A DNA stretch of 37,464 nt from a virus (lineage: Duplodnaviria > Caudoviricetes), in the IMG/VR virus record IMGVR_UViG_3300037851_000662, positions 1 to 37,464 of that record. One strand, given 5' to 3'. Position numbers and translations under genes: made by a program. Every line of letters begins with the position of its first letter. Positions within the stretch are counted from its first letter, which is position 1. The notes under the pieces were generated by a model. It saw nothing but the letters and a program-made list of their open reading frames with translations. It had not been told where the DNA came from and searched no databases. Below, piece by piece: positions 1 to 37,464 of the stretch.

Positions 1-2
1 TT

Positions 3-182
3 TGCCAGGCGGTGGCCGATTCCGGCAGCGTCAGCATCATCGGCGGCGGCGACAGCGTGAGCGCGGTCAACAATTCCGGCCTGGCCGACAAGATGACTCA
101 TATCAGCACCGGCGGCGGCGCCAGCCTTGAGTTCCTCGAAGGCAAGCAGCTTCCCGGCGTGACGGCGCTGACCGACAAATAA
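3..182 (+). CDS. pgk: Phosphoglycerate kinase, C-terminal fragment (host)
   Basis: Frame from nt 3 reads ...[12 protein letters not shown]...[30 protein letters not shown], the canonical PGK C-terminus; TAA at 180-182. Confidence 0.97.
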
Positions 183-200
183 TCAGAGATTCGTTTCTGA

Positions 201-242
201 AAGAAGAAAGCCTCCGGTTTGTGCCGGAGGCTTTCTGTTTTT
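201..242. terminator. Intrinsic terminator, probably bidirectional (pgk and, before insertion, pilT)
   Basis: 13-bp stem AGAAAGCCTCCGG (205-217) / CCGGAGGCTTTCT (224-236), A-rich 5' side, T-rich 3' side. Confidence 0.85.
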
Positions 243-258
243 CCAATGGTTGGAAAAA
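238..258. repeat. Host palindrome TTTTTCCAA-TGG-TTGGAAAAA (TTCCA-N5-TGGAA family)
   Basis: Perfect inverted repeat; the adjacent second copy is split by the prophage. Confidence 0.8.
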
Positions 259-264
259 GTGTTT

Positions 265-269
265 CCAGG
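265..269. repeat. Target-site duplication CCAGG (left copy)
   Basis: CCAGG immediately precedes TG at 270; identical CCAGG follows CA at 35102-35106. Confidence 0.92.
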
Positions 270-320
270 TGTAAAAAGACGGTTAAAATTTGAGTAAAAG
301 ACGGTTGAATTTAGAGTAAC
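270..320. repeat. Prophage end (Mu attR equivalent): tandem transposase-binding sites
   Basis: AAAAGACGGTTAAAATTTGAGTAA followed by AAAAGACGGTTGAATTTAGAGTAA; matches the reverse complement of 35074-35101 and 34965-34978. Confidence 0.85.
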
Positions 321-333
321 CGCGCCCCGGAGG

Positions 334-1095
334 TCAGAAGTTGTAAACAAGAACCTCGGCGGCCTCTTTTCCGCCCCCCGTCGCGGACGCTGAATACAGG
401 GTTTTAACCGCTTTAATTTTAAAGCCTGCAAAAATATCCCGAACCTCCGGAACGTCGTTTAAAGAGAGGATAAACGCCCCTTTAATACCACTTAAAAGCT
501 GGGCCATTTCGACGAACTGCGCACGATTCCAGACCGCCGCGTAGTCTTTTTCGAACCCGTAGTAGGGCGGATCAATGTAAAACAATGCCCCCGGCGTGTC
601 GTGCCGACGGATGCATTCCAAAGCTTCCATGCGCTCGATGACGACCCGTTCCATTCTCCAGTGAACTTCAAGTATGCCTTCCTCGAGCGTGTTCAGGTTG
701 AGTGACGGTGGGCGCGTTTTATGGGCCGGCATGACACGGCCAACGGTTTTGCCCCCGAACCCGGTTCGTTGGAGGTAGTAAAACCGAACTGCGCGCTGAA
801 TGTCTGTCAGCGTGGTCGGGTCGGTGCGGTTCAGGGTATCAAATATCTCGCGCGATATCACGCAGTGCTTAAAGTGCCGGATGAACTCCTCGAAGTGGTT
901 CTGCACCACCCGCCAAAATGTCACCAAATCAAGGTTCATGTCATTAATGACCTCTACTTTTGATGGCTCTTTTTCAAAGAACACCCACGCCGCGCCACAA
1001 AATGGCTCCACATAGGTCTGATGCTCAGGGAACATCGCAACAATCTGCTTTGCCAGGCGACTTTTCCCTCCGAGGTAACTGATCGGGCTTTTCAT
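334..1095 (-). CDS. D12-class N6-adenine DNA methyltransferase (at the Mu mom position)
   Basis: YLGGKSRLA, YVEPFCGAAWVF (motif I), EVIND, FYIDPPY (motif IV); RBS CAGGAG. Confidence 0.93.
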   Translation of the reverse strand: MKSPISYLGGKSRLAKQIVAMFPEHQTYVEPFCGAAWVFFEKEPSKVEVINDMNLDLVTFWRVVQNHFEEFIRHFKHCVISREIFDTLNRTDPTTLTDIQRAVRFYYLQRTGFGGKTVGRVMPAHKTRPPSLNLNTLEEGILEVHWRMERVVIERMEALECIRRHDTPGALFYIDPPYYGFEKDYAAVWNRAQFVEMAQLLSGIKGAFILSLNDVPEVRDIFAGFKIKAVKTLYSASATGGGKEAAEVLVYNF

Positions 1096-1135
1096 TCTGC
1101 ACTCCTGTTTGATACCGTCCCGCCGTTCTGTGTAT

Positions 1136-1219
1136 GGCTGGCGGGCAGCGGTTTATCCGTGGCCATGTGAGAGTGGCCATTCAAGGGAGTGCGAATCCCG
1201 GCGACTGTCCGTCAGTCGC
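1136..1219 (+). ncRNA. Candidate cloverleaf RNA in the methylase leader
   Basis: 13-bp closing stem 1136-1148/1205-1217 with three G-U pairs on +, enclosing three hairpins; extended -10-like TGATACCGT at 1110-1118. Confidence 0.55.
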
Positions 1220-1786
1220 TTAATATCCAACAGCCTGCCAAGCAATGTCTCCGCTGATGGCCTGCGTAACCGTAAATCCGGAAAACGAATAACCATCTGC
1301 GCCTGCCCCGCCGTCTGACCCGCTATTCCTAAACGGTTTTTGGGTCACGACGACATTGAGACAGGCGTTTGGAAAATTGGTAGGAAACGTGACAGTTGTG
1401 GCTCCTCCGCAATATGCCACTCCCCACTGAAAAATCAGTCCTCCCGGCATTACGTAGTATCCGTTCGTCGCGATAAGGAGGCTGCCGTCCGGGTTCACAT
1501 ACCCCTTCAGGTCGGCGGGGGTAATGACAGAATCTGTTCCAGTTCCAACGGCAACTTCCGCCGGCGTTGAAAAGCGAACGGTTCCGACCGTTCCTGTCGT
1601 TGCCGTGGCGGGGATTAATTCATCCAGATCTTCCAGGACACCCTGCACATTTGTGCTGGATGAGTGGCCGAGCGACGCCGGGGCAACCGACACCTGTTTT
1701 GCCGGGGTCGTCGGCAGCGCGGCCGCGCTGAACGCCAATGCAAAAATCAGTGCGATAAGGGTGAGTAACCGATGTTTAATAAGCAT
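1220..1786 (-). CDS. Tail-fibre tip (gp53-like) domain protein with N-terminal signal peptide
   Basis: C-terminus NGYYVMPGGLIFQWG...VTFPTNFPNACLNV...WQAVGY; fibre motif ATTGTVGTVRFSTPAEVAVGT...ITPADL; N-terminus KHR + hydrophobic core + AAA. Confidence 0.75.
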   Translation of the reverse strand: MLIKHRLLTLIALIFALAFSAAALPTTPAKQVSVAPASLGHSSSTNVQGVLEDLDELIPATATTGTVGTVRFSTPAEVAVGTGTDSVITPADLKGYVNPDGSLLIATNGYYVMPGGLIFQWGVAYCGGATTVTFPTNFPNACLNVVVTQKPFRNSGSDGGAGADGYSFSGFTVTQAISGDIAWQAVGY

Positions 1787-1803
1787 GAGTTTTCCTTTCC
1801 TTT

Positions 1804-2154
1804 TTAAATGCCGCGATAGAAAACGCGGACGTCATCTTCCGCTGTAATGGCCGGCGTAAATGTGATTGTTTTTCCGGCGATGTTGTAATCGCTCCCTTGC
1901 ACTGCGAGCAGGCGGCCGATGAACACCTGGACGCTCGCGTCAGAAACCGGAGTATATGCCAGCACGGCGGTGTTGGTTGATCCGGTTTTGTTTTCGACAT
2001 AGTCCGCGCCGAGCCTGTTTTTGAGCCACAGGGTGCGGTTCGCCAGCTGCTGCGCCTGGCGGTTGGATACCCCGTTAGGTCCGCCCTGGACCGGATCGTC
2101 CTCTTCAATCTGATAAACGTTGTCAAATGAATCCGCTGGTACAATATTTGCCAT
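1804..2154 (-). CDS. Tail-fibre baseplate-anchoring protein (short)
   Basis: VYQIEEDDPVQGGPNGVSNRQAQQLANRTLWLK is the typical N-terminus of fibres that follow P2 gpI; ends after a small beta domain. Confidence 0.75.
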   Translation of the reverse strand: MANIVPADSFDNVYQIEEDDPVQGGPNGVSNRQAQQLANRTLWLKNRLGADYVENKTGSTNTAVLAYTPVSDASVQVFIGRLLAVQGSDYNIAGKTITFTPAITAEDDVRVFYRGI

Positions 2155-2768
2155 TATGCTGCCTCCGTATAGGTGGGTTGATAGGTCCTCGTGCCGTCAT
2201 AGAGGAATGCGGCGTTGTGCCGGAAGAAAAGCTTCTGATATCCAACAGACACCAGCACGCACCGCGCCGGAGCGGTGCGGACCAACAGGTTGATCAAATA
2301 ATCAGAAGGAATCGGGTCTGAGTTTTCAATCGTAATCGACCAGAGCGCCCAATTATTTGACGACCCATACGAGATCGATCCGTCATGATTCACCGCTCCG
2401 GAATACCGCGAGATGTCCGCCCCGATGGTAATGGTCGATGATCCATATCCGGCCGCTGCAAGAACCGCCTTAATTGACGCCATCGTCCCCTTGCTCCGAT
2501 GGACTGCGATTGAGGCTTTAATGATCGCCCGCTTTTCGGTTGCGGTCGCCCCCGCGGGCCACTCGCCAACCGATGCGGCCCATGCCAAAAACGGCAGCAC
2601 GGATTCCGGGCAGGTATCCGGGTCCGTCACATCAATCAGTGCCTGCAGATCCAGATTAAAGGCCCGGCTTGCGGCGATATCAATTGCATACGAACCTCTC
2701 GGCGAACGGCCCGAGTCCGGGAGCGGCGCTCCGGGGAGAAGGGATCTGTCAGCAAGCCCGATCATCAC
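2154..2768 (-). CDS. P2 gpI-like tail/baseplate protein
   Basis: SLLP...DPDTCPESVLPFLAWAASV..W...KRAIIKASIAVHRSKGT. Confidence 0.9.
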   Translation of the reverse strand: MMIGLADRSLLPGAPLPDSGRSPRGSYAIDIAASRAFNLDLQALIDVTDPDTCPESVLPFLAWAASVGEWPAGATATEKRAIIKASIAVHRSKGTMASIKAVLAAAGYGSSTITIGADISRYSGAVNHDGSISYGSSNNWALWSITIENSDPIPSDYLINLLVRTAPARCVLVSVGYQKLFFRHNAAFLYDGTRTYQPTYTEAA

Positions 2769-3826
2769 TCATCCCTCCCTGAAACCGAAACCTGAACCGA
2801 CGTGCAGAAGGCGGCCTGTCCGGAAGACACCTCGATTCGCGCGGCGGGAGAGATCAGGATGACCTCCTGAACGCCCGCCACATGAAGGGCCGCCAAAAGC
2901 CCGCTCAGCGTGATGTCGTGCCCGCAGGCGTGGTGCTCCTCCACATAAGCCAGCGCGGCGGCCGTCGCGGCGGCGCGGACCGTCTCCTCGTCTACTCCAT
3001 AACAAAGCGTCAGCCTGGCCTCAACCGTATACTCGATAATCTCGGCGCTTATCACCTCGGCCTTATCACAAAGCGGAATCTTTGTTTCGGGGTCCAGCGC
3101 ATCCTTAACAAACGGCAGAATCCCGGCCCGCTCCCCGTTAAGCAAAGCGCCGGTCAGCGCGCCCGTCAGCTCGGTTGAGCCGGCCTCAAAATCATCATCC
3201 AGCGTAAAAACAGCCCCGCCCTCGAACGTCAGCTGCTGGCCGCTGGACAGCGCGGAAAGCACGTCGGTCACCGTAATGGAAACGGCCCCGTCCGCGTATC
3301 CATCCGGGTTGTCTACCCGCGCACCGAAACACGCGCCATTTCCGGTCTTGGAAAGCACGGCGACATTCACGCGGCCGCCGATGCCCGGATTAAAAACAGA
3401 CACGCCCTTTATATTGCTATGTGCCGAGAGCGCATGAAATTTATACGCCCCGGCCGGACCGGCCACTGAATAAGCCTCCGGCGACAACTGGCAGCGCGCC
3501 CTGAACGCCGCATCGGTCTCGCCGGAAAGCCGCGCCAGCGGAACAGCCAGCGATGCGGCCACGTGATCCAGATCTGTCCCTGTCGCGAACGCCAGAAGGC
3601 GCGCCTTAAACTTGTCGTTTGCCTCCGCTCGAATGCCAACTTCCCGATAGGCTGCCACCAGAAGGATCTGATAGGCGGGATCGGACGGGACCAGCGCATT
3701 AAACGCCGGATCAAGCTGCTGCAGCTTCGCCAGCATCTCCTGGAAAATTTTCTCGGCCGAAAGCACCTCGACCGCCCGCGGGGCGGCCAGCTTGCTCAGA
3801 TCGATGGGTGTAAAAACCTGACTCAC
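2765..3826 (-). CDS. Baseplate J (P2 gpJ/gp47 family) with internal insertion
   Basis: IDLSKLAAPRAVE, LAFATGTDLDH, ETDAAFRAR, YSVAGPAGAYKFHALSA, ALHVAGVQEV. Confidence 0.93.
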   Translation of the reverse strand: MSQVFTPIDLSKLAAPRAVEVLSAEKIFQEMLAKLQQLDPAFNALVPSDPAYQILLVAAYREVGIRAEANDKFKARLLAFATGTDLDHVAASLAVPLARLSGETDAAFRARCQLSPEAYSVAGPAGAYKFHALSAHSNIKGVSVFNPGIGGRVNVAVLSKTGNGACFGARVDNPDGYADGAVSITVTDVLSALSSGQQLTFEGGAVFTLDDDFEAGSTELTGALTGALLNGERAGILPFVKDALDPETKIPLCDKAEVISAEIIEYTVEARLTLCYGVDEETVRAAATAAALAYVEEHHACGHDITLSGLLAALHVAGVQEVILISPAARIEVSSGQAAFCTSVQVSVSGRDE

Positions 3827-4176
3827 GATATTTGAATTCCTTGCAAAACAACCGGCTCACCGGTCGGCATGTAATATCCTTCCAGAGTGATCGAGACGCT
3901 CCCGCCCTGAACCTGTTCAGAGTTTGATGCATCAAACAGCACGCGGGTTGTTTTCAGCTCCGGCTCCCAGCGGTTCAGAACCCCGGCGGTGGCCGCCACG
4001 AACCGGGCGCGCACGGAAGCATTTATTGGCGCATCGATCAGGCGGAACAATTCACTCCCGTACTCCCGACGGAGAACAAGCGCGGCCGGCGCGGTGCGCA
4101 GAATGTTCTCCACGCGCTGGCGGAGGTGCTCCAGCCCGCTCAGCGGCTTCCCCGTGTCTTTATGCATTCCGTTCAT
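3823..4176 (-). CDS. Baseplate wedge gpW/gp25 family
   Basis: GMHKDTGKPLSGLEHLRQRVENIL...RREYGSEL..LIDAP...RWEPEL. Confidence 0.92.
   Translation of the reverse strand: MNGMHKDTGKPLSGLEHLRQRVENILRTAPAALVLRREYGSELFRLIDAPINASVRARFVAATAGVLNRWEPELKTTRVLFDASNSEQVQGGSVSITLEGYYMPTGEPVVLQGIQIS
3904..3921 (-). promoter_or_regulatory. Late-activator box copy inside gpW, upstream of gpJ
   Basis: CTGAAC-CT-GTTCAG at 3907-3920 with the same flank as the other three copies. Confidence 0.5.
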
Positions 4177-4210
4177 GGTTTAGATATTGGTTATTCGTTA
4201 TTGGTTATCG
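4174..4210. repeat. Heptamer array (GTTATTG family) upstream of gpW
   Basis: GATATTG GTTATTC GTTATTG GTTATCG; 31/33 identical to 6098-6130. Confidence 0.8.
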
Positions 4211-4240
4211 GTCGTAACAACGCAAAAGAAGATTCCGTCA

Positions 4241-4501
4241 TCACCCGGCCTCCGCGTCAACGGCATACTTAACGGGCAGAATATTCCAAAACTCCTCCTC
4301 GGATGTCACCAGGTGGAACTCCCCGCGCTTCGTGCCATGCAGCCACTTAATCCCGACGCCTTGTGCGCCGCCGTCATAACCGGATCGGCCCGCGAACTCC
4401 ACGGACGTCACCCGAAACCCGGCTCCGGGATACATCGGGCCGAAGCCATACACATTCCCGACCGCCAGCGGCTTCCGTTTGATTTTCTCCTGCACGCTCA
4501 T
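4241..4501 (-). CDS. Hypothetical protein
   Basis: ATGA overlap with the upstream gene; fills a gap in the tail operon. Confidence 0.6.
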   Translation of the reverse strand: MSVQEKIKRKPLAVGNVYGFGPMYPGAGFRVTSVEFAGRSGYDGGAQGVGIKWLHGTKRGEFHLVTSEEEFWNILPVKYAVDAEAG

Positions 4502-4995
4502 GCGGTCACCATCACCAGATAAACAATCAGGCCCTGCGCCGCTCCGTAATAAACTTCAGCCTGCTCCCAGGCGCTGCCGAAAAACTTAAAGCCTGGGCGA
4601 ACCGGATGCTGTCCGGCCTGCGTTACACAAAACGGGAAAGCCATCGCGATCAAGTGCAATCCGGAAACCAGAGCAAAGGCATCGCACCCGCATAGATGGA
4701 GCACAAGGAACACCGGAGCCCACAGCCAAATCCCGCGCACATAAAGACCATAAAAAAACAGATCATCGTTGGCATCTTTCAATATGCCGCCGATCAGATG
4801 ACCCCAGCTCCAGCATTCGCCAAGCACATACGCCGGGAAAAGAGCCGCCGCCCACCAGCTGTGCGTCATCAGTCCCGCCACGGCCGCCAGCACAAGGCCG
4901 ATCACCTTGGCAAAAATTCCCTTCGTTCCGCGCGCCCGGTTGAGCACCGCGCCGGCGACGATCGCAACCGGAATAAACAGCAGTTTAATCATCAT
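4498..4995 (-). CDS. Hypothetical multi-pass membrane protein
   Basis: GGAGG RBS, several hydrophobic segments. Confidence 0.7.
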   Translation of the reverse strand: MMIKLLFIPVAIVAGAVLNRARGTKGIFAKVIGLVLAAVAGLMTHSWWAAALFPAYVLGECWSWGHLIGGILKDANDDLFFYGLYVRGIWLWAPVFLVLHLCGCDAFALVSGLHLIAMAFPFCVTQAGQHPVRPGFKFFGSAWEQAEVYYGAAQGLIVYLVMVTA

Positions 4996-5008
4996 CAGAG
5001 CACCTCCA

Positions 5009-5047
5009 TTTCAGATTTCCAGTTCCAACTTTCAGGTTTCAGGTTTC
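5009..5047. repeat. Heptamer array (TTTCARG family) containing the gpD stop
   Basis: TTTCAGA TTTCCAG TTCCAAC TTTCAGG TTTCAGG. Confidence 0.85.
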
Positions 5048-6100
5048 TTTCGCGCTTTCACACTCCAGCGCGGTTCGGTATCCGCTTCCATCGATCGTGT
5101 GCACCGCCCGGTTAATCAGCCAGTCACCGGCCAGATCGCTCCCCAGCTCATCGCCGACAACCAGCACGCCCTCCGCCGCCAGAATCGGTTCCCCCTCACA
5201 ATTAAACGTCGGTTGCGACGCACCGCGCCCGATACGGCGCAGCTCGGCCGCTGCCGCCGAGGCCGCCTCCTCCGGGGTCGGATAATTCCCGCGCAGTTCT
5301 TTTTGCGGCTCGCCTTCGCCGGCCGTAATCTTCTTCCGCTCGGCCGCCGAAACATCGTGGTAATACGCCGCCACGCTGAGGTAGTCTTCCCGCTCCGCCA
5401 CCGTAATCCGGTAGCTGTTGTCCTCCCCCGACAAAACCGCCCACGGCCCGGCCCCCGACCGCCTTACCAGCCCGGTATCCAGATAGACTCTCGGCACATC
5501 CACTCCGGAGATGGTTTTCCCCTTTGCCCTCTTCGCAAAAATCAGCTTGCCGCCCGCGGGCTTAAACACCGCGTCCCGCTCCTTCGCAAGGCGGCGGAGG
5601 AAATTGGCGTTCCCTTCATTCGTCTGATCGACGTGCCCGATCACCTCGCCGGCCAGATCCGGATCCACGCGCGGATCGAGGCCGCAGTCGGCGGCGACAT
5701 CAAAAACGATTGTTTCCAAGGTTTGGAAATCCCAGGAGCGCGTCCGCTGCGCCTTCATGGCCGTCTCCATTCCGGAGACAGTCGCCGACTTGTTTTTCCC
5801 GCTCCCCATCCAGGCGCTCTTTGCCCGGATCGTAATCTGGTGCGGAAGTCCGGACCGGTCATACTCATCAACCACAAACAACCCCATCTTCCGGAGGCCG
5901 GTCTCAATGTACCCCAGCGACACCTTCAACTCCGCACCGGCCTTGGGCGGAGCAATCTTCAGCCCGCGGTTGTCGATCGTCATCGAAAACGTATCGCTCT
6001 CGAAGCCCGACTCATCAGTCAGGTTCAGCGACACAAGCCGATCGCGGATCAGATCCGTGATCCGCTTGTCATCGGCTAAAATTTCATAGGCCGGGCGCAT
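5039..6100 (-). CDS. P2 gpD-like baseplate hub (late control D)
   Basis: ITDLIRDRLVSLNLTDESGFESD, LGY...MGLFVVDE, HVDQTNE..NFLRRLAKE. Confidence 0.92.
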   Translation of the reverse strand: MRPAYEILADDKRITDLIRDRLVSLNLTDESGFESDTFSMTIDNRGLKIAPPKAGAELKVSLGYIETGLRKMGLFVVDEYDRSGLPHQITIRAKSAWMGSGKNKSATVSGMETAMKAQRTRSWDFQTLETIVFDVAADCGLDPRVDPDLAGEVIGHVDQTNEGNANFLRRLAKERDAVFKPAGGKLIFAKRAKGKTISGVDVPRVYLDTGLVRRSGAGPWAVLSGEDNSYRITVAEREDYLSVAAYYHDVSAAERKKITAGEGEPQKELRGNYPTPEEAASAAAAELRRIGRGASQPTFNCEGEPILAAEGVLVVGDELGSDLAGDWLINRAVHTIDGSGYRTALECESAKET

Positions 6101-6134
6101 GGTTCGGATATTGGTTATTCGTTATTGGTTGTTG
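6098..6134. repeat. Heptamer array (GTTATTG family) upstream of gpD
   Basis: GATATTG GTTATTC GTTATTG GTTGTTG. Confidence 0.8.
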
Positions 6135-6171
6135 GTCTCGGCCGGAAGGACCGCCCCCGCACGACCTTTTT

Positions 6172-6210
6172 TTTCAAACTTCAAGTTTCCGGTTTCAAGT
6201 TTCACGTTTC
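6172..6210. repeat. Heptamer array (TTTCARG family)
   Basis: TTTCAAA CTTCAAG TTTCCGG TTTCAAG TTTCACG. Confidence 0.85.
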
Positions 6211-6214
6211 TCTC

Positions 6215-6439
6215 CTAGTCCCAAAGCCGGATCGTTTCTTTCTCCGCCGGCCGCTGCTCAGGTGTTCCAAAGTCTGGAAGCACAATCGAAACGCCGGCGT
6301 CAAGCACCGGGCCTCGGGCGGCCAGTCCGGGATTGGCGGCCAGCACCGCCTCGGTCACATCGGCTGTGCGGCCGTAGTGCCTGAAACAGACGGCATCCAC
6401 CATGTCGCCGTCTTTCGTTCTGTAGGTTGCCTCAGCCAC
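6215..6439 (-). CDS. P2 gpX-like tail protein
   Basis: YRTKDGDMVDAVCFRHYG...VLAANPGLA..GPVL.AG...LP...IRLWD. Confidence 0.93.
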   Translation of the reverse strand: MAEATYRTKDGDMVDAVCFRHYGRTADVTEAVLAANPGLAARGPVLDAGVSIVLPDFGTPEQRPAEKETIRLWD

Positions 6440-6450
6440 TCAAAAGCCCT

Positions 6451-6485
6451 TTTCCAGCTTCAAGTTTCCGTTTTCAAATTTCACG
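6451..6485. repeat. Heptamer array containing the gpU stop
   Basis: TTTCCAG CTTCAAG TTTCCGT TTTCAAA TTTCACG. Confidence 0.85.
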
Positions 6486-6888
6486 CTGCATCTCCCCCAT
6501 ACACGCTCAAGCGCAGCGTAAACGTCTGTTTGCGAGGAAGGCCGTCGATGTGCGGAAGGCTCTGCGTCTCCTGCACGCTCTCCAGGCACCACATCCCGTG
6601 AACGTTCCCGAAGCTGTCGCACAGCAAAACCGGCTTCCCCTTCGCCATCAGCGCGCGCAGCTTCGTCAGGCTGCCATAACCGCTGCGCTCCGTAATGAGG
6701 GTTCCGGCCAGCTCAATCGAGTCATCATCCGGGCCGAGGCTCTGGCGGCCGGGCAGGCGGCCCAGGCGCGGCTGTTTGGCCCAGCGCCAGGCGCTCGAGC
6801 GCTGGAGCGTCTCATAGGCCGCACCCATCACAGAAAAAATAAACAAATCCGGCTCCTGGCCAAGCGACAACAAAACGGAGTCAGCCAT
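6481..6888 (-). CDS. P2 gpU-like tail protein
   Basis: AAYETLQRSSAWRWAKQPRLGR..Q.LGP..D.IEL.G...G.PRKQTFTLRL. Confidence 0.92.
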   Translation of the reverse strand: MADSVLLSLGQEPDLFIFSVMGAAYETLQRSSAWRWAKQPRLGRLPGRQSLGPDDDSIELAGTLITERSGYGSLTKLRALMAKGKPVLLCDSFGNVHGMWCLESVQETQSLPHIDGLPRKQTFTLRLSVYGGDAA

Positions 6889-6924
6889 TGCTCAGCCCTC
6901 CCGTCGTCCGCGGCATCCGGCAGC

Positions 6925-7030
6925 GCTTAACCCGCAACCGCCAGCCCAAAACCATCAGCCGCAGCCGTCCACGCGCCACGCGCCACGCGCCACCTGCCAC
7001 TTGCCTCCCACCACCCGCCACTCGCCACTT
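6925..7030. repeat. Compound heptamer array (GCCACNY family plus a degenerate 7-periodic block) filling the tape measure-gpU gap
   Basis: GCCACGC GCCACGC GCCACCT GCCACTT GCCTCCC ACCACCC GCCACTC GCCACTT at 6975-7030. Confidence 0.8.
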
Positions 7031-7031
7031 C

Positions 7032-8861
7032 TTAATCATACAGCCTCGCTCTCTGCCGGGCGGCGTTGGCCCGCTGCCGGGCATCCAGCTCGCGGGATAC
7101 GGTCTTGGCGATATCCTCGCCGCTTTGCCCTGGGGCTGCGTTGATGGTGATTGGCGCATTGACCGTCGAGACCGACGATCCGCTGTTCGCGGGCGGCGGC
7201 AACGCGTCCGCCGCCAGCGGAGTTGTTGAAAGAGCCACCGCAGTTGCCGCGCCGGCCACAGCCTCTTTGGCACCCATTCCGAAAAACCGGCCAACCGCCT
7301 TGATTTTTTCCCATGCGGCTCCAATAAATTCCAGTGTTGGCTTCCACGCCTGCATCACCAGCCCAAGCGGAGTCCACGCAAACATCTTCTTCAAGAACTC
7401 CCAGACGACACCTGCGCCGGTTTTAATTGCACCCCAGACCCGATCCCAGTTCTTCACCAGAGCGCCAATCGCCAACCCGACAGCAATAATTCCGGCAATA
7501 ATCCATGTCACCGGATTGGCCAGCAGCGCGGCATTCAGCGCCCACTGCGCGGCCGTCCAAATCATTGTTCCGGCGGCCACCCCGACAATCGCGGCGGTCA
7601 CGCCGCCGATCACCCAGCCAAGCGGAGGAAACTTCTCAATCGCCCAGGCAATCCCTCCAAAAAGCATCCCGATCGGTTTCAGCACAAGATTCAGCCCCGG
7701 AAGAACCGACCCCGCGAGCACATTGCCGATCATCTTCAAATTCTGCCCGAACATCGTCATCTGCCCGGACGAAGAGTTCAAAAACCGTGCATACTCATCG
7801 TTAACCAGATTCGATCCGGCAGCGTCGCCAACCTCGGCATACGCCTTTTTCAAATCGTCCAGCTGATTAAGCAGCGGAACAACGCCGCGCTTGCCTTCGT
7901 CACCAAAAAGCTTCTGCAGAAGGTCTCCGCGCTCATCAATATCCAACCCATCAAGAGACTCTTTCATTCCCTCCATCGTCGCAATAAAGTCGAGAGAGCC
8001 GTCCGTCCCGCGAATCATTTCAAAGCCAAGTTCGTCGGCGGCCTTGGTCATATTTCGCAGAACGCCATTAAAGGCCGTGCCGGCCATCGACCCTTGCAAA
8101 CCGGCGGTGTTGAGCTGGCCGATCACCGCCGCTCCCTGTTCAAGAGGAACCTTCGCCCCGGCCATTCCGGCGGCCGCATACTTCATCGACTCGCCGAGCT
8201 GATTAAAGTCGCGAATCTGAAACTTGAATTGCGTCTTTGTCAGAACATTACCGATACGCTGCATTTTTTCCTCGGTCGAGCCAACCATGTCCCTGCCGAG
8301 GTTGTTTAACGTGGTAACAAAAACCTCGCCAACCTGCCCGGACTCGCCGCGCATTACCTTTGCCGCCTTGTGTATAAATTCAGTACCGGCCCGCGAAGCG
8401 GCGGCATCCAGTCCGCCGGAATTCAGCGCATATTCGATGTCGAGCACTTCGCTCTCTGTCGCCAGCGACCGGCGGGCAAAACTGCGGGCGTGGCTAAGGG
8501 ATGCCCCCACCGCGGCATCCCGGTCCGGAGCGTTGACAACCGTGCCAAGATAAACGCCTTGTTCCTCGATGGCGGCAGCGGCCTTGATCATCCGGCTTGC
8601 GCCATAAATTGCCGCGCCCGAGGCGATCCAGCGCCCCCGGCTTTCACTCAGCTGCTGGTTCAGCTCCTGCTGCCGGGTCTTCAGCCGGGCAATCTGCTCT
8701 TCCGACCGTCTCATCACGGGGGAGAGCTGCACGTGCTGCTTAATGGACGCGCCGATCTCCCGAGCATAATCCCTGAACGACTTCTGAACAGCCGCCATCA
8801 CTTGCTGATGCGAGCCCAGCAGCGCCGCACCGATTGTGATTTTTACATTCAGATCGCTCAC
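7032..8861 (-). CDS. Tail tape measure protein (TP901 family)
   Basis: LGESMKYAA, GLQGSMAGTA, KLFGDE, LLANPVTWI..NWD; position after the chaperones. Confidence 0.93.
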   Translation of the reverse strand: MSDLNVKITIGAALLGSHQQVMAAVQKSFRDYAREIGASIKQHVQLSPVMRRSEEQIARLKTRQQELNQQLSESRGRWIASGAAIYGASRMIKAAAAIEEQGVYLGTVVNAPDRDAAVGASLSHARSFARRSLATESEVLDIEYALNSGGLDAAASRAGTEFIHKAAKVMRGESGQVGEVFVTTLNNLGRDMVGSTEEKMQRIGNVLTKTQFKFQIRDFNQLGESMKYAAAGMAGAKVPLEQGAAVIGQLNTAGLQGSMAGTAFNGVLRNMTKAADELGFEMIRGTDGSLDFIATMEGMKESLDGLDIDERGDLLQKLFGDEGKRGVVPLLNQLDDLKKAYAEVGDAAGSNLVNDEYARFLNSSSGQMTMFGQNLKMIGNVLAGSVLPGLNLVLKPIGMLFGGIAWAIEKFPPLGWVIGGVTAAIVGVAAGTMIWTAAQWALNAALLANPVTWIIAGIIAVGLAIGALVKNWDRVWGAIKTGAGVVWEFLKKMFAWTPLGLVMQAWKPTLEFIGAAWEKIKAVGRFFGMGAKEAVAGAATAVALSTTPLAADALPPPANSGSSVSTVNAPITINAAPGQSGEDIAKTVSRELDARQRANAARQRARLYD

Positions 8862-8864
8862 AGA

Positions 8865-9014
8865 TTAACCTTTCGGCTGAACATCCTTCACCGCGCTGAG
8901 CCAGTCCATCAGCTCCTGGCCGTCCATCTCCAGCAGCTCACTCAGCGGCCACCCGGTGTGGCTCGCCAGAATCACACAGGCTTTCCGGGCGTCGCCGGGC
9001 GCAAGGATAAAAAA
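8865..9014 (-). CDS. GpE'-like extension reached by programmed -1 frameshift
   Basis: Slippery GAT TTT TTA (T6, 9009-9014); -1 frame reads FILAPGDARKACVILASHTGWPLSELLEMDGQELMDWLSAVKDVQPKG*. Confidence 0.85.
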   Translation of the reverse strand, partial: FFILAPGDARKACVILASHTGWPLSELLEMDGQELMDWLSAVKDVQPKG

Positions 9015-9247
9015 TCGCGATAAGTCTCCTGCAGCGTCAGATAGTCGGCCATATCCAGCTCCTGCATGTCGTCGGGGGAAATGCCAACCAGCGAGGCAAA
9101 CAGGGCGAGCTCTTTTTCGGCATCGCTGGCCTTCGGCCGGTCGCTCAGCATCATGTCCCGGACCTTCGGCCGGCGCATGAGCAGCTCGCTCGTTTCTCGG
9201 CCGTCAACTTTAATAGGGAACCGCAGTGTAATTTTAACAGGAGTCAT
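8972..9247 (-). CDS. Tail assembly chaperone (P2 gpE/gp41 family)
   Basis: ITLRFPI...LMRRPKVRD...LFASL...ELDMADY..LQ. Confidence 0.9.
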   Translation of the reverse strand: MTPVKITLRFPIKVDGRETSELLMRRPKVRDMMLSDRPKASDAEKELALFASLVGISPDDMQELDMADYLTLQETYRDFLSLRPATPGKPV

Positions 9248-9328
9248 GGTGTCCTTTCGGTGTCGTTTAATCGTCGTTTAAATGGCGGGCAGTTTAAAGA
9301 GATGCCCGGCTCCGGCGTGGCGGTCCTT

Positions 9329-9370
9329 CGGTTCAAGCTCAAAGCCTGAGGTCTGAAGCCTGAGGTCTAA
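9329..9370. repeat. Heptamer array (AGCCTGA/GGTCTGA family)
   Basis: AGCTCAA AGCCTGA GGTCTGA AGCCTGA GGTCTAA. Confidence 0.75.
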
Positions 9371-9374
9371 ATCA

Positions 9375-9947
9375 TCATCCGATCTTCGTGGCTGCGAACT
9401 GGGCGAGGGCGCTCACCAGGGCGCGGGCCGTTCCGGCGTCGCCGCCTTCAAGGATCGCCCGGTGCGCAATCATCTGGTCCACGCCACCGATCGTATAGAC
9501 GTTGTTCTGCACGTCCACCAGGTGAACGATCTCGTCGTCAACCTTCAGCTCATAGAAGTTCACCGCCATCGTGAACTTGGTTTCGCTCTTCTCGCCCGGC
9601 TTCATCGTGCCAAGGTCGGCCTCCGTGATCTTCCCGCGCAAGGTGATGACAATCGAGCCGACGTTCCCCTGTTCGTCGTCAATCACGCCGCGCATTTGGA
9701 CGTTGACAGCGTGGTGCGCCTGCAGGCCGGCCAGCTTGAGCAGGTGTTTATCCGCCTCGGCCAGTGTGAAGCTGGCGGACAGCTTTTCATAGCCCATCGT
9801 GTATTCGACCGGGCCGCCCATTCCGCCGCCGCGGTATTCCTCGGTTTTTGAGGTCAGTTTGGGCGGGGTCAACTCGGTCACCTTGCCCATATAGGTGCGC
9901 GCGTCCGCAAACAGGTTGATGTTCTTCAGCATTCTCGGCAGTGCCAT
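9375..9947 (-). CDS. Major tail tube protein (P2 FII-like)
   Basis: MALPRMLKNINLF...PKLT.KTEEYRGGGM.GPV...GVDQ. Confidence 0.95.
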   Translation of the reverse strand: MALPRMLKNINLFADARTYMGKVTELTPPKLTSKTEEYRGGGMGGPVEYTMGYEKLSASFTLAEADKHLLKLAGLQAHHAVNVQMRGVIDDEQGNVGSIVITLRGKITEADLGTMKPGEKSETKFTMAVNFYELKVDDEIVHLVDVQNNVYTIGGVDQMIAHRAILEGGDAGTARALVSALAQFAATKIG

Positions 9948-9960
9948 AATGATTCTCCCT

Positions 9961-9994
9961 TTTCAGGTTTCAAGTTTCAGGGTTCAGCTTTCGC
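9961..9994. repeat. Heptamer array (TTTCARG family)
   Basis: TTTCAGG TTTCAAG TTTCAGG GTTCAGC. Confidence 0.85.
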
Positions 9995-11173
9995 TTAGAC
10001 GATCGATTCCAGATAGTCCGTGTTCAGGTTGTACCGGAAGGTCACCTTCGTGGCCGTCGGATGGTCGATGAAGTCGAAGCTGAAAACCGCGTTGCCGAGG
10101 TTTATATCGGCCGCCTCGTTCAGATCCAGGTCAACCCAGCAGTCGCCGCCGGCAATAATATTGCGCGCCTTCAGGTTGCGCAGAAACGCCTTCACCCCGT
10201 CGGTCACATCTTCGAAATAGCGCTTCGTGATCGGCCGGTCGACCGCCCACAGGTGTGCAGCCTGAATGCTGTCCGCAATAATATCGGAAATACGGACTCG
10301 GGTGATCTGGAGCCACAGGTTGTCCGTTTTCTGCGCGGTCCACGATCCCCACAGCCGGAAGCCATCCTCGCGGATGATCGTGTTCACGTGGAAGCCGGCC
10401 AGAATATCCGCCTCGCAGGCGGCATCGCCCAGGGCGAAATCAATCGGCCGGCTGGTCCCGGAAATCACCGCGCCGAGCTGGCCCGACCAGTTGCTGGGGC
10501 TCCAGTGGTACCCGCGGCCGTCGGCATTGTCATTTTTACTGAACAGCGCGGCAACGACCGGAGAAACCGGCTGTTCATCACCCGCCAGGTCCTTCACCCA
10601 GGGATCAATCATGAATCCTCGCTTGCTGCCAACCAGCCCCAGGGCGGTGTTCGCTGCGGCCGCGTCGTCGTTCGGGCCGTCCAGGATCGCAATCGCCCGC
10701 AGGCGCTCAGCGATCGCACACAGGGCGGTCGCCAGCGGCGCCGCCGTGATGGCCCCATCGACAATCGTGTATCCGTCGGCTCGCGGGCAGCAGAGAATTC
10801 GGGGCTGAAGGCCGGTCACCGCCTTGGCGTTGAGCAGCGCATAAATTCCGGTGCGCTGTGTCGCATCGCCCAGGGCGGAGGCCAGCGTGTCCGCGGCATA
10901 ACGGGTAACGATGATCACCGGGTTAATCAACCCGCAGATCATATTGACGGCATCAAGGGCGTTGCCTCCGTCCTCGGCCCCGGCCGGGTAGATTGCGGCG
11001 CGCAGCGCGGCCGGGCTCCCGTAAAACGCCACCGGGGTGTCCAGCGGAAGCACGTCGGCATCGGCGTCCGGCGCGTACACAGCCAGGCCGATAATGCTGG
11101 ACCGGATCGTCGAGATCGGCCGCACGCCGCTATCGACAAGAACAGTTTCAACACCTCTCACAAGGTCACTCAT
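9995..11173 (-). CDS. Tail sheath protein (P2 FI-like)
   Basis: GVETVLVDSGVRPISTI.SSIIG, RTGIYAL, PRIL, GYHWSPSN, GFRLWG, HLWAVDRPI; start 11173 (or 11179) after GAGGAG. Confidence 0.95.
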   Translation of the reverse strand: MSDLVRGVETVLVDSGVRPISTIRSSIIGLAVYAPDADADVLPLDTPVAFYGSPAALRAAIYPAGAEDGGNALDAVNMICGLINPVIIVTRYAADTLASALGDATQRTGIYALLNAKAVTGLQPRILCCPRADGYTIVDGAITAAPLATALCAIAERLRAIAILDGPNDDAAAANTALGLVGSKRGFMIDPWVKDLAGDEQPVSPVVAALFSKNDNADGRGYHWSPSNWSGQLGAVISGTSRPIDFALGDAACEADILAGFHVNTIIREDGFRLWGSWTAQKTDNLWLQITRVRISDIIADSIQAAHLWAVDRPITKRYFEDVTDGVKAFLRNLKARNIIAGGDCWVDLDLNEAADINLGNAVFSFDFIDHPTATKVTFRYNLNTDYLESIV

Positions 11174-11435
11174 GGTCATCTCCTCTTATTGCGGCCGGTG
11201 CTTCCGGCACATTTGTTTCTTCAGCGGCCGCGCGGCCTCTGCCTCTTCGTCTTTGCTCGGGCTGGCCCTGTGCCTGCCCCTTATCATCCGAGCCACTCGC
11301 CACTTGACACTCGACACACGTCACTTTCCCCTGCGCCTCAAGCCACTTCACTCCGCCGCCCTCAACCTCCAGCGTGTCGCCAGGCATCAACCGGCGGCCT
11401 TTGTGCCAGCACTCTTTTTTGACAACGAATTTCAC
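11166..11435 (-). CDS. Small hypothetical protein; C-terminal half encoded by repeat-like DNA
   Basis: AAGGAGG RBS, GTG start; between gpV and sheath; contains heptamers 11292-11326 and a REP-like hairpin 11258-11280. Confidence 0.7.
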   Translation of the reverse strand: MKFVVKKECWHKGRRLMPGDTLEVEGGGVKWLEAQGKVTCVECQVASGSDDKGQAQGQPEQRRRGRGRAAAEETNVPEAPAAIRGDDHE

Positions 11436-11444
11436 AAATCCTCC

Positions 11445-12092
11445 TTAGAATTGGTTTCCACCCGGCACCAGCGCCGTCCCAAGCACCGTGGCCGCCTGCA
11501 GCGTTGTCGCTCCAGTTACCTCCAGCACTCCTGTGATTTTCACCGCGCCGGTCAGATTGATGTTCGGCGCGGTCACGGCGGCGGCGACAGCAGCCGTGGC
11601 GCTCAGCGACCCAAGGGTGTCAACCTCCACATCGCCGGCGGCTTCCACCTTAACGCGGCCGCCGGAGACAACCCTCACATTGCCGTCGGCCACAACCGAC
11701 ACCGCCCCTGCGCAGCCGATCGACATCTCATGCGTGTCCAGATCGACCTGCACAAAGGTGCCGTCGGAGTAAACCGTTTTAAAAATCAGCGGATTGGAAG
11801 AGGGGTTCGGATTGGCCGCACTGCCAAGCGAGGCAACAATCACACCCTGTGCCGGGTCGCCGTTGTGGCAAAGCACCAGCACCTGCTCGCCGGCGACCGG
11901 CGCGGCCCAATCTTTGCGACTGCCCATGCGAGGAGACATCCAGGGCAGCTTCGCGGTCGTCAGGTCGCCGATCTTAACGCGCGCGCGGCCGCTCGGCGAG
12001 TCAACGTCAATCACCGTGCCAAACATTATCAGATTGGCAACGCGCCGCTCGACTTCGCGCAGATCGAATTGAGATGGATGGTCTGTCCTCAT
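11445..12092 (-). CDS. Baseplate spike/assembly protein V
   Basis: ERRVANLIMFGTV..VD...ARV..G...T..LPW...W.AP.AGEQVLVL...GD...G. Confidence 0.94.
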   Translation of the reverse strand: MRTDHPSQFDLREVERRVANLIMFGTVIDVDSPSGRARVKIGDLTTAKLPWMSPRMGSRKDWAAPVAGEQVLVLCHNGDPAQGVIVASLGSAANPNPSSNPLIFKTVYSDGTFVQVDLDTHEMSIGCAGAVSVVADGNVRVVSGGRVKVEAAGDVEVDTLGSLSATAAVAAAVTAPNINLTGAVKITGVLEVTGATTLQAATVLGTALVPGGNQF

Positions 12093-12102
12093 GTGTCATG
12101 AG

Positions 12103-12147
12103 AATCAGCCAAAAAGGAAAAGCAAACCGCCCTGAACGGGTTCAGAA
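12103..12147 (-). promoter_or_regulatory. Late promoter of the tail operon (activator box plus -10)
   Basis: TTCTGAACCCGTTCAGGGCG on minus; GATTCT at the same offset as TAGATT in the head promoter. Confidence 0.7.
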
Positions 12148-12148
12148 G

Positions 12149-12724
12149 TTACGCGGCCGGCGGATTCGGGTCGATCGGTTCCAGCCCATCCGATGCGTCA
12201 GACTCGCTGGATAAATAAACCCCCTCCGGGACAACACCGCCCGGCCACGGCAGCCCGTTTGTGTACATCAGGTCCGCGGTGCTCGGGTCCCCCAGCTGGA
12301 TCAGCTGCCGCCAGGCAACGGCATTCAGCGAGACGCCCCGGCCGTTCAACACCGTTGAAATTAGATTCTGCCACGAAACCTGCTTCGGCCTCGCCACGCC
12401 GGCGATATTCGACTGCGTGTTTTTAACAACAACCTGCGCCGCCTCGCTCAGGTTCAGCCCGATAATGTCCCGGTGCTGCTCAGCCGTGACAATGAAGGCC
12501 GAAAACACCGTGTCAGAATACTGCGTATCATCCCCGGCATCAGCGGACGGCTGGGCCGAAATCGCGGCGACAAACACCGCCGGTGATTTAACGCTCATAC
12601 GCTGCAGCGCGTCGGCATCCACCCGGCCCTCATGGATTTCGACCGACGCCCTGGGGAAGGCGGCCTTAAACACCTCAACCCATCGCTCCAGCGTCTGCAC
12701 CCGTTTCAGTTTTTCCAGGGCCAT
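12149..12724 (-). CDS. Mu gp37-like tail terminator/neck protein
   Basis: Position after gpG; VEIHEGR.D...L.R.....PAVFVA...W.NL.S...AVAWRQ. Confidence 0.65.
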   Translation of the reverse strand: MALEKLKRVQTLERWVEVFKAAFPRASVEIHEGRVDADALQRMSVKSPAVFVAAISAQPSADAGDDTQYSDTVFSAFIVTAEQHRDIIGLNLSEAAQVVVKNTQSNIAGVARPKQVSWQNLISTVLNGRGVSLNAVAWRQLIQLGDPSTADLMYTNGLPWPGGVVPEGVYLSSESDASDGLEPIDPNPPAA

Positions 12725-12759
12725 TGTCAGTTCTCCGTTAGCGGTTCTCAGTTATCCGG
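12725..12759. repeat. Heptamer array (TNTCAGT family)
   Basis: TGTCAGT TCTCCGT TAGCGGT TCTCAGT TATCCGG fills the whole gap. Confidence 0.6.
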
Positions 12760-13195
12760 CCAGCTGCTGCTGCCACCACACATTGATCAGCCCGCTGATC
12801 TGCTGCTCGTCTTCGGGACTCAACCCAAGGAACTCGCGCTGCGGAATCCCGCGCCTCGCGTCCCCGAACTGGTGCGTCGCCGCATAAGCCAGATTTGTTC
12901 CAACCTCCACCGAGGCTCCGGACACCAGGTGCACCAGGCTGTCGCGCAGATCGCCCTCCAGCTCCAGGATGCCGCCGCCTTTCTTTTTGCGCTGCTCATA
13001 CGCCGGACTCAGCTCCGGCCACTTCGTTCCATCTGGCGCGGTCTTTGTGGATTTAACCCGCTCCTTCGTCTGGGCCTCCACCAGCGCCCCGATCCCGTCG
13101 AAAAGCGGATTAAAATCCAGATTCAGCAACCGGCTGACCAACAGATCAACCCAGCTGAACCCCTCAGCCCTTACACTGACAGACGCACCGGCCAT
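12752..13195 (-). CDS. Virion morphogenesis protein (Mu gpG family)
   Basis: APDGTKWPELS, ILELEGDLRDS, VGTNLAYAATHQFG, IPQREFLGLS; likely start ATG 13195 (MAGASV). Confidence 0.93.
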   Translation of the reverse strand: MAGASVSVRAEGFSWVDLLVSRLLNLDFNPLFDGIGALVEAQTKERVKSTKTAPDGTKWPELSPAYEQRKKKGGGILELEGDLRDSLVHLVSGASVEVGTNLAYAATHQFGDARRGIPQREFLGLSPEDEQQISGLINVWWQQQLAG

Positions 13196-13223
13196 TTCCT
13201 GCCTCCCCACCCAAACGCCTTCT

Positions 13224-14921
13224 TCACGGGGTAGACACATCAATTCGAATTTCGCCGCGCGTTGTGGCCGGGCAGACAAACTGGGTGTTTGCCTCATAAT
13301 AAATATACGGGAAAATCTGGTTTGGCGTGCTGTACCCGAGAGAAGCTGCTCTGTAGATCAGATCTCCGGTTCCGATGAGAGAGAGAGACACTTCCTTCCC
13401 GGTCAAATCACTGCACTCCCATGCCTCGCCCTCCCTGATCCAGCCGACGGTTGTGAGTGCATTGCTCCCTGCGCATTCCACACCGTTAAATGTGAGAGTG
13501 GAGCTGGTGGCATTTCCGACGTGGATCAAATGCGACCCCTTAATGATCACCCAGCTCGCATCGTTTGTTGCCGCGCCTCCGGCATACATCTCCACCCTGT
13601 TCGCCTCGTTTGTTACAACCACAACAGCCCCGGCGGACAGGTTGGTCAGGGCCAGCTTGTCAGCATTTGAGCCAACAAACCGCGTCCAGATATCCGCCAG
13701 CGCATCCGTCACAGCCGCATTGCTCGGCACGGTGTTCGTGCCGCCGGTGACTGTTGGCGTGACGGAACCGGTATCGAGCTTCGTGGCAAACTGACCTGGG
13801 AAAAACTCAACCCACACGGTTTCCGGCGACCAGCCGTATGTCGGCGGGATCGCGCATCCTTGCGAAGTCACTGCGCTTATGTTCGCGTTCGATGAAACAA
13901 CTTCTCCGCCAAGCTTTATTTCCCAATGGTCGAAATTGAACAGAACAGTATTGGTCCCCGGCGCACCGTACTGGGCATAGCCATCGGTCACGTTGTAAAA
14001 ATCCATACGAATCACATCATTGCTCGTATGCACGCTTATATAGCTGTTCGTGACCGTTCCAAGCAGGCTGTCCCGGATGTTGTTCAACACCACAACCTTT
14101 GTCTCAAGCGCCGTCGTTGCCGCCTGACTTACAACTTGGTCCGTATTAGTGCCCATTGTTTGGACAACCGCTGTTTTATCAAGCTTGGTGTCCACGTCCG
14201 CCGGGGACGCCGCCCCGACAGCCTGCCGAAACGCCTCGGTTTGAGAGACGTACACGAGAGAAGGATTCGGCGAATTGTCACCGTAATCGACCCAATCGGA
14301 CGCCGCTTTGGGCGGGTTTTGCGGTCTTTGTTGTACATGCGAGGTGTGATAAAAGTACCAAGTATCTATCAGGGCTCCATCGGTATAAAACCGTTGAACA
14401 ACGTCCCACCATTCCGAGGTCTCGTCATTATTCGGCTGCACGTAGAACCCAGACACAAACAACCCGCCCTGCGGCTCCGGACCCCATAAAGCCGGTGCGT
14501 TCGTCCCGGACAAAAGCCAATAATTCGTGTTTGCGGCGGCATAACCCGAGTTTGTGACAGTAATGGAGAGCGGAGCCGCCGAAATATTCCCCCCGTCAAG
14601 ATCGAGCTTGGTTAATACCAATTCCGCCGCCGCCACGGCCTGCGTGTAACCCGCGGCCGTCGGTTGCACAGCAGACAGGGCCGCGCTGCTGACGGCGGGA
14701 TAGTTTGCCGGCCGGGCGGCGTTGATTAAATCGACGACGTTCGTGCCATCCACAATCACCGCCAGTGCATCGTTGGTTCTCGCGCACACCTGCGCAAACC
14801 GGGCATCTGGCGTTCCGATAAACTCCGTCCCGCTGTCCGGCGAAAGCCCTCCGACTGCGTGGATGGCCTGCGAGGCCCCGGCCAGCGACAAAACGAGTAG
14901 AACAAGATCAATCCTCTTCAT
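13224..14921 (-). CDS. Signal-peptide-bearing, fibre-like hypothetical protein (565 aa)
   Basis: GGAGGAG RBS before ATG 14921; MKRIDLVLLVLSLAGASQA; three TKLD segments and VVQTMGTNTDQVVSQAATT fibre-like motif. Confidence 0.75.
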   Translation of the reverse strand: MKRIDLVLLVLSLAGASQAIHAVGGLSPDSGTEFIGTPDARFAQVCARTNDALAVIVDGTNVVDLINAARPANYPAVSSAALSAVQPTAAGYTQAVAAAELVLTKLDLDGGNISAAPLSITVTNSGYAAANTNYWLLSGTNAPALWGPEPQGGLFVSGFYVQPNNDETSEWWDVVQRFYTDGALIDTWYFYHTSHVQQRPQNPPKAASDWVDYGDNSPNPSLVYVSQTEAFRQAVGAASPADVDTKLDKTAVVQTMGTNTDQVVSQAATTALETKVVVLNNIRDSLLGTVTNSYISVHTSNDVIRMDFYNVTDGYAQYGAPGTNTVLFNFDHWEIKLGGEVVSSNANISAVTSQGCAIPPTYGWSPETVWVEFFPGQFATKLDTGSVTPTVTGGTNTVPSNAAVTDALADIWTRFVGSNADKLALTNLSAGAVVVVTNEANRVEMYAGGAATNDASWVIIKGSHLIHVGNATSSTLTFNGVECAGSNALTTVGWIREGEAWECSDLTGKEVSLSLIGTGDLIYRAASLGYSTPNQIFPYIYYEANTQFVCPATTRGEIRIDVSTP

Positions 14922-15705
14922 AAAACCACACTCCTCCGTTTGCGTTTGTTTCGACAAAAATCCTGACGCGGCTCAGCGCGGCGGTGTATTCAGCGTCTGT
15001 CGGTTGTACAGCGGACAAGGCCGCGCTGCTGACGGCCGCATATCCCGGCGCTGCGGCGGCGATGGCCTGATAGACCGCCCCGCTCGCAGCGGACCAGGCC
15101 GGATCCAGCTCCGTCTGCACCGCACCGCCAATCGCCGCCCACAACTCATTAGTGGCCGTCCGCCAGTCAGGCAGCGGCAGATACAGACTCGCAATGATCT
15201 CCGTTGTATAAAGCGCCGGATAGGTCAGCGGCCCCGTGAAGCTGTAAAACCGTCCATCCGGGGTCCAGCTGACGGTAATGTTCTGCCGGGCGAGCACCTC
15301 GTGGTGCTCCATCGCCCCGCCAGATCCGCGAAACGTGCGCACAAACCCCCGGTATTCGCCCGGCGGCAGGTTGGCCCCCGCCGGCGGAACAAAAAACTTA
15401 ACAACCCCGGCCGCCGTCTGCACAGTACCCGTGCAGACGATGTACGCCTCTGTATATTTCTGCCCGGTACCCATCACCTCCCAGACAACCGTCTGGCCCG
15501 CGTTGGTTAAAACAACCGGAGAGGACTTGTTGATCGCCCGGTGAGTGTACTCGATGCTCTCCGCCTGGCCGAACGCCAGGCGCATCGGCTCCTTCGAATT
15601 AACATCCCAGGTCTCGCTAAACACCCGGTCAACCGCCTCCGCCCGCATCCAGGCACAAACCAGCAGGATCGCGGCAAGGAACATCTTTAAACACCTCTGC
15701 GTCAT
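14908..15705 (-). CDS. Signal-peptide-bearing hypothetical protein (265 aa)
   Basis: AAGGAGG RBS before ATG 15705; MTQRCLKMFLAAILLVCAWMRAEA; shares a motif with the downstream protein. Confidence 0.75.
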   Translation of the reverse strand: MTQRCLKMFLAAILLVCAWMRAEAVDRVFSETWDVNSKEPMRLAFGQAESIEYTHRAINKSSPVVLTNAGQTVVWEVMGTGQKYTEAYIVCTGTVQTAAGVVKFFVPPAGANLPPGEYRGFVRTFRGSGGAMEHHEVLARQNITVSWTPDGRFYSFTGPLTYPALYTTEIIASLYLPLPDWRTATNELWAAIGGAVQTELDPAWSAASGAVYQAIAAAAPGYAAVSSAALSAVQPTDAEYTAALSRVRIFVETNANGGVWFYEED

Positions 15706-15739
15706 CGTCTCTCCCTCCTTCGGATTCCGCGCCATGCGG

Positions 15740-16168
15740 CTACATCCTCCAGTTTTTAAAATCAGACCGGCCTGCCTCTACATCGCCTTCCTCGCCGGAG
15801 GCCGACGGCTTCTGCACCTCCGGGACCCCCAGATCGGCATCGCCCTTGCCAACGAGCTTCAGCAGCGCCACCGCCTTATCCCGGCGCTCCCGGATAAAAT
15901 CCGAGATCGTCGTCTCGTTGCACAGCAGATAGGCGGCGATGTCGCACACGGCGTTCTTCAGCATCGCCGGGATCGTCGCCAAGGGCATGGCATACCGGGA
16001 ATTCAGCAACACATCGGCCTCAGCCGAGGCATCCTCCAGCGCCGCCCCGATCCGGGCCGCGTCCGGCGCGTCATTCATCCCGTCGTCGTCGCTGTCCACC
16101 CCGGCAATCACCAGCAGCCGGGGCTCCGTCAGACGGCCGAGCAGATCCTCTTGAGTCGCATACGTCAT
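15740..16168 (-). CDS. Mu gp36-like head-tail adaptor (DUF1320)
   Basis: MTYATQEDL, ALEDASAEAD..L..RY.MPL, CDIAAYLL, LLKLVGKG...LG. Confidence 0.92.
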   Translation of the reverse strand: MTYATQEDLLGRLTEPRLLVIAGVDSDDDGMNDAPDAARIGAALEDASAEADVLLNSRYAMPLATIPAMLKNAVCDIAAYLLCNETTISDFIRERRDKAVALLKLVGKGDADLGVPEVQKPSASGEEGDVEAGRSDFKNWRM

Positions 16169-16345
16169 TTTCTACCCCCAAAAACCCTGTTTTTGCCCCG
16201 GAGGGGCCGGTTCGTTAAGATCAGGCCGTTTGCTGCCGCAAAAACACTGTTTAAATTCGCCCACAATCGTTTAAATGGTCCGCCTTCGGGCGCTTGGCCG
16301 GATGCTTCAGCCCGCCTCTCTGCGCCGATTTAAACCGCCTTCTGG
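16169..16345. other. Central non-coding region, candidate strong-gyrase-site analogue
   Basis: Largest internal gap, about 1.4 kb from the prophage midpoint; repeated TTTAAA and A/T tracts. Confidence 0.35.
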
Positions 16346-16347
16346 TT

Positions 16348-16394
16348 TTCCAAGGACTGGAACGTCCGGGCGTTCCGGTTTCCAACCCTTGGAA
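16348..16394. repeat. Two TTCCA-N5-TGGAA palindromes
   Basis: 16348-16362 and 16380-16394. Confidence 0.75.
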
Positions 16395-16430
16395 AACCCC
16401 CGGTCACGTCATGCCCGACCGGGGATTTTG
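16393..16430 (-). terminator. Intrinsic terminator after the capsid genes
   Basis: CCCCGGTC...GACCGGGG stem with a short T tract on either strand. Confidence 0.55.
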
Positions 16431-16446
16431 CGGCATCAACCGGCCC

Positions 16447-16656
16447 CTAGACCTCCACCTCTTCGACGATCAGCATCGGCTCCGCCTTGAGGGCGGCGAC
16501 CCGACCGCCCGTCAGGCTCTCGACCAGGACCGTCTTCGGCTCCTTGGTCCAGTGGATCCCGGCGCGGATAAAGCTCTCTTTCCGGCAGGTCACCTTCAGC
16601 GCCGCCTTTTTATCGGCCGGAGCCTCCGGTTGTGTGCCTTTTTTTTCCTTAGCCAT
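16447..16656 (-). CDS. HI1506-like small Mu-like head-associated protein
   Basis: SFIRAGIHW...LT..RVAALKAEPMLIVEEV, directly after gpT. Confidence 0.8.
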   Translation of the reverse strand: MAKEKKGTQPEAPADKKAALKVTCRKESFIRAGIHWTKEPKTVLVESLTGGRVAALKAEPMLIVEEVEV

Positions 16657-16718
16657 GATGTTCTCCAGGTTTGACCGGCCCGCCCGATCTGTCAGACCGG
16701 GCCGGCCTGGCGGTCAGG

Positions 16719-17627
16719 TTACGCAGCCCCCGTGCTGCCGTAGATCAGCTGCCAGAAGCCGTAACCGGCATTGCCGCGGGCTTCGATGCTGAACTTGTAA
16801 ACAGCCTGGTTGAACACGTCGTCGCTGTCCGGGTTGGTCTGGCTGACCAGCGTCGGTTTCTTCCGCTCCTGGAAGATGAACGGCATCAGCGCCTTGGTGC
16901 CATCAATCAGGAACCAGGCGGTGGCGCTGGTCAGCTGCGACCACACAACGACTTCGAACATTCCCTTGTAGGGATTCGGCTTGCCGTCTTCAAGGCGGTC
17001 GCTGGTCATCAGCACATTGGCGGTTTCGCGCAGGGCGGGCGGAACCGCCAGAACGGTCGGGTTGACGTCGAGCGGACGGCCCTGGTCGTTCTTCTGGCTG
17101 GTCATCGCCGTGATGGCGACGCCTAAGCTTCCCTGGGCGAGCGCCAGGGTGGCGCAGCTGAGGGCCTTGGTGCCTTTGTTGCTGGCAACGCCGTCGCCGA
17201 CCGGGTGGTCGGTGTCGATCATGTACTGGCCGTCGTAGCACTCTTTGGTGAACGCGCCGTTCATCAGATCGGCCACCATTTCATCCGGCCACATGGCCGC
17301 GGCCTGGCCTTCGCCGCGAGCCATCGCGACATAGATGCCGGTGTTGTCGTCCTCCAGGTCGTCGCGCTTCACACCGATCGTCGACTCGTAAGGCACGTTC
17401 AGGATCGTGTATTTCCCGGCAGACATATTCTTGACCACCTTGTCCCCGAGCCATTTGCGCATCGACGGCCAGCCGTCCTTGATCCAGCTGTAGTCGTTCT
17501 GCGAGCCGGTCGACGGGATCCGGGTGGCGAACTTCGCCCACATCGGTTTCGCCTCGCCCAGCGCCTTGTTGAAGGTCGTCAGAATGTTCTTCATCAGACC
17601 CGCGAGATTCTCTCTGTTAATAAGCAT
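16719..17627 (-). CDS. Major capsid protein (Mu gpT family)
   Basis: WPSMRKWLGDK, YESTIGVKRDDLEDD, CYDGQY..DTDHPV, PFIFQERK, RGNAGYGFWQL; start ATG 17627. Confidence 0.96.
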   Translation of the reverse strand: MLINRENLAGLMKNILTTFNKALGEAKPMWAKFATRIPSTGSQNDYSWIKDGWPSMRKWLGDKVVKNMSAGKYTILNVPYESTIGVKRDDLEDDNTGIYVAMARGEGQAAAMWPDEMVADLMNGAFTKECYDGQYMIDTDHPVGDGVASNKGTKALSCATLALAQGSLGVAITAMTSQKNDQGRPLDVNPTVLAVPPALRETANVLMTSDRLEDGKPNPYKGMFEVVVWSQLTSATAWFLIDGTKALMPFIFQERKKPTLVSQTNPDSDDVFNQAVYKFSIEARGNAGYGFWQLIYGSTGAA

Positions 17628-17641
17628 GTGATTTCCCTTTG

Positions 17642-17700
17642 TTTCAGGTTTCGAGTTTCCAGTTTCAGCCCTCAGGCCCAAAGCCCAAGGTCTAAAGCCT
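17642..17700. repeat. Heptamer array drifting from the TTTCARG to the GCCYAAG family
   Basis: TTTCAGG TTTCGAG TTTCCAG TTTCAGC CCTCAGG CCCAAAG CCCAAGG TCTAAAG. Confidence 0.8.
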
Positions 17701-17704
17701 TTCC

Positions 17705-18406
17705 TTAAGCAATCGCCCGCAGAACCGTGTAGCAGACCTTCGTCGTGCCATTCGTTCCGTTCGCCGACAGCGTCAGATCAATCTGATCATTGGCTGCATC
17801 GTTCACCGCTTTCACCAGCGTTTCGGCGGCACCCTGCGCCACCAGCGTCGCCTGCACCACATCCGTGGCTTCAAGCCCGGCCACCGCAATGCTGTCGGTT
17901 GCGGCCGCGCCGCCCGCCCAGGCATGAATACCAGAGGCAATCACCTTGTGCGTGCTTCCGGTCAGGCCGAGCGCTTCATTCAGCTCCGCCGCATTGCGGC
18001 TGGCCGGCAGCGACGGCAGCACCCAAACCCCGGCCGCATCCACCCCGATGCAGAGCCCGGCGGAAGAGCGCGCCCCGGCGTTGTTGGTCTTCGATACCGT
18101 TTCATCATCCTCGATGAAGACCTCTTTCCCGACGCAGCTCTGATCCACCGCATCCAGCGCGCTGTTGGCCCACTGGAACGCCCGGTCGAATTCAGCCTCG
18201 CCGGTCAGCGCGCCATTCGCTCCTGCGGAATTATCCACGGTCTCGCGCCAGCGGCCGATCGCCTTGAGGTTGAGCGCCTCGCTGCCTTCGGCTCCATAGC
18301 CGAGGGCGTTAATGACGGCCATCTTGCCGGCCTCGACCTTCGTCGCAGCGGCGATACCGATCGCGATAAGTAGCACGGACCGGGCATTTGTGTTTCGTTC
18401 TCCCAT
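17705..18406 (-). CDS. Capsid cement/decoration-type protein with extra C-terminal domain
   Basis: Between protease and capsid; VDNSAGANG...FQWANS...VGKEVFIEDDETV...RSSAG....VDAAGVWV. Confidence 0.7.
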   Translation of the reverse strand: MGERNTNARSVLLIAIGIAAATKVEAGKMAVINALGYGAEGSEALNLKAIGRWRETVDNSAGANGALTGEAEFDRAFQWANSALDAVDQSCVGKEVFIEDDETVSKTNNAGARSSAGLCIGVDAAGVWVLPSLPASRNAAELNEALGLTGSTHKVIASGIHAWAGGAAATDSIAVAGLEATDVVQATLVAQGAAETLVKAVNDAANDQIDLTLSANGTNGTTKVCYTVLRAIA

Positions 18407-18421
18407 GACTTGTTCTCCTTA

Positions 18422-18469
18422 CTTCAAGCTTCAGATTTCAGGTTTCAACTTTCAGGTTTCAGCCTTCGC
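18422..18469. repeat. Heptamer array (TTTCARG family)
   Basis: CTTCAAG CTTCAGA TTTCAGG TTTCAAC TTTCAGG TTTCAGC. Confidence 0.85.
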
Positions 18470-19447
18470 TTATTTCCCGTACTTCTTGAGATCCTCTTCG
18501 CTGTTGCCAAAGACCTCCCCAAGCGCCTTTTCCGCCGCGTTGATCGCGGTGGCCGATCCCGGAGGATCTCCGGCCGGCTGCGCCTGGTCCTTCGTCAGGA
18601 CCGGCGATGCGTCCATAACGGACCGGAAGTGATTCAGGGCGGCGTCGTCCTTGATCATTTCTTCCCACTTGGCGCGGGCGGCGGGCGTCAGCTTGCCGGC
18701 GGTCTGGGCGGTGTTCAGAGCGGCCGCAACCTTTTCCTTAAAACCGGCCTCTTTGAGCGTTTTAAGCTCCGCCTGTGCGGTGTTCAACGCCGTGGTGGCA
18801 TCGAGCAGCTGCTGCTTGGGTACCATCTCTCCCTGCGCATTCAGGGCCGTCTGTGCTGTCTTCAGCACCTGAACTGCGTTCAGGGCCTGCTCCTGCGTCG
18901 CATCCTCGCGCCCGCACAGAGCCATCAGGATTGCTTTCAGCATTCCTTCCTCCTTGTTAGCCCCGGCACCGGCCGGGAGTTGCGTATTCAGAGCCTGCAC
19001 CTGCAAGTTCTGGTTGTTGGTGAGACCCGCCCCTTTGATCACAAGGATCTCCAGCGTCTCTAAATCGTAATCAAAAACCACCGACGCATACCGGTAGTGC
19101 TTGTTGTTGATGGCGTTAAGGCCCAGATCGGTCAGCTCGTTGACGCCGGATATGCCGCCGTCCTCGCTCACCCCGAACGACTGGAACCAGCCGAACGCAG
19201 GGGCGTCCGGGGAATAAAACATCTTGTGGCCTTCATCCAGCGGCGCGTGGAACTTTTCCAGCCCGGCATTCGATGCCGCAACAACGGCCTCCGGGCTGCT
19301 CAGCTTCCAGTATCGGCCGTCGCGACCGGGCACCGTCCCGTCCTCCAGCGGCTTCGGAATCAAATGGATCGTCCGCGTTGCGCCGTCGCCGGCCGCATTC
19401 AGCGCCATCACGCACATCGCGCTCTGAATCTTCTGTTTCTTCGGCAT
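18470..19447 (-). CDS. Mu gpI protease/scaffold
   Basis: GRDGRYW, APAFGW, YRYASVVF, AGLTNNQNL, ALN repeats, GKLTPA. Confidence 0.92.
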   Translation of the reverse strand: MPKKQKIQSAMCVMALNAAGDGATRTIHLIPKPLEDGTVPGRDGRYWKLSSPEAVVAASNAGLEKFHAPLDEGHKMFYSPDAPAFGWFQSFGVSEDGGISGVNELTDLGLNAINNKHYRYASVVFDYDLETLEILVIKGAGLTNNQNLQVQALNTQLPAGAGANKEEGMLKAILMALCGREDATQEQALNAVQVLKTAQTALNAQGEMVPKQQLLDATTALNTAQAELKTLKEAGFKEKVAAALNTAQTAGKLTPAARAKWEEMIKDDAALNHFRSVMDASPVLTKDQAQPAGDPPGSATAINAAEKALGEVFGNSEEDLKKYGK

Positions 19448-19471
19448 TGTCCCTCCTGTTCGACGTGCATG

Positions 19472-19518
19472 AATCTATCTGCACAGAACAGGACGAAGCA
19501 CCCTGAACAGGTTCAGAA
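19472..19518 (-). promoter_or_regulatory. Late promoter of the head operon (activator box plus -10)
   Basis: TTCTGAACCTGTTCAGGGTG on minus followed by TAGATT. Confidence 0.7.
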
Positions 19519-19520
19519 GG

Positions 19521-19549
19521 TTGACTTTAGGCGGGTGAGGGCATAGGCT
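19521..19549 (+). promoter_or_regulatory. sigma70-type promoter pointing into the structured RNA
   Basis: TTGACT (19521-19526), 17-nt spacer, TAGGCT (19544-19549). Confidence 0.7.
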
Positions 19550-19555
19550 TTTCAT

Positions 19556-19661
19556 CAACTGAGGCGCGCGACACGGTGCAATTCTGCCTGCCGTAGGACG
19601 CTCGAAAGAGCGGATCGCCTTGCGGGGTTTCTGGCAGGCCCCGCCGCGCCTCACAATTTTT
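19556..19661 (+). ncRNA. Candidate four-way-junction ncRNA convergent with the MuF-nuclease gene
   Basis: P1 19560-68/19645-53, three internal arms, GAAA tetraloop, loop-loop CTGCC/GGCAG, downstream T run, own promoter. Confidence 0.65.
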
Positions 19662-20841
19662 CGTCTCGAATCCGCTCATACTTTTTCACCGCACTGCGGT
19701 AATCACGCTCCTTGGTGATCTCTTGCACATGCACCAGATAATTTTCTCGGCCATCCTGCGTCGTCTTCACGGCGGCCCGAAACCGGCGGCCGTCTTTCAA
19801 AAAAAACACAATCCGCTCGTTGCTCTGCCTGTAGATCTCGCCCCTGGCGATCAGGGCGGGCAACAGGCAGTAATCCAAATCGCTCAAATCCGGGTGCTTT
19901 GTGTCCAGCTCCTGCTTCTTCATCGTTTCCGCGGACAGGTAGACCGTCCTCTGCTGCGCGCCCATCAGCTTCCGCGTCGCATCATCCATGACAGCGACCG
20001 GAATGTTGCCCTTCGGCTCTTTGCGCCAGCGGCCGAAAACCTCCGGCTGCATCCACGCCCGGTGAACCGCGTCGGCCGCCGTCGGTGAACCGCTGTTTAA
20101 CTGCTCTTTAAACCGGCCGAGCTGCTGCTCTTCCCGCGCCCGACCCGGATTAAAATTAAACCCAGGCGTAATGCCGTTCGGGATCTGCTCGCTTTCGCCG
20201 GTCCGCGGGTTGGTCCACTCCTGCAGCTCATCCGCAGGCGCTTCATCCGGTCCGCCGGTCGAATCAACCTGCTCTTTCGTCAGCTGCTGCACCCAGCACT
20301 TGCAGCCCCAGCCATTCGGCGGCATGTGGGTTTCCCACCACGGGTCGTCAACCAAAAGCTCCAGCCCGTCCCAGGCGACGTGCTCCGGGCGGTGCTTCTC
20401 CGCCGGGCCCAGCGAATAGCGCAGATAGGGCAGCAGCTTCTTGGTCCGCTGAATCCGCTCCCACTTTCCGGCAGATCGCGCTGAGCGCATGTTCGTCTCA
20501 TAAATCACCTTCAGCCGGCGCGGCGATCCAAGCTGCGCATCCTTCAGCTCGCCGGTCTTCGGATCCGGAAGGGCCTTCTTTCCCCACCAACCGAGCTTTT
20601 CAAGCTCCGGCTGCAAATCCTTTTTGAATTCCTGAAAGGTGCGGCCCTCCGCCAGCGCCTGATCCAGCGCGCCGCGCAGGGTTTCCATCACATCAACCGT
20701 CATCGCCTTTGCGGCCGTGAAGGCGAACGCGTGTTCCGACTCCCAGACATCCTGAAAATCAAACCCGACCTTCCAACCCTTGGCCCGGAAAAAATCGATT
20801 GCCTCCTTCGGCGGCGGCCCGGCGCTGTATTTCTTTGGCAT
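19651..20841 (-). CDS. MuF (gpF) head morphogenesis protein with C-terminal PBECR-like nuclease domain
   Basis: AFTAAK, KLGWWG, LGSPRRLKVIYETN, RPEHVAW, PPNGWGCKC; extension YLSAETMKKQ...KHPDL...Y..LP..I..G...AAVKTTQDGRENYL. Confidence 0.88.
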   Translation of the reverse strand: MPKKYSAGPPPKEAIDFFRAKGWKVGFDFQDVWESEHAFAFTAAKAMTVDVMETLRGALDQALAEGRTFQEFKKDLQPELEKLGWWGKKALPDPKTGELKDAQLGSPRRLKVIYETNMRSARSAGKWERIQRTKKLLPYLRYSLGPAEKHRPEHVAWDGLELLVDDPWWETHMPPNGWGCKCWVQQLTKEQVDSTGGPDEAPADELQEWTNPRTGESEQIPNGITPGFNFNPGRAREEQQLGRFKEQLNSGSPTAADAVHRAWMQPEVFGRWRKEPKGNIPVAVMDDATRKLMGAQQRTVYLSAETMKKQELDTKHPDLSDLDYCLLPALIARGEIYRQSNERIVFFLKDGRRFRAAVKTTQDGRENYLVHVQEITKERDYRSAVKKYERIRDEKL

Positions 20842-20868
20842 TCCAAGCTTCCAGTTTCAAGTTTCAGC
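20841..20868. repeat. Heptamer array containing the portal stop
   Basis: TTCCAAG CTTCCAG TTTCAAG TTTCAGC. Confidence 0.8.
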
Positions 20869-22441
20869 TTTTGTCCGCATCTCCGGCGCCCCGCGCCTTA
20901 AACATCGCGGTCGCCAGGCTTCTCGTCAGACCGGTCAGATCGGCCGCGTTGACGATCTCCGGCAGCCGGCGGTTGAACTCTTCGGCGGTTTCGCACTCAT
21001 CAGCCAGCCGCTGCAGGGATTCGAGCATCGGCGTCATCGCCGGTTCCCATCCGTCCAGGGCTATCCGCTCCAGCTCATCCACAATATCGTCCGGATCGCC
21101 GGCCGCATTCAGCGCCGTCTTTTTTGAAATCTGAAATCTGCCCTTTGAAATCCGCGCATTCTGCGCGGCGGCCGGAGCCGGCGAACCCGGAGAAGAGGCG
21201 TTCGGAGACACCAACACCTCGACCCCTTCATCCGGATCCGCCAGCCCCAGCTTATCCCTCATTTCAGATTGGCTCACCCGAAGCCCGCGATCCACAAGCT
21301 GCACCACGCTCTCAGACAGCACCTTCACATCTTCCGGGTCGTTAATAATCCACTTAACGGCCGGGTATTGTTTCTGCGGGCCGTGATTCAAATCAATGTA
21401 CGGCCGCACCAGATAGCGGTTACAGGTCGCCGCCAGCTTCCTGGCGTCCTTCCTGAGGATGTCGCGGCGCACTTCCTCCTGTCCGGACTGGTTGCCCAGG
21501 CTGCCCGCCGTCCCCTCGGCGCTGGCCGTCTGGCCAAGCACCGCCTTGCTCATTTGCTTGTCCAGCCACTCCGCCGTCCCTTTATAGAGCAGGAGGCCGC
21601 CGCTTTGGTTGCCCGGCTGCACAAACTCAATCTTCATGCTGTCCGGAATGATAGCGGCCGCATCCGCTCCAATATTGATAACCGCGCGCTTCAGGATGGC
21701 CTTATCCTGCTGCGTGGCGTTCGGGCCGTAGCGCCCGATGCGCGCGGCCATGCCGTAAATCTCGATAAAGCGCATCCAGTCCTTGATCGCGTAGTTCTTG
21801 CACATGAACGCAACCGCCGCCAGGCGCGCCAGCCCGCTCGAAACAGGGAACCCCGTCCGCAGGCGAGGGTAGTGGATGATCCACTTGTACGGCGCAAGCG
21901 GGAGGCCTTCTTTGACCTCCTTGTCTTTGTAGCGCAGCTCGAGTGTTTGCTTGTCAAACTGGAACCAGCGCTGATCCACAAAGCGGTAGTCGCGCGGCAT
22001 CCATTGCCGCTCGCTGGTGTCCCACAGAATCTCGCTGACGGAAAACCCCTTGTGCAGCGCATCGAGCGCGTCGTCCGTCAGATTGTCAAACTCGGGCCGG
22101 CGCAGCAGCTCGCGGATTTCGTCAGCCATGTCGATATCGGCCTGGTCGTCGCTGGCAGCTTCAACCACCGGCTCCAGGCCGGACAGCGCGTTTTTCCGCG
22201 TGCCGATCACCGACGCATAGTGCGGCTCGCGCTCCTCGATCTCATCAGCCAGCGTAATGAAGTTCGTGGTTTCCCCTTCGCGCAGCTCCGCCAGAATCGC
22301 GGCCAGCTTGCTCGGGGTCAGGCTGGTTGCCTGACTGTCGTGCCAGACATCGCGCACGCCGCTCACCGGGCTGGCGATCTCCTGCTCAAGGGTCTTCATC
22401 TCGATCGGTCGGCCAAGGTGGTCAAAAAGGGTGGTGCTCAT
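20864..22441 (-). CDS. Portal protein (Mu gp29/DUF935)
   Basis: IEEREPHYASVIGTRK, DALHKGFSVSEI.W, KDWMRFIEIYGM..RIGRY, SKAVLGQT. Confidence 0.95.
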   Translation of the reverse strand: MSTTLFDHLGRPIEMKTLEQEIASPVSGVRDVWHDSQATSLTPSKLAAILAELREGETTNFITLADEIEEREPHYASVIGTRKNALSGLEPVVEAASDDQADIDMADEIRELLRRPEFDNLTDDALDALHKGFSVSEILWDTSERQWMPRDYRFVDQRWFQFDKQTLELRYKDKEVKEGLPLAPYKWIIHYPRLRTGFPVSSGLARLAAVAFMCKNYAIKDWMRFIEIYGMAARIGRYGPNATQQDKAILKRAVINIGADAAAIIPDSMKIEFVQPGNQSGGLLLYKGTAEWLDKQMSKAVLGQTASAEGTAGSLGNQSGQEEVRRDILRKDARKLAATCNRYLVRPYIDLNHGPQKQYPAVKWIINDPEDVKVLSESVVQLVDRGLRVSQSEMRDKLGLADPDEGVEVLVSPNASSPGSPAPAAAQNARISKGRFQISKKTALNAAGDPDDIVDELERIALDGWEPAMTPMLESLQRLADECETAEEFNRRLPEIVNAADLTGLTRSLATAMFKARGAGDADKS

Positions 22442-22450
22442 AGCAATCAG

Positions 22451-22513
22451 TTCCCGGTTTCACGTTTCAAGTTTCCAGTTTCAGGTTTCAGTTTTCAGCC
22501 TTCAGGTTTCACA
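22451..22513. repeat. Longest heptamer array (9 units) containing the terminase stop
   Basis: TTCCCGG TTTCACG TTTCAAG TTTCCAG TTTCAGG TTTCAGT TTTCAGC CTTCAGG TTTCACA. Confidence 0.9.
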
Positions 22514-23990
22514 GCGCGAACCCCTCGCGCGGATCGTCATCATCGGAAAAATCCGCCTGCATCTGAAATCCGCGGCTGCGCCGCTCCTGCGCCGCCTCAT
22601 AGGCATAAACAACGCATTCGTTGATCGCCGCCAGCAGCGCCAGAAAAACGGCCCAGGCCTCGTCAGCGTGCCCCGCCGCGTCGCTGGTGGCCATAAAGCG
22701 CGGCTGGTTGTTCGGCCCCGGCACGCTCTGCAGCTTGTGCAGTGAGTCGCGCAACGCCGGATCCACAGGGATCCGCAGCTTCCGGTCCTGGAACGCCTGT
22801 TTGCCGGTGTTTGCCATCAGCAGGTGACTGCCGGTGTTGAAAATCACGCCCTCGATGCGCGATTCCCCGTAGAGCTGCTTCGCATCTTCCACCGGCTTCT
22901 CACCCATCCCGGTCTGGTCCATGCATCCCCGTACAATCCGGTACTGCCGGAACACCCGCGCCATCTCGGCATCGTGCTCCGCAAATTTTTTCTTCTTCAG
23001 CCGGACCAGTTCGCGGCACCACAACACGTCGCCGACTTCCTCCAATACCGGCAGAACCCAAAGGTCATGGCGCAGGCCGATGTCGTTGCCAAAATAACAC
23101 GGTCCGCCTTTGTAGAGTTCCGGCTTGCCGGCGTCCGGGTGCTCGCAGGAGGCGATCAGCTCATAAGTCAGCCAGGCGGTCGCGCCGTCAACCGGCTCGC
23201 ACATGTACTCCTGCATCCACGTCGCGTCATCACCGCAGGCATCTCGCTCTTCATCCAGCCACGCCAGGCGTTCGGCGGCCGTCAGCGCGCGGCCGAGAAT
23301 CTTATCGGCCAGCCCCTGGGCAACCGCATCCTCAATCGTGGTGGTGTGCAGGCTCCACGCATTCGCCTTCGTACGGGCAGGCCCTGTGTCCGCCCCTCCC
23401 GCGCCACTCGCCACCTGCCACTTGCCCTCTACCAGCTCCTTGCCTTTCTTCGCATCGGCCACCATCCGGGCATAGCGGTTGCCCTTGCCGTTGTACGTGG
23501 AGATCACGCGGACCGGGAAGCCCCACGTCACAATCGGCTTGGCCGCCTTCCACATCGCATCCTGCTGCTCATGGAACGCAAATTCATCCAGCACCAGCTT
23601 TCCGCCCTTGGACCGGAACGCCTTCGGGTTGCTGGTTAAAGCCACAATGCGCTTGCCCGTTGAGAACTTGACCGACAGCGCCTTGATATCGTTTTTGCTG
23701 TCGATCACCACTTCGCCAAGGAAGTCCGCGGCCGCTCCGACCAGCTCCGACCAGAACTGGACATAAAGGATGTATTCCGTTGCCGCCGACGCATCGGCCG
23801 AGCTGAAGAAGACATCCATCGGCTTGTCGTCTTTGCTGGCATCGAACACATCTTCCAGTGCCTGGACAAACGACATCCCGCCGCGCCGGGTCTTTTCCCA
23901 TATCTTGAAGCGGCTGTCGTCTTCGAGCCACCGAGCCTGATAGGGCATCAGGTAGTTCGACAGATCGATCGTTGTGTCAAAGCGGCTCAT
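22509..23990 (-). CDS. Terminase large subunit (Mu gp28 family)
   Basis: MPYQARW.ED.SR.KIWEKTRRGGMS, LVLDEFAFH, ISTYNG, QEYMC, GNDIG..HDL, DQTGMG, GHADEAWA. Confidence 0.95.
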   Translation of the reverse strand: MSRFDTTIDLSNYLMPYQARWLEDDSRFKIWEKTRRGGMSFVQALEDVFDASKDDKPMDVFFSSADASAATEYILYVQFWSELVGAAADFLGEVVIDSKNDIKALSVKFSTGKRIVALTSNPKAFRSKGGKLVLDEFAFHEQQDAMWKAAKPIVTWGFPVRVISTYNGKGNRYARMVADAKKGKELVEGKWQVASGAGGADTGPARTKANAWSLHTTTIEDAVAQGLADKILGRALTAAERLAWLDEERDACGDDATWMQEYMCEPVDGATAWLTYELIASCEHPDAGKPELYKGGPCYFGNDIGLRHDLWVLPVLEEVGDVLWCRELVRLKKKKFAEHDAEMARVFRQYRIVRGCMDQTGMGEKPVEDAKQLYGESRIEGVIFNTGSHLLMANTGKQAFQDRKLRIPVDPALRDSLHKLQSVPGPNNQPRFMATSDAAGHADEAWAVFLALLAAINECVVYAYEAAQERRSRGFQMQADFSDDDDPREGFAL

Positions 23991-24511
23991 TTCCCGATAC
24001 CGAGAATCTCGCGTTTAATTGTGGCGATCGCGTCCGCGCTCAGCCCGGCCTTCTTCGTGGTTTTTTCAACCGACTCCGCAACAGCCTTCGCCTTCGTCCG
24101 CACTTCAGTCATCCACTTCTTCTGGTTTACACCGGCGCGGCTCAGCCTCGAAATCGCCAGCGATAGGTCTCCCGGCTCCATTGATTGGAGTCGGTCCCAG
24201 TCGTAGCTTGGTAACGCATCCAGCAGTTGTGCCTGCATTGAGCGCAGGGCCGCATCGCCGATCGCGTTGGCGTCGTCCCCGATCTCGGCGGTCAGGATCT
24301 GCGCCATATCGGTGATGCGTTTGATGTTCTCGCAATGGTCCTTAAATTCCTTGCCGAACCGCCCCAGGGCGCTTCGCGAGATCTCCAGCCCGCGATCGGC
24401 CAGTGCGGCCGTCAGGCCATCATAATCCGCAAAGTTCCGCTCGAGCAGTTGTTTTTCCAGCCATTCGCGGTCGTCTTTCGGCAGCGTCTTGACGGTCGAG
24501 GGTGCAGGCAT
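23987..24511 (-). CDS. Terminase small subunit (Mu gp27/DUF3486)
   Basis: STVKTLP...WLE..L....F.DY..L...L...G.EISRSALGR; GLSADAIATIKREILGI. Confidence 0.9.
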   Translation of the reverse strand: MPAPSTVKTLPKDDREWLEKQLLERNFADYDGLTAALADRGLEISRSALGRFGKEFKDHCENIKRITDMAQILTAEIGDDANAIGDAALRSMQAQLLDALPSYDWDRLQSMEPGDLSLAISRLSRAGVNQKKWMTEVRTKAKAVAESVEKTTKKAGLSADAIATIKREILGIGK

Positions 24512-24550
24512 TCTTTTTTCTCCCTGTGTCAGCGCACGGCGGGCGCGGTT

Positions 24551-24585
24551 TTTCAGGTTTCAAGCTTCAGATTTCAAGTTTCAGA
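24551..24585. repeat. Heptamer array containing the gp26-like stop
   Basis: TTTCAGG TTTCAAG CTTCAGA TTTCAAG TTTCAGA. Confidence 0.85.
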
Positions 24586-24859
24586 TCAGCCCGGCCTCAT
24601 CCAGCACATCCACGCCGGGTGCTGTGATGAGATAAACGTCAACGGATTGGCTGTGTGCCTTTTTCTCGCGGATGATCAGCGCGTGCGCCTCCAGATAACG
24701 CATCTGTTTGGCCAACTCATCCTCTTCCAGGGTTTGGAAGCCGGCCAGCTTAACGCCGACATGGATCGGGCCGATCCGCAGCCCGGTCGGCCGCGCCGCG
24801 TTCAGCTGCATCAGGATTGCGGTCCTCAATAACTCTTTACTCTCTTCATTCAGCGGCAT
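24581..24859 (-). CDS. Mu gp26-like winged-helix protein
   Basis: R.AIL..L, L...MRYLE...LI, Y.IT..GVD; AGGAGACACCATG start at 24859. Confidence 0.7.
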   Translation of the reverse strand: MPLNEESKELLRTAILMQLNAARPTGLRIGPIHVGVKLAGFQTLEEDELAKQMRYLEAHALIIREKKAHSQSVDVYLITAPGVDVLDEAGLI

Positions 24860-24880
24860 GGTGTCTCCTCTTTTATGATT

Positions 24881-24908
24881 GCCACTGGCCACTAGCCACT
24901 GGCCACTA
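24881..24908. repeat. Heptamer array (GCCACTR)4
   Basis: GCCACTG GCCACTA GCCACTG GCCACTA. Confidence 0.85.
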
Positions 24909-24912
24909 AAGC

Positions 24913-25284
24913 TCATCGTCTCAGCAGCGTATCGATCTTTAAATCCATCTGGATTTGGCGCTGGTTCATCATCTCAATCTGCTTTTCCTGCCCGGCTCCC
25001 TGCTCTCCCAGTTCGCGCATGCCGGAATCCATATCGCGCCGGAGCTGCTCAATCAGGTTATAGAGCCGGGCGCGGCTCTCGCTGCTTTCCTTGTCGCGCC
25101 GGACGTTGTCGCCGTCGTTTTTGTTCCGATAGGCCGCGCAGTCGGAAATCGCCCGGAACTCCATCTCAACCGGCGGCGACCTCCGGAAGCTCTGGAAAAT
25201 CTTTATTCCCAGCAGCAGTGCGCCCAGGCACCACACCACAATTTGAATAAACGCCCCGAGCGCCTGTGAATTTTCAAGATTCAT
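24913..25284 (-). CDS. Membrane-anchored coiled-coil protein (Mu gp25/DUF2730 position)
   Basis: N-terminal TM, coiled-coil C-terminus ending KIDTLLRR, synteny. Confidence 0.6.
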   Translation of the reverse strand: MNLENSQALGAFIQIVVWCLGALLLGIKIFQSFRRSPPVEMEFRAISDCAAYRNKNDGDNVRRDKESSESRARLYNLIEQLRRDMDSGMRELGEQGAGQEKQIEMMNQRQIQMDLKIDTLLRR

Positions 25285-25288
25285 CCGA

Positions 25289-25765
25289 TCAACCCTTCAT
25301 CCGTTTAAATTTTTCAAAACTCCGTCCGGCAACATAAAGGCCCAGCAACGAGAAATAGCCCATCAGCATCGTGCCGTTAAAAAAACGTTCATGGCCGAGC
25401 ATGTGCCAAACCTGATCCCCCGCCAGCATCAGGGTCATGGTGTACGCTGCGGCCGGCCGCACCCGCTTCGTAAACAGATCGTCCTCCTGCGTCTGGGCCT
25501 CGTGGATCCGGGCCAGCGCCATCTGCGCGTCCGCTTCCGCTTTGGCCTCCGCCGCAAAGCGCTTCTGCGTTTCCGCCTGGATCTGAAATTGAAGTTTTTC
25601 AATTTCGAGAGCCGCCCGCTCGTTAGCCAGCTCGGCCAGCACTTGCGTGTTGGACAGGTTGGCTTTCTCCTCGGCGGTAAACCGTTCGTCATCGATCAGC
25701 TTGGTGACCGGCTCGAATGCCCGCGAAAACAGGCCGATGATTGCGGTAATGGCGGCAGAGCTCAT
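25289..25765 (-). CDS. Putative holin (3TM-type)
   Basis: KLIDD...TAEEKA, D.FTKRVRPAAAY, LGLYVAGRSFEKFK; start 25765 coupled by TGATG. Confidence 0.75.
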   Translation of the reverse strand: MSSAAITAIIGLFSRAFEPVTKLIDDERFTAEEKANLSNTQVLAELANERAALEIEKLQFQIQAETQKRFAAEAKAEADAQMALARIHEAQTQEDDLFTKRVRPAAAYTMTLMLAGDQVWHMLGHERFFNGTMLMGYFSLLGLYVAGRSFEKFKRMKG

Positions 25766-25923
25766 CAGGCGGGCTCCTTTCTGCACAGCTCAGGGTGCGA
25801 GCGGAAGTAATCATGGGCCGATCTCATCATCCCCGGAATCAGCCGGCGATTTTGTTTAATCCGTTTGTCCAAGAGTTCTTTCTCGGTCGGCGGACGCCTT
25901 TTTATTCTACGGCGGAAAAACAT
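25765..25923 (-). CDS. Small basic hypothetical protein (52 aa, not in ORF track)
   Basis: AGGAGACACCATG; MFFRRRIKRRPPTEKELLDKRIKQNRRLIPGMMRSAHDYFRSHPELCRKEPA*; stop overlaps the holin start. Confidence 0.65.
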   Translation of the reverse strand: MFFRRRIKRRPPTEKELLDKRIKQNRRLIPGMMRSAHDYFRSHPELCRKEPA

Positions 25924-25967
25924 GGTGTCTCCTCGCCGGGTTCAGCCGCATGGCGGCTTCCCCCGAG

Positions 25968-25988
25968 TTTCAGGTTTCAAGTTTCAGG
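25968..25988. repeat. Heptamer array containing a stop codon
   Basis: TTTCAGG TTTCAAG TTTCAGG. Confidence 0.8.
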
Positions 25989-26358
25989 ATTTAGCCCGGA
26001 ACGCCCGCACCAACTCGATCACCGCAACGGTTTCGGTTGCCAAAGAAACCACCGTCCGGAAGAGCTGCTCAACGCGGGCCTCGGCTTCTTTATCGGCCAA
26101 TTCAAATTTCTCGGCAAAATGCGCCACAATCGCTTCACGCTCTTCGGCGGAAAGGTCTTTGAGTTCGGCGGGGAGCTGTGGTGCGCCTTTAATCAGGCTG
26201 ATCACCGAGGGAATGTGTTTCACCAGCGCGAGCGACTCGCCCAAATCCAGCTTGCGGTCTTCGAGCGCCTTGCCGATATCTGCGCCGATTTCGATCACGG
26301 TTTCCAGCGTCAGAATCGTCGAATCAATGCCAACCTGCTTTGTAACTTCCTCTGTCAT
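25984..26358 (-). CDS. Hypothetical acidic helical protein, first gene of the late lysis/packaging operon
   Basis: GGAGACACCATG start; no recognisable catalytic motif. Confidence 0.75.
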   Translation of the reverse strand: MTEEVTKQVGIDSTILTLETVIEIGADIGKALEDRKLDLGESLALVKHIPSVISLIKGAPQLPAELKDLSAEEREAIVAHFAEKFELADKEAEARVEQLFRTVVSLATETVAVIELVRAFRAKS

Positions 26359-26390
26359 GGTGTCCTCCGGGTTTTGTTTCTCTCAAGAAC

Positions 26391-26411
26391 GGACGGCTCT
26401 CCGAGCCGTCC
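26391..26411. repeat. REP-like hairpin in the late leader
   Basis: GGACGGCTC-TCC-GAGCCGTCC perfect 9-bp stem. Confidence 0.6.
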
Positions 26412-26426
26412 CCTTTTAAGAGCCAC

Positions 26427-26474
26427 CATCTAAACACCAGACGCAAAGCCTCTGCGCCCTGAACCGGTTCAGAA
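26427..26474 (-). promoter_or_regulatory. Late promoter of the lysis/packaging operon
   Basis: TTCTGAACCGGTTCAGGGCG on minus followed by TTAGAT/TAGATG. Confidence 0.7.
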
Positions 26475-26476
26475 AC

Positions 26477-26507
26477 AAAAAGCCCCCGGAGGTTTCCCTC
26501 CGGAGGC
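26477..26507 (-). terminator. Intrinsic terminator ending the early/middle operon
   Basis: GCCTCCGGAGG-GAAA-CCTCCGGGGGC-TTTTT on minus. Confidence 0.85.
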
Positions 26508-26541
26508 CGTCGATTTCATCGCGCCACGAAGCGCAGCGCAG

Positions 26542-26922
26542 TCAGCGGGGACTCCCCCGCGGAAACCGCGTTTTTATTTCAGAGCGGATACGCTCGCAGA
26601 TCGCCGGATCGGTTGCAAGATAAAGCGCCCGGCGCAGAGTGGAGTATGTTTCTTGCTCGATAGTGCCGAACACGCCTGCTGCGACCAAACGCGCCGCGCC
26701 GTCATGAGCTTCTTCCCGCCGCACCGACTCCCGGAACGCCTTGCGCGCTTTAGCCTCAATCATCGTCCGGAACGTCCCTGCGCCGGCATGTTCGAGCAGA
26801 ATTTCACACTCCTCAAGGGAGAGCGGATTCCCGTTGCGCTCGCGACACCGGATCGAGCTGCGGGCGTCATCCACGCTGGTTCTTGCCAGATCCAGCAACT
26901 GTTCCTTTTTCGTCCTCTTCAT
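26542..26922 (-). CDS. Hypothetical protein
   Basis: AAGGAG RBS, ATGA coupling. Confidence 0.65.
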   Translation of the reverse strand: MKRTKKEQLLDLARTSVDDARSSIRCRERNGNPLSLEECEILLEHAGAGTFRTMIEAKARKAFRESVRREEAHDGAARLVAAGVFGTIEQETYSTLRRALYLATDPAICERIRSEIKTRFPRGSPR

Positions 26923-27323
26923 GGAGTCTCCTTTATAACTTCAACCGATTCACAAACCTTGCACAGGTGATTCATCGCGGCCTTTCCGCTGGGCCAGTCC
27001 GGCATATACGTGGTGACCGTTCCCTTAAAAATCGGATTCTTCGCCACCCAGCGCTTGCCGCAAGCTTTCTCCATCTTCCGGATGACCGCCGAAGAATACA
27101 CCGGCCGGACGGACTTCCTTAGGAATCGTTGCTCCGGATGGGAATCCTGCGCGGATATCCATTCCCCGGAAAACCGGCCGTCAACATACGTCATCACGCG
27201 GCAGGAAAGCGTTTTATAGCACTCCACCTGCAGAACAACTCTTCTCCCATCGCACAACAGGGCAACGCGCCCGTACGGATGGCTCAACTTCACAATGCAA
27301 TCTGCTTTCTCTTCTTTCGTCAT
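26919..27323 (-). CDS. Hypothetical protein
   Basis: Likely start MTKEE after GAGGGG; operon context. Confidence 0.65.
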   Translation of the reverse strand: MTKEEKADCIVKLSHPYGRVALLCDGRRVVLQVECYKTLSCRVMTYVDGRFSGEWISAQDSHPEQRFLRKSVRPVYSSAVIRKMEKACGKRWVAKNPIFKGTVTTYMPDWPSGKAAMNHLCKVCESVEVIKETP

Positions 27324-27359
27324 GGTTTTTCCCCTCACGAAGCGCAGTGCAGTAATCGA

Positions 27360-27551
27360 TCATTCGGCTGCCCGGTCGCACAGCTTGCGCCACTCGCGGG
27401 CGCATTCTCTCGGATCGTCAAACTCCCGCCAGATTACCCAGCGATCCGGCCCGCCGATTAAACGGCGCTTAATCGCATACTCCGAAAAGCGGTAAACGTG
27501 GCCAGCCACCTTGCGATCCGTCCAGAAATCGTATTTATCTTTCCAGTTCAT
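27360..27551 (-). CDS. Hypothetical protein
   Basis: ATGA overlap with the upstream gene. Confidence 0.55.
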   Translation of the reverse strand: MNWKDKYDFWTDRKVAGHVYRFSEYAIKRRLIGGPDRWVIWREFDDPRECAREWRKLCDRAAE

Positions 27552-27937
27552 GCGTGCACCTGTTTGTGCCAGACGCGCTGCTCTCTCAGGGCGCGTTTCA
27601 ACATTTTGCGTCCCTGCGAATAAATCCGCGAGTTCGCCTGTTTGAATTCCTCAGCGGTCGCCCGCACAGTCAAAAGATATCCCTCGCATGTGCTGATAAT
27701 CTCGCCGTGGCTGGCCTCGGCAATCTGGCGGCACTGCCGGTCGCTCCACCCAAAGCGCTGCTCGAACGCTTCGGCATGGATCACGCGCTGCTCGCGCAAC
27801 AGCGCCGTCATCTCCGCCACGCGGGTTCCAAGGCTGTTGCCTGACTCCTGAGGCCTGTCTTCCGACACCTGCCGCTTAAACCCCCAGGCAAGCAGATCTC
27901 CGGTTTCATGTTTCAAGTTTCCAGTTTCAGGTTTCAT
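27548..27937 (-). CDS. Hypothetical protein whose N-terminus is encoded by heptamer arrays
   Basis: ATGA overlap with mor; MKPETGNLKHETG from TGAAACY units. Confidence 0.7.
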   Translation of the reverse strand: MKPETGNLKHETGDLLAWGFKRQVSEDRPQESGNSLGTRVAEMTALLREQRVIHAEAFEQRFGWSDRQCRQIAEASHGEIISTCEGYLLTVRATAEEFKQANSRIYSQGRKMLKRALREQRVWHKQVHA

Positions 27938-28401
27938 TTCACCTTCCTCCCCCGTTCGCGCATCAGTTCGTTATATCGGATCTTCGCCCGGCGGGTTGTC
28001 TCCCGCGAAATCATGATGTAGATCGCGCGCCAGGTGACATTAAACAGCGCCGCCAGCTTCTCAACCGGCTCGCCGGCTTTGTGCCGCGTATACACCTCAA
28101 TCTGGCGCTGTACGGCTTTATACTGGTGCGCCCTCGGCATGATGATCGTGTCTCCGCCATACACGCCGGACAGGCGCTGTGCCGCATCCAGGCCGATTGT
28201 CCGGGAAAGCCGATGGTTCTTCGTCAGCTTCTCCGGGATGTACAAGTTCAGCCCGCCCCAGCCATCAACCAGCTTCAGCGCCAGATCGAGACCAATCAGC
28301 CGCTCAATCTCCTGCAACACCGGAGGAAGATCATCGTGCCCGGCCACCGCCGCCTGAGGCTTCCGCACCTCCACCTGATCCATAAATCCGAACTCAGCCA
28401 T
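27934..28401 (-). CDS. mor: Mor/C-family transcription activator
   Basis: LP..L.EI..LIG...ALKLV..WGG..LYIP, YGG.TI.MPR, C-terminal HTH LAALFNVTWRAIY.M. Confidence 0.88.
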   Translation of the reverse strand: MAEFGFMDQVEVRKPQAAVAGHDDLPPVLQEIERLIGLDLALKLVDGWGGLNLYIPEKLTKNHRLSRTIGLDAAQRLSGVYGGDTIIMPRAHQYKAVQRQIEVYTRHKAGEPVEKLAALFNVTWRAIYIMISRETTRRAKIRYNELMRERGRKVK

Positions 28402-28897
28402 GCGCCGCCTCCGTTCTTCGGCCGCCGTGTTTCTGCTGGCGCTTCATCAGCGCGGCGATCAGCCCGCGCAGCTCGTTCGGCGTCAACTGTTCTGTCCGTT
28501 TTTGTCCGTACATCCGGGCCGCCATGCCGTCGGCATACTCCCAGCTCAGACTCATGTCGGTCAGCAAGGCGTAAACCTTGCGCAGCTGGCCTTCGCACGG
28601 ATGCCCCTCCATCCGGCGTACGGGCGACATGCATGTCGCCCTCTTTCCCGCCGGCGCTTTTGGCTTCCCGCCATGCTCCATGCTCTCTGCTCTCTGCCCA
28701 TCCTCAATCGCCCGGTGCAGCCGGTTCATCAGCTTCAGCCCCAGCTCTGCCGGACAGTCGCGCAGACTCTCAATGCCAACAGCCCGTTGTTGCTCCTGCC
28801 GCCAGTCATTCAGCGGCAGAGAGCTGCCGGAAAGGTCATAGGCCTTCCCAATCAACCCGAAAATCTTCCGCCTCATCTCATCATCGATTGCTTTCAT
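28394..28897 (-). CDS. GemA/gp16 (DUF1018) family protein
   Basis: G.ESL..C, QLRKVYALL..M.LSWEYADGMAARMYG...EQLT..EL..LIAAL. Confidence 0.8.
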   Translation of the reverse strand: MKAIDDEMRRKIFGLIGKAYDLSGSSLPLNDWRQEQQRAVGIESLRDCPAELGLKLMNRLHRAIEDGQRAESMEHGGKPKAPAGKRATCMSPVRRMEGHPCEGQLRKVYALLTDMSLSWEYADGMAARMYGQKRTEQLTPNELRGLIAALMKRQQKHGGRRTEAAHG

Positions 28898-28920
28898 GGT
28901 GTCTCCCTCCGGCCCAAGGC

Positions 28921-29439
28921 CTAAAGCCTTTTCTCCCCCTCCAGCTTCGGCTCAACCCAGAAGCTCTCCGACTGATCAACCCGGCAACCGACCGCGGCCA
29001 GCTCCGCATCATTCAACCGGGCCTTCATGGCATCCTTATCGGCTGCCTCTTTCGTCACAATAAACTCGGTCAGAGACATGCTCTTGAGCGCGTTAATGAC
29101 CTCTTCCCAGCTCCACTTCTTATTCAGCAGCGCCAGCGTCGGATTCCCTGACCGGAAACCGAACAGCGCCAGTGAGGTTTCTCCTGATTTTTTACCAGGC
29201 GGGAACAGCTCGGCGCGGTGCGACAGCGCATACTTTTCCGCCTGAGCCACCAACCCCTTGATCTTTTTCTTAACGTCTAAACAGTCGTTGTTATAGGCCT
29301 CCTGAATCGCCTGCAGCTCTGCATCGCGATCCGCCTCCAGTTTCCGCAGATCAACACTCATCGAGGCCACATCATCCAGCGCCTGGTCAAACTCGCCGCG
29401 GGTTTCAAACCCGGAACTCTTCACCCTCTTCGTTGCCAT
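28921..29439 (-). CDS. gam: Host-nuclease inhibitor Gam
   Basis: YA..HRAELF..GKKS......FGFRSGNP...FI.TKE..DK.....GCRVDQSESFWVEPK. Confidence 0.9.
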   Translation of the reverse strand: MATKRVKSSGFETRGEFDQALDDVASMSVDLRKLEADRDAELQAIQEAYNNDCLDVKKKIKGLVAQAEKYALSHRAELFPPGKKSGETSLALFGFRSGNPTLALLNKKWSWEEVINALKSMSLTEFIVTKEAADKDAMKARLNDAELAAVGCRVDQSESFWVEPKLEGEKRL

Positions 29440-29459
29440 ATTCTTCCTCACTTCTGTTT

Positions 29460-29618
29460 CTATTCATCAACCCGTATCCCGCCAACAACCGCCAGCTGCT
29501 CGTCGTGCGTTTCGCCGTATGCAATCCGCTTGCACTGCGCGACAATGCACGCGCAGTGGAACGTCTTCCCCTCCGATCGAACAATCGTTCCGTCCCCGAA
29601 GTGAATGTCCCAGGTCAT
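29460..29618 (-). CDS. Small hypothetical protein (MTWDIHFG...)
   Basis: GGAGAGGTG RBS, ATGA coupling. Confidence 0.5.
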   Translation of the reverse strand: MTWDIHFGDGTIVRSEGKTFHCACIVAQCKRIAYGETHDEQLAVVGGIRVDE

Positions 29619-29797
29619 GACGGCACCACCTCTCCGCCAACCAGCCGCTCGGCCGCCTGCCAAAGCCGCAGCGCGGCCATTTGTGCGGCGGAGTGGCTCT
29701 CCTGCGTCAGATCCGGACTGAACGTGATCTCGGTGTCGATCTGCCACGAGCCGTCATCCTGAATAACATCGGTGATGGTGATGGTCGCCTTAGCCAT
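29615..29797 (-). CDS. Small hypothetical protein (MAKATITIT...)
   Basis: GAGGTG RBS before ATG 29797. Confidence 0.55.
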   Translation of the reverse strand: MAKATITITDVIQDDGSWQIDTEITFSPDLTQESHSAAQMAALRLWQAAERLVGGEVVPS

Positions 29798-30002
29798 CGG
29801 ACACCTCAAATTCCTCCTTGGCCGGGGCTGGCGGAAGCGGCTGCCAGTGCGTCGGTTTGAGTGTTTTGATTCTGCGGTTCTCACAAATCCACAGCGCGCC
29901 CAGCTTCGAGTAGCAGGCCAGCTGGTGGCCGTGCGTTTCATCCCAGACCAGCACGGTGTATGTCCCGCCAGGCTGTTTCTCTTTTGCGTCTCTCCAGGCC
30001 AT
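29790..30002 (-). CDS. DUF551-like small phage protein
   Basis: W......P....VLVW...PTHWQPLPPAP. Confidence 0.75.
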   Translation of the reverse strand: MAWRDAKEKQPGGTYTVLVWDETHGHQLACYSKLGALWICENRRIKTLKPTHWQPLPPAPAKEEFEVSDG

Positions 30003-30011
30003 TTCAATCCC

Positions 30012-30046
30012 TTTCAAATTTCAGGTTTCAAGTTTCAGGTTTCGCC
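30012..30046. repeat. Heptamer array directly after the MuB stop
   Basis: TTTCAAA TTTCAGG TTTCAAG TTTCAGG TTTCGCC. Confidence 0.85.
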
Positions 30047-31009
30047 TCACTCGTTCGTCAGCTTCCGCCAGGCGCGGGCGATCAGGTCGCGGTTCAGTTC
30101 CTTCCCGGATCCAGCGGCGGCCATGCACGCCAGCTGCAGCGTCTTCACAACGCCGCGCAGGCCGCCAGGCAGCACGCCGATCTTGCGCAGGTACTCCAGC
30201 GCCTGCGGGTCGGTAACACCCATTGCGGCCGCAACCGGATCAACATCGTCCGCCAGCGTCAGATCAATATGTGTGCGCTGGGCGATCCGGCTGAAAATCT
30301 GCGCAAACTTCGGCCCGCGAAAGCCGCCCGTCATCTGCGTGTAAAGGGGTTCGTTTCCGCTCCAGACCATCCCGACGCCGGCCTGCTCCTGGATCTGCCT
30401 CAGCAGATCGAGCGCGCCGAGCGTCAGCTGCTGCGCTTCGTCGATAATGACGACGCCGCCACTGGCCGACAGCTTCTTCATGATCGCCTTCTGGATGGCG
30501 TAGTTTCCTGCGCCCGGATCACGGATGCCCATCTTGTCGCACAGCAGCAGCATCATGCCGCGCGCGCTGGCTGTCGCTTTGGTCGGGGTGAACATCCAGA
30601 CATTGGAACGCTGCGTCTGGTAGTGCAGGCAGGTCTTGGTCTTTCCGGCACCGGCCGCACCGTAAACGACAACCAGGCTCTTCAGCCGGTGCGCCATCTC
30701 GATCGCGTTCCAGACCCGCACGGCGGTCGGCGTTTCAACCCACTCCGGATCCGGCGGGAGCTCTGCGGCGTATTCCTCTCCGGCGTTGTAGGTGTCGAGC
30801 CAGCGCTCGATCTTGTGCTCAAGTTCCGTATTGCTTCCGGGGTACTTTCCCTTCAGCCACTGGCTCAGCGCCGTCGCGCTGATCCCGATCTTCGCGGCCA
30901 TTTCATTCTGACTCAGATCAATCGCGCTGTTGTTCAGCATCGCATCAATCTGCTCTCTCAGGTGCGCGCGTCCGTCTGCTTTCGTTCCCATGGTGATGGT
31001 GTCTCCCAT
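30047..31009 (-). CDS. MuB-like AAA+ transposition ATPase
   Basis: N-terminal HTH (ALSQWLKGKYPG), VETPT, Walker A YGAAGAGKT, IIDEAQQL, AQIFSRI, GGLR. Confidence 0.95.
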   Translation of the reverse strand: MGDTITMGTKADGRAHLREQIDAMLNNSAIDLSQNEMAAKIGISATALSQWLKGKYPGSNTELEHKIERWLDTYNAGEEYAAELPPDPEWVETPTAVRVWNAIEMAHRLKSLVVVYGAAGAGKTKTCLHYQTQRSNVWMFTPTKATASARGMMLLLCDKMGIRDPGAGNYAIQKAIMKKLSASGGVVIIDEAQQLTLGALDLLRQIQEQAGVGMVWSGNEPLYTQMTGGFRGPKFAQIFSRIAQRTHIDLTLADDVDPVAAAMGVTDPQALEYLRKIGVLPGGLRGVVKTLQLACMAAAGSGKELNRDLIARAWRKLTNE

Positions 31010-31049
31010 TGGTTAGGTTTTGGTGTCTGTTCCGGGCGTCTGCCCGGCG

Positions 31050-31205
31050 CTAAAAAAAGAATTGCCCGGCCCCAAAGCACAGGATCAGGAAGGCCAGCGC
31101 CAGCGCCACTGATGCCGCCGCGATCGCACGGAACCGCCACAGCGCAAGCTCCGCGTGCAGGTCGCTATTCAGCGTGCTCATGTCGTTGATCGTTTTTTCG
31201 CTCAT
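31050..31205 (-). CDS. Small single-TM protein between MuA and MuB (51 aa, not in ORF track)
   Basis: AGGAGG RBS; MSEKTINDMSTLNSDLHAELALWRFRAIAAASVALALAFLILCFGAGQFFF*. Confidence 0.6.
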   Translation of the reverse strand: MSEKTINDMSTLNSDLHAELALWRFRAIAAASVALALAFLILCFGAGQFFF

Positions 31206-31213
31206 GGTGCCTC

Positions 31214-33340
31214 CTATTTGTAGAACAGTTCCGCCGGATCCGGCTCGATGTCGCGCCGAAGCATGACACCGGCCGTCCGGCGCATTCCTGCCGCGACCAG
31301 TACATCGAACTCATCATCCCGTTGCGCGGGGTCGCTTTTCGGTCTCTGGATTGCTGCTGAAATTCTGTTTGTGCTGCCCGGCTCCTTGTCTTTTGCCGGC
31401 GCTGCGGAGCGCAGTGCAGCAAGCCGCTGCTCGCCGCCATCAACCCGCACAATCGTGGTGCCTTCGTTTTCGGCCGTGATGTTCGGGATAACCGCCTCCA
31501 GCGCATCCATCTTGCGGACGGCCTTGAGCTGATCCTTGGTTGCCCGTTTAAACTGGTTCTTGGCGCGGGCGTGTTCGCGCGCCGCCTCGGTGTCGCCAAA
31601 GCCGGTGGCCGCCACACATCCGGCGCGGCAGATGAAGCGGCCGTCGAGCGTATAAACATGCAGGCCGCTGTGCATCCGCTCCGGGTCAAACCTGACCGCC
31701 ACTTTGGTTCCGCTGTGCTCTGTGAGCGCTTCGGCGTAGTAGCGGTTCCCGTTGTAGGCGATGTGGCTTCCGTTTTTGTAAACGGTGGCCGTGTCGGCCT
31801 GCATCAGCAGATAAGCCAGCGTCTCTTCGCCTGGGCGGCGAATGTCGGCCCTGCGGGCTTCGTAGCTCGCTGCAAACACCTGATCAAACGACCGGCCGGA
31901 GCAAACCTTCGAACGGCGGCCTTCGCGGGCATTGTGCAGCTTAACCTGCTCTTCCAGTACTGCCATAAAAACCGCCAGCGGGACGGCCTTGCTGCCGTAG
32001 TTTTCCGGCTTGGCCATCGGATTGTTTCCGGTGTAGGCCCCGGCAAGCGCAGGGTGCTTTGCCACCCGCTCGCAGGCGAGATCGCGAAATGCCCGCTCGA
32101 TCGGCTTCGCCTGGCCGTGATAGGGTGTGCACCAGTGCGTCTGGACGCCCATCTGCGTGAGAATCCCCATCGGTTCATCCTCTTTAACCTTGAACCGGTA
32201 CCGGGTCGGAGCGCCCCCGGTCAGCCACTTGCTCGCAAAGCCGCGGCCGTTGTCTAAATAAGCATGGTCCGGGATGCCATATTCCCGGACCAGTTTCCCG
32301 AACGCCCAGCGGATCGTGTCGGTGTTTTCTGTCTTCGTGACTTCGTAGGAGAGAATCTTCCCGCTGTAAATGCACTGCCACGCGGCCATCATCGGCCGCC
32401 CGATCTCTCCATCGGGCCACTGCACAAACACGTCGAACTTGTGGCCGTCCGCGTTCACCGCCTCCAGCGCGCCGTACCAGCTCCGGTCTCGCTCCTGGTG
32501 CGGATACATCCGCTCCAGCGCCTCAACGCCCTCGCGGGCCAGTACACGCACCGTCGCAGGCAGCTCGTTGATCCGGCGCATGACGGTCTTTTCAGAGGGA
32601 AGGTCAAACCGCCGGGCGGCCCGATCGTACACAGCAGACAGCGCCGGGGCTTCCGGCCTCAAATAATCCGCCAGAATGTATTCCCAGGCATCCTCGGCAA
32701 TCTGGACGCTCTTCTGTTTGCCGGAATAATTGTCCGTCAAAATCATGTGCCACGCGTCGCGCGGCCACAGTGAAACCTTCCCAAACCAGTTCCAGAGCGA
32801 CGCTTCCGTAACCTTCTGCTGCTCCGCGACGGCCTTCACCGCATCGCTCTTCGTCAGCCCGTCCGCCTGCAGTTTTTCGACCGCAAACAATGCCTTCGAG
32901 CGCCGCTGCCCCTTTTTCTTCTGCCTGTCCGTCTTTTTCGACCAGGAGGCCTCCAGCTGCTCAACGTCCGTGTCGGTCCGACGCCGTCCGTGTTTGTCCG
33001 TTTCTCTCCGTTTTTCAAAAGGATTCCCCGTTTTGTCCTGACGGGCGGTTAGGGATCCGCTCGGTTCTTGTGTATGGCTGGCAGACGGCTCTTGTATACG
33101 GATTCCGTCCGCAGGCAGGGTTTGTTTCAAATTCCTCTTCGCCCATTCAATCTGTAGATCCTTCGGCAGGCTATCCACCAAAACAACGCGCCGCTTCCCG
33201 GTTTTTCCCTTATCCCAAAAAACATTCAGCTGCGTATTGTTCCACAGGTTTCCTTTGCTTGATTCCTTAAAAAGCCGACTTGCTGACGGTCGCGCAAGCC
33301 CCGTTAATTCTGCGAACTCGCTCGCTGTTAGTGCGTACAC
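31214..33340 (-). CDS. MuA-like DDE transposase
   Basis: DYLRPEAP, VNADGHKFDVFV.WPDG, YLDNGRGFASK, PYHGQAKPIERAF, AYTGNNPMAKPENY. Confidence 0.96.
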   Translation of the reverse strand: MYALTASEFAELTGLARPSASRLFKESSKGNLWNNTQLNVFWDKGKTGKRRVVLVDSLPKDLQIEWAKRNLKQTLPADGIRIQEPSASHTQEPSGSLTARQDKTGNPFEKRRETDKHGRRRTDTDVEQLEASWSKKTDRQKKKGQRRSKALFAVEKLQADGLTKSDAVKAVAEQQKVTEASLWNWFGKVSLWPRDAWHMILTDNYSGKQKSVQIAEDAWEYILADYLRPEAPALSAVYDRAARRFDLPSEKTVMRRINELPATVRVLAREGVEALERMYPHQERDRSWYGALEAVNADGHKFDVFVQWPDGEIGRPMMAAWQCIYSGKILSYEVTKTENTDTIRWAFGKLVREYGIPDHAYLDNGRGFASKWLTGGAPTRYRFKVKEDEPMGILTQMGVQTHWCTPYHGQAKPIERAFRDLACERVAKHPALAGAYTGNNPMAKPENYGSKAVPLAVFMAVLEEQVKLHNAREGRRSKVCSGRSFDQVFAASYEARRADIRRPGEETLAYLLMQADTATVYKNGSHIAYNGNRYYAEALTEHSGTKVAVRFDPERMHSGLHVYTLDGRFICRAGCVAATGFGDTEAAREHARAKNQFKRATKDQLKAVRKMDALEAVIPNITAENEGTTIVRVDGGEQRLAALRSAAPAKDKEPGSTNRISAAIQRPKSDPAQRDDEFDVLVAAGMRRTAGVMLRRDIEPDPAELFYK

Positions 33341-33349
33341 GTGATCTCC

Positions 33350-33562
33350 TTAAAAACAGTTAAGATCCAGGGCGCGATTGATTAACCACTTGGTTGGGTT
33401 GCGACCAGGTCGGTTAATGGCCATATTCGTAGAGTTGCGCGATCGACCGATGCTGAGTGCCAAATTACTGTCCGTCATCCGGAGAAGGATCAGCTTCTGC
33501 TTAACCATCACCCGGAACTCTTCTTGCGTGCATTTCATTTTCATGGCATCTTCCCGTTTCAT
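33350..33562 (-). CDS. Ner/Cro-like small HTH regulator
   Basis: LALSIGRSRNSTNMAINR; divergent from the repressor, upstream of MuA; start may be 33544. Confidence 0.7.
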   Translation of the reverse strand: MKREDAMKMKCTQEEFRVMVKQKLILLRMTDSNLALSIGRSRNSTNMAINRPGRNPTKWLINRALDLNCF

Positions 33563-33649
33563 TTATGGGACTATTGTTTCAACGCGACTGTTGTAATCCC
33601 ATAAACGGGAGGTATGCAAATGAAAAATGAAAAAATCCCGTTTTCGGGA
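33552..33649. promoter_or_regulatory. Candidate immunity operators TCCC-N6-GGGA
   Basis: TCCCATAAACGGGA (33597-33610), TCCCGTTTTCGGGA (33636-33649), half-sites at 33552 and 33564. Confidence 0.55.
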
Positions 33650-34213
33650 CGAATAGAGCGCCTGGTCAGTGTTTTTGGTAGAAAAAAAGACCTTGAAGAT
33701 CGGCTTAGAGACTTGGGCTTGTCGCGCTCAACGCTTAATCGACTTGAACAGGGGAAACAGGAAATAAAAGCCGATCACCTTGAAAAAATAGCCTTACTGG
33801 AAAAGGAGTGCGGCCTTTCTGCAACATCACTGGACACAACAATCGCGTCGTTATTAAACGCTCGGCTGTTAACTCTGGTCGCCAAGCACAAGACGTGGGA
33901 GGCGGCCTCTGATTTCATTGGAATGTCAGCCAGAGATTGTCAAAAGCTCTTAAAAAAGAAGACACTTCCCCCATCAAGCGTCGTTCAGAAAATCGCCAAC
34001 GAAACAGAAAGCCTTTGGTCGAATGAAGAGCAAATCGACCAAACTATGTGCCTGTTGAACGATATCGGCGAGCATATGGAAAAAACAGGCCGGCTGTTGG
34101 CTGACGTCAGGGTCGCCATTGCGATGATTCCGCGAGTTAAATACGATCCTCTAAAAATCCTGTTGGAAGAGCGCGAAAAAGAATTACCTGCGTCAGGTGA
34201 AGAGGAAAAATGA
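33614..34213 (+). CDS. Putative immunity repressor (XRE-type HTH, second HTH-like segment)
   Basis: LGLSRSTLNRLEQG; Mu c position and orientation; GGGAGG RBS. Confidence 0.72.
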   Translation: MQMKNEKIPFSGRIERLVSVFGRKKDLEDRLRDLGLSRSTLNRLEQGKQEIKADHLEKIALLEKECGLSATSLDTTIASLLNARLLTLVAKHKTWEAASDFIGMSARDCQKLLKKKTLPPSSVVQKIANETESLWSNEEQIDQTMCLLNDIGEHMEKTGRLLADVRVAIAMIPRVKYDPLKILLEEREKELPASGEEEK

Positions 34214-34686
34214 AAAAAAACACCCTCTGTAAACAGTGCAAGCGGCAGATACCTGTTTCTTCGTGGCGATGTCCGCACTGCGAAAAAAAACTGCCAACCA
34301 TCGGGAAAAAAGAGGCAATCATCCTTGCGTGTGTTTCGGTTTTTGTTTTTGCTGGAGTTGTCGTCGATATCCAAGAATCATCATCAGCAACCATTGAATA
34401 TAAATTGGCAACAATTAATGCCGAAAAAATCGTTGCAAAGGATGATCCTGCAGTAATCAGGTTTAGGTTTTTGCTGGACGCTCTCTCTAAGAAAACCGGA
34501 GACACCCCGGAAGAAATAGCCGATATGAGCGTTTCCACCCAGAAACGTTTGAGAGAGCAATACGGAAGAGACATCTCTGTGCTTGATCTTATGGAGAGTG
34601 CATGCACGGCGCTTTCCGGCCACGATGCTTCCGTAAGTTATGAGCAACTCATGACCTCATTGATGGTATTAATGTCCAGTGAATAG
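34210..34686 (+). CDS. Zinc-ribbon plus TM accessory protein co-transcribed with the repressor
   Basis: CKQC...CPHC, then a hydrophobic helix; ATGA overlap. Confidence 0.75.
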   Translation: MKKNTLCKQCKRQIPVSSWRCPHCEKKLPTIGKKEAIILACVSVFVFAGVVVDIQESSSATIEYKLATINAEKIVAKDDPAVIRFRFLLDALSKKTGDTPEEIADMSVSTQKRLREQYGRDISVLDLMESACTALSGHDASVSYEQLMTSLMVLMSSE

Positions 34687-34704
34687 CGGCAAAAACGAGG
34701 TTGG

Positions 34705-34821
34705 AGTGTTACACTGCATGCGTTTTTCAAAAAGCCATCATATTTCCACAACTCATTCAAAGTAAACGGTTAGCGCTTAAGTGTAACACGACTGTCTCAT
34801 GTTACACTTAAAGTTACACTT
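34705..34821. repeat. Four GTTACACT motifs near the prophage end
   Basis: 34708-34715, 34780-34787 (inverted), 34801-34808, 34813-34820. Confidence 0.65.
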
Positions 34822-34964
34822 GCCAGACTTGGACGCGCCGCAAAACGCCAGTGCAGTAAGCGCCAAAACGGCCATTTCAGGCCCGATTAAACAGGGTTTA
34901 AATGATGTTGGACGATCGGGTTGGCTCCAACGGCCTATGTGGGGGAAACCCGGCAAAAACCAGT

Positions 34965-35101
34965 GTCACTCTAAATTCTAAACAGAAAACTAATCATGCC
35001 CGCCGATGTTGAGAAAAAGCCCGAAAACAAAGGCCGATCCCGCCACTTCCCGGTTGGTTCCGCCACATCCCAGTCACTCAAATAACAACGGTCCGCTCAC
35101 A
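34965..35101. repeat. Prophage end (Mu attL equivalent): transposase-binding sites
   Basis: Reverse complement TGTGAGCGGACCGTTGTTATTTGAGTGA aligns to TGTAAAAAGACGGTTAAAATTTGAGTAA at 270; GTCACTCTAAATTC (34965-78) matches 307-320 at 13/14. Confidence 0.85.
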
Positions 35102-35106
35102 CCAGG
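35102..35106. repeat. Target-site duplication CCAGG (right copy)
   Basis: Directly after terminal CA. Confidence 0.92.
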
Positions 35107-35121
35107 GTTTGGAAAAACCGG

Positions 35122-36570
35122 TCAGGTGACGTTGCCCGCGAGAGGTTTTGATTTTCTGTAGAGGTTGAAATGCTCTTCCATATTGTGCGCGATATCTTTC
35201 TTGTGGCCCCTTTTCGCTAACGGAATCGCCTTCCGGACGGTATCCATCGCGGCTTTAAAGTCGCCGGTTTCCGCCTGTGCTGCGGCCAGAATCATTTGGG
35301 TTTCCGGATCGTCGGCCCCCAGATGAATGGCCCGGTAAATATATTCAAGAGCCTTGCGTCCGTTGCGCGCCTGCGTAATGCTGCTGGTCGCAAGGGTCCA
35401 TGCGCGCGATTTCAATACGTCCGGCGAGTTCATGTCGGCGCTGGCGTCGGCCGCCCCGTCGGCAACTTCAGAAACGGATTTGTCCACCTTGATGCCGGCG
35501 GCGTCGAATTTCTGCTGTAATGACTGTTTATCGACTGCTTTCACGTAGGCTTCGCGCGGTTCGATAATGCCGTCCTGTACCAGCTGGAACAGGGTGTCTG
35601 TAAACGAACGCATGCCCAGATTGTAGCCGGTCTGAATGGCTGTTGGAAGCTGGTGGGTTTTCTGTTCGCGGATGTTGGAGCGTACGGCGGGGGTCGCCAG
35701 CAGAATTTCCGCGGCGGCAACCCGTCCTCCGCCTATTTTCTTGCAGAGCGTTTGGGCGATGATGCCGCAGAGAGTGTTTGCCAGCAGGTTGCGGATCTGG
35801 TTCTGCCGGTCGCCGGGGTATTTGTCGATGATGCGGTCGGCGGCGGAGGTGGCGGTGTTGGTGTGAAGGGTGCCGAAGACCAGATGGCCTGTTTCGGCTG
35901 TTTCCAGTGCGATTTCGGTGGTTTCGAGGTCGCGCAGCTCCCCGACCAGTACGATGTCGGGGTCTTCACGCAGGGCGGCGCGAAGGGCGCCGGCGAAACT
36001 GCGGGTGTGGCGGTGGACTTCGCGCTGGTTGATCAGGCAGTTTTTGGGCTGGTGGATGAACTCAATCGGGTCTTCGATGGTGATGATGTGCTCTTTGCGG
36101 GTGCGGTTGATCAGGTCGATCATGGCCGCCAGCGTGGTGCTTTTTCCGCTGCCGGTCGGGCCGGTCACAAGAACCAGACCTTTGGAGAGCATGCACAGTT
36201 CCTGCAATACGGCGGAATGCCCCATCTGCAGGTCGTCGAGTGACGGCACCTGATCCGGAACATAACGGAAAACGCCGCCCATACCGTTCATATCGCGGAA
36301 GGCATTGACGCGGAACCGTCCGGCGCCCGGCAGGGTGTAGCCAAAGTCTGTGTCCCAGAGGGTTTCGAATTCCTGCTTGTTCGTTTCCGGCATAATGGAC
36401 TTCATCATGGCTTCCGCAGCCTCTGCCGTGGTCTTCGACAGTTTGGAGAGGGACTGCATTTCGCCGTGGACGCGGATACAGGGATGGTAGTTTGTTGAGA
36501 GGTGCAGGTCGCTGGCGCCTTGGTCCACGACCAGTTGCAACAGTTCGTCAAGCAGGTTCAGACGGCTCAC
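35122..36570 (-). CDS. pilT: Type IV pilus retraction ATPase with C-terminal TPR-like extension (host)
   Basis: ASDLHL, GRFRVNAF, GPTGSGKSTT, TIEDPIE, LREDPDIVLVGE, AETGHLVFGTLHT, AVRSNIRE. Confidence 0.92.
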   Translation of the reverse strand: MSRLNLLDELLQLVVDQGASDLHLSTNYHPCIRVHGEMQSLSKLSKTTAEAAEAMMKSIMPETNKQEFETLWDTDFGYTLPGAGRFRVNAFRDMNGMGGVFRYVPDQVPSLDDLQMGHSAVLQELCMLSKGLVLVTGPTGSGKSTTLAAMIDLINRTRKEHIITIEDPIEFIHQPKNCLINQREVHRHTRSFAGALRAALREDPDIVLVGELRDLETTEIALETAETGHLVFGTLHTNTATSAADRIIDKYPGDRQNQIRNLLANTLCGIIAQTLCKKIGGGRVAAAEILLATPAVRSNIREQKTHQLPTAIQTGYNLGMRSFTDTLFQLVQDGIIEPREAYVKAVDKQSLQQKFDAAGIKVDKSVSEVADGAADASADMNSPDVLKSRAWTLATSSITQARNGRKALEYIYRAIHLGADDPETQMILAAAQAETGDFKAAMDTVRKAIPLAKRGHKKDIAHNMEEHFNLYRKSKPLAGNVT

Positions 36571-36761
36571 AATCGGCTCCTTGTTGGAAGTAGGGTTCGT
36601 GTTACGACGGTAGACGATAGCAGGGGGCGTTGCTGAATAATACTCAAAACTTACAGTTTTAGCAGATGTAAAGCCTTGACGGAACGGGTTCTTTGCTGGT
36701 TAATGCTTGCTTTCCGCGTAATATGGAATTTTTGTGTCCTGCCTGCAGAACGGAGTGTACC

Positions 36762-37464
36762 ATGGTTAAGAAAAATGCTGTTTCGGCAAAGAAAACCGAG
36801 AAGAAAACAACGGCTTCGGCCGGAAAAAAAGCCGTTGTTAAAACGGTTCCTGCCAAAAAGGCCCCTGCGGAGACAAAGGGGAAGCCGGCTTCAGGAAAGG
36901 CCGTTGCGAAAAAATCTCCGGTTGAGGAAAAAGTAAAGAAAGCCCCGGCCCGGACTGCGGAAAAGAATGCGCCGGTCGAGCGGCTGCCGGAATTTTCCAT
37001 TCCGGGCGATGAGATGATGGAGAATCCGGATCTCGACTCCATGCAGGCTCCGTTGCCGGAGGAGGCTCCCGCCTCGTCGGTGATGCTCCGCGAAGAGCGT
37101 AACGAAAAGATTAAGGACCTGATCGCGCTGGCGCAGGAACACGGCTTCCTGACGCATGAGGATATCGAAGAGGCGCTTCCTGAAGATCTGGTTACCCCGG
37201 AAGATTCGGAAAAGGTCATTGCGCTGCTCCGGAGCATGGAGGTGGAAATCATCCGCGCCGACGACGTGGAGGATTACAAGGCCCGGATGGAAAAAGAGGA
37301 GCGCGACCGGCAGAGCGCCCGCAGCGACGTGCTCGACGACCCGGTCCGTATGTATCTCAAGCAGATGGGACAGGTTCCGCTGCTGACCCGCGAGCAGGAA
37401 GTGGAGATTTCCAAGCGGATCGAAGAGGCGGAGCAGAACACCACCAGTCTCTTCAACCGCATCG
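36762..37464 (+). CDS. rpoD: Primary sigma factor RpoD, N-terminal part (host; runs off window)
   Basis: K/A-rich leader, region 1.1 LIALAQEHGFLTHEDI, region 1.2 DDPVRMYLKQMGQVPLLTREQEVEISKRIE. Confidence 0.95.
   Translation, partial: MVKKNAVSAKKTEKKTTASAGKKAVVKTVPAKKAPAETKGKPASGKAVAKKSPVEEKVKKAPARTAEKNAPVERLPEFSIPGDEMMENPDLDSMQAPLPEEAPASSVMLREERNEKIKDLIALAQEHGFLTHEDIEEALPEDLVTPEDSEKVIALLRSMEVEIIRADDVEDYKARMEKEERDRQSARSDVLDDPVRMYLKQMGQVPLLTREQEVEISKRIEEAEQNTTSLFNRI

What the first reader, a model, noticed from the sequence alone, without database searches (positions are those of the whole stretch)
1220..2154. Tail fibre split into an anchor protein and a signal-peptide-bearing tip domain
Seen: the fibre N-terminal anchor ends after 116 aa with a small beta domain. 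The gp53-like tip domain is a separate 188-aa gene with its own RBS and MLIKHRLLTLIALIFALAFSAAA|LP leader. There is no long fibre, fibre chaperone or invertase. A frameshift or nonsense lesion would not create an RBS plus signal peptide. Inference: the receptor-binding part is exported and docks on the virion after or during envelope crossing. With the two proteins at 13224-15705 this suggests a periplasmic virion-maturation pathway.
Basis: partly seen in the sequence, partly recalled or inferred. Interest (0 to 1): 0.8.

Follow-up and report, generated by a model that had tools for sequence, protein, structure and literature searches.

The report
Exported tail fibre, cytoplasmic socket
A Mu-like prophage and its relatives split the tail fibre into a signal-less socket protein and a short, tip-swapping fibre with a predicted secretion signal, whose removal would expose the exact end predicted to plug into the socket, so the particle likely gets its host-recognition fibre only outside the cytoplasm.

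Summary
Confirmed and extended. In a complete Mu-like prophage, the fibre slot holds a leaderless 116-aa protein and a separate 188-aa protein with a Sec-type leader. The split is conserved: 7 of 7 distinct loci show stop, AAGGA and a new start, in all three frames. All 17 proteins covering the whole mature module carry a leader, though the search profile had none. Tips fall into 7 unrelated groups.

The 116-aa protein is a fibre anchor plus a CBA120 TSP4 XD2-like domain (Z 9.4). The exported protein starts with a T4 gp12-like N-terminus. A 3:3 model scores 0.92 (best control 0.00) and uses the first residues after the predicted cleavage site; likeness to gp10-gp12 may inflate this.

Best reading: the fibre is exported, cleaved, and docks at lysis. 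Export and presence on virions are untested. Four other prophages in the same host order keep fused leaderless fibres. Leader-bearing phage proteins share a Thr-Asn excess with the host's exported proteins.

This scan found signal-bearing fibres before on other DNA, including this socket layout; my ten paper searches did not find the route.

The parts
2008..2154 (-). Socket protein residues 1-49: P2/Mu-type tail-fibre baseplate anchor, no leader
   Evidence: phrog_3100 and phrog_4209 N-termini; N-termini of annotated tail fibres of BcepMu, phiE255 and others
1804..2007 (-). Socket protein residues 50-116 and stop: XD2-like beta domain; residues 79-85 (1900-1920) form the predicted docking surface
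   Evidence: VIA-align Z 9.4, rmsd 1.5 A over 62 residues to CBA120 TSP4 187-250; top Foldseek rows are TSP4-N, E 2e-3; interface; R81, A84, P101 invariant in 13 sequences
1793..1797 (-). Shine-Dalgarno AAGGA, 6 nt before the fibre start
   Evidence: sequence; same element in 7 of 7 loci
1718..1786 (-). Predicted Sec/SPI signal peptide, residues 1-23, ending A-A-A
   Evidence: Ala -1 invariant in 19 of 19, Ala -3 in at least 90%; mean pairwise identity 0.38 against 0.60 for the module
1505..1717 (-). Conserved mature module, residues 24-94: docking peptide (24-31) plus one T4 gp12/gp34-type shaft repeat
   Evidence: phrog_910 positions 16-87, E 5e-7; homologue P0064 43-98 aligns to T4 gp12 30-88, whole-sequence E 0.0013; profile hits gp12 and gp34; interface residues 24-28 and 31
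1220..1450 (-). Swappable receptor-binding tip, here gp53-like / R-pyocin-fibre-like, with stop
   Evidence: PF21882 E 4e-14; Foldseek 6ct8, 6cl6, 4mtm E about 2e-4 on a low-confidence model; 7 tip groups among 19 homologues
14908..15705 (-). Leader-bearing 265-aa late protein in the gp36-gpS slot; possible BppU_N-like first domain (lead only)
   Evidence: Atlas features 0.92 to a cluster with BppU_N on 13% of members, structure TM 0.60-0.65 to BppU_N clusters
13224..14924 (-). Leader-bearing 566-aa late protein in the same slot, no family, Thr-Asn rich (12 seen, 3.8 expected)
334..34686 (.). Context: complete Mu-like prophage gene set (MuA/MuB, Mu head, P2-like contractile tail) between host pgk-like and pilT-like genes; exact ends not mapped

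Best explanation
The prophage encodes its tail fibre as two proteins: a leaderless socket, predicted to stay on the baseplate in the cytoplasm, and a short gp12-like fibre that is likely exported by Sec, likely cleaved after Ala23, and predicted to plug its new N-terminus into the socket, most likely when lysis mixes particles with the periplasm. Shown by sequence and searches: two genes, conserved split, conserved leader, conserved docking module, swapped tips, replacement of a fused fibre at the same slot. Predicted: XD2-like socket fold, 3:3 docking through residues 24-31. Inferred: export, cleavage, the need for cleavage before docking, and timing at lysis. Why export is used is open. Disulfide formation is unlikely to be the general reason. 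A host envelope modification at Thr-Asn is a lead.
For: Split in 7 of 7 loci, with own ribosome site and no common frame. Leaderless profile over 1.84 billion representatives: among the best 150 hits, 17 cover the whole module and all 17 start at residue 22-28 behind a hydrophobic leader ending in Ala; 16 pass my heuristic, the 17th is cut at its N-terminus. Socket domain matches TSP4 XD2, and in T4 gp10 XD2 binds gp12 (PMC8825819, passages). The mature module matches the gp12-family N-terminus in 14 of 15 homologues scanned and in the window protein. Complex score 0.92, best of 3 controls 0.00; the mark was reached by 116 of 157 solved complexes and 2 of 215 mismatched pairs (rough here: own alignments, 3:3 job); runs agree in at least 95% of contacts, partner pLDDT at least 95. 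Four other prophages in the order hold a fused leaderless fibre at this slot, one of them anchor plus gp53-like tip with an assembly chaperone. Thr-Asn observed/expected: fibres 2.05, slot cassettes 4.15, host leader-bearing proteins 1.53, host cytoplasmic 0.96. Precedent: phi18:3 gp085-087, annotated from MS/MS as structural or tail proteins, have Sec-like leaders.
Against: No experiment: no export, cleavage or virion data, and no cultured member (no match for the fibre among 50,697 phage records). Signal calls come from inspection and a loose heuristic that also flagged 5 other window proteins of 45. The complex was folded from a chain already cut at residue 24, and gp10-gp12 is solved, so the pass may come from likeness; the uncleaved form was not modelled. 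Fused leaderless fibres work in the same host order (4 of 6 matching genomes), so export is not imposed by the host. The window's own fibre has only 3 Thr-Asn (P 0.055). Post-lysis docking in a diluting mixture is kinetically less safe than cytoplasmic assembly (reasoning).
Confidence: 0.65

Rival explanations
1. The fibre joins the baseplate inside the cytoplasm: a fraction escapes export, and its leader is removed or bypassed there, as in ordinary branched receptor-binding complexes.
For: All characterised socket-and-fibre systems that I read about or recall assemble without export (PMC8825819, PMC13352976; the cytoplasmic site is general knowledge). In-frame TTG codons lie at mature residue +1 in 3 of 6 loci checked.
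Against: Those TTG codons have no ribosome site by inspection and are absent from the window, L045 and L046. Leader chemistry is kept in 17 of 17 proteins while its sequence drifts. Thr-Asn excess matches host exported proteins, not leaderless late proteins (0.97).
Confidence: 0.15
2. The protein is an exported decoy or cell-surface adhesin of the lysogen (like Bdellovibrio MAT fibres or a receptor-masking moron) and never joins the virion.
For: MATs share the layout signal peptide + conserved N-domain + diverse tips (PMC10769870, passages). Phage proteins with Sec leaders have been read as host-envelope modifiers (PMC10367356, passages).
Against: It sits in the late tail operon directly after a tip-less socket in 7 of 7 loci, and no other fibre was recognised in the window. 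It is predicted to bind that socket through conserved residues. In 401 genomes of the class, the two full-module matches lie in prophage tail context; a third, partial match (G080, E 1e-4) was not examined.
Confidence: 0.12
3. The leader is an uncleaved membrane anchor that tethers fibres in the inner membrane, where particles pick them up with membrane attached or after later intramembrane cleavage.
For: One relative encodes a rhomboid protease at the end of its leader-bearing cassette (PF01694, E 1e-9).
Against: Short hydrophobic core, Ala at -1 and -3, Pro at +2 and never +1. No rhomboid was recognised in the window. The predicted interface begins at residue 24.
Confidence: 0.06
4. The split is a lesion, an assembly error or a recoding site in one fused fibre gene.
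For: In the window and L042 the fibre frame is reachable by a -1 shift at the stop.
Against: Frames differ across 7 loci (three in frame, two +1, two +2). No longer form among 74 candidates for socket residues 50-116 (weak evidence by the tool's own note).
Confidence: 0.01

Closest known systems
T4 gp10 (XD2) with short tail fibre gp12; CBA120 TSP4-N XD2/XD3 branching hub (PMC8825819; abstract and passages read)
   Same: Trimeric beta-jelly-roll socket binding a trimeric fibre across the three-fold axis. The fold matches XD2, and the partner's N-terminus matches gp12.
   Different: The socket is one XD domain on a P2/Mu fibre anchor, with no XD1, XD3 or tip of its own. The fibre keeps one shaft repeat and carries a Sec-type leader, which the passages read do not report for these proteins.
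Klebsiella podophage branching domain plus conserved docking peptide (KP32, K11, KP34; PMC13352976, abstract and section list only)
   Same: An anchor-bearing protein holds a second receptor-binding protein through a short conserved N-terminal peptide; tips are exchangeable.
   Different: Contractile Mu-like phage; the docking peptide is hidden behind a 21-26-residue leader.
Fused P2/Mu-type fibres and AP22 gp53 / R-pyocin fibres (4mtm, 6ct8, 6cl6)
   Same: Same gene slot, same anchor, same tip family in the window.
   Different: Single leaderless chains, often with an assembly chaperone next door (L064; loci sampled).
Bdellovibrio MAT fibres (PMC10769870; passages read)
   Same: Signal peptide, then a conserved N-domain, then diverse tips.
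   Different: MATs are bacterial surface or vesicle proteins with a ~130-aa beta-rich N-domain; this one is a late phage gene paired with a baseplate socket.
Cellulophaga phage phi18:3 gp085-gp087 (NC_021794)
   Same: Sec-like leaders on proteins annotated as structural or tail proteins from MS/MS.
   Different: Other phage family and host phylum; sequence relationship not tested; the record offers no mechanism.

Membership tests
gp10-like XD socket (branching domain) | Small beta-jelly-roll fold like XD2/XD3 | tested here: met
   Z 9.4, rmsd 1.5 A, 62 aligned, 23% identity to 7rfv 187-250; next unrelated row Z 8.7, so the margin is small. Model pLDDT 68-86 in this part.
gp10-like XD socket (branching domain) | Trimer binds a trimeric partner's N-terminus | tested here: inconclusive
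   Model supports it: 0.92 against best control 0.00, three-fold interface; binding itself not measured, and likeness to solved complexes may help.
gp10-like XD socket (branching domain) | Attached to the baseplate by an N-terminal anchor | tested here: met
   Residues 1-57 match tail-fibre N-termini; attachment inferred from homology.
T4 gp12-type short tail fibre | gp12 N-terminal region and shaft repeat | tested here: met
   phrog_910 positions 12-91; 5iv5_O 30-88; profile E 9e-14 to 9f4b gp12, summed over repeats.
T4 gp12-type short tail fibre | Several shaft repeats and a gp12 collar/receptor domain, about 450-530 aa | tested here: not met
   One repeat, 183-251 aa, tips from 7 groups. 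Works like gp12 at its base; not a gp12 orthologue.
Sec/SPI substrate | Basic n-region, hydrophobic core, A-x-A, no Pro at +1 | tested here: met
   by composition and conservation, not SignalP.
Sec/SPI substrate | Translocation and cleavage in vivo | not testable with these tools
   Needs fractionation and N-terminal sequencing.
Lipoprotein (SPII) or Tat substrate | Lipobox Cys at +1, or RRxFLK motif (recalled consensus) | tested here: not met
   No Cys at +1 in 17 of 17; adjacent RR occurs in only 2 of 17 leaders and not as RRxFL (by inspection).
Bdellovibrio MAT fibres | Conserved ~130-aa beta-rich domain after the signal peptide; bacterial surface location | tested here: inconclusive
   The module here is ~71 aa and gp12-like; no direct comparison with MAT sequences was run.
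Gp53-like_C tip (PF21882) | Pfam match above gathering score | tested here: met
   53.3 bits against cut-off 24.9; only 4 of 19 homologues have this tip.

The most novel reading that the evidence does not exclude
Tailed phages have an extracytoplasmic finishing step: the host's signal peptidase unmasks the docking end of the receptor-binding fibre in the periplasm, so fibreless particles become infectious only at lysis. The socket-and-leader design makes tips freely swappable without a fibre chaperone, and may let the phage dress its fibres with an undescribed Verrucomicrobiota envelope modification at Thr-Asn (that last clause alone about 0.2).
Probability: 0.55. Interest if true: 0.88.

Novelty: new variant of a known kind. 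Interest (0 to 1): 0.74.

Why it matters
Tailed-phage particles are taken to be finished in the cytoplasm (textbook knowledge). This locus gives a small, two-gene test case with a defined interface: the predicted docking residues are the ones created by signal-peptide cleavage. If true, infectivity would be switched on by a host envelope enzyme and by lysis, and fibre genes with leaders, now easily dismissed as morons, would need re-reading as virion parts. The Thr-Asn signature shared with host exported proteins also points to an uncharacterised feature of the envelope proteins of these bacteria.

Tried and rejected
Fused form of this pair: none among 74 longer candidates, and none among the best 150 of 1,001 profile hits; the 133 other hits matched as repeats or in part.

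Programmed frameshift or readthrough: rejected, frames differ. In one search my L062 start index was 3 nt late; the junction printed gives 19 nt, same frame.

Disulfide need as the reason for export: not general, 9 of 17 mature fibres have 0 or 1 Cys.

Classical N-glycosylation: STT3 (PF02516) over cut-off in 1 of 89 genomes of the order, none in G001 or G085; sequons per Asn are no higher in the fibres than in leaderless fibres (0.23 against 0.21-0.25).

Wall-less host as the reason for the missing endolysin: rejected, FtsW/RodA in 88 of 89 genomes and transpeptidases in 5 of 5, although PF00912 was not found in 5 of 5.

Homologues of the 14908 protein in four relatives: 0 of 4. NCBIfam: 0 of 19 unknown ORFs. 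Promoter and terminator scans were at chance level. The monomer model of the mature fibre was poor over residues 1-80 (pLDDT under 50), so only its tip hits are used. The single-protein viral scan returned only anchor-part matches (41 loci). A sequence look-up in the scan's notes found nothing.

Full report
Context. The window holds a complete Mu-like prophage gene set on the minus strand: transposase and MuB, Mu-type head genes, and a P2-like contractile tail ending in baseplate J, gpI, the two genes in question and a DNA methyltransferase. The nearest relative with a title lies in an uncultured Verrucomicrobiota genome. The window's own host was not determined; 'Kiritimatiellia' is my recalled guess and the wording of earlier scan notes, not a result here.

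Observation. The 116-aa ORF (1804-2154) and the 188-aa ORF (1220-1786) are as described. All 12 close homologues of the first are 116-117 aa (a search limited to 63-203 aa); a search for longer forms with residues 50-116 scored none of 74 candidates. Seven distinct loci with DNA (window, L042, L043, L044 = L049, L045, L046, L062) show socket stop, AAGGA and fibre ATG 18-22 nt apart, in three different frames. This excludes a lesion and a shared recoding site.

The leader. I built a profile from the mature module alone (6 sequences) and searched 1.84 billion representatives: 1,001 hits, best 150 seen. Seventeen cover the whole module in one stretch, and all start at residue 22-28 behind a hydrophobic leader ending in Ala. 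Sixteen pass my heuristic; the 17th lacks its first residues. Of the other 133 hits, 3 pass. The heuristic is loose: it flags 8 of 45 window ORFs, 5 of them not leader-bearing. The case therefore rests on conservation: Ala -1, Pro +2 and Gln +8 are invariant in 19 of 19, while leaders average 0.38 identity, modules 0.60 and tips 0.17. Tips form 7 groups by BLAST among 19 proteins, and several match phage fibre families.

What the parts are. Residues 50-115 of the 116-aa protein match CBA120 TSP4 residues 187-250 (Z 9.4, rmsd 1.5 A; top Foldseek rows too, E 2e-3). That entry is the N250 fragment lacking XD3, so the match is XD2. The paper states that XD2 of T4 gp10 binds the short tail fibre gp12 across the three-fold axis (PMC8825819; abstract and 12 passages seen). 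The fold is common in phage adaptors, and the next row scores 8.7. Independently, the mature module matches the start of the gp12-like family phrog_910 (positions 12-91) in 14 of 15 homologues scanned and in the window protein, and one homologue aligns to T4 gp12 residues 30-88. The window's tip is gp53/R-pyocin-like.

Docking. Three copies of socket 34-116 with three of fibre 24-98 scored 0.92, best of 3 controls 0.00. The mark was reached by 116 of 157 solved complexes and 2 of 215 mismatched pairs, counts that hold only roughly for this job. Runs agree in at least 95% of contacts, and partner pLDDT is at least 95. The interface is socket 79-85, 88-89, 101, 103, 107 against fibre 24-28 and 31, the first residues after the predicted cleavage site. 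Both sides include invariant positions. The pass may owe something to solved gp10-gp12, and I did not model the uncleaved chain.

Distribution. In the 89 genomes of G001's order, 6 match the socket profile: 2 have the split pair, and 4 have fused leaderless fibres with only the anchor part. One of these, L064, is anchor plus gp53-like tip in one 185-aa chain followed by a fibre assembly protein. The split pair thus replaces a fibre and its chaperone, and export is not forced by the host. In 401 genomes of the class the module matched 3, two of them fully and in prophage tail context. No cultured phage matched the fibre.

The second cassette. The gp36-gpS slot holds leader-bearing proteins in the window, G003, G001/G002 and G079; the window's two have no BLAST match among the others. 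G079 has a fused fibre, so the cassette does not depend on the split. The 265-aa protein has a BppU_N-like lead only.

Thr-Asn signature. I noticed this by eye, so it is post hoc. It ranks first among dipeptides in the 25 leader-bearing phage proteins (2.73-fold): 43 against 10.4 expected in 8 cassette proteins (P 3e-14) and 44 against 21.5 in 17 fibres, which are related and so not independent. G079's cassette gives 18 against 6.9. In about 800 kb of G001's 2.7 Mb, 59 leader-bearing proteins give 1.53 (P 8e-6, driven by a few large proteins), 369 cytoplasmic ones 0.96. Controls: 133 other repeat fibres 1.15, 21 leaderless late proteins of the window 0.97, 12 exported E. coli proteins 0.48. 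This supports shared passage through the host envelope. Its cause is unknown; STT3 is nearly absent from the order.

Mechanism. The socket is likely built onto the baseplate in the cytoplasm. The fibre likely crosses the inner membrane by Sec, loses residues 1-23, trimerises, and docks when the holin-like protein (25289-25786) opens the membrane. Only the gene layout and its conservation are shown; the rest is predicted or inferred.

Literature. Ten full-text searches listed no paper describing export-dependent fibre assembly in tailed phages, nor a Thr-Asn signal; for most papers I saw only listings and abstract starts, and the library lacks most subscription journals. PMC10367356 (4 passages) notes Sec leaders on Porphyromonas phage genes of unknown function and reads them as envelope modifiers. 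PMC10769870 (7 passages) describes MAT fibres. PMC13352976 was seen as abstract and section list, PMC12309495 as 3 passages with nothing relevant. No supplements were read; virion proteomics tables there could bear on precedent. The phi18:3 record lists gp085-087 as MS/MS-based structural or tail proteins; they have Sec-like leaders, whereas 8 other MS/MS-annotated proteins I printed do not.

Earlier scan notes. 47 notes hold my search words, and e1-6001872 describes a socket plus leader-bearing fibres on other DNA. They are leads, not support. This locus adds the leader-blind survey, the fused counterpart in the same host order, the interface at the new N-terminus and the Thr-Asn signature.

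Verdict. Real and conserved. A known socket-and-fibre architecture with a route that I could not find in print. Interest 0.74.

Noticed in passing
window 24581-26358 (-); L057, L059-L060, L113: No endolysin or spanin was recognised in the window or seen among ORFs of three near-complete relatives, though the host order has cell-wall synthesis genes. A 124-aa viral protein of no known family sits just before the holin-like gene.
   Followed up: partly
L058 5412-6005 (-), same as L059 5357-5950: A prophage-encoded rhomboid protease closes a cassette of three leader-bearing proteins (PF01694, E 1e-9).
   Followed up: partly
L056 15810-17099 (-): Leader-bearing 429-aa cassette protein with trypsin-like motifs by eye; no Pfam or PHROG match.
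   Followed up: partly
L056 17136-17621, L058 7164-7667, L112 17724-18527 (all -): A small leader-bearing protein with a shared motif, seen by eye, follows gp36 in three relatives but is missing from the window.
   Followed up: no
G001 loci L067-L086 and L089-L108: Host leader-bearing proteins are enriched in Thr-Asn (1.53-fold), strongly in a few large surface-type proteins.
   Followed up: partly
window 4241-4995 (-); L043 807-1118, L044 7699-7983: Variable genes between gpD and gpW: a 165-aa multi-pass membrane protein and an 86-aa protein in the window, and a small lipoprotein-like gene in two relatives. No family matches for the window pair.
   Followed up: no
L110 1034-2586, L112 1357-3221: Two fused-fibre prophage regions carry, after the fibre, a related small protein and a radical-SAM-like gene (by eye); L110 lacks head genes between tail and transposase and may be a tail-only element.
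   Followed up: no
G001, G056, G078, G079, G085: No class-A PBP transglycosylase domain (PF00912) in 5 of 5 genomes, while SEDS proteins and transpeptidases are present.
   Followed up: no

Follow-up and report, generated by a model that had tools for sequence, protein, structure and literature searches.

The Mu-like prophage described here appears to make part of its outer fibres outside the cytoplasm: a docking protein, a mosaic fibre, and the distal half of a tail fibre would be exported by Sec and dock onto finished particles at lysis, a reading that we hold at a probability of roughly 0.6. The window (the whole stretch of 37,464 nucleotides analysed here, IMG/VR record IMGVR_UViG_3300037851_000662) holds an almost complete Mu-like prophage whose contractile tail is of the P2 type, as judged from Pfam and PHROGs matches. 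MuA, MuB, Gam, Mor, the Mu portal, gpF, gpI, gpT, and gp36 mark it as a Mu-like transposable phage, and further matches comprise terminase, protease, sheath, tube, tape measure, and baseplate. Two features define the setting:

35122..37464, no strand assigned: host DNA next to the prophage, with a PilT-type ATPase (PF00437, E 7e-49) and an RpoD-like N-terminus (by eye)
25289..25765, minus strand: holin-like gene (phrog_3427, E 4e-10; PF11351 below cut-off)

G001, a Verrucomicrobiota MAG with a close prophage, encodes an ATPase that shares 68 % identity with the flanking one, and a profile search returned two homologues with the source names Kiritimatiellia bacterium and Verrucomicrobia bacterium S94; because of these names, the host is likely a member of the Kiritimatiellia. 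No endolysin match (Pfam/PHROGs) was obtained among the 52 window genes scanned, nor for the genes in the lysis region of two relatives. One contig from a public sequencing run, which may be that of the source sample, covers 11500–17500 with 0 differences to the window, and no assembly error is therefore seen at the locus, whose features are as follows:

15740..16168, minus strand: gp36 head-tail adaptor, upstream cassette border, no signal (PF07030, E 4e-28; phrog_195)
14908..15705, minus strand: P0001, 265 aa, in which a predicted signal peptide is followed by a BppU-N/collar Ig-like domain, an Ala-rich stalk, and a short beta-rich end
15634..15705, minus strand: predicted P0001 signal peptide (Sec/SPI), 24 aa, ending in A-E-A (cut site placed from the start of the homologues' conserved domain)
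15196..15633, minus strand: predicted BppU-N-like docking domain of P0001, residues 25–170 (fold match about 26–153; AF2 pLDDT 88.7)
14984..15064, minus strand: 81-nt segment near the P0001 end, shared stalk segment (75 % identity to 14644–14724 near the P0002 start)
13224..14921, minus strand: P0002, 565 aa, with predicted signal peptide, mosaic fibre, and C-terminal predicted trimeric domain
14865..14921, minus strand: predicted P0002 signal peptide (Sec/SPI), about 19 aa, ending in S-Q-A
14091..14195, minus strand: tail-fibre repeat motif of P0002, residues 243–277 (phrog_23008, E 4e-4, 35 residues)
13227..13724, minus strand: C-terminal region of P0002, residues 400–565, mobile module and predicted homotrimer, without Pfam or PDB sequence match
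12752..13195, minus strand: gpG/tail completion (Neck1), downstream cassette border, no signal (PF05069, E 8e-23; phrog_26)

A preliminary description had placed a 265-aa and a 565-aa gene with strong ribosome-binding sites between gp36 and gpG, and coordinates, border families, and binding sites were all verified: AGGAGG stands 8 nt before 15705, AGGAG stands 9 nt before 14921, and the two genes share a 14-nt overlap. Its statement that gp36 and gpG are normally near neighbours agrees with the three cultured-phage records examined out of 59 matches, none of which (0/3) has such a cassette; in Ochrobactrum phage POA1180 the adaptor and Neck1 genes are directly adjacent, and no cassette follows the adaptor in RS138 and HS6. 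Scans for promoters and terminators stayed at chance level, with no excess marking the cassette as a separate unit.

Both proteins start with a basic n-region, a hydrophobic core (best 9-residue mean Kyte–Doolittle value about 3.2), and an A-x-A-type end, just as had been claimed, and no later transmembrane segment was found in either P0001 or P0002 (best 19-residue mean 1.43 and 1.16, respectively). The signal calls come from our own rule-based test (n-region, core, small residues at −3/−1), which is permissive and also flags membrane proteins; it flags 3/3 candidates (the third being the distal tail fibre introduced below) as opposed to 2/30 core genes of the window, those two likely being false calls. 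All three signal-bearing genes sit in the late structural operon, the core virion genes of which lack a signal-like start. True starts downstream of the hydrophobic segment, which would have spoken against export, were looked for as well. The best Shine–Dalgarno sequences lie at 15705, 14921, and 1786, i. e., at the starts ahead of the hydrophobic core, and P0002 has no in-frame ATG between residues 1 and 256; neither in P0002 nor in the distal tail fibre was an internal start found. P0001 does contain an in-frame GTG just past the signal, with GGAGG 11 nt upstream, from which a cytoplasmic form could result. The idea of a dual start was nonetheless rejected, as the internal start is not conserved (5/24 genes, at scattered places, versus a background of 12/120).

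Homologues of the P0001 domain were collected by a six-frame search of 401 genomes of the class of G001 and by a profile search. The former yielded matches at E<=5e-4 in 12 of the 401 genomes, and the 11 larger loci fetched read, by eye, as prophage structural regions; weaker matches (E above 5e-4; 25/37 genomes) were dropped before signals were counted. As read by eye, a signal-like segment ends just before the shared domain in 12/12 homologues from the class search, and 10/10 from the profile protein search bear a signal, which after removal of two repeats gives 20/20 distinct homologues. Homologues lacking the signal, another finding that would have weakened the export reading, were thus not encountered for this domain, and signal character is kept in all 20 while the signal sequence itself varies. 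The distal tail fibre likewise retains its signal in 3/3 homologues. Taken together, P0001, P0002, and the distal tail fibre are predicted from their sequences to be Sec substrates exported to the periplasm. The suggestion that P0001 and P0002 are exported late proteins hence gains support from the signals of the 20 homologues and from a cassette present in 8/8 relatives (see below). Of the functions offered with it, the one that fits best is that of fibres added outside the cytoplasm, as indicated by a docking fold, a predicted trimer, and a split fibre; a secreted receptor blocker fits less well but may still apply, and an egress factor gained no support, as Pfam and PHROGs gave no enzyme match for either protein.

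For P0001, neither Pfam nor PHROGs gave a match, a word-index protein search with the whole protein returned only itself, and the same search with the N-terminal domain against longer proteins returned nothing. A single-sequence model reached a pLDDT of only 38.8, as compared to 88.7 for the alignment-based AF2 model of the domain. When this model was aligned to 48,161 chains (VIA-align), the nine best structural matches were all phage virion parts (Z 12.1–7.3), with the next, unrelated matches at Z 7.3 and below. The top match is BppU-N of TP901-1 (4v96; Z 12.1, rmsd 2.7 Å, 126 residues aligned; 3uh8 Z 11.3), and the others include the 80alpha and NF5 baseplates, the Sf14 neck (9c39, Z 9.7), the T5 tail tip, Douge, the P74-26 neck, and the R4C adaptor. 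Foldseek also pointed to BppU (E 1.7e-6) and added DT57C and the Bas63 connector, while a BFVD search ranked viral models named BppU/minor tail first. The structure modelling and Foldseek search that had been proposed as a check thus point, for the 265-aa protein, to a virion-docking BppU-N/collar fold. The Pfam profile BppU_N (PF10651) matched 0/14 members of the P0001 alignment; an Atlas structure row carried the BppU_N name, although Atlas feature matches were all under 0.9 and serve as leads only. Summed up, a BppU-N Ig-like fold is predicted for the mature N-terminal domain, and because fold matches such as the Bas63 and DT57C collars anchor whiskers or fibres, the model suggests that P0001 works like a fibre-anchoring adaptor. 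Its docking site may lie at the head/neck or at the baseplate, as the BppU-N/collar fold serves at both places; a collar ring on the head-tail connector, of the Sf14 and Bas63 type, would agree with both the fold and the position of the gene.

P0002 reads as a mosaic. The three TKLD motifs (residues 104, 245, and 380) and the fibre-like motif (252–270) that had been noted in it were located, and the region matches a tail-fibre PHROG, while most of the protein is without a match; a profile of its C-terminal domain also gave 0 matches against PDB sequences. In a search of 1.84 billion proteins, the C-terminal module was present in 64 of 66 other matches. By the rule-based test, 62/64 of these homologues have no signal and 2/64 have one; several start with BppU-like domains by eye, with one weak LtfC match. 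A trimer model had been proposed as a further check, and residues 400–565 are indeed predicted to form a homotrimer (ipSAE 0.70 as compared to 0.00 for the best control; pLDDT no lower than 69 and contact agreement no lower than 48 %), the ipSAE mark being reached by 20/30 solved pairs and 1/23 single chains, counts that are rough for three copies.

A third signal-bearing gene, missed by the preliminary description, lies at 1220–1786 and encodes part of a tail fibre:

1804..2154, minus strand: 116-aa tail-fibre stub without a signal, corresponding to the N-terminal part of a canonical fibre (phrog_4209 positions 12–59 of 406; phrog_3100 positions 1–58)
1220..1786, minus strand: 188-aa distal tail fibre bearing a predicted signal peptide (1718–1786), a T4 gp12/gp34-type repeat, and a Gp53-like/R-pyocin-type knob

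The distal gene matches positions 290–388 of the same tail-fibre PHROG that the stub matches at 12–59, i. e., the parts of a canonical one-chain fibre (docking N-terminus, repeats, and knob) are present in two genes. The C-terminal half of the stub gave only weak matches to tailspike N-domains (E 0.15–4), which serve as a lead only. The same split is seen in 3/4 relatives in which the region is visible (G402/G001, G403, and G400), and among these the mature starts of the distal fibre are 55–66 % identical, as opposed to 14–43 % for the signals. The family was absent from a scan of viral contigs and gave no match in G381, G404, and G017, which are fragments or have an unsplit fibre. In G405, the cassette is present and the tail fibre is unsplit and signal-less; since this fibre is an ordinary cytoplasmic one, export of the tail fibre appears not to be obligatory in the group. 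The split fibre makes, as far as can be judged from the genes, the strongest case for exported proteins ending up on the virion, because otherwise the particle would carry only stubs.

The composition of these proteins is unusual as well. Thr–Asn pairs occur 18 times in the three signal-bearing proteins versus 5 expected (about 3.4x; 0/20,000 shuffles), as compared to 1.03x in core genes and 4.15x in the cassette genes of relatives. In 10 other prophages, the excess amounts to 3.19x in 36 signal-called versus 1.24x in 107 other genes, and the 62 signal-less homologues of the P0002 C-terminal domain show 1.25x. On these counts, the Thr–Asn excess marks the signal-bearing class independently. 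The reverse pair, Asn–Thr, is not enriched in the signal-bearing proteins, and N-x-S/T is at 0.82x. The signal-called proteins of the G001 host genome show no class-wide excess (0.93x; 74 proteins, 800 of 2,700 kb), with an excess only in a few large surface-type proteins (1.6–2.3x; 1.42x for 21 proteins), and STT3 was not found in five related, incomplete host genomes. A simple host-glycosylation reading is weakened by the 0.93x value and by the failure to find STT3. PglB/STT3-type N-glycosylation targets in particular were considered and rejected, given that N-x-S/T is not enriched and STT3 is found in 0/5 host genomes.

A variable cassette of 3–6 genes between gp36 and gpG is carried by 8/8 close relatives (one contig being incomplete), these comprising six viral contigs as well as G381 and G400 with duplicates merged; five distant gp36 matches in four genomes were not counted as relatives. 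None of the cassette genes in relatives is homologous to P0001 (by eye), and 32/34 are signal-flagged (28/30 when three rhomboids and one papain-like gene are left out). The first cassette gene belongs to one family in 8/8 relatives and has a segment like that of the cyanophage tailspike 7eea (E 4e-8), the only match of this gene in PDB searches. It may resemble the RcGTA-type head-spike base Rcc01079, which those searches did not return as a match. A rhomboid protease (PF01694) ends the cassette in 3/8 relatives, each with the H-x4-H-x3-N motif, the C-terminal His, and G-x-S-G, and one further prophage also has a rhomboid; none was found in the window or in the cassettes of the other 5/8 relatives. 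Also found in these hypervariable cassettes are a papain-like gene and a caspase-like gene of lipoprotein type.

A plausible scenario is that Sec exports P0001, P0002, and the distal tail fibre to the periplasm, where signal peptidase I would free the mature N-terminus at which the docking segments begin, a role that a phage rhomboid may take in some relatives. Once the holin opens the inner membrane, the exported fibres would dock onto finished particles. P0001 may bind the gp36/gpG neck, as its gene position suggests, and carry P0002 via the shared stalk segment, and the 188-aa fibre would bind the cytoplasm-made 116-aa stub on the baseplate. Conceivably, export also permits periplasmic modification at the Thr–Asn pairs, most readily imagined as glycosylation, and might keep sticky adhesins away from assembly, with the rhomboid perhaps timing fibre release. 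A far broader proposal, which we regard as tentative and somewhat doubtful, would extend this to Kiritimatiellia tailed phages at large: their virions would be two-compartment products with head, tail, and stubs made in the cytoplasm and all outer fibres, including the receptor-binding tip, in the periplasm, the latter being Thr–Asn-modified, in some phages released by a phage rhomboid, and joined during lysis without a recognisable endolysin.

Rather unlikely, in our view, is that the cassette encodes exported host-envelope proteins that are made of reused fibre domains, act as receptor masks, superinfection blockers, adhesins, or decoys, and never enter the virion. According to the available part of one report, huge phages do have sortase substrates and OMPs (10.64898/2026.10.24.761521), and the hypervariability of the cassette, the rhomboid, lipoprotein-type caspase-like, and papain-like genes of relatives, and a Thr–Asn excess common to some large host surface-type proteins would all suit such a role. 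However, the mature N-terminus of P0001 is predicted to be a virion-docking fold, and a signal precedes the sole distal tail fibre identified in the window, so that the particle would be left with no more than a 116-aa stub; nor does any promoter or terminator excess set off the cassette, the genes of which overlap as in an operon.

Quite improbable is a variant in which the N-terminal segments are uncleaved or late-cleaved anchors, so that the fibres are tethered in the inner membrane until a rhomboid of phage or host origin frees them or particles collect them there. The rhomboids with family motifs at the cassette ends of three relatives would fit this picture, whereas the h-regions, which are short and lead to A-x-A immediately ahead of the conserved domain, rather fit signal peptidase I, and the window and five of the eight relatives' cassettes lack a rhomboid. 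Very improbable, finally, is that the proteins stay cytoplasmic, owing to internal starts or failing signals, and act as ordinary neck and tail fibres. The internal GTG of P0001 with its possible Shine–Dalgarno sequence and the large majority of signal-less P0002 C-domain homologues (62/64) point in this direction, but the internal start of P0001 is not conserved, P0002 and the distal fibre have none, signal character persists in 20/20 homologues despite sequence variation, and the Thr–Asn excess tracks the signal. Docking of exported fibres onto finished particles hence remains our preferred reading.

According to the established view, tailed phages finish their particles in the cytoplasm. 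If outer fibres were exported and attached at lysis, this would represent an undescribed morphogenesis route for tailed phages; virions could carry host-type modifications, and receptor-binding proteins of phages of PVC bacteria may have been misfiled as "secreted morons". The split fibre, a small stub-plus-tip pair, is amenable to testing, and P0071, a homologue named from Verrucomicrobia bacterium S94, which we take to be a cultured strain, may offer a test system. In the open-access literature, no report was found of Sec-exported tailed-phage fibres or of phage rhomboids; the parts correspond to known folds, and it is the export-then-dock assembly route that was not found described there. 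For P8625, a Verrucomicrobia phage, the accessible portion of the publication indicates no signal peptides (PMC4642752).

Among known systems, the N-terminal domain of TP901-1 BppU (ORF48; 4v96, 3uh8; PF10651) and the corresponding parts of 80alpha (6v8i) and NF5 (9m8o) share the predicted fold, N-terminal before a stalk. BppU is a receptor-binding-protein adaptor. Compared with it, P0001 has 10–12 % identity, no Pfam match, and a signal-like segment in front, and its gene stands in the head-tail module of a myovirus rather than in a baseplate module. The Ig-like collars of Sf14 (9c39), Bas63 (9mt4), and T5/DT57C LtfC (7qg9, 8hqz), and the R4C attachment domain (8gtd), match in fold (Z 9.7, 8.8, 7.3; Foldseek E 1e-4 to 5e-6), the collar chain in these entries having been assigned from entry title and length. 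As the available excerpts of the respective papers put it, a dodecameric Ig-like collar mounts whiskers on the neck of Bas63 (PMC12609058), a ring of LtfC anchors the lateral fibres of DT57C (PMC10713586), and the R4C adaptor ring likewise anchors whiskers or fibres (PMC10276861); an export signal goes unmentioned in these excerpts for the Sf14, Bas63, T5/DT57C, and R4C domains, whereas P0001 has a predicted one. Together, the stub and the distal gene cover both ends of the family of Mu/P2-type and R-pyocin fibres (phrog_4209; PF21882; 9f4a, 9f4b, 6ct8), in this case as two genes with a signal on the distal one only. In Mu, the gp49 N-terminus docks on the wedge, as stated in the accessible part of the source (PMC11915804).

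Exported phage proteins as such have precedents. T5 Llp, Cor, and T4 Spackle are exported, and Llp and Cor act on the envelope; they have export signals, as predicted here, but are small non-virion proteins without virion-docking folds. The coat proteins pVIII and pIII of filamentous phages belong to the virion and pass through the secretion machinery of the host (PMC4823517), as proposed for the fibres here. Filamentous phages, however, assemble at the membrane without lysis and with membrane-anchored coat proteins, whereas the prophage studied here is that of a holin-bearing tailed phage whose exported fibres would be soluble.

Predicted Sec signals accompany several gene types in the window and in related loci (L numbers: close relatives, other prophages of the host class, or host genome G001).

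Genes of the window and of related loci
Window 334-1095, minus strand: Dam-like DNA methyltransferase, phage end
Window 1220-2154, minus strand: split tail fibre, a signal-less stub and a distal part with predicted signal
Window 4498-4995, minus strand: multi-pass membrane protein, 165 aa, no known family
Window 17705-18406, minus strand: capsid decoration-type protein (phrog_1731), C-terminal extension of 100 aa
Window 24581-26358, minus strand: lysis region, with holin-like gene, membrane protein and conserved 124-aa unknown
L002:9354-9947; L004:11964-12542; L028:1766-2362; L067:4831-5439: rhomboid protease, phage-encoded, adjoining signal-bearing genes
L026:7970-9642; L067:3343-3903; L073:17884-18489; L074:5347-5940: caspase-like or permuted-papain-like genes near cassettes
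L068:6004-6390; L073:12579-12995; L030:13518-13928; L075:12699-13154: small gene with predicted signal, directly after the major capsid gene
L070:7021-7689; L071:6469-7152; L076:5333-5998: signal-less BppU-like genes (by eye)
L006:10854-12188: cassette gene, 444 aa, lacking both clear start and signal
L114-L115, L088: clustered large surface-type proteins of G001

The stub/distal split recurs in three of the four relatives in which the region was seen, and the small genes following the capsid gene come from other prophages of the host class. The genes judged BppU-like by eye, possibly encoding cytoplasmic docking rings, immediately precede the signal-bearing fibre genes. The 444-aa gene possibly has a broken 5' end. 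For phage-encoded rhomboids, no published account was found in the open-access literature.

No endolysin match was obtained in the window's lysis region, nor in that of two relatives. A candidate for the missing wall enzyme comes from the caspase-like and permuted-papain-like genes near cassettes: one is lipoprotein-type and caspase-like (PF00656, at cut-off), and permuted-papain-like genes recur there (PF05708 matched weakly, once).

The methyltransferase is kept in relatives, and the decoration-protein extension is present in L008, L010 and L028 but absent from L009, L011 and L027. Flanked by tail genes on one side and baseplate genes on the other, the 165-aa membrane protein lies in a region whose G001 counterpart holds a small lipoprotein (DUF1375). 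The G001 surface-type cluster combines Thr-Asn excess with Asn-Thr deficit, a pattern from which PEP-CTERM-like proteins differ.

The family of the first cassette gene (about 165 aa; L001-L006, L026, L028 and, additionally, L122-L125) consists of small beta proteins into which a carbohydrate-binding-like segment is inserted; L124 and L125 are insert-free and L123 lacks the signal. The family presumably resembles a capsid spike base.
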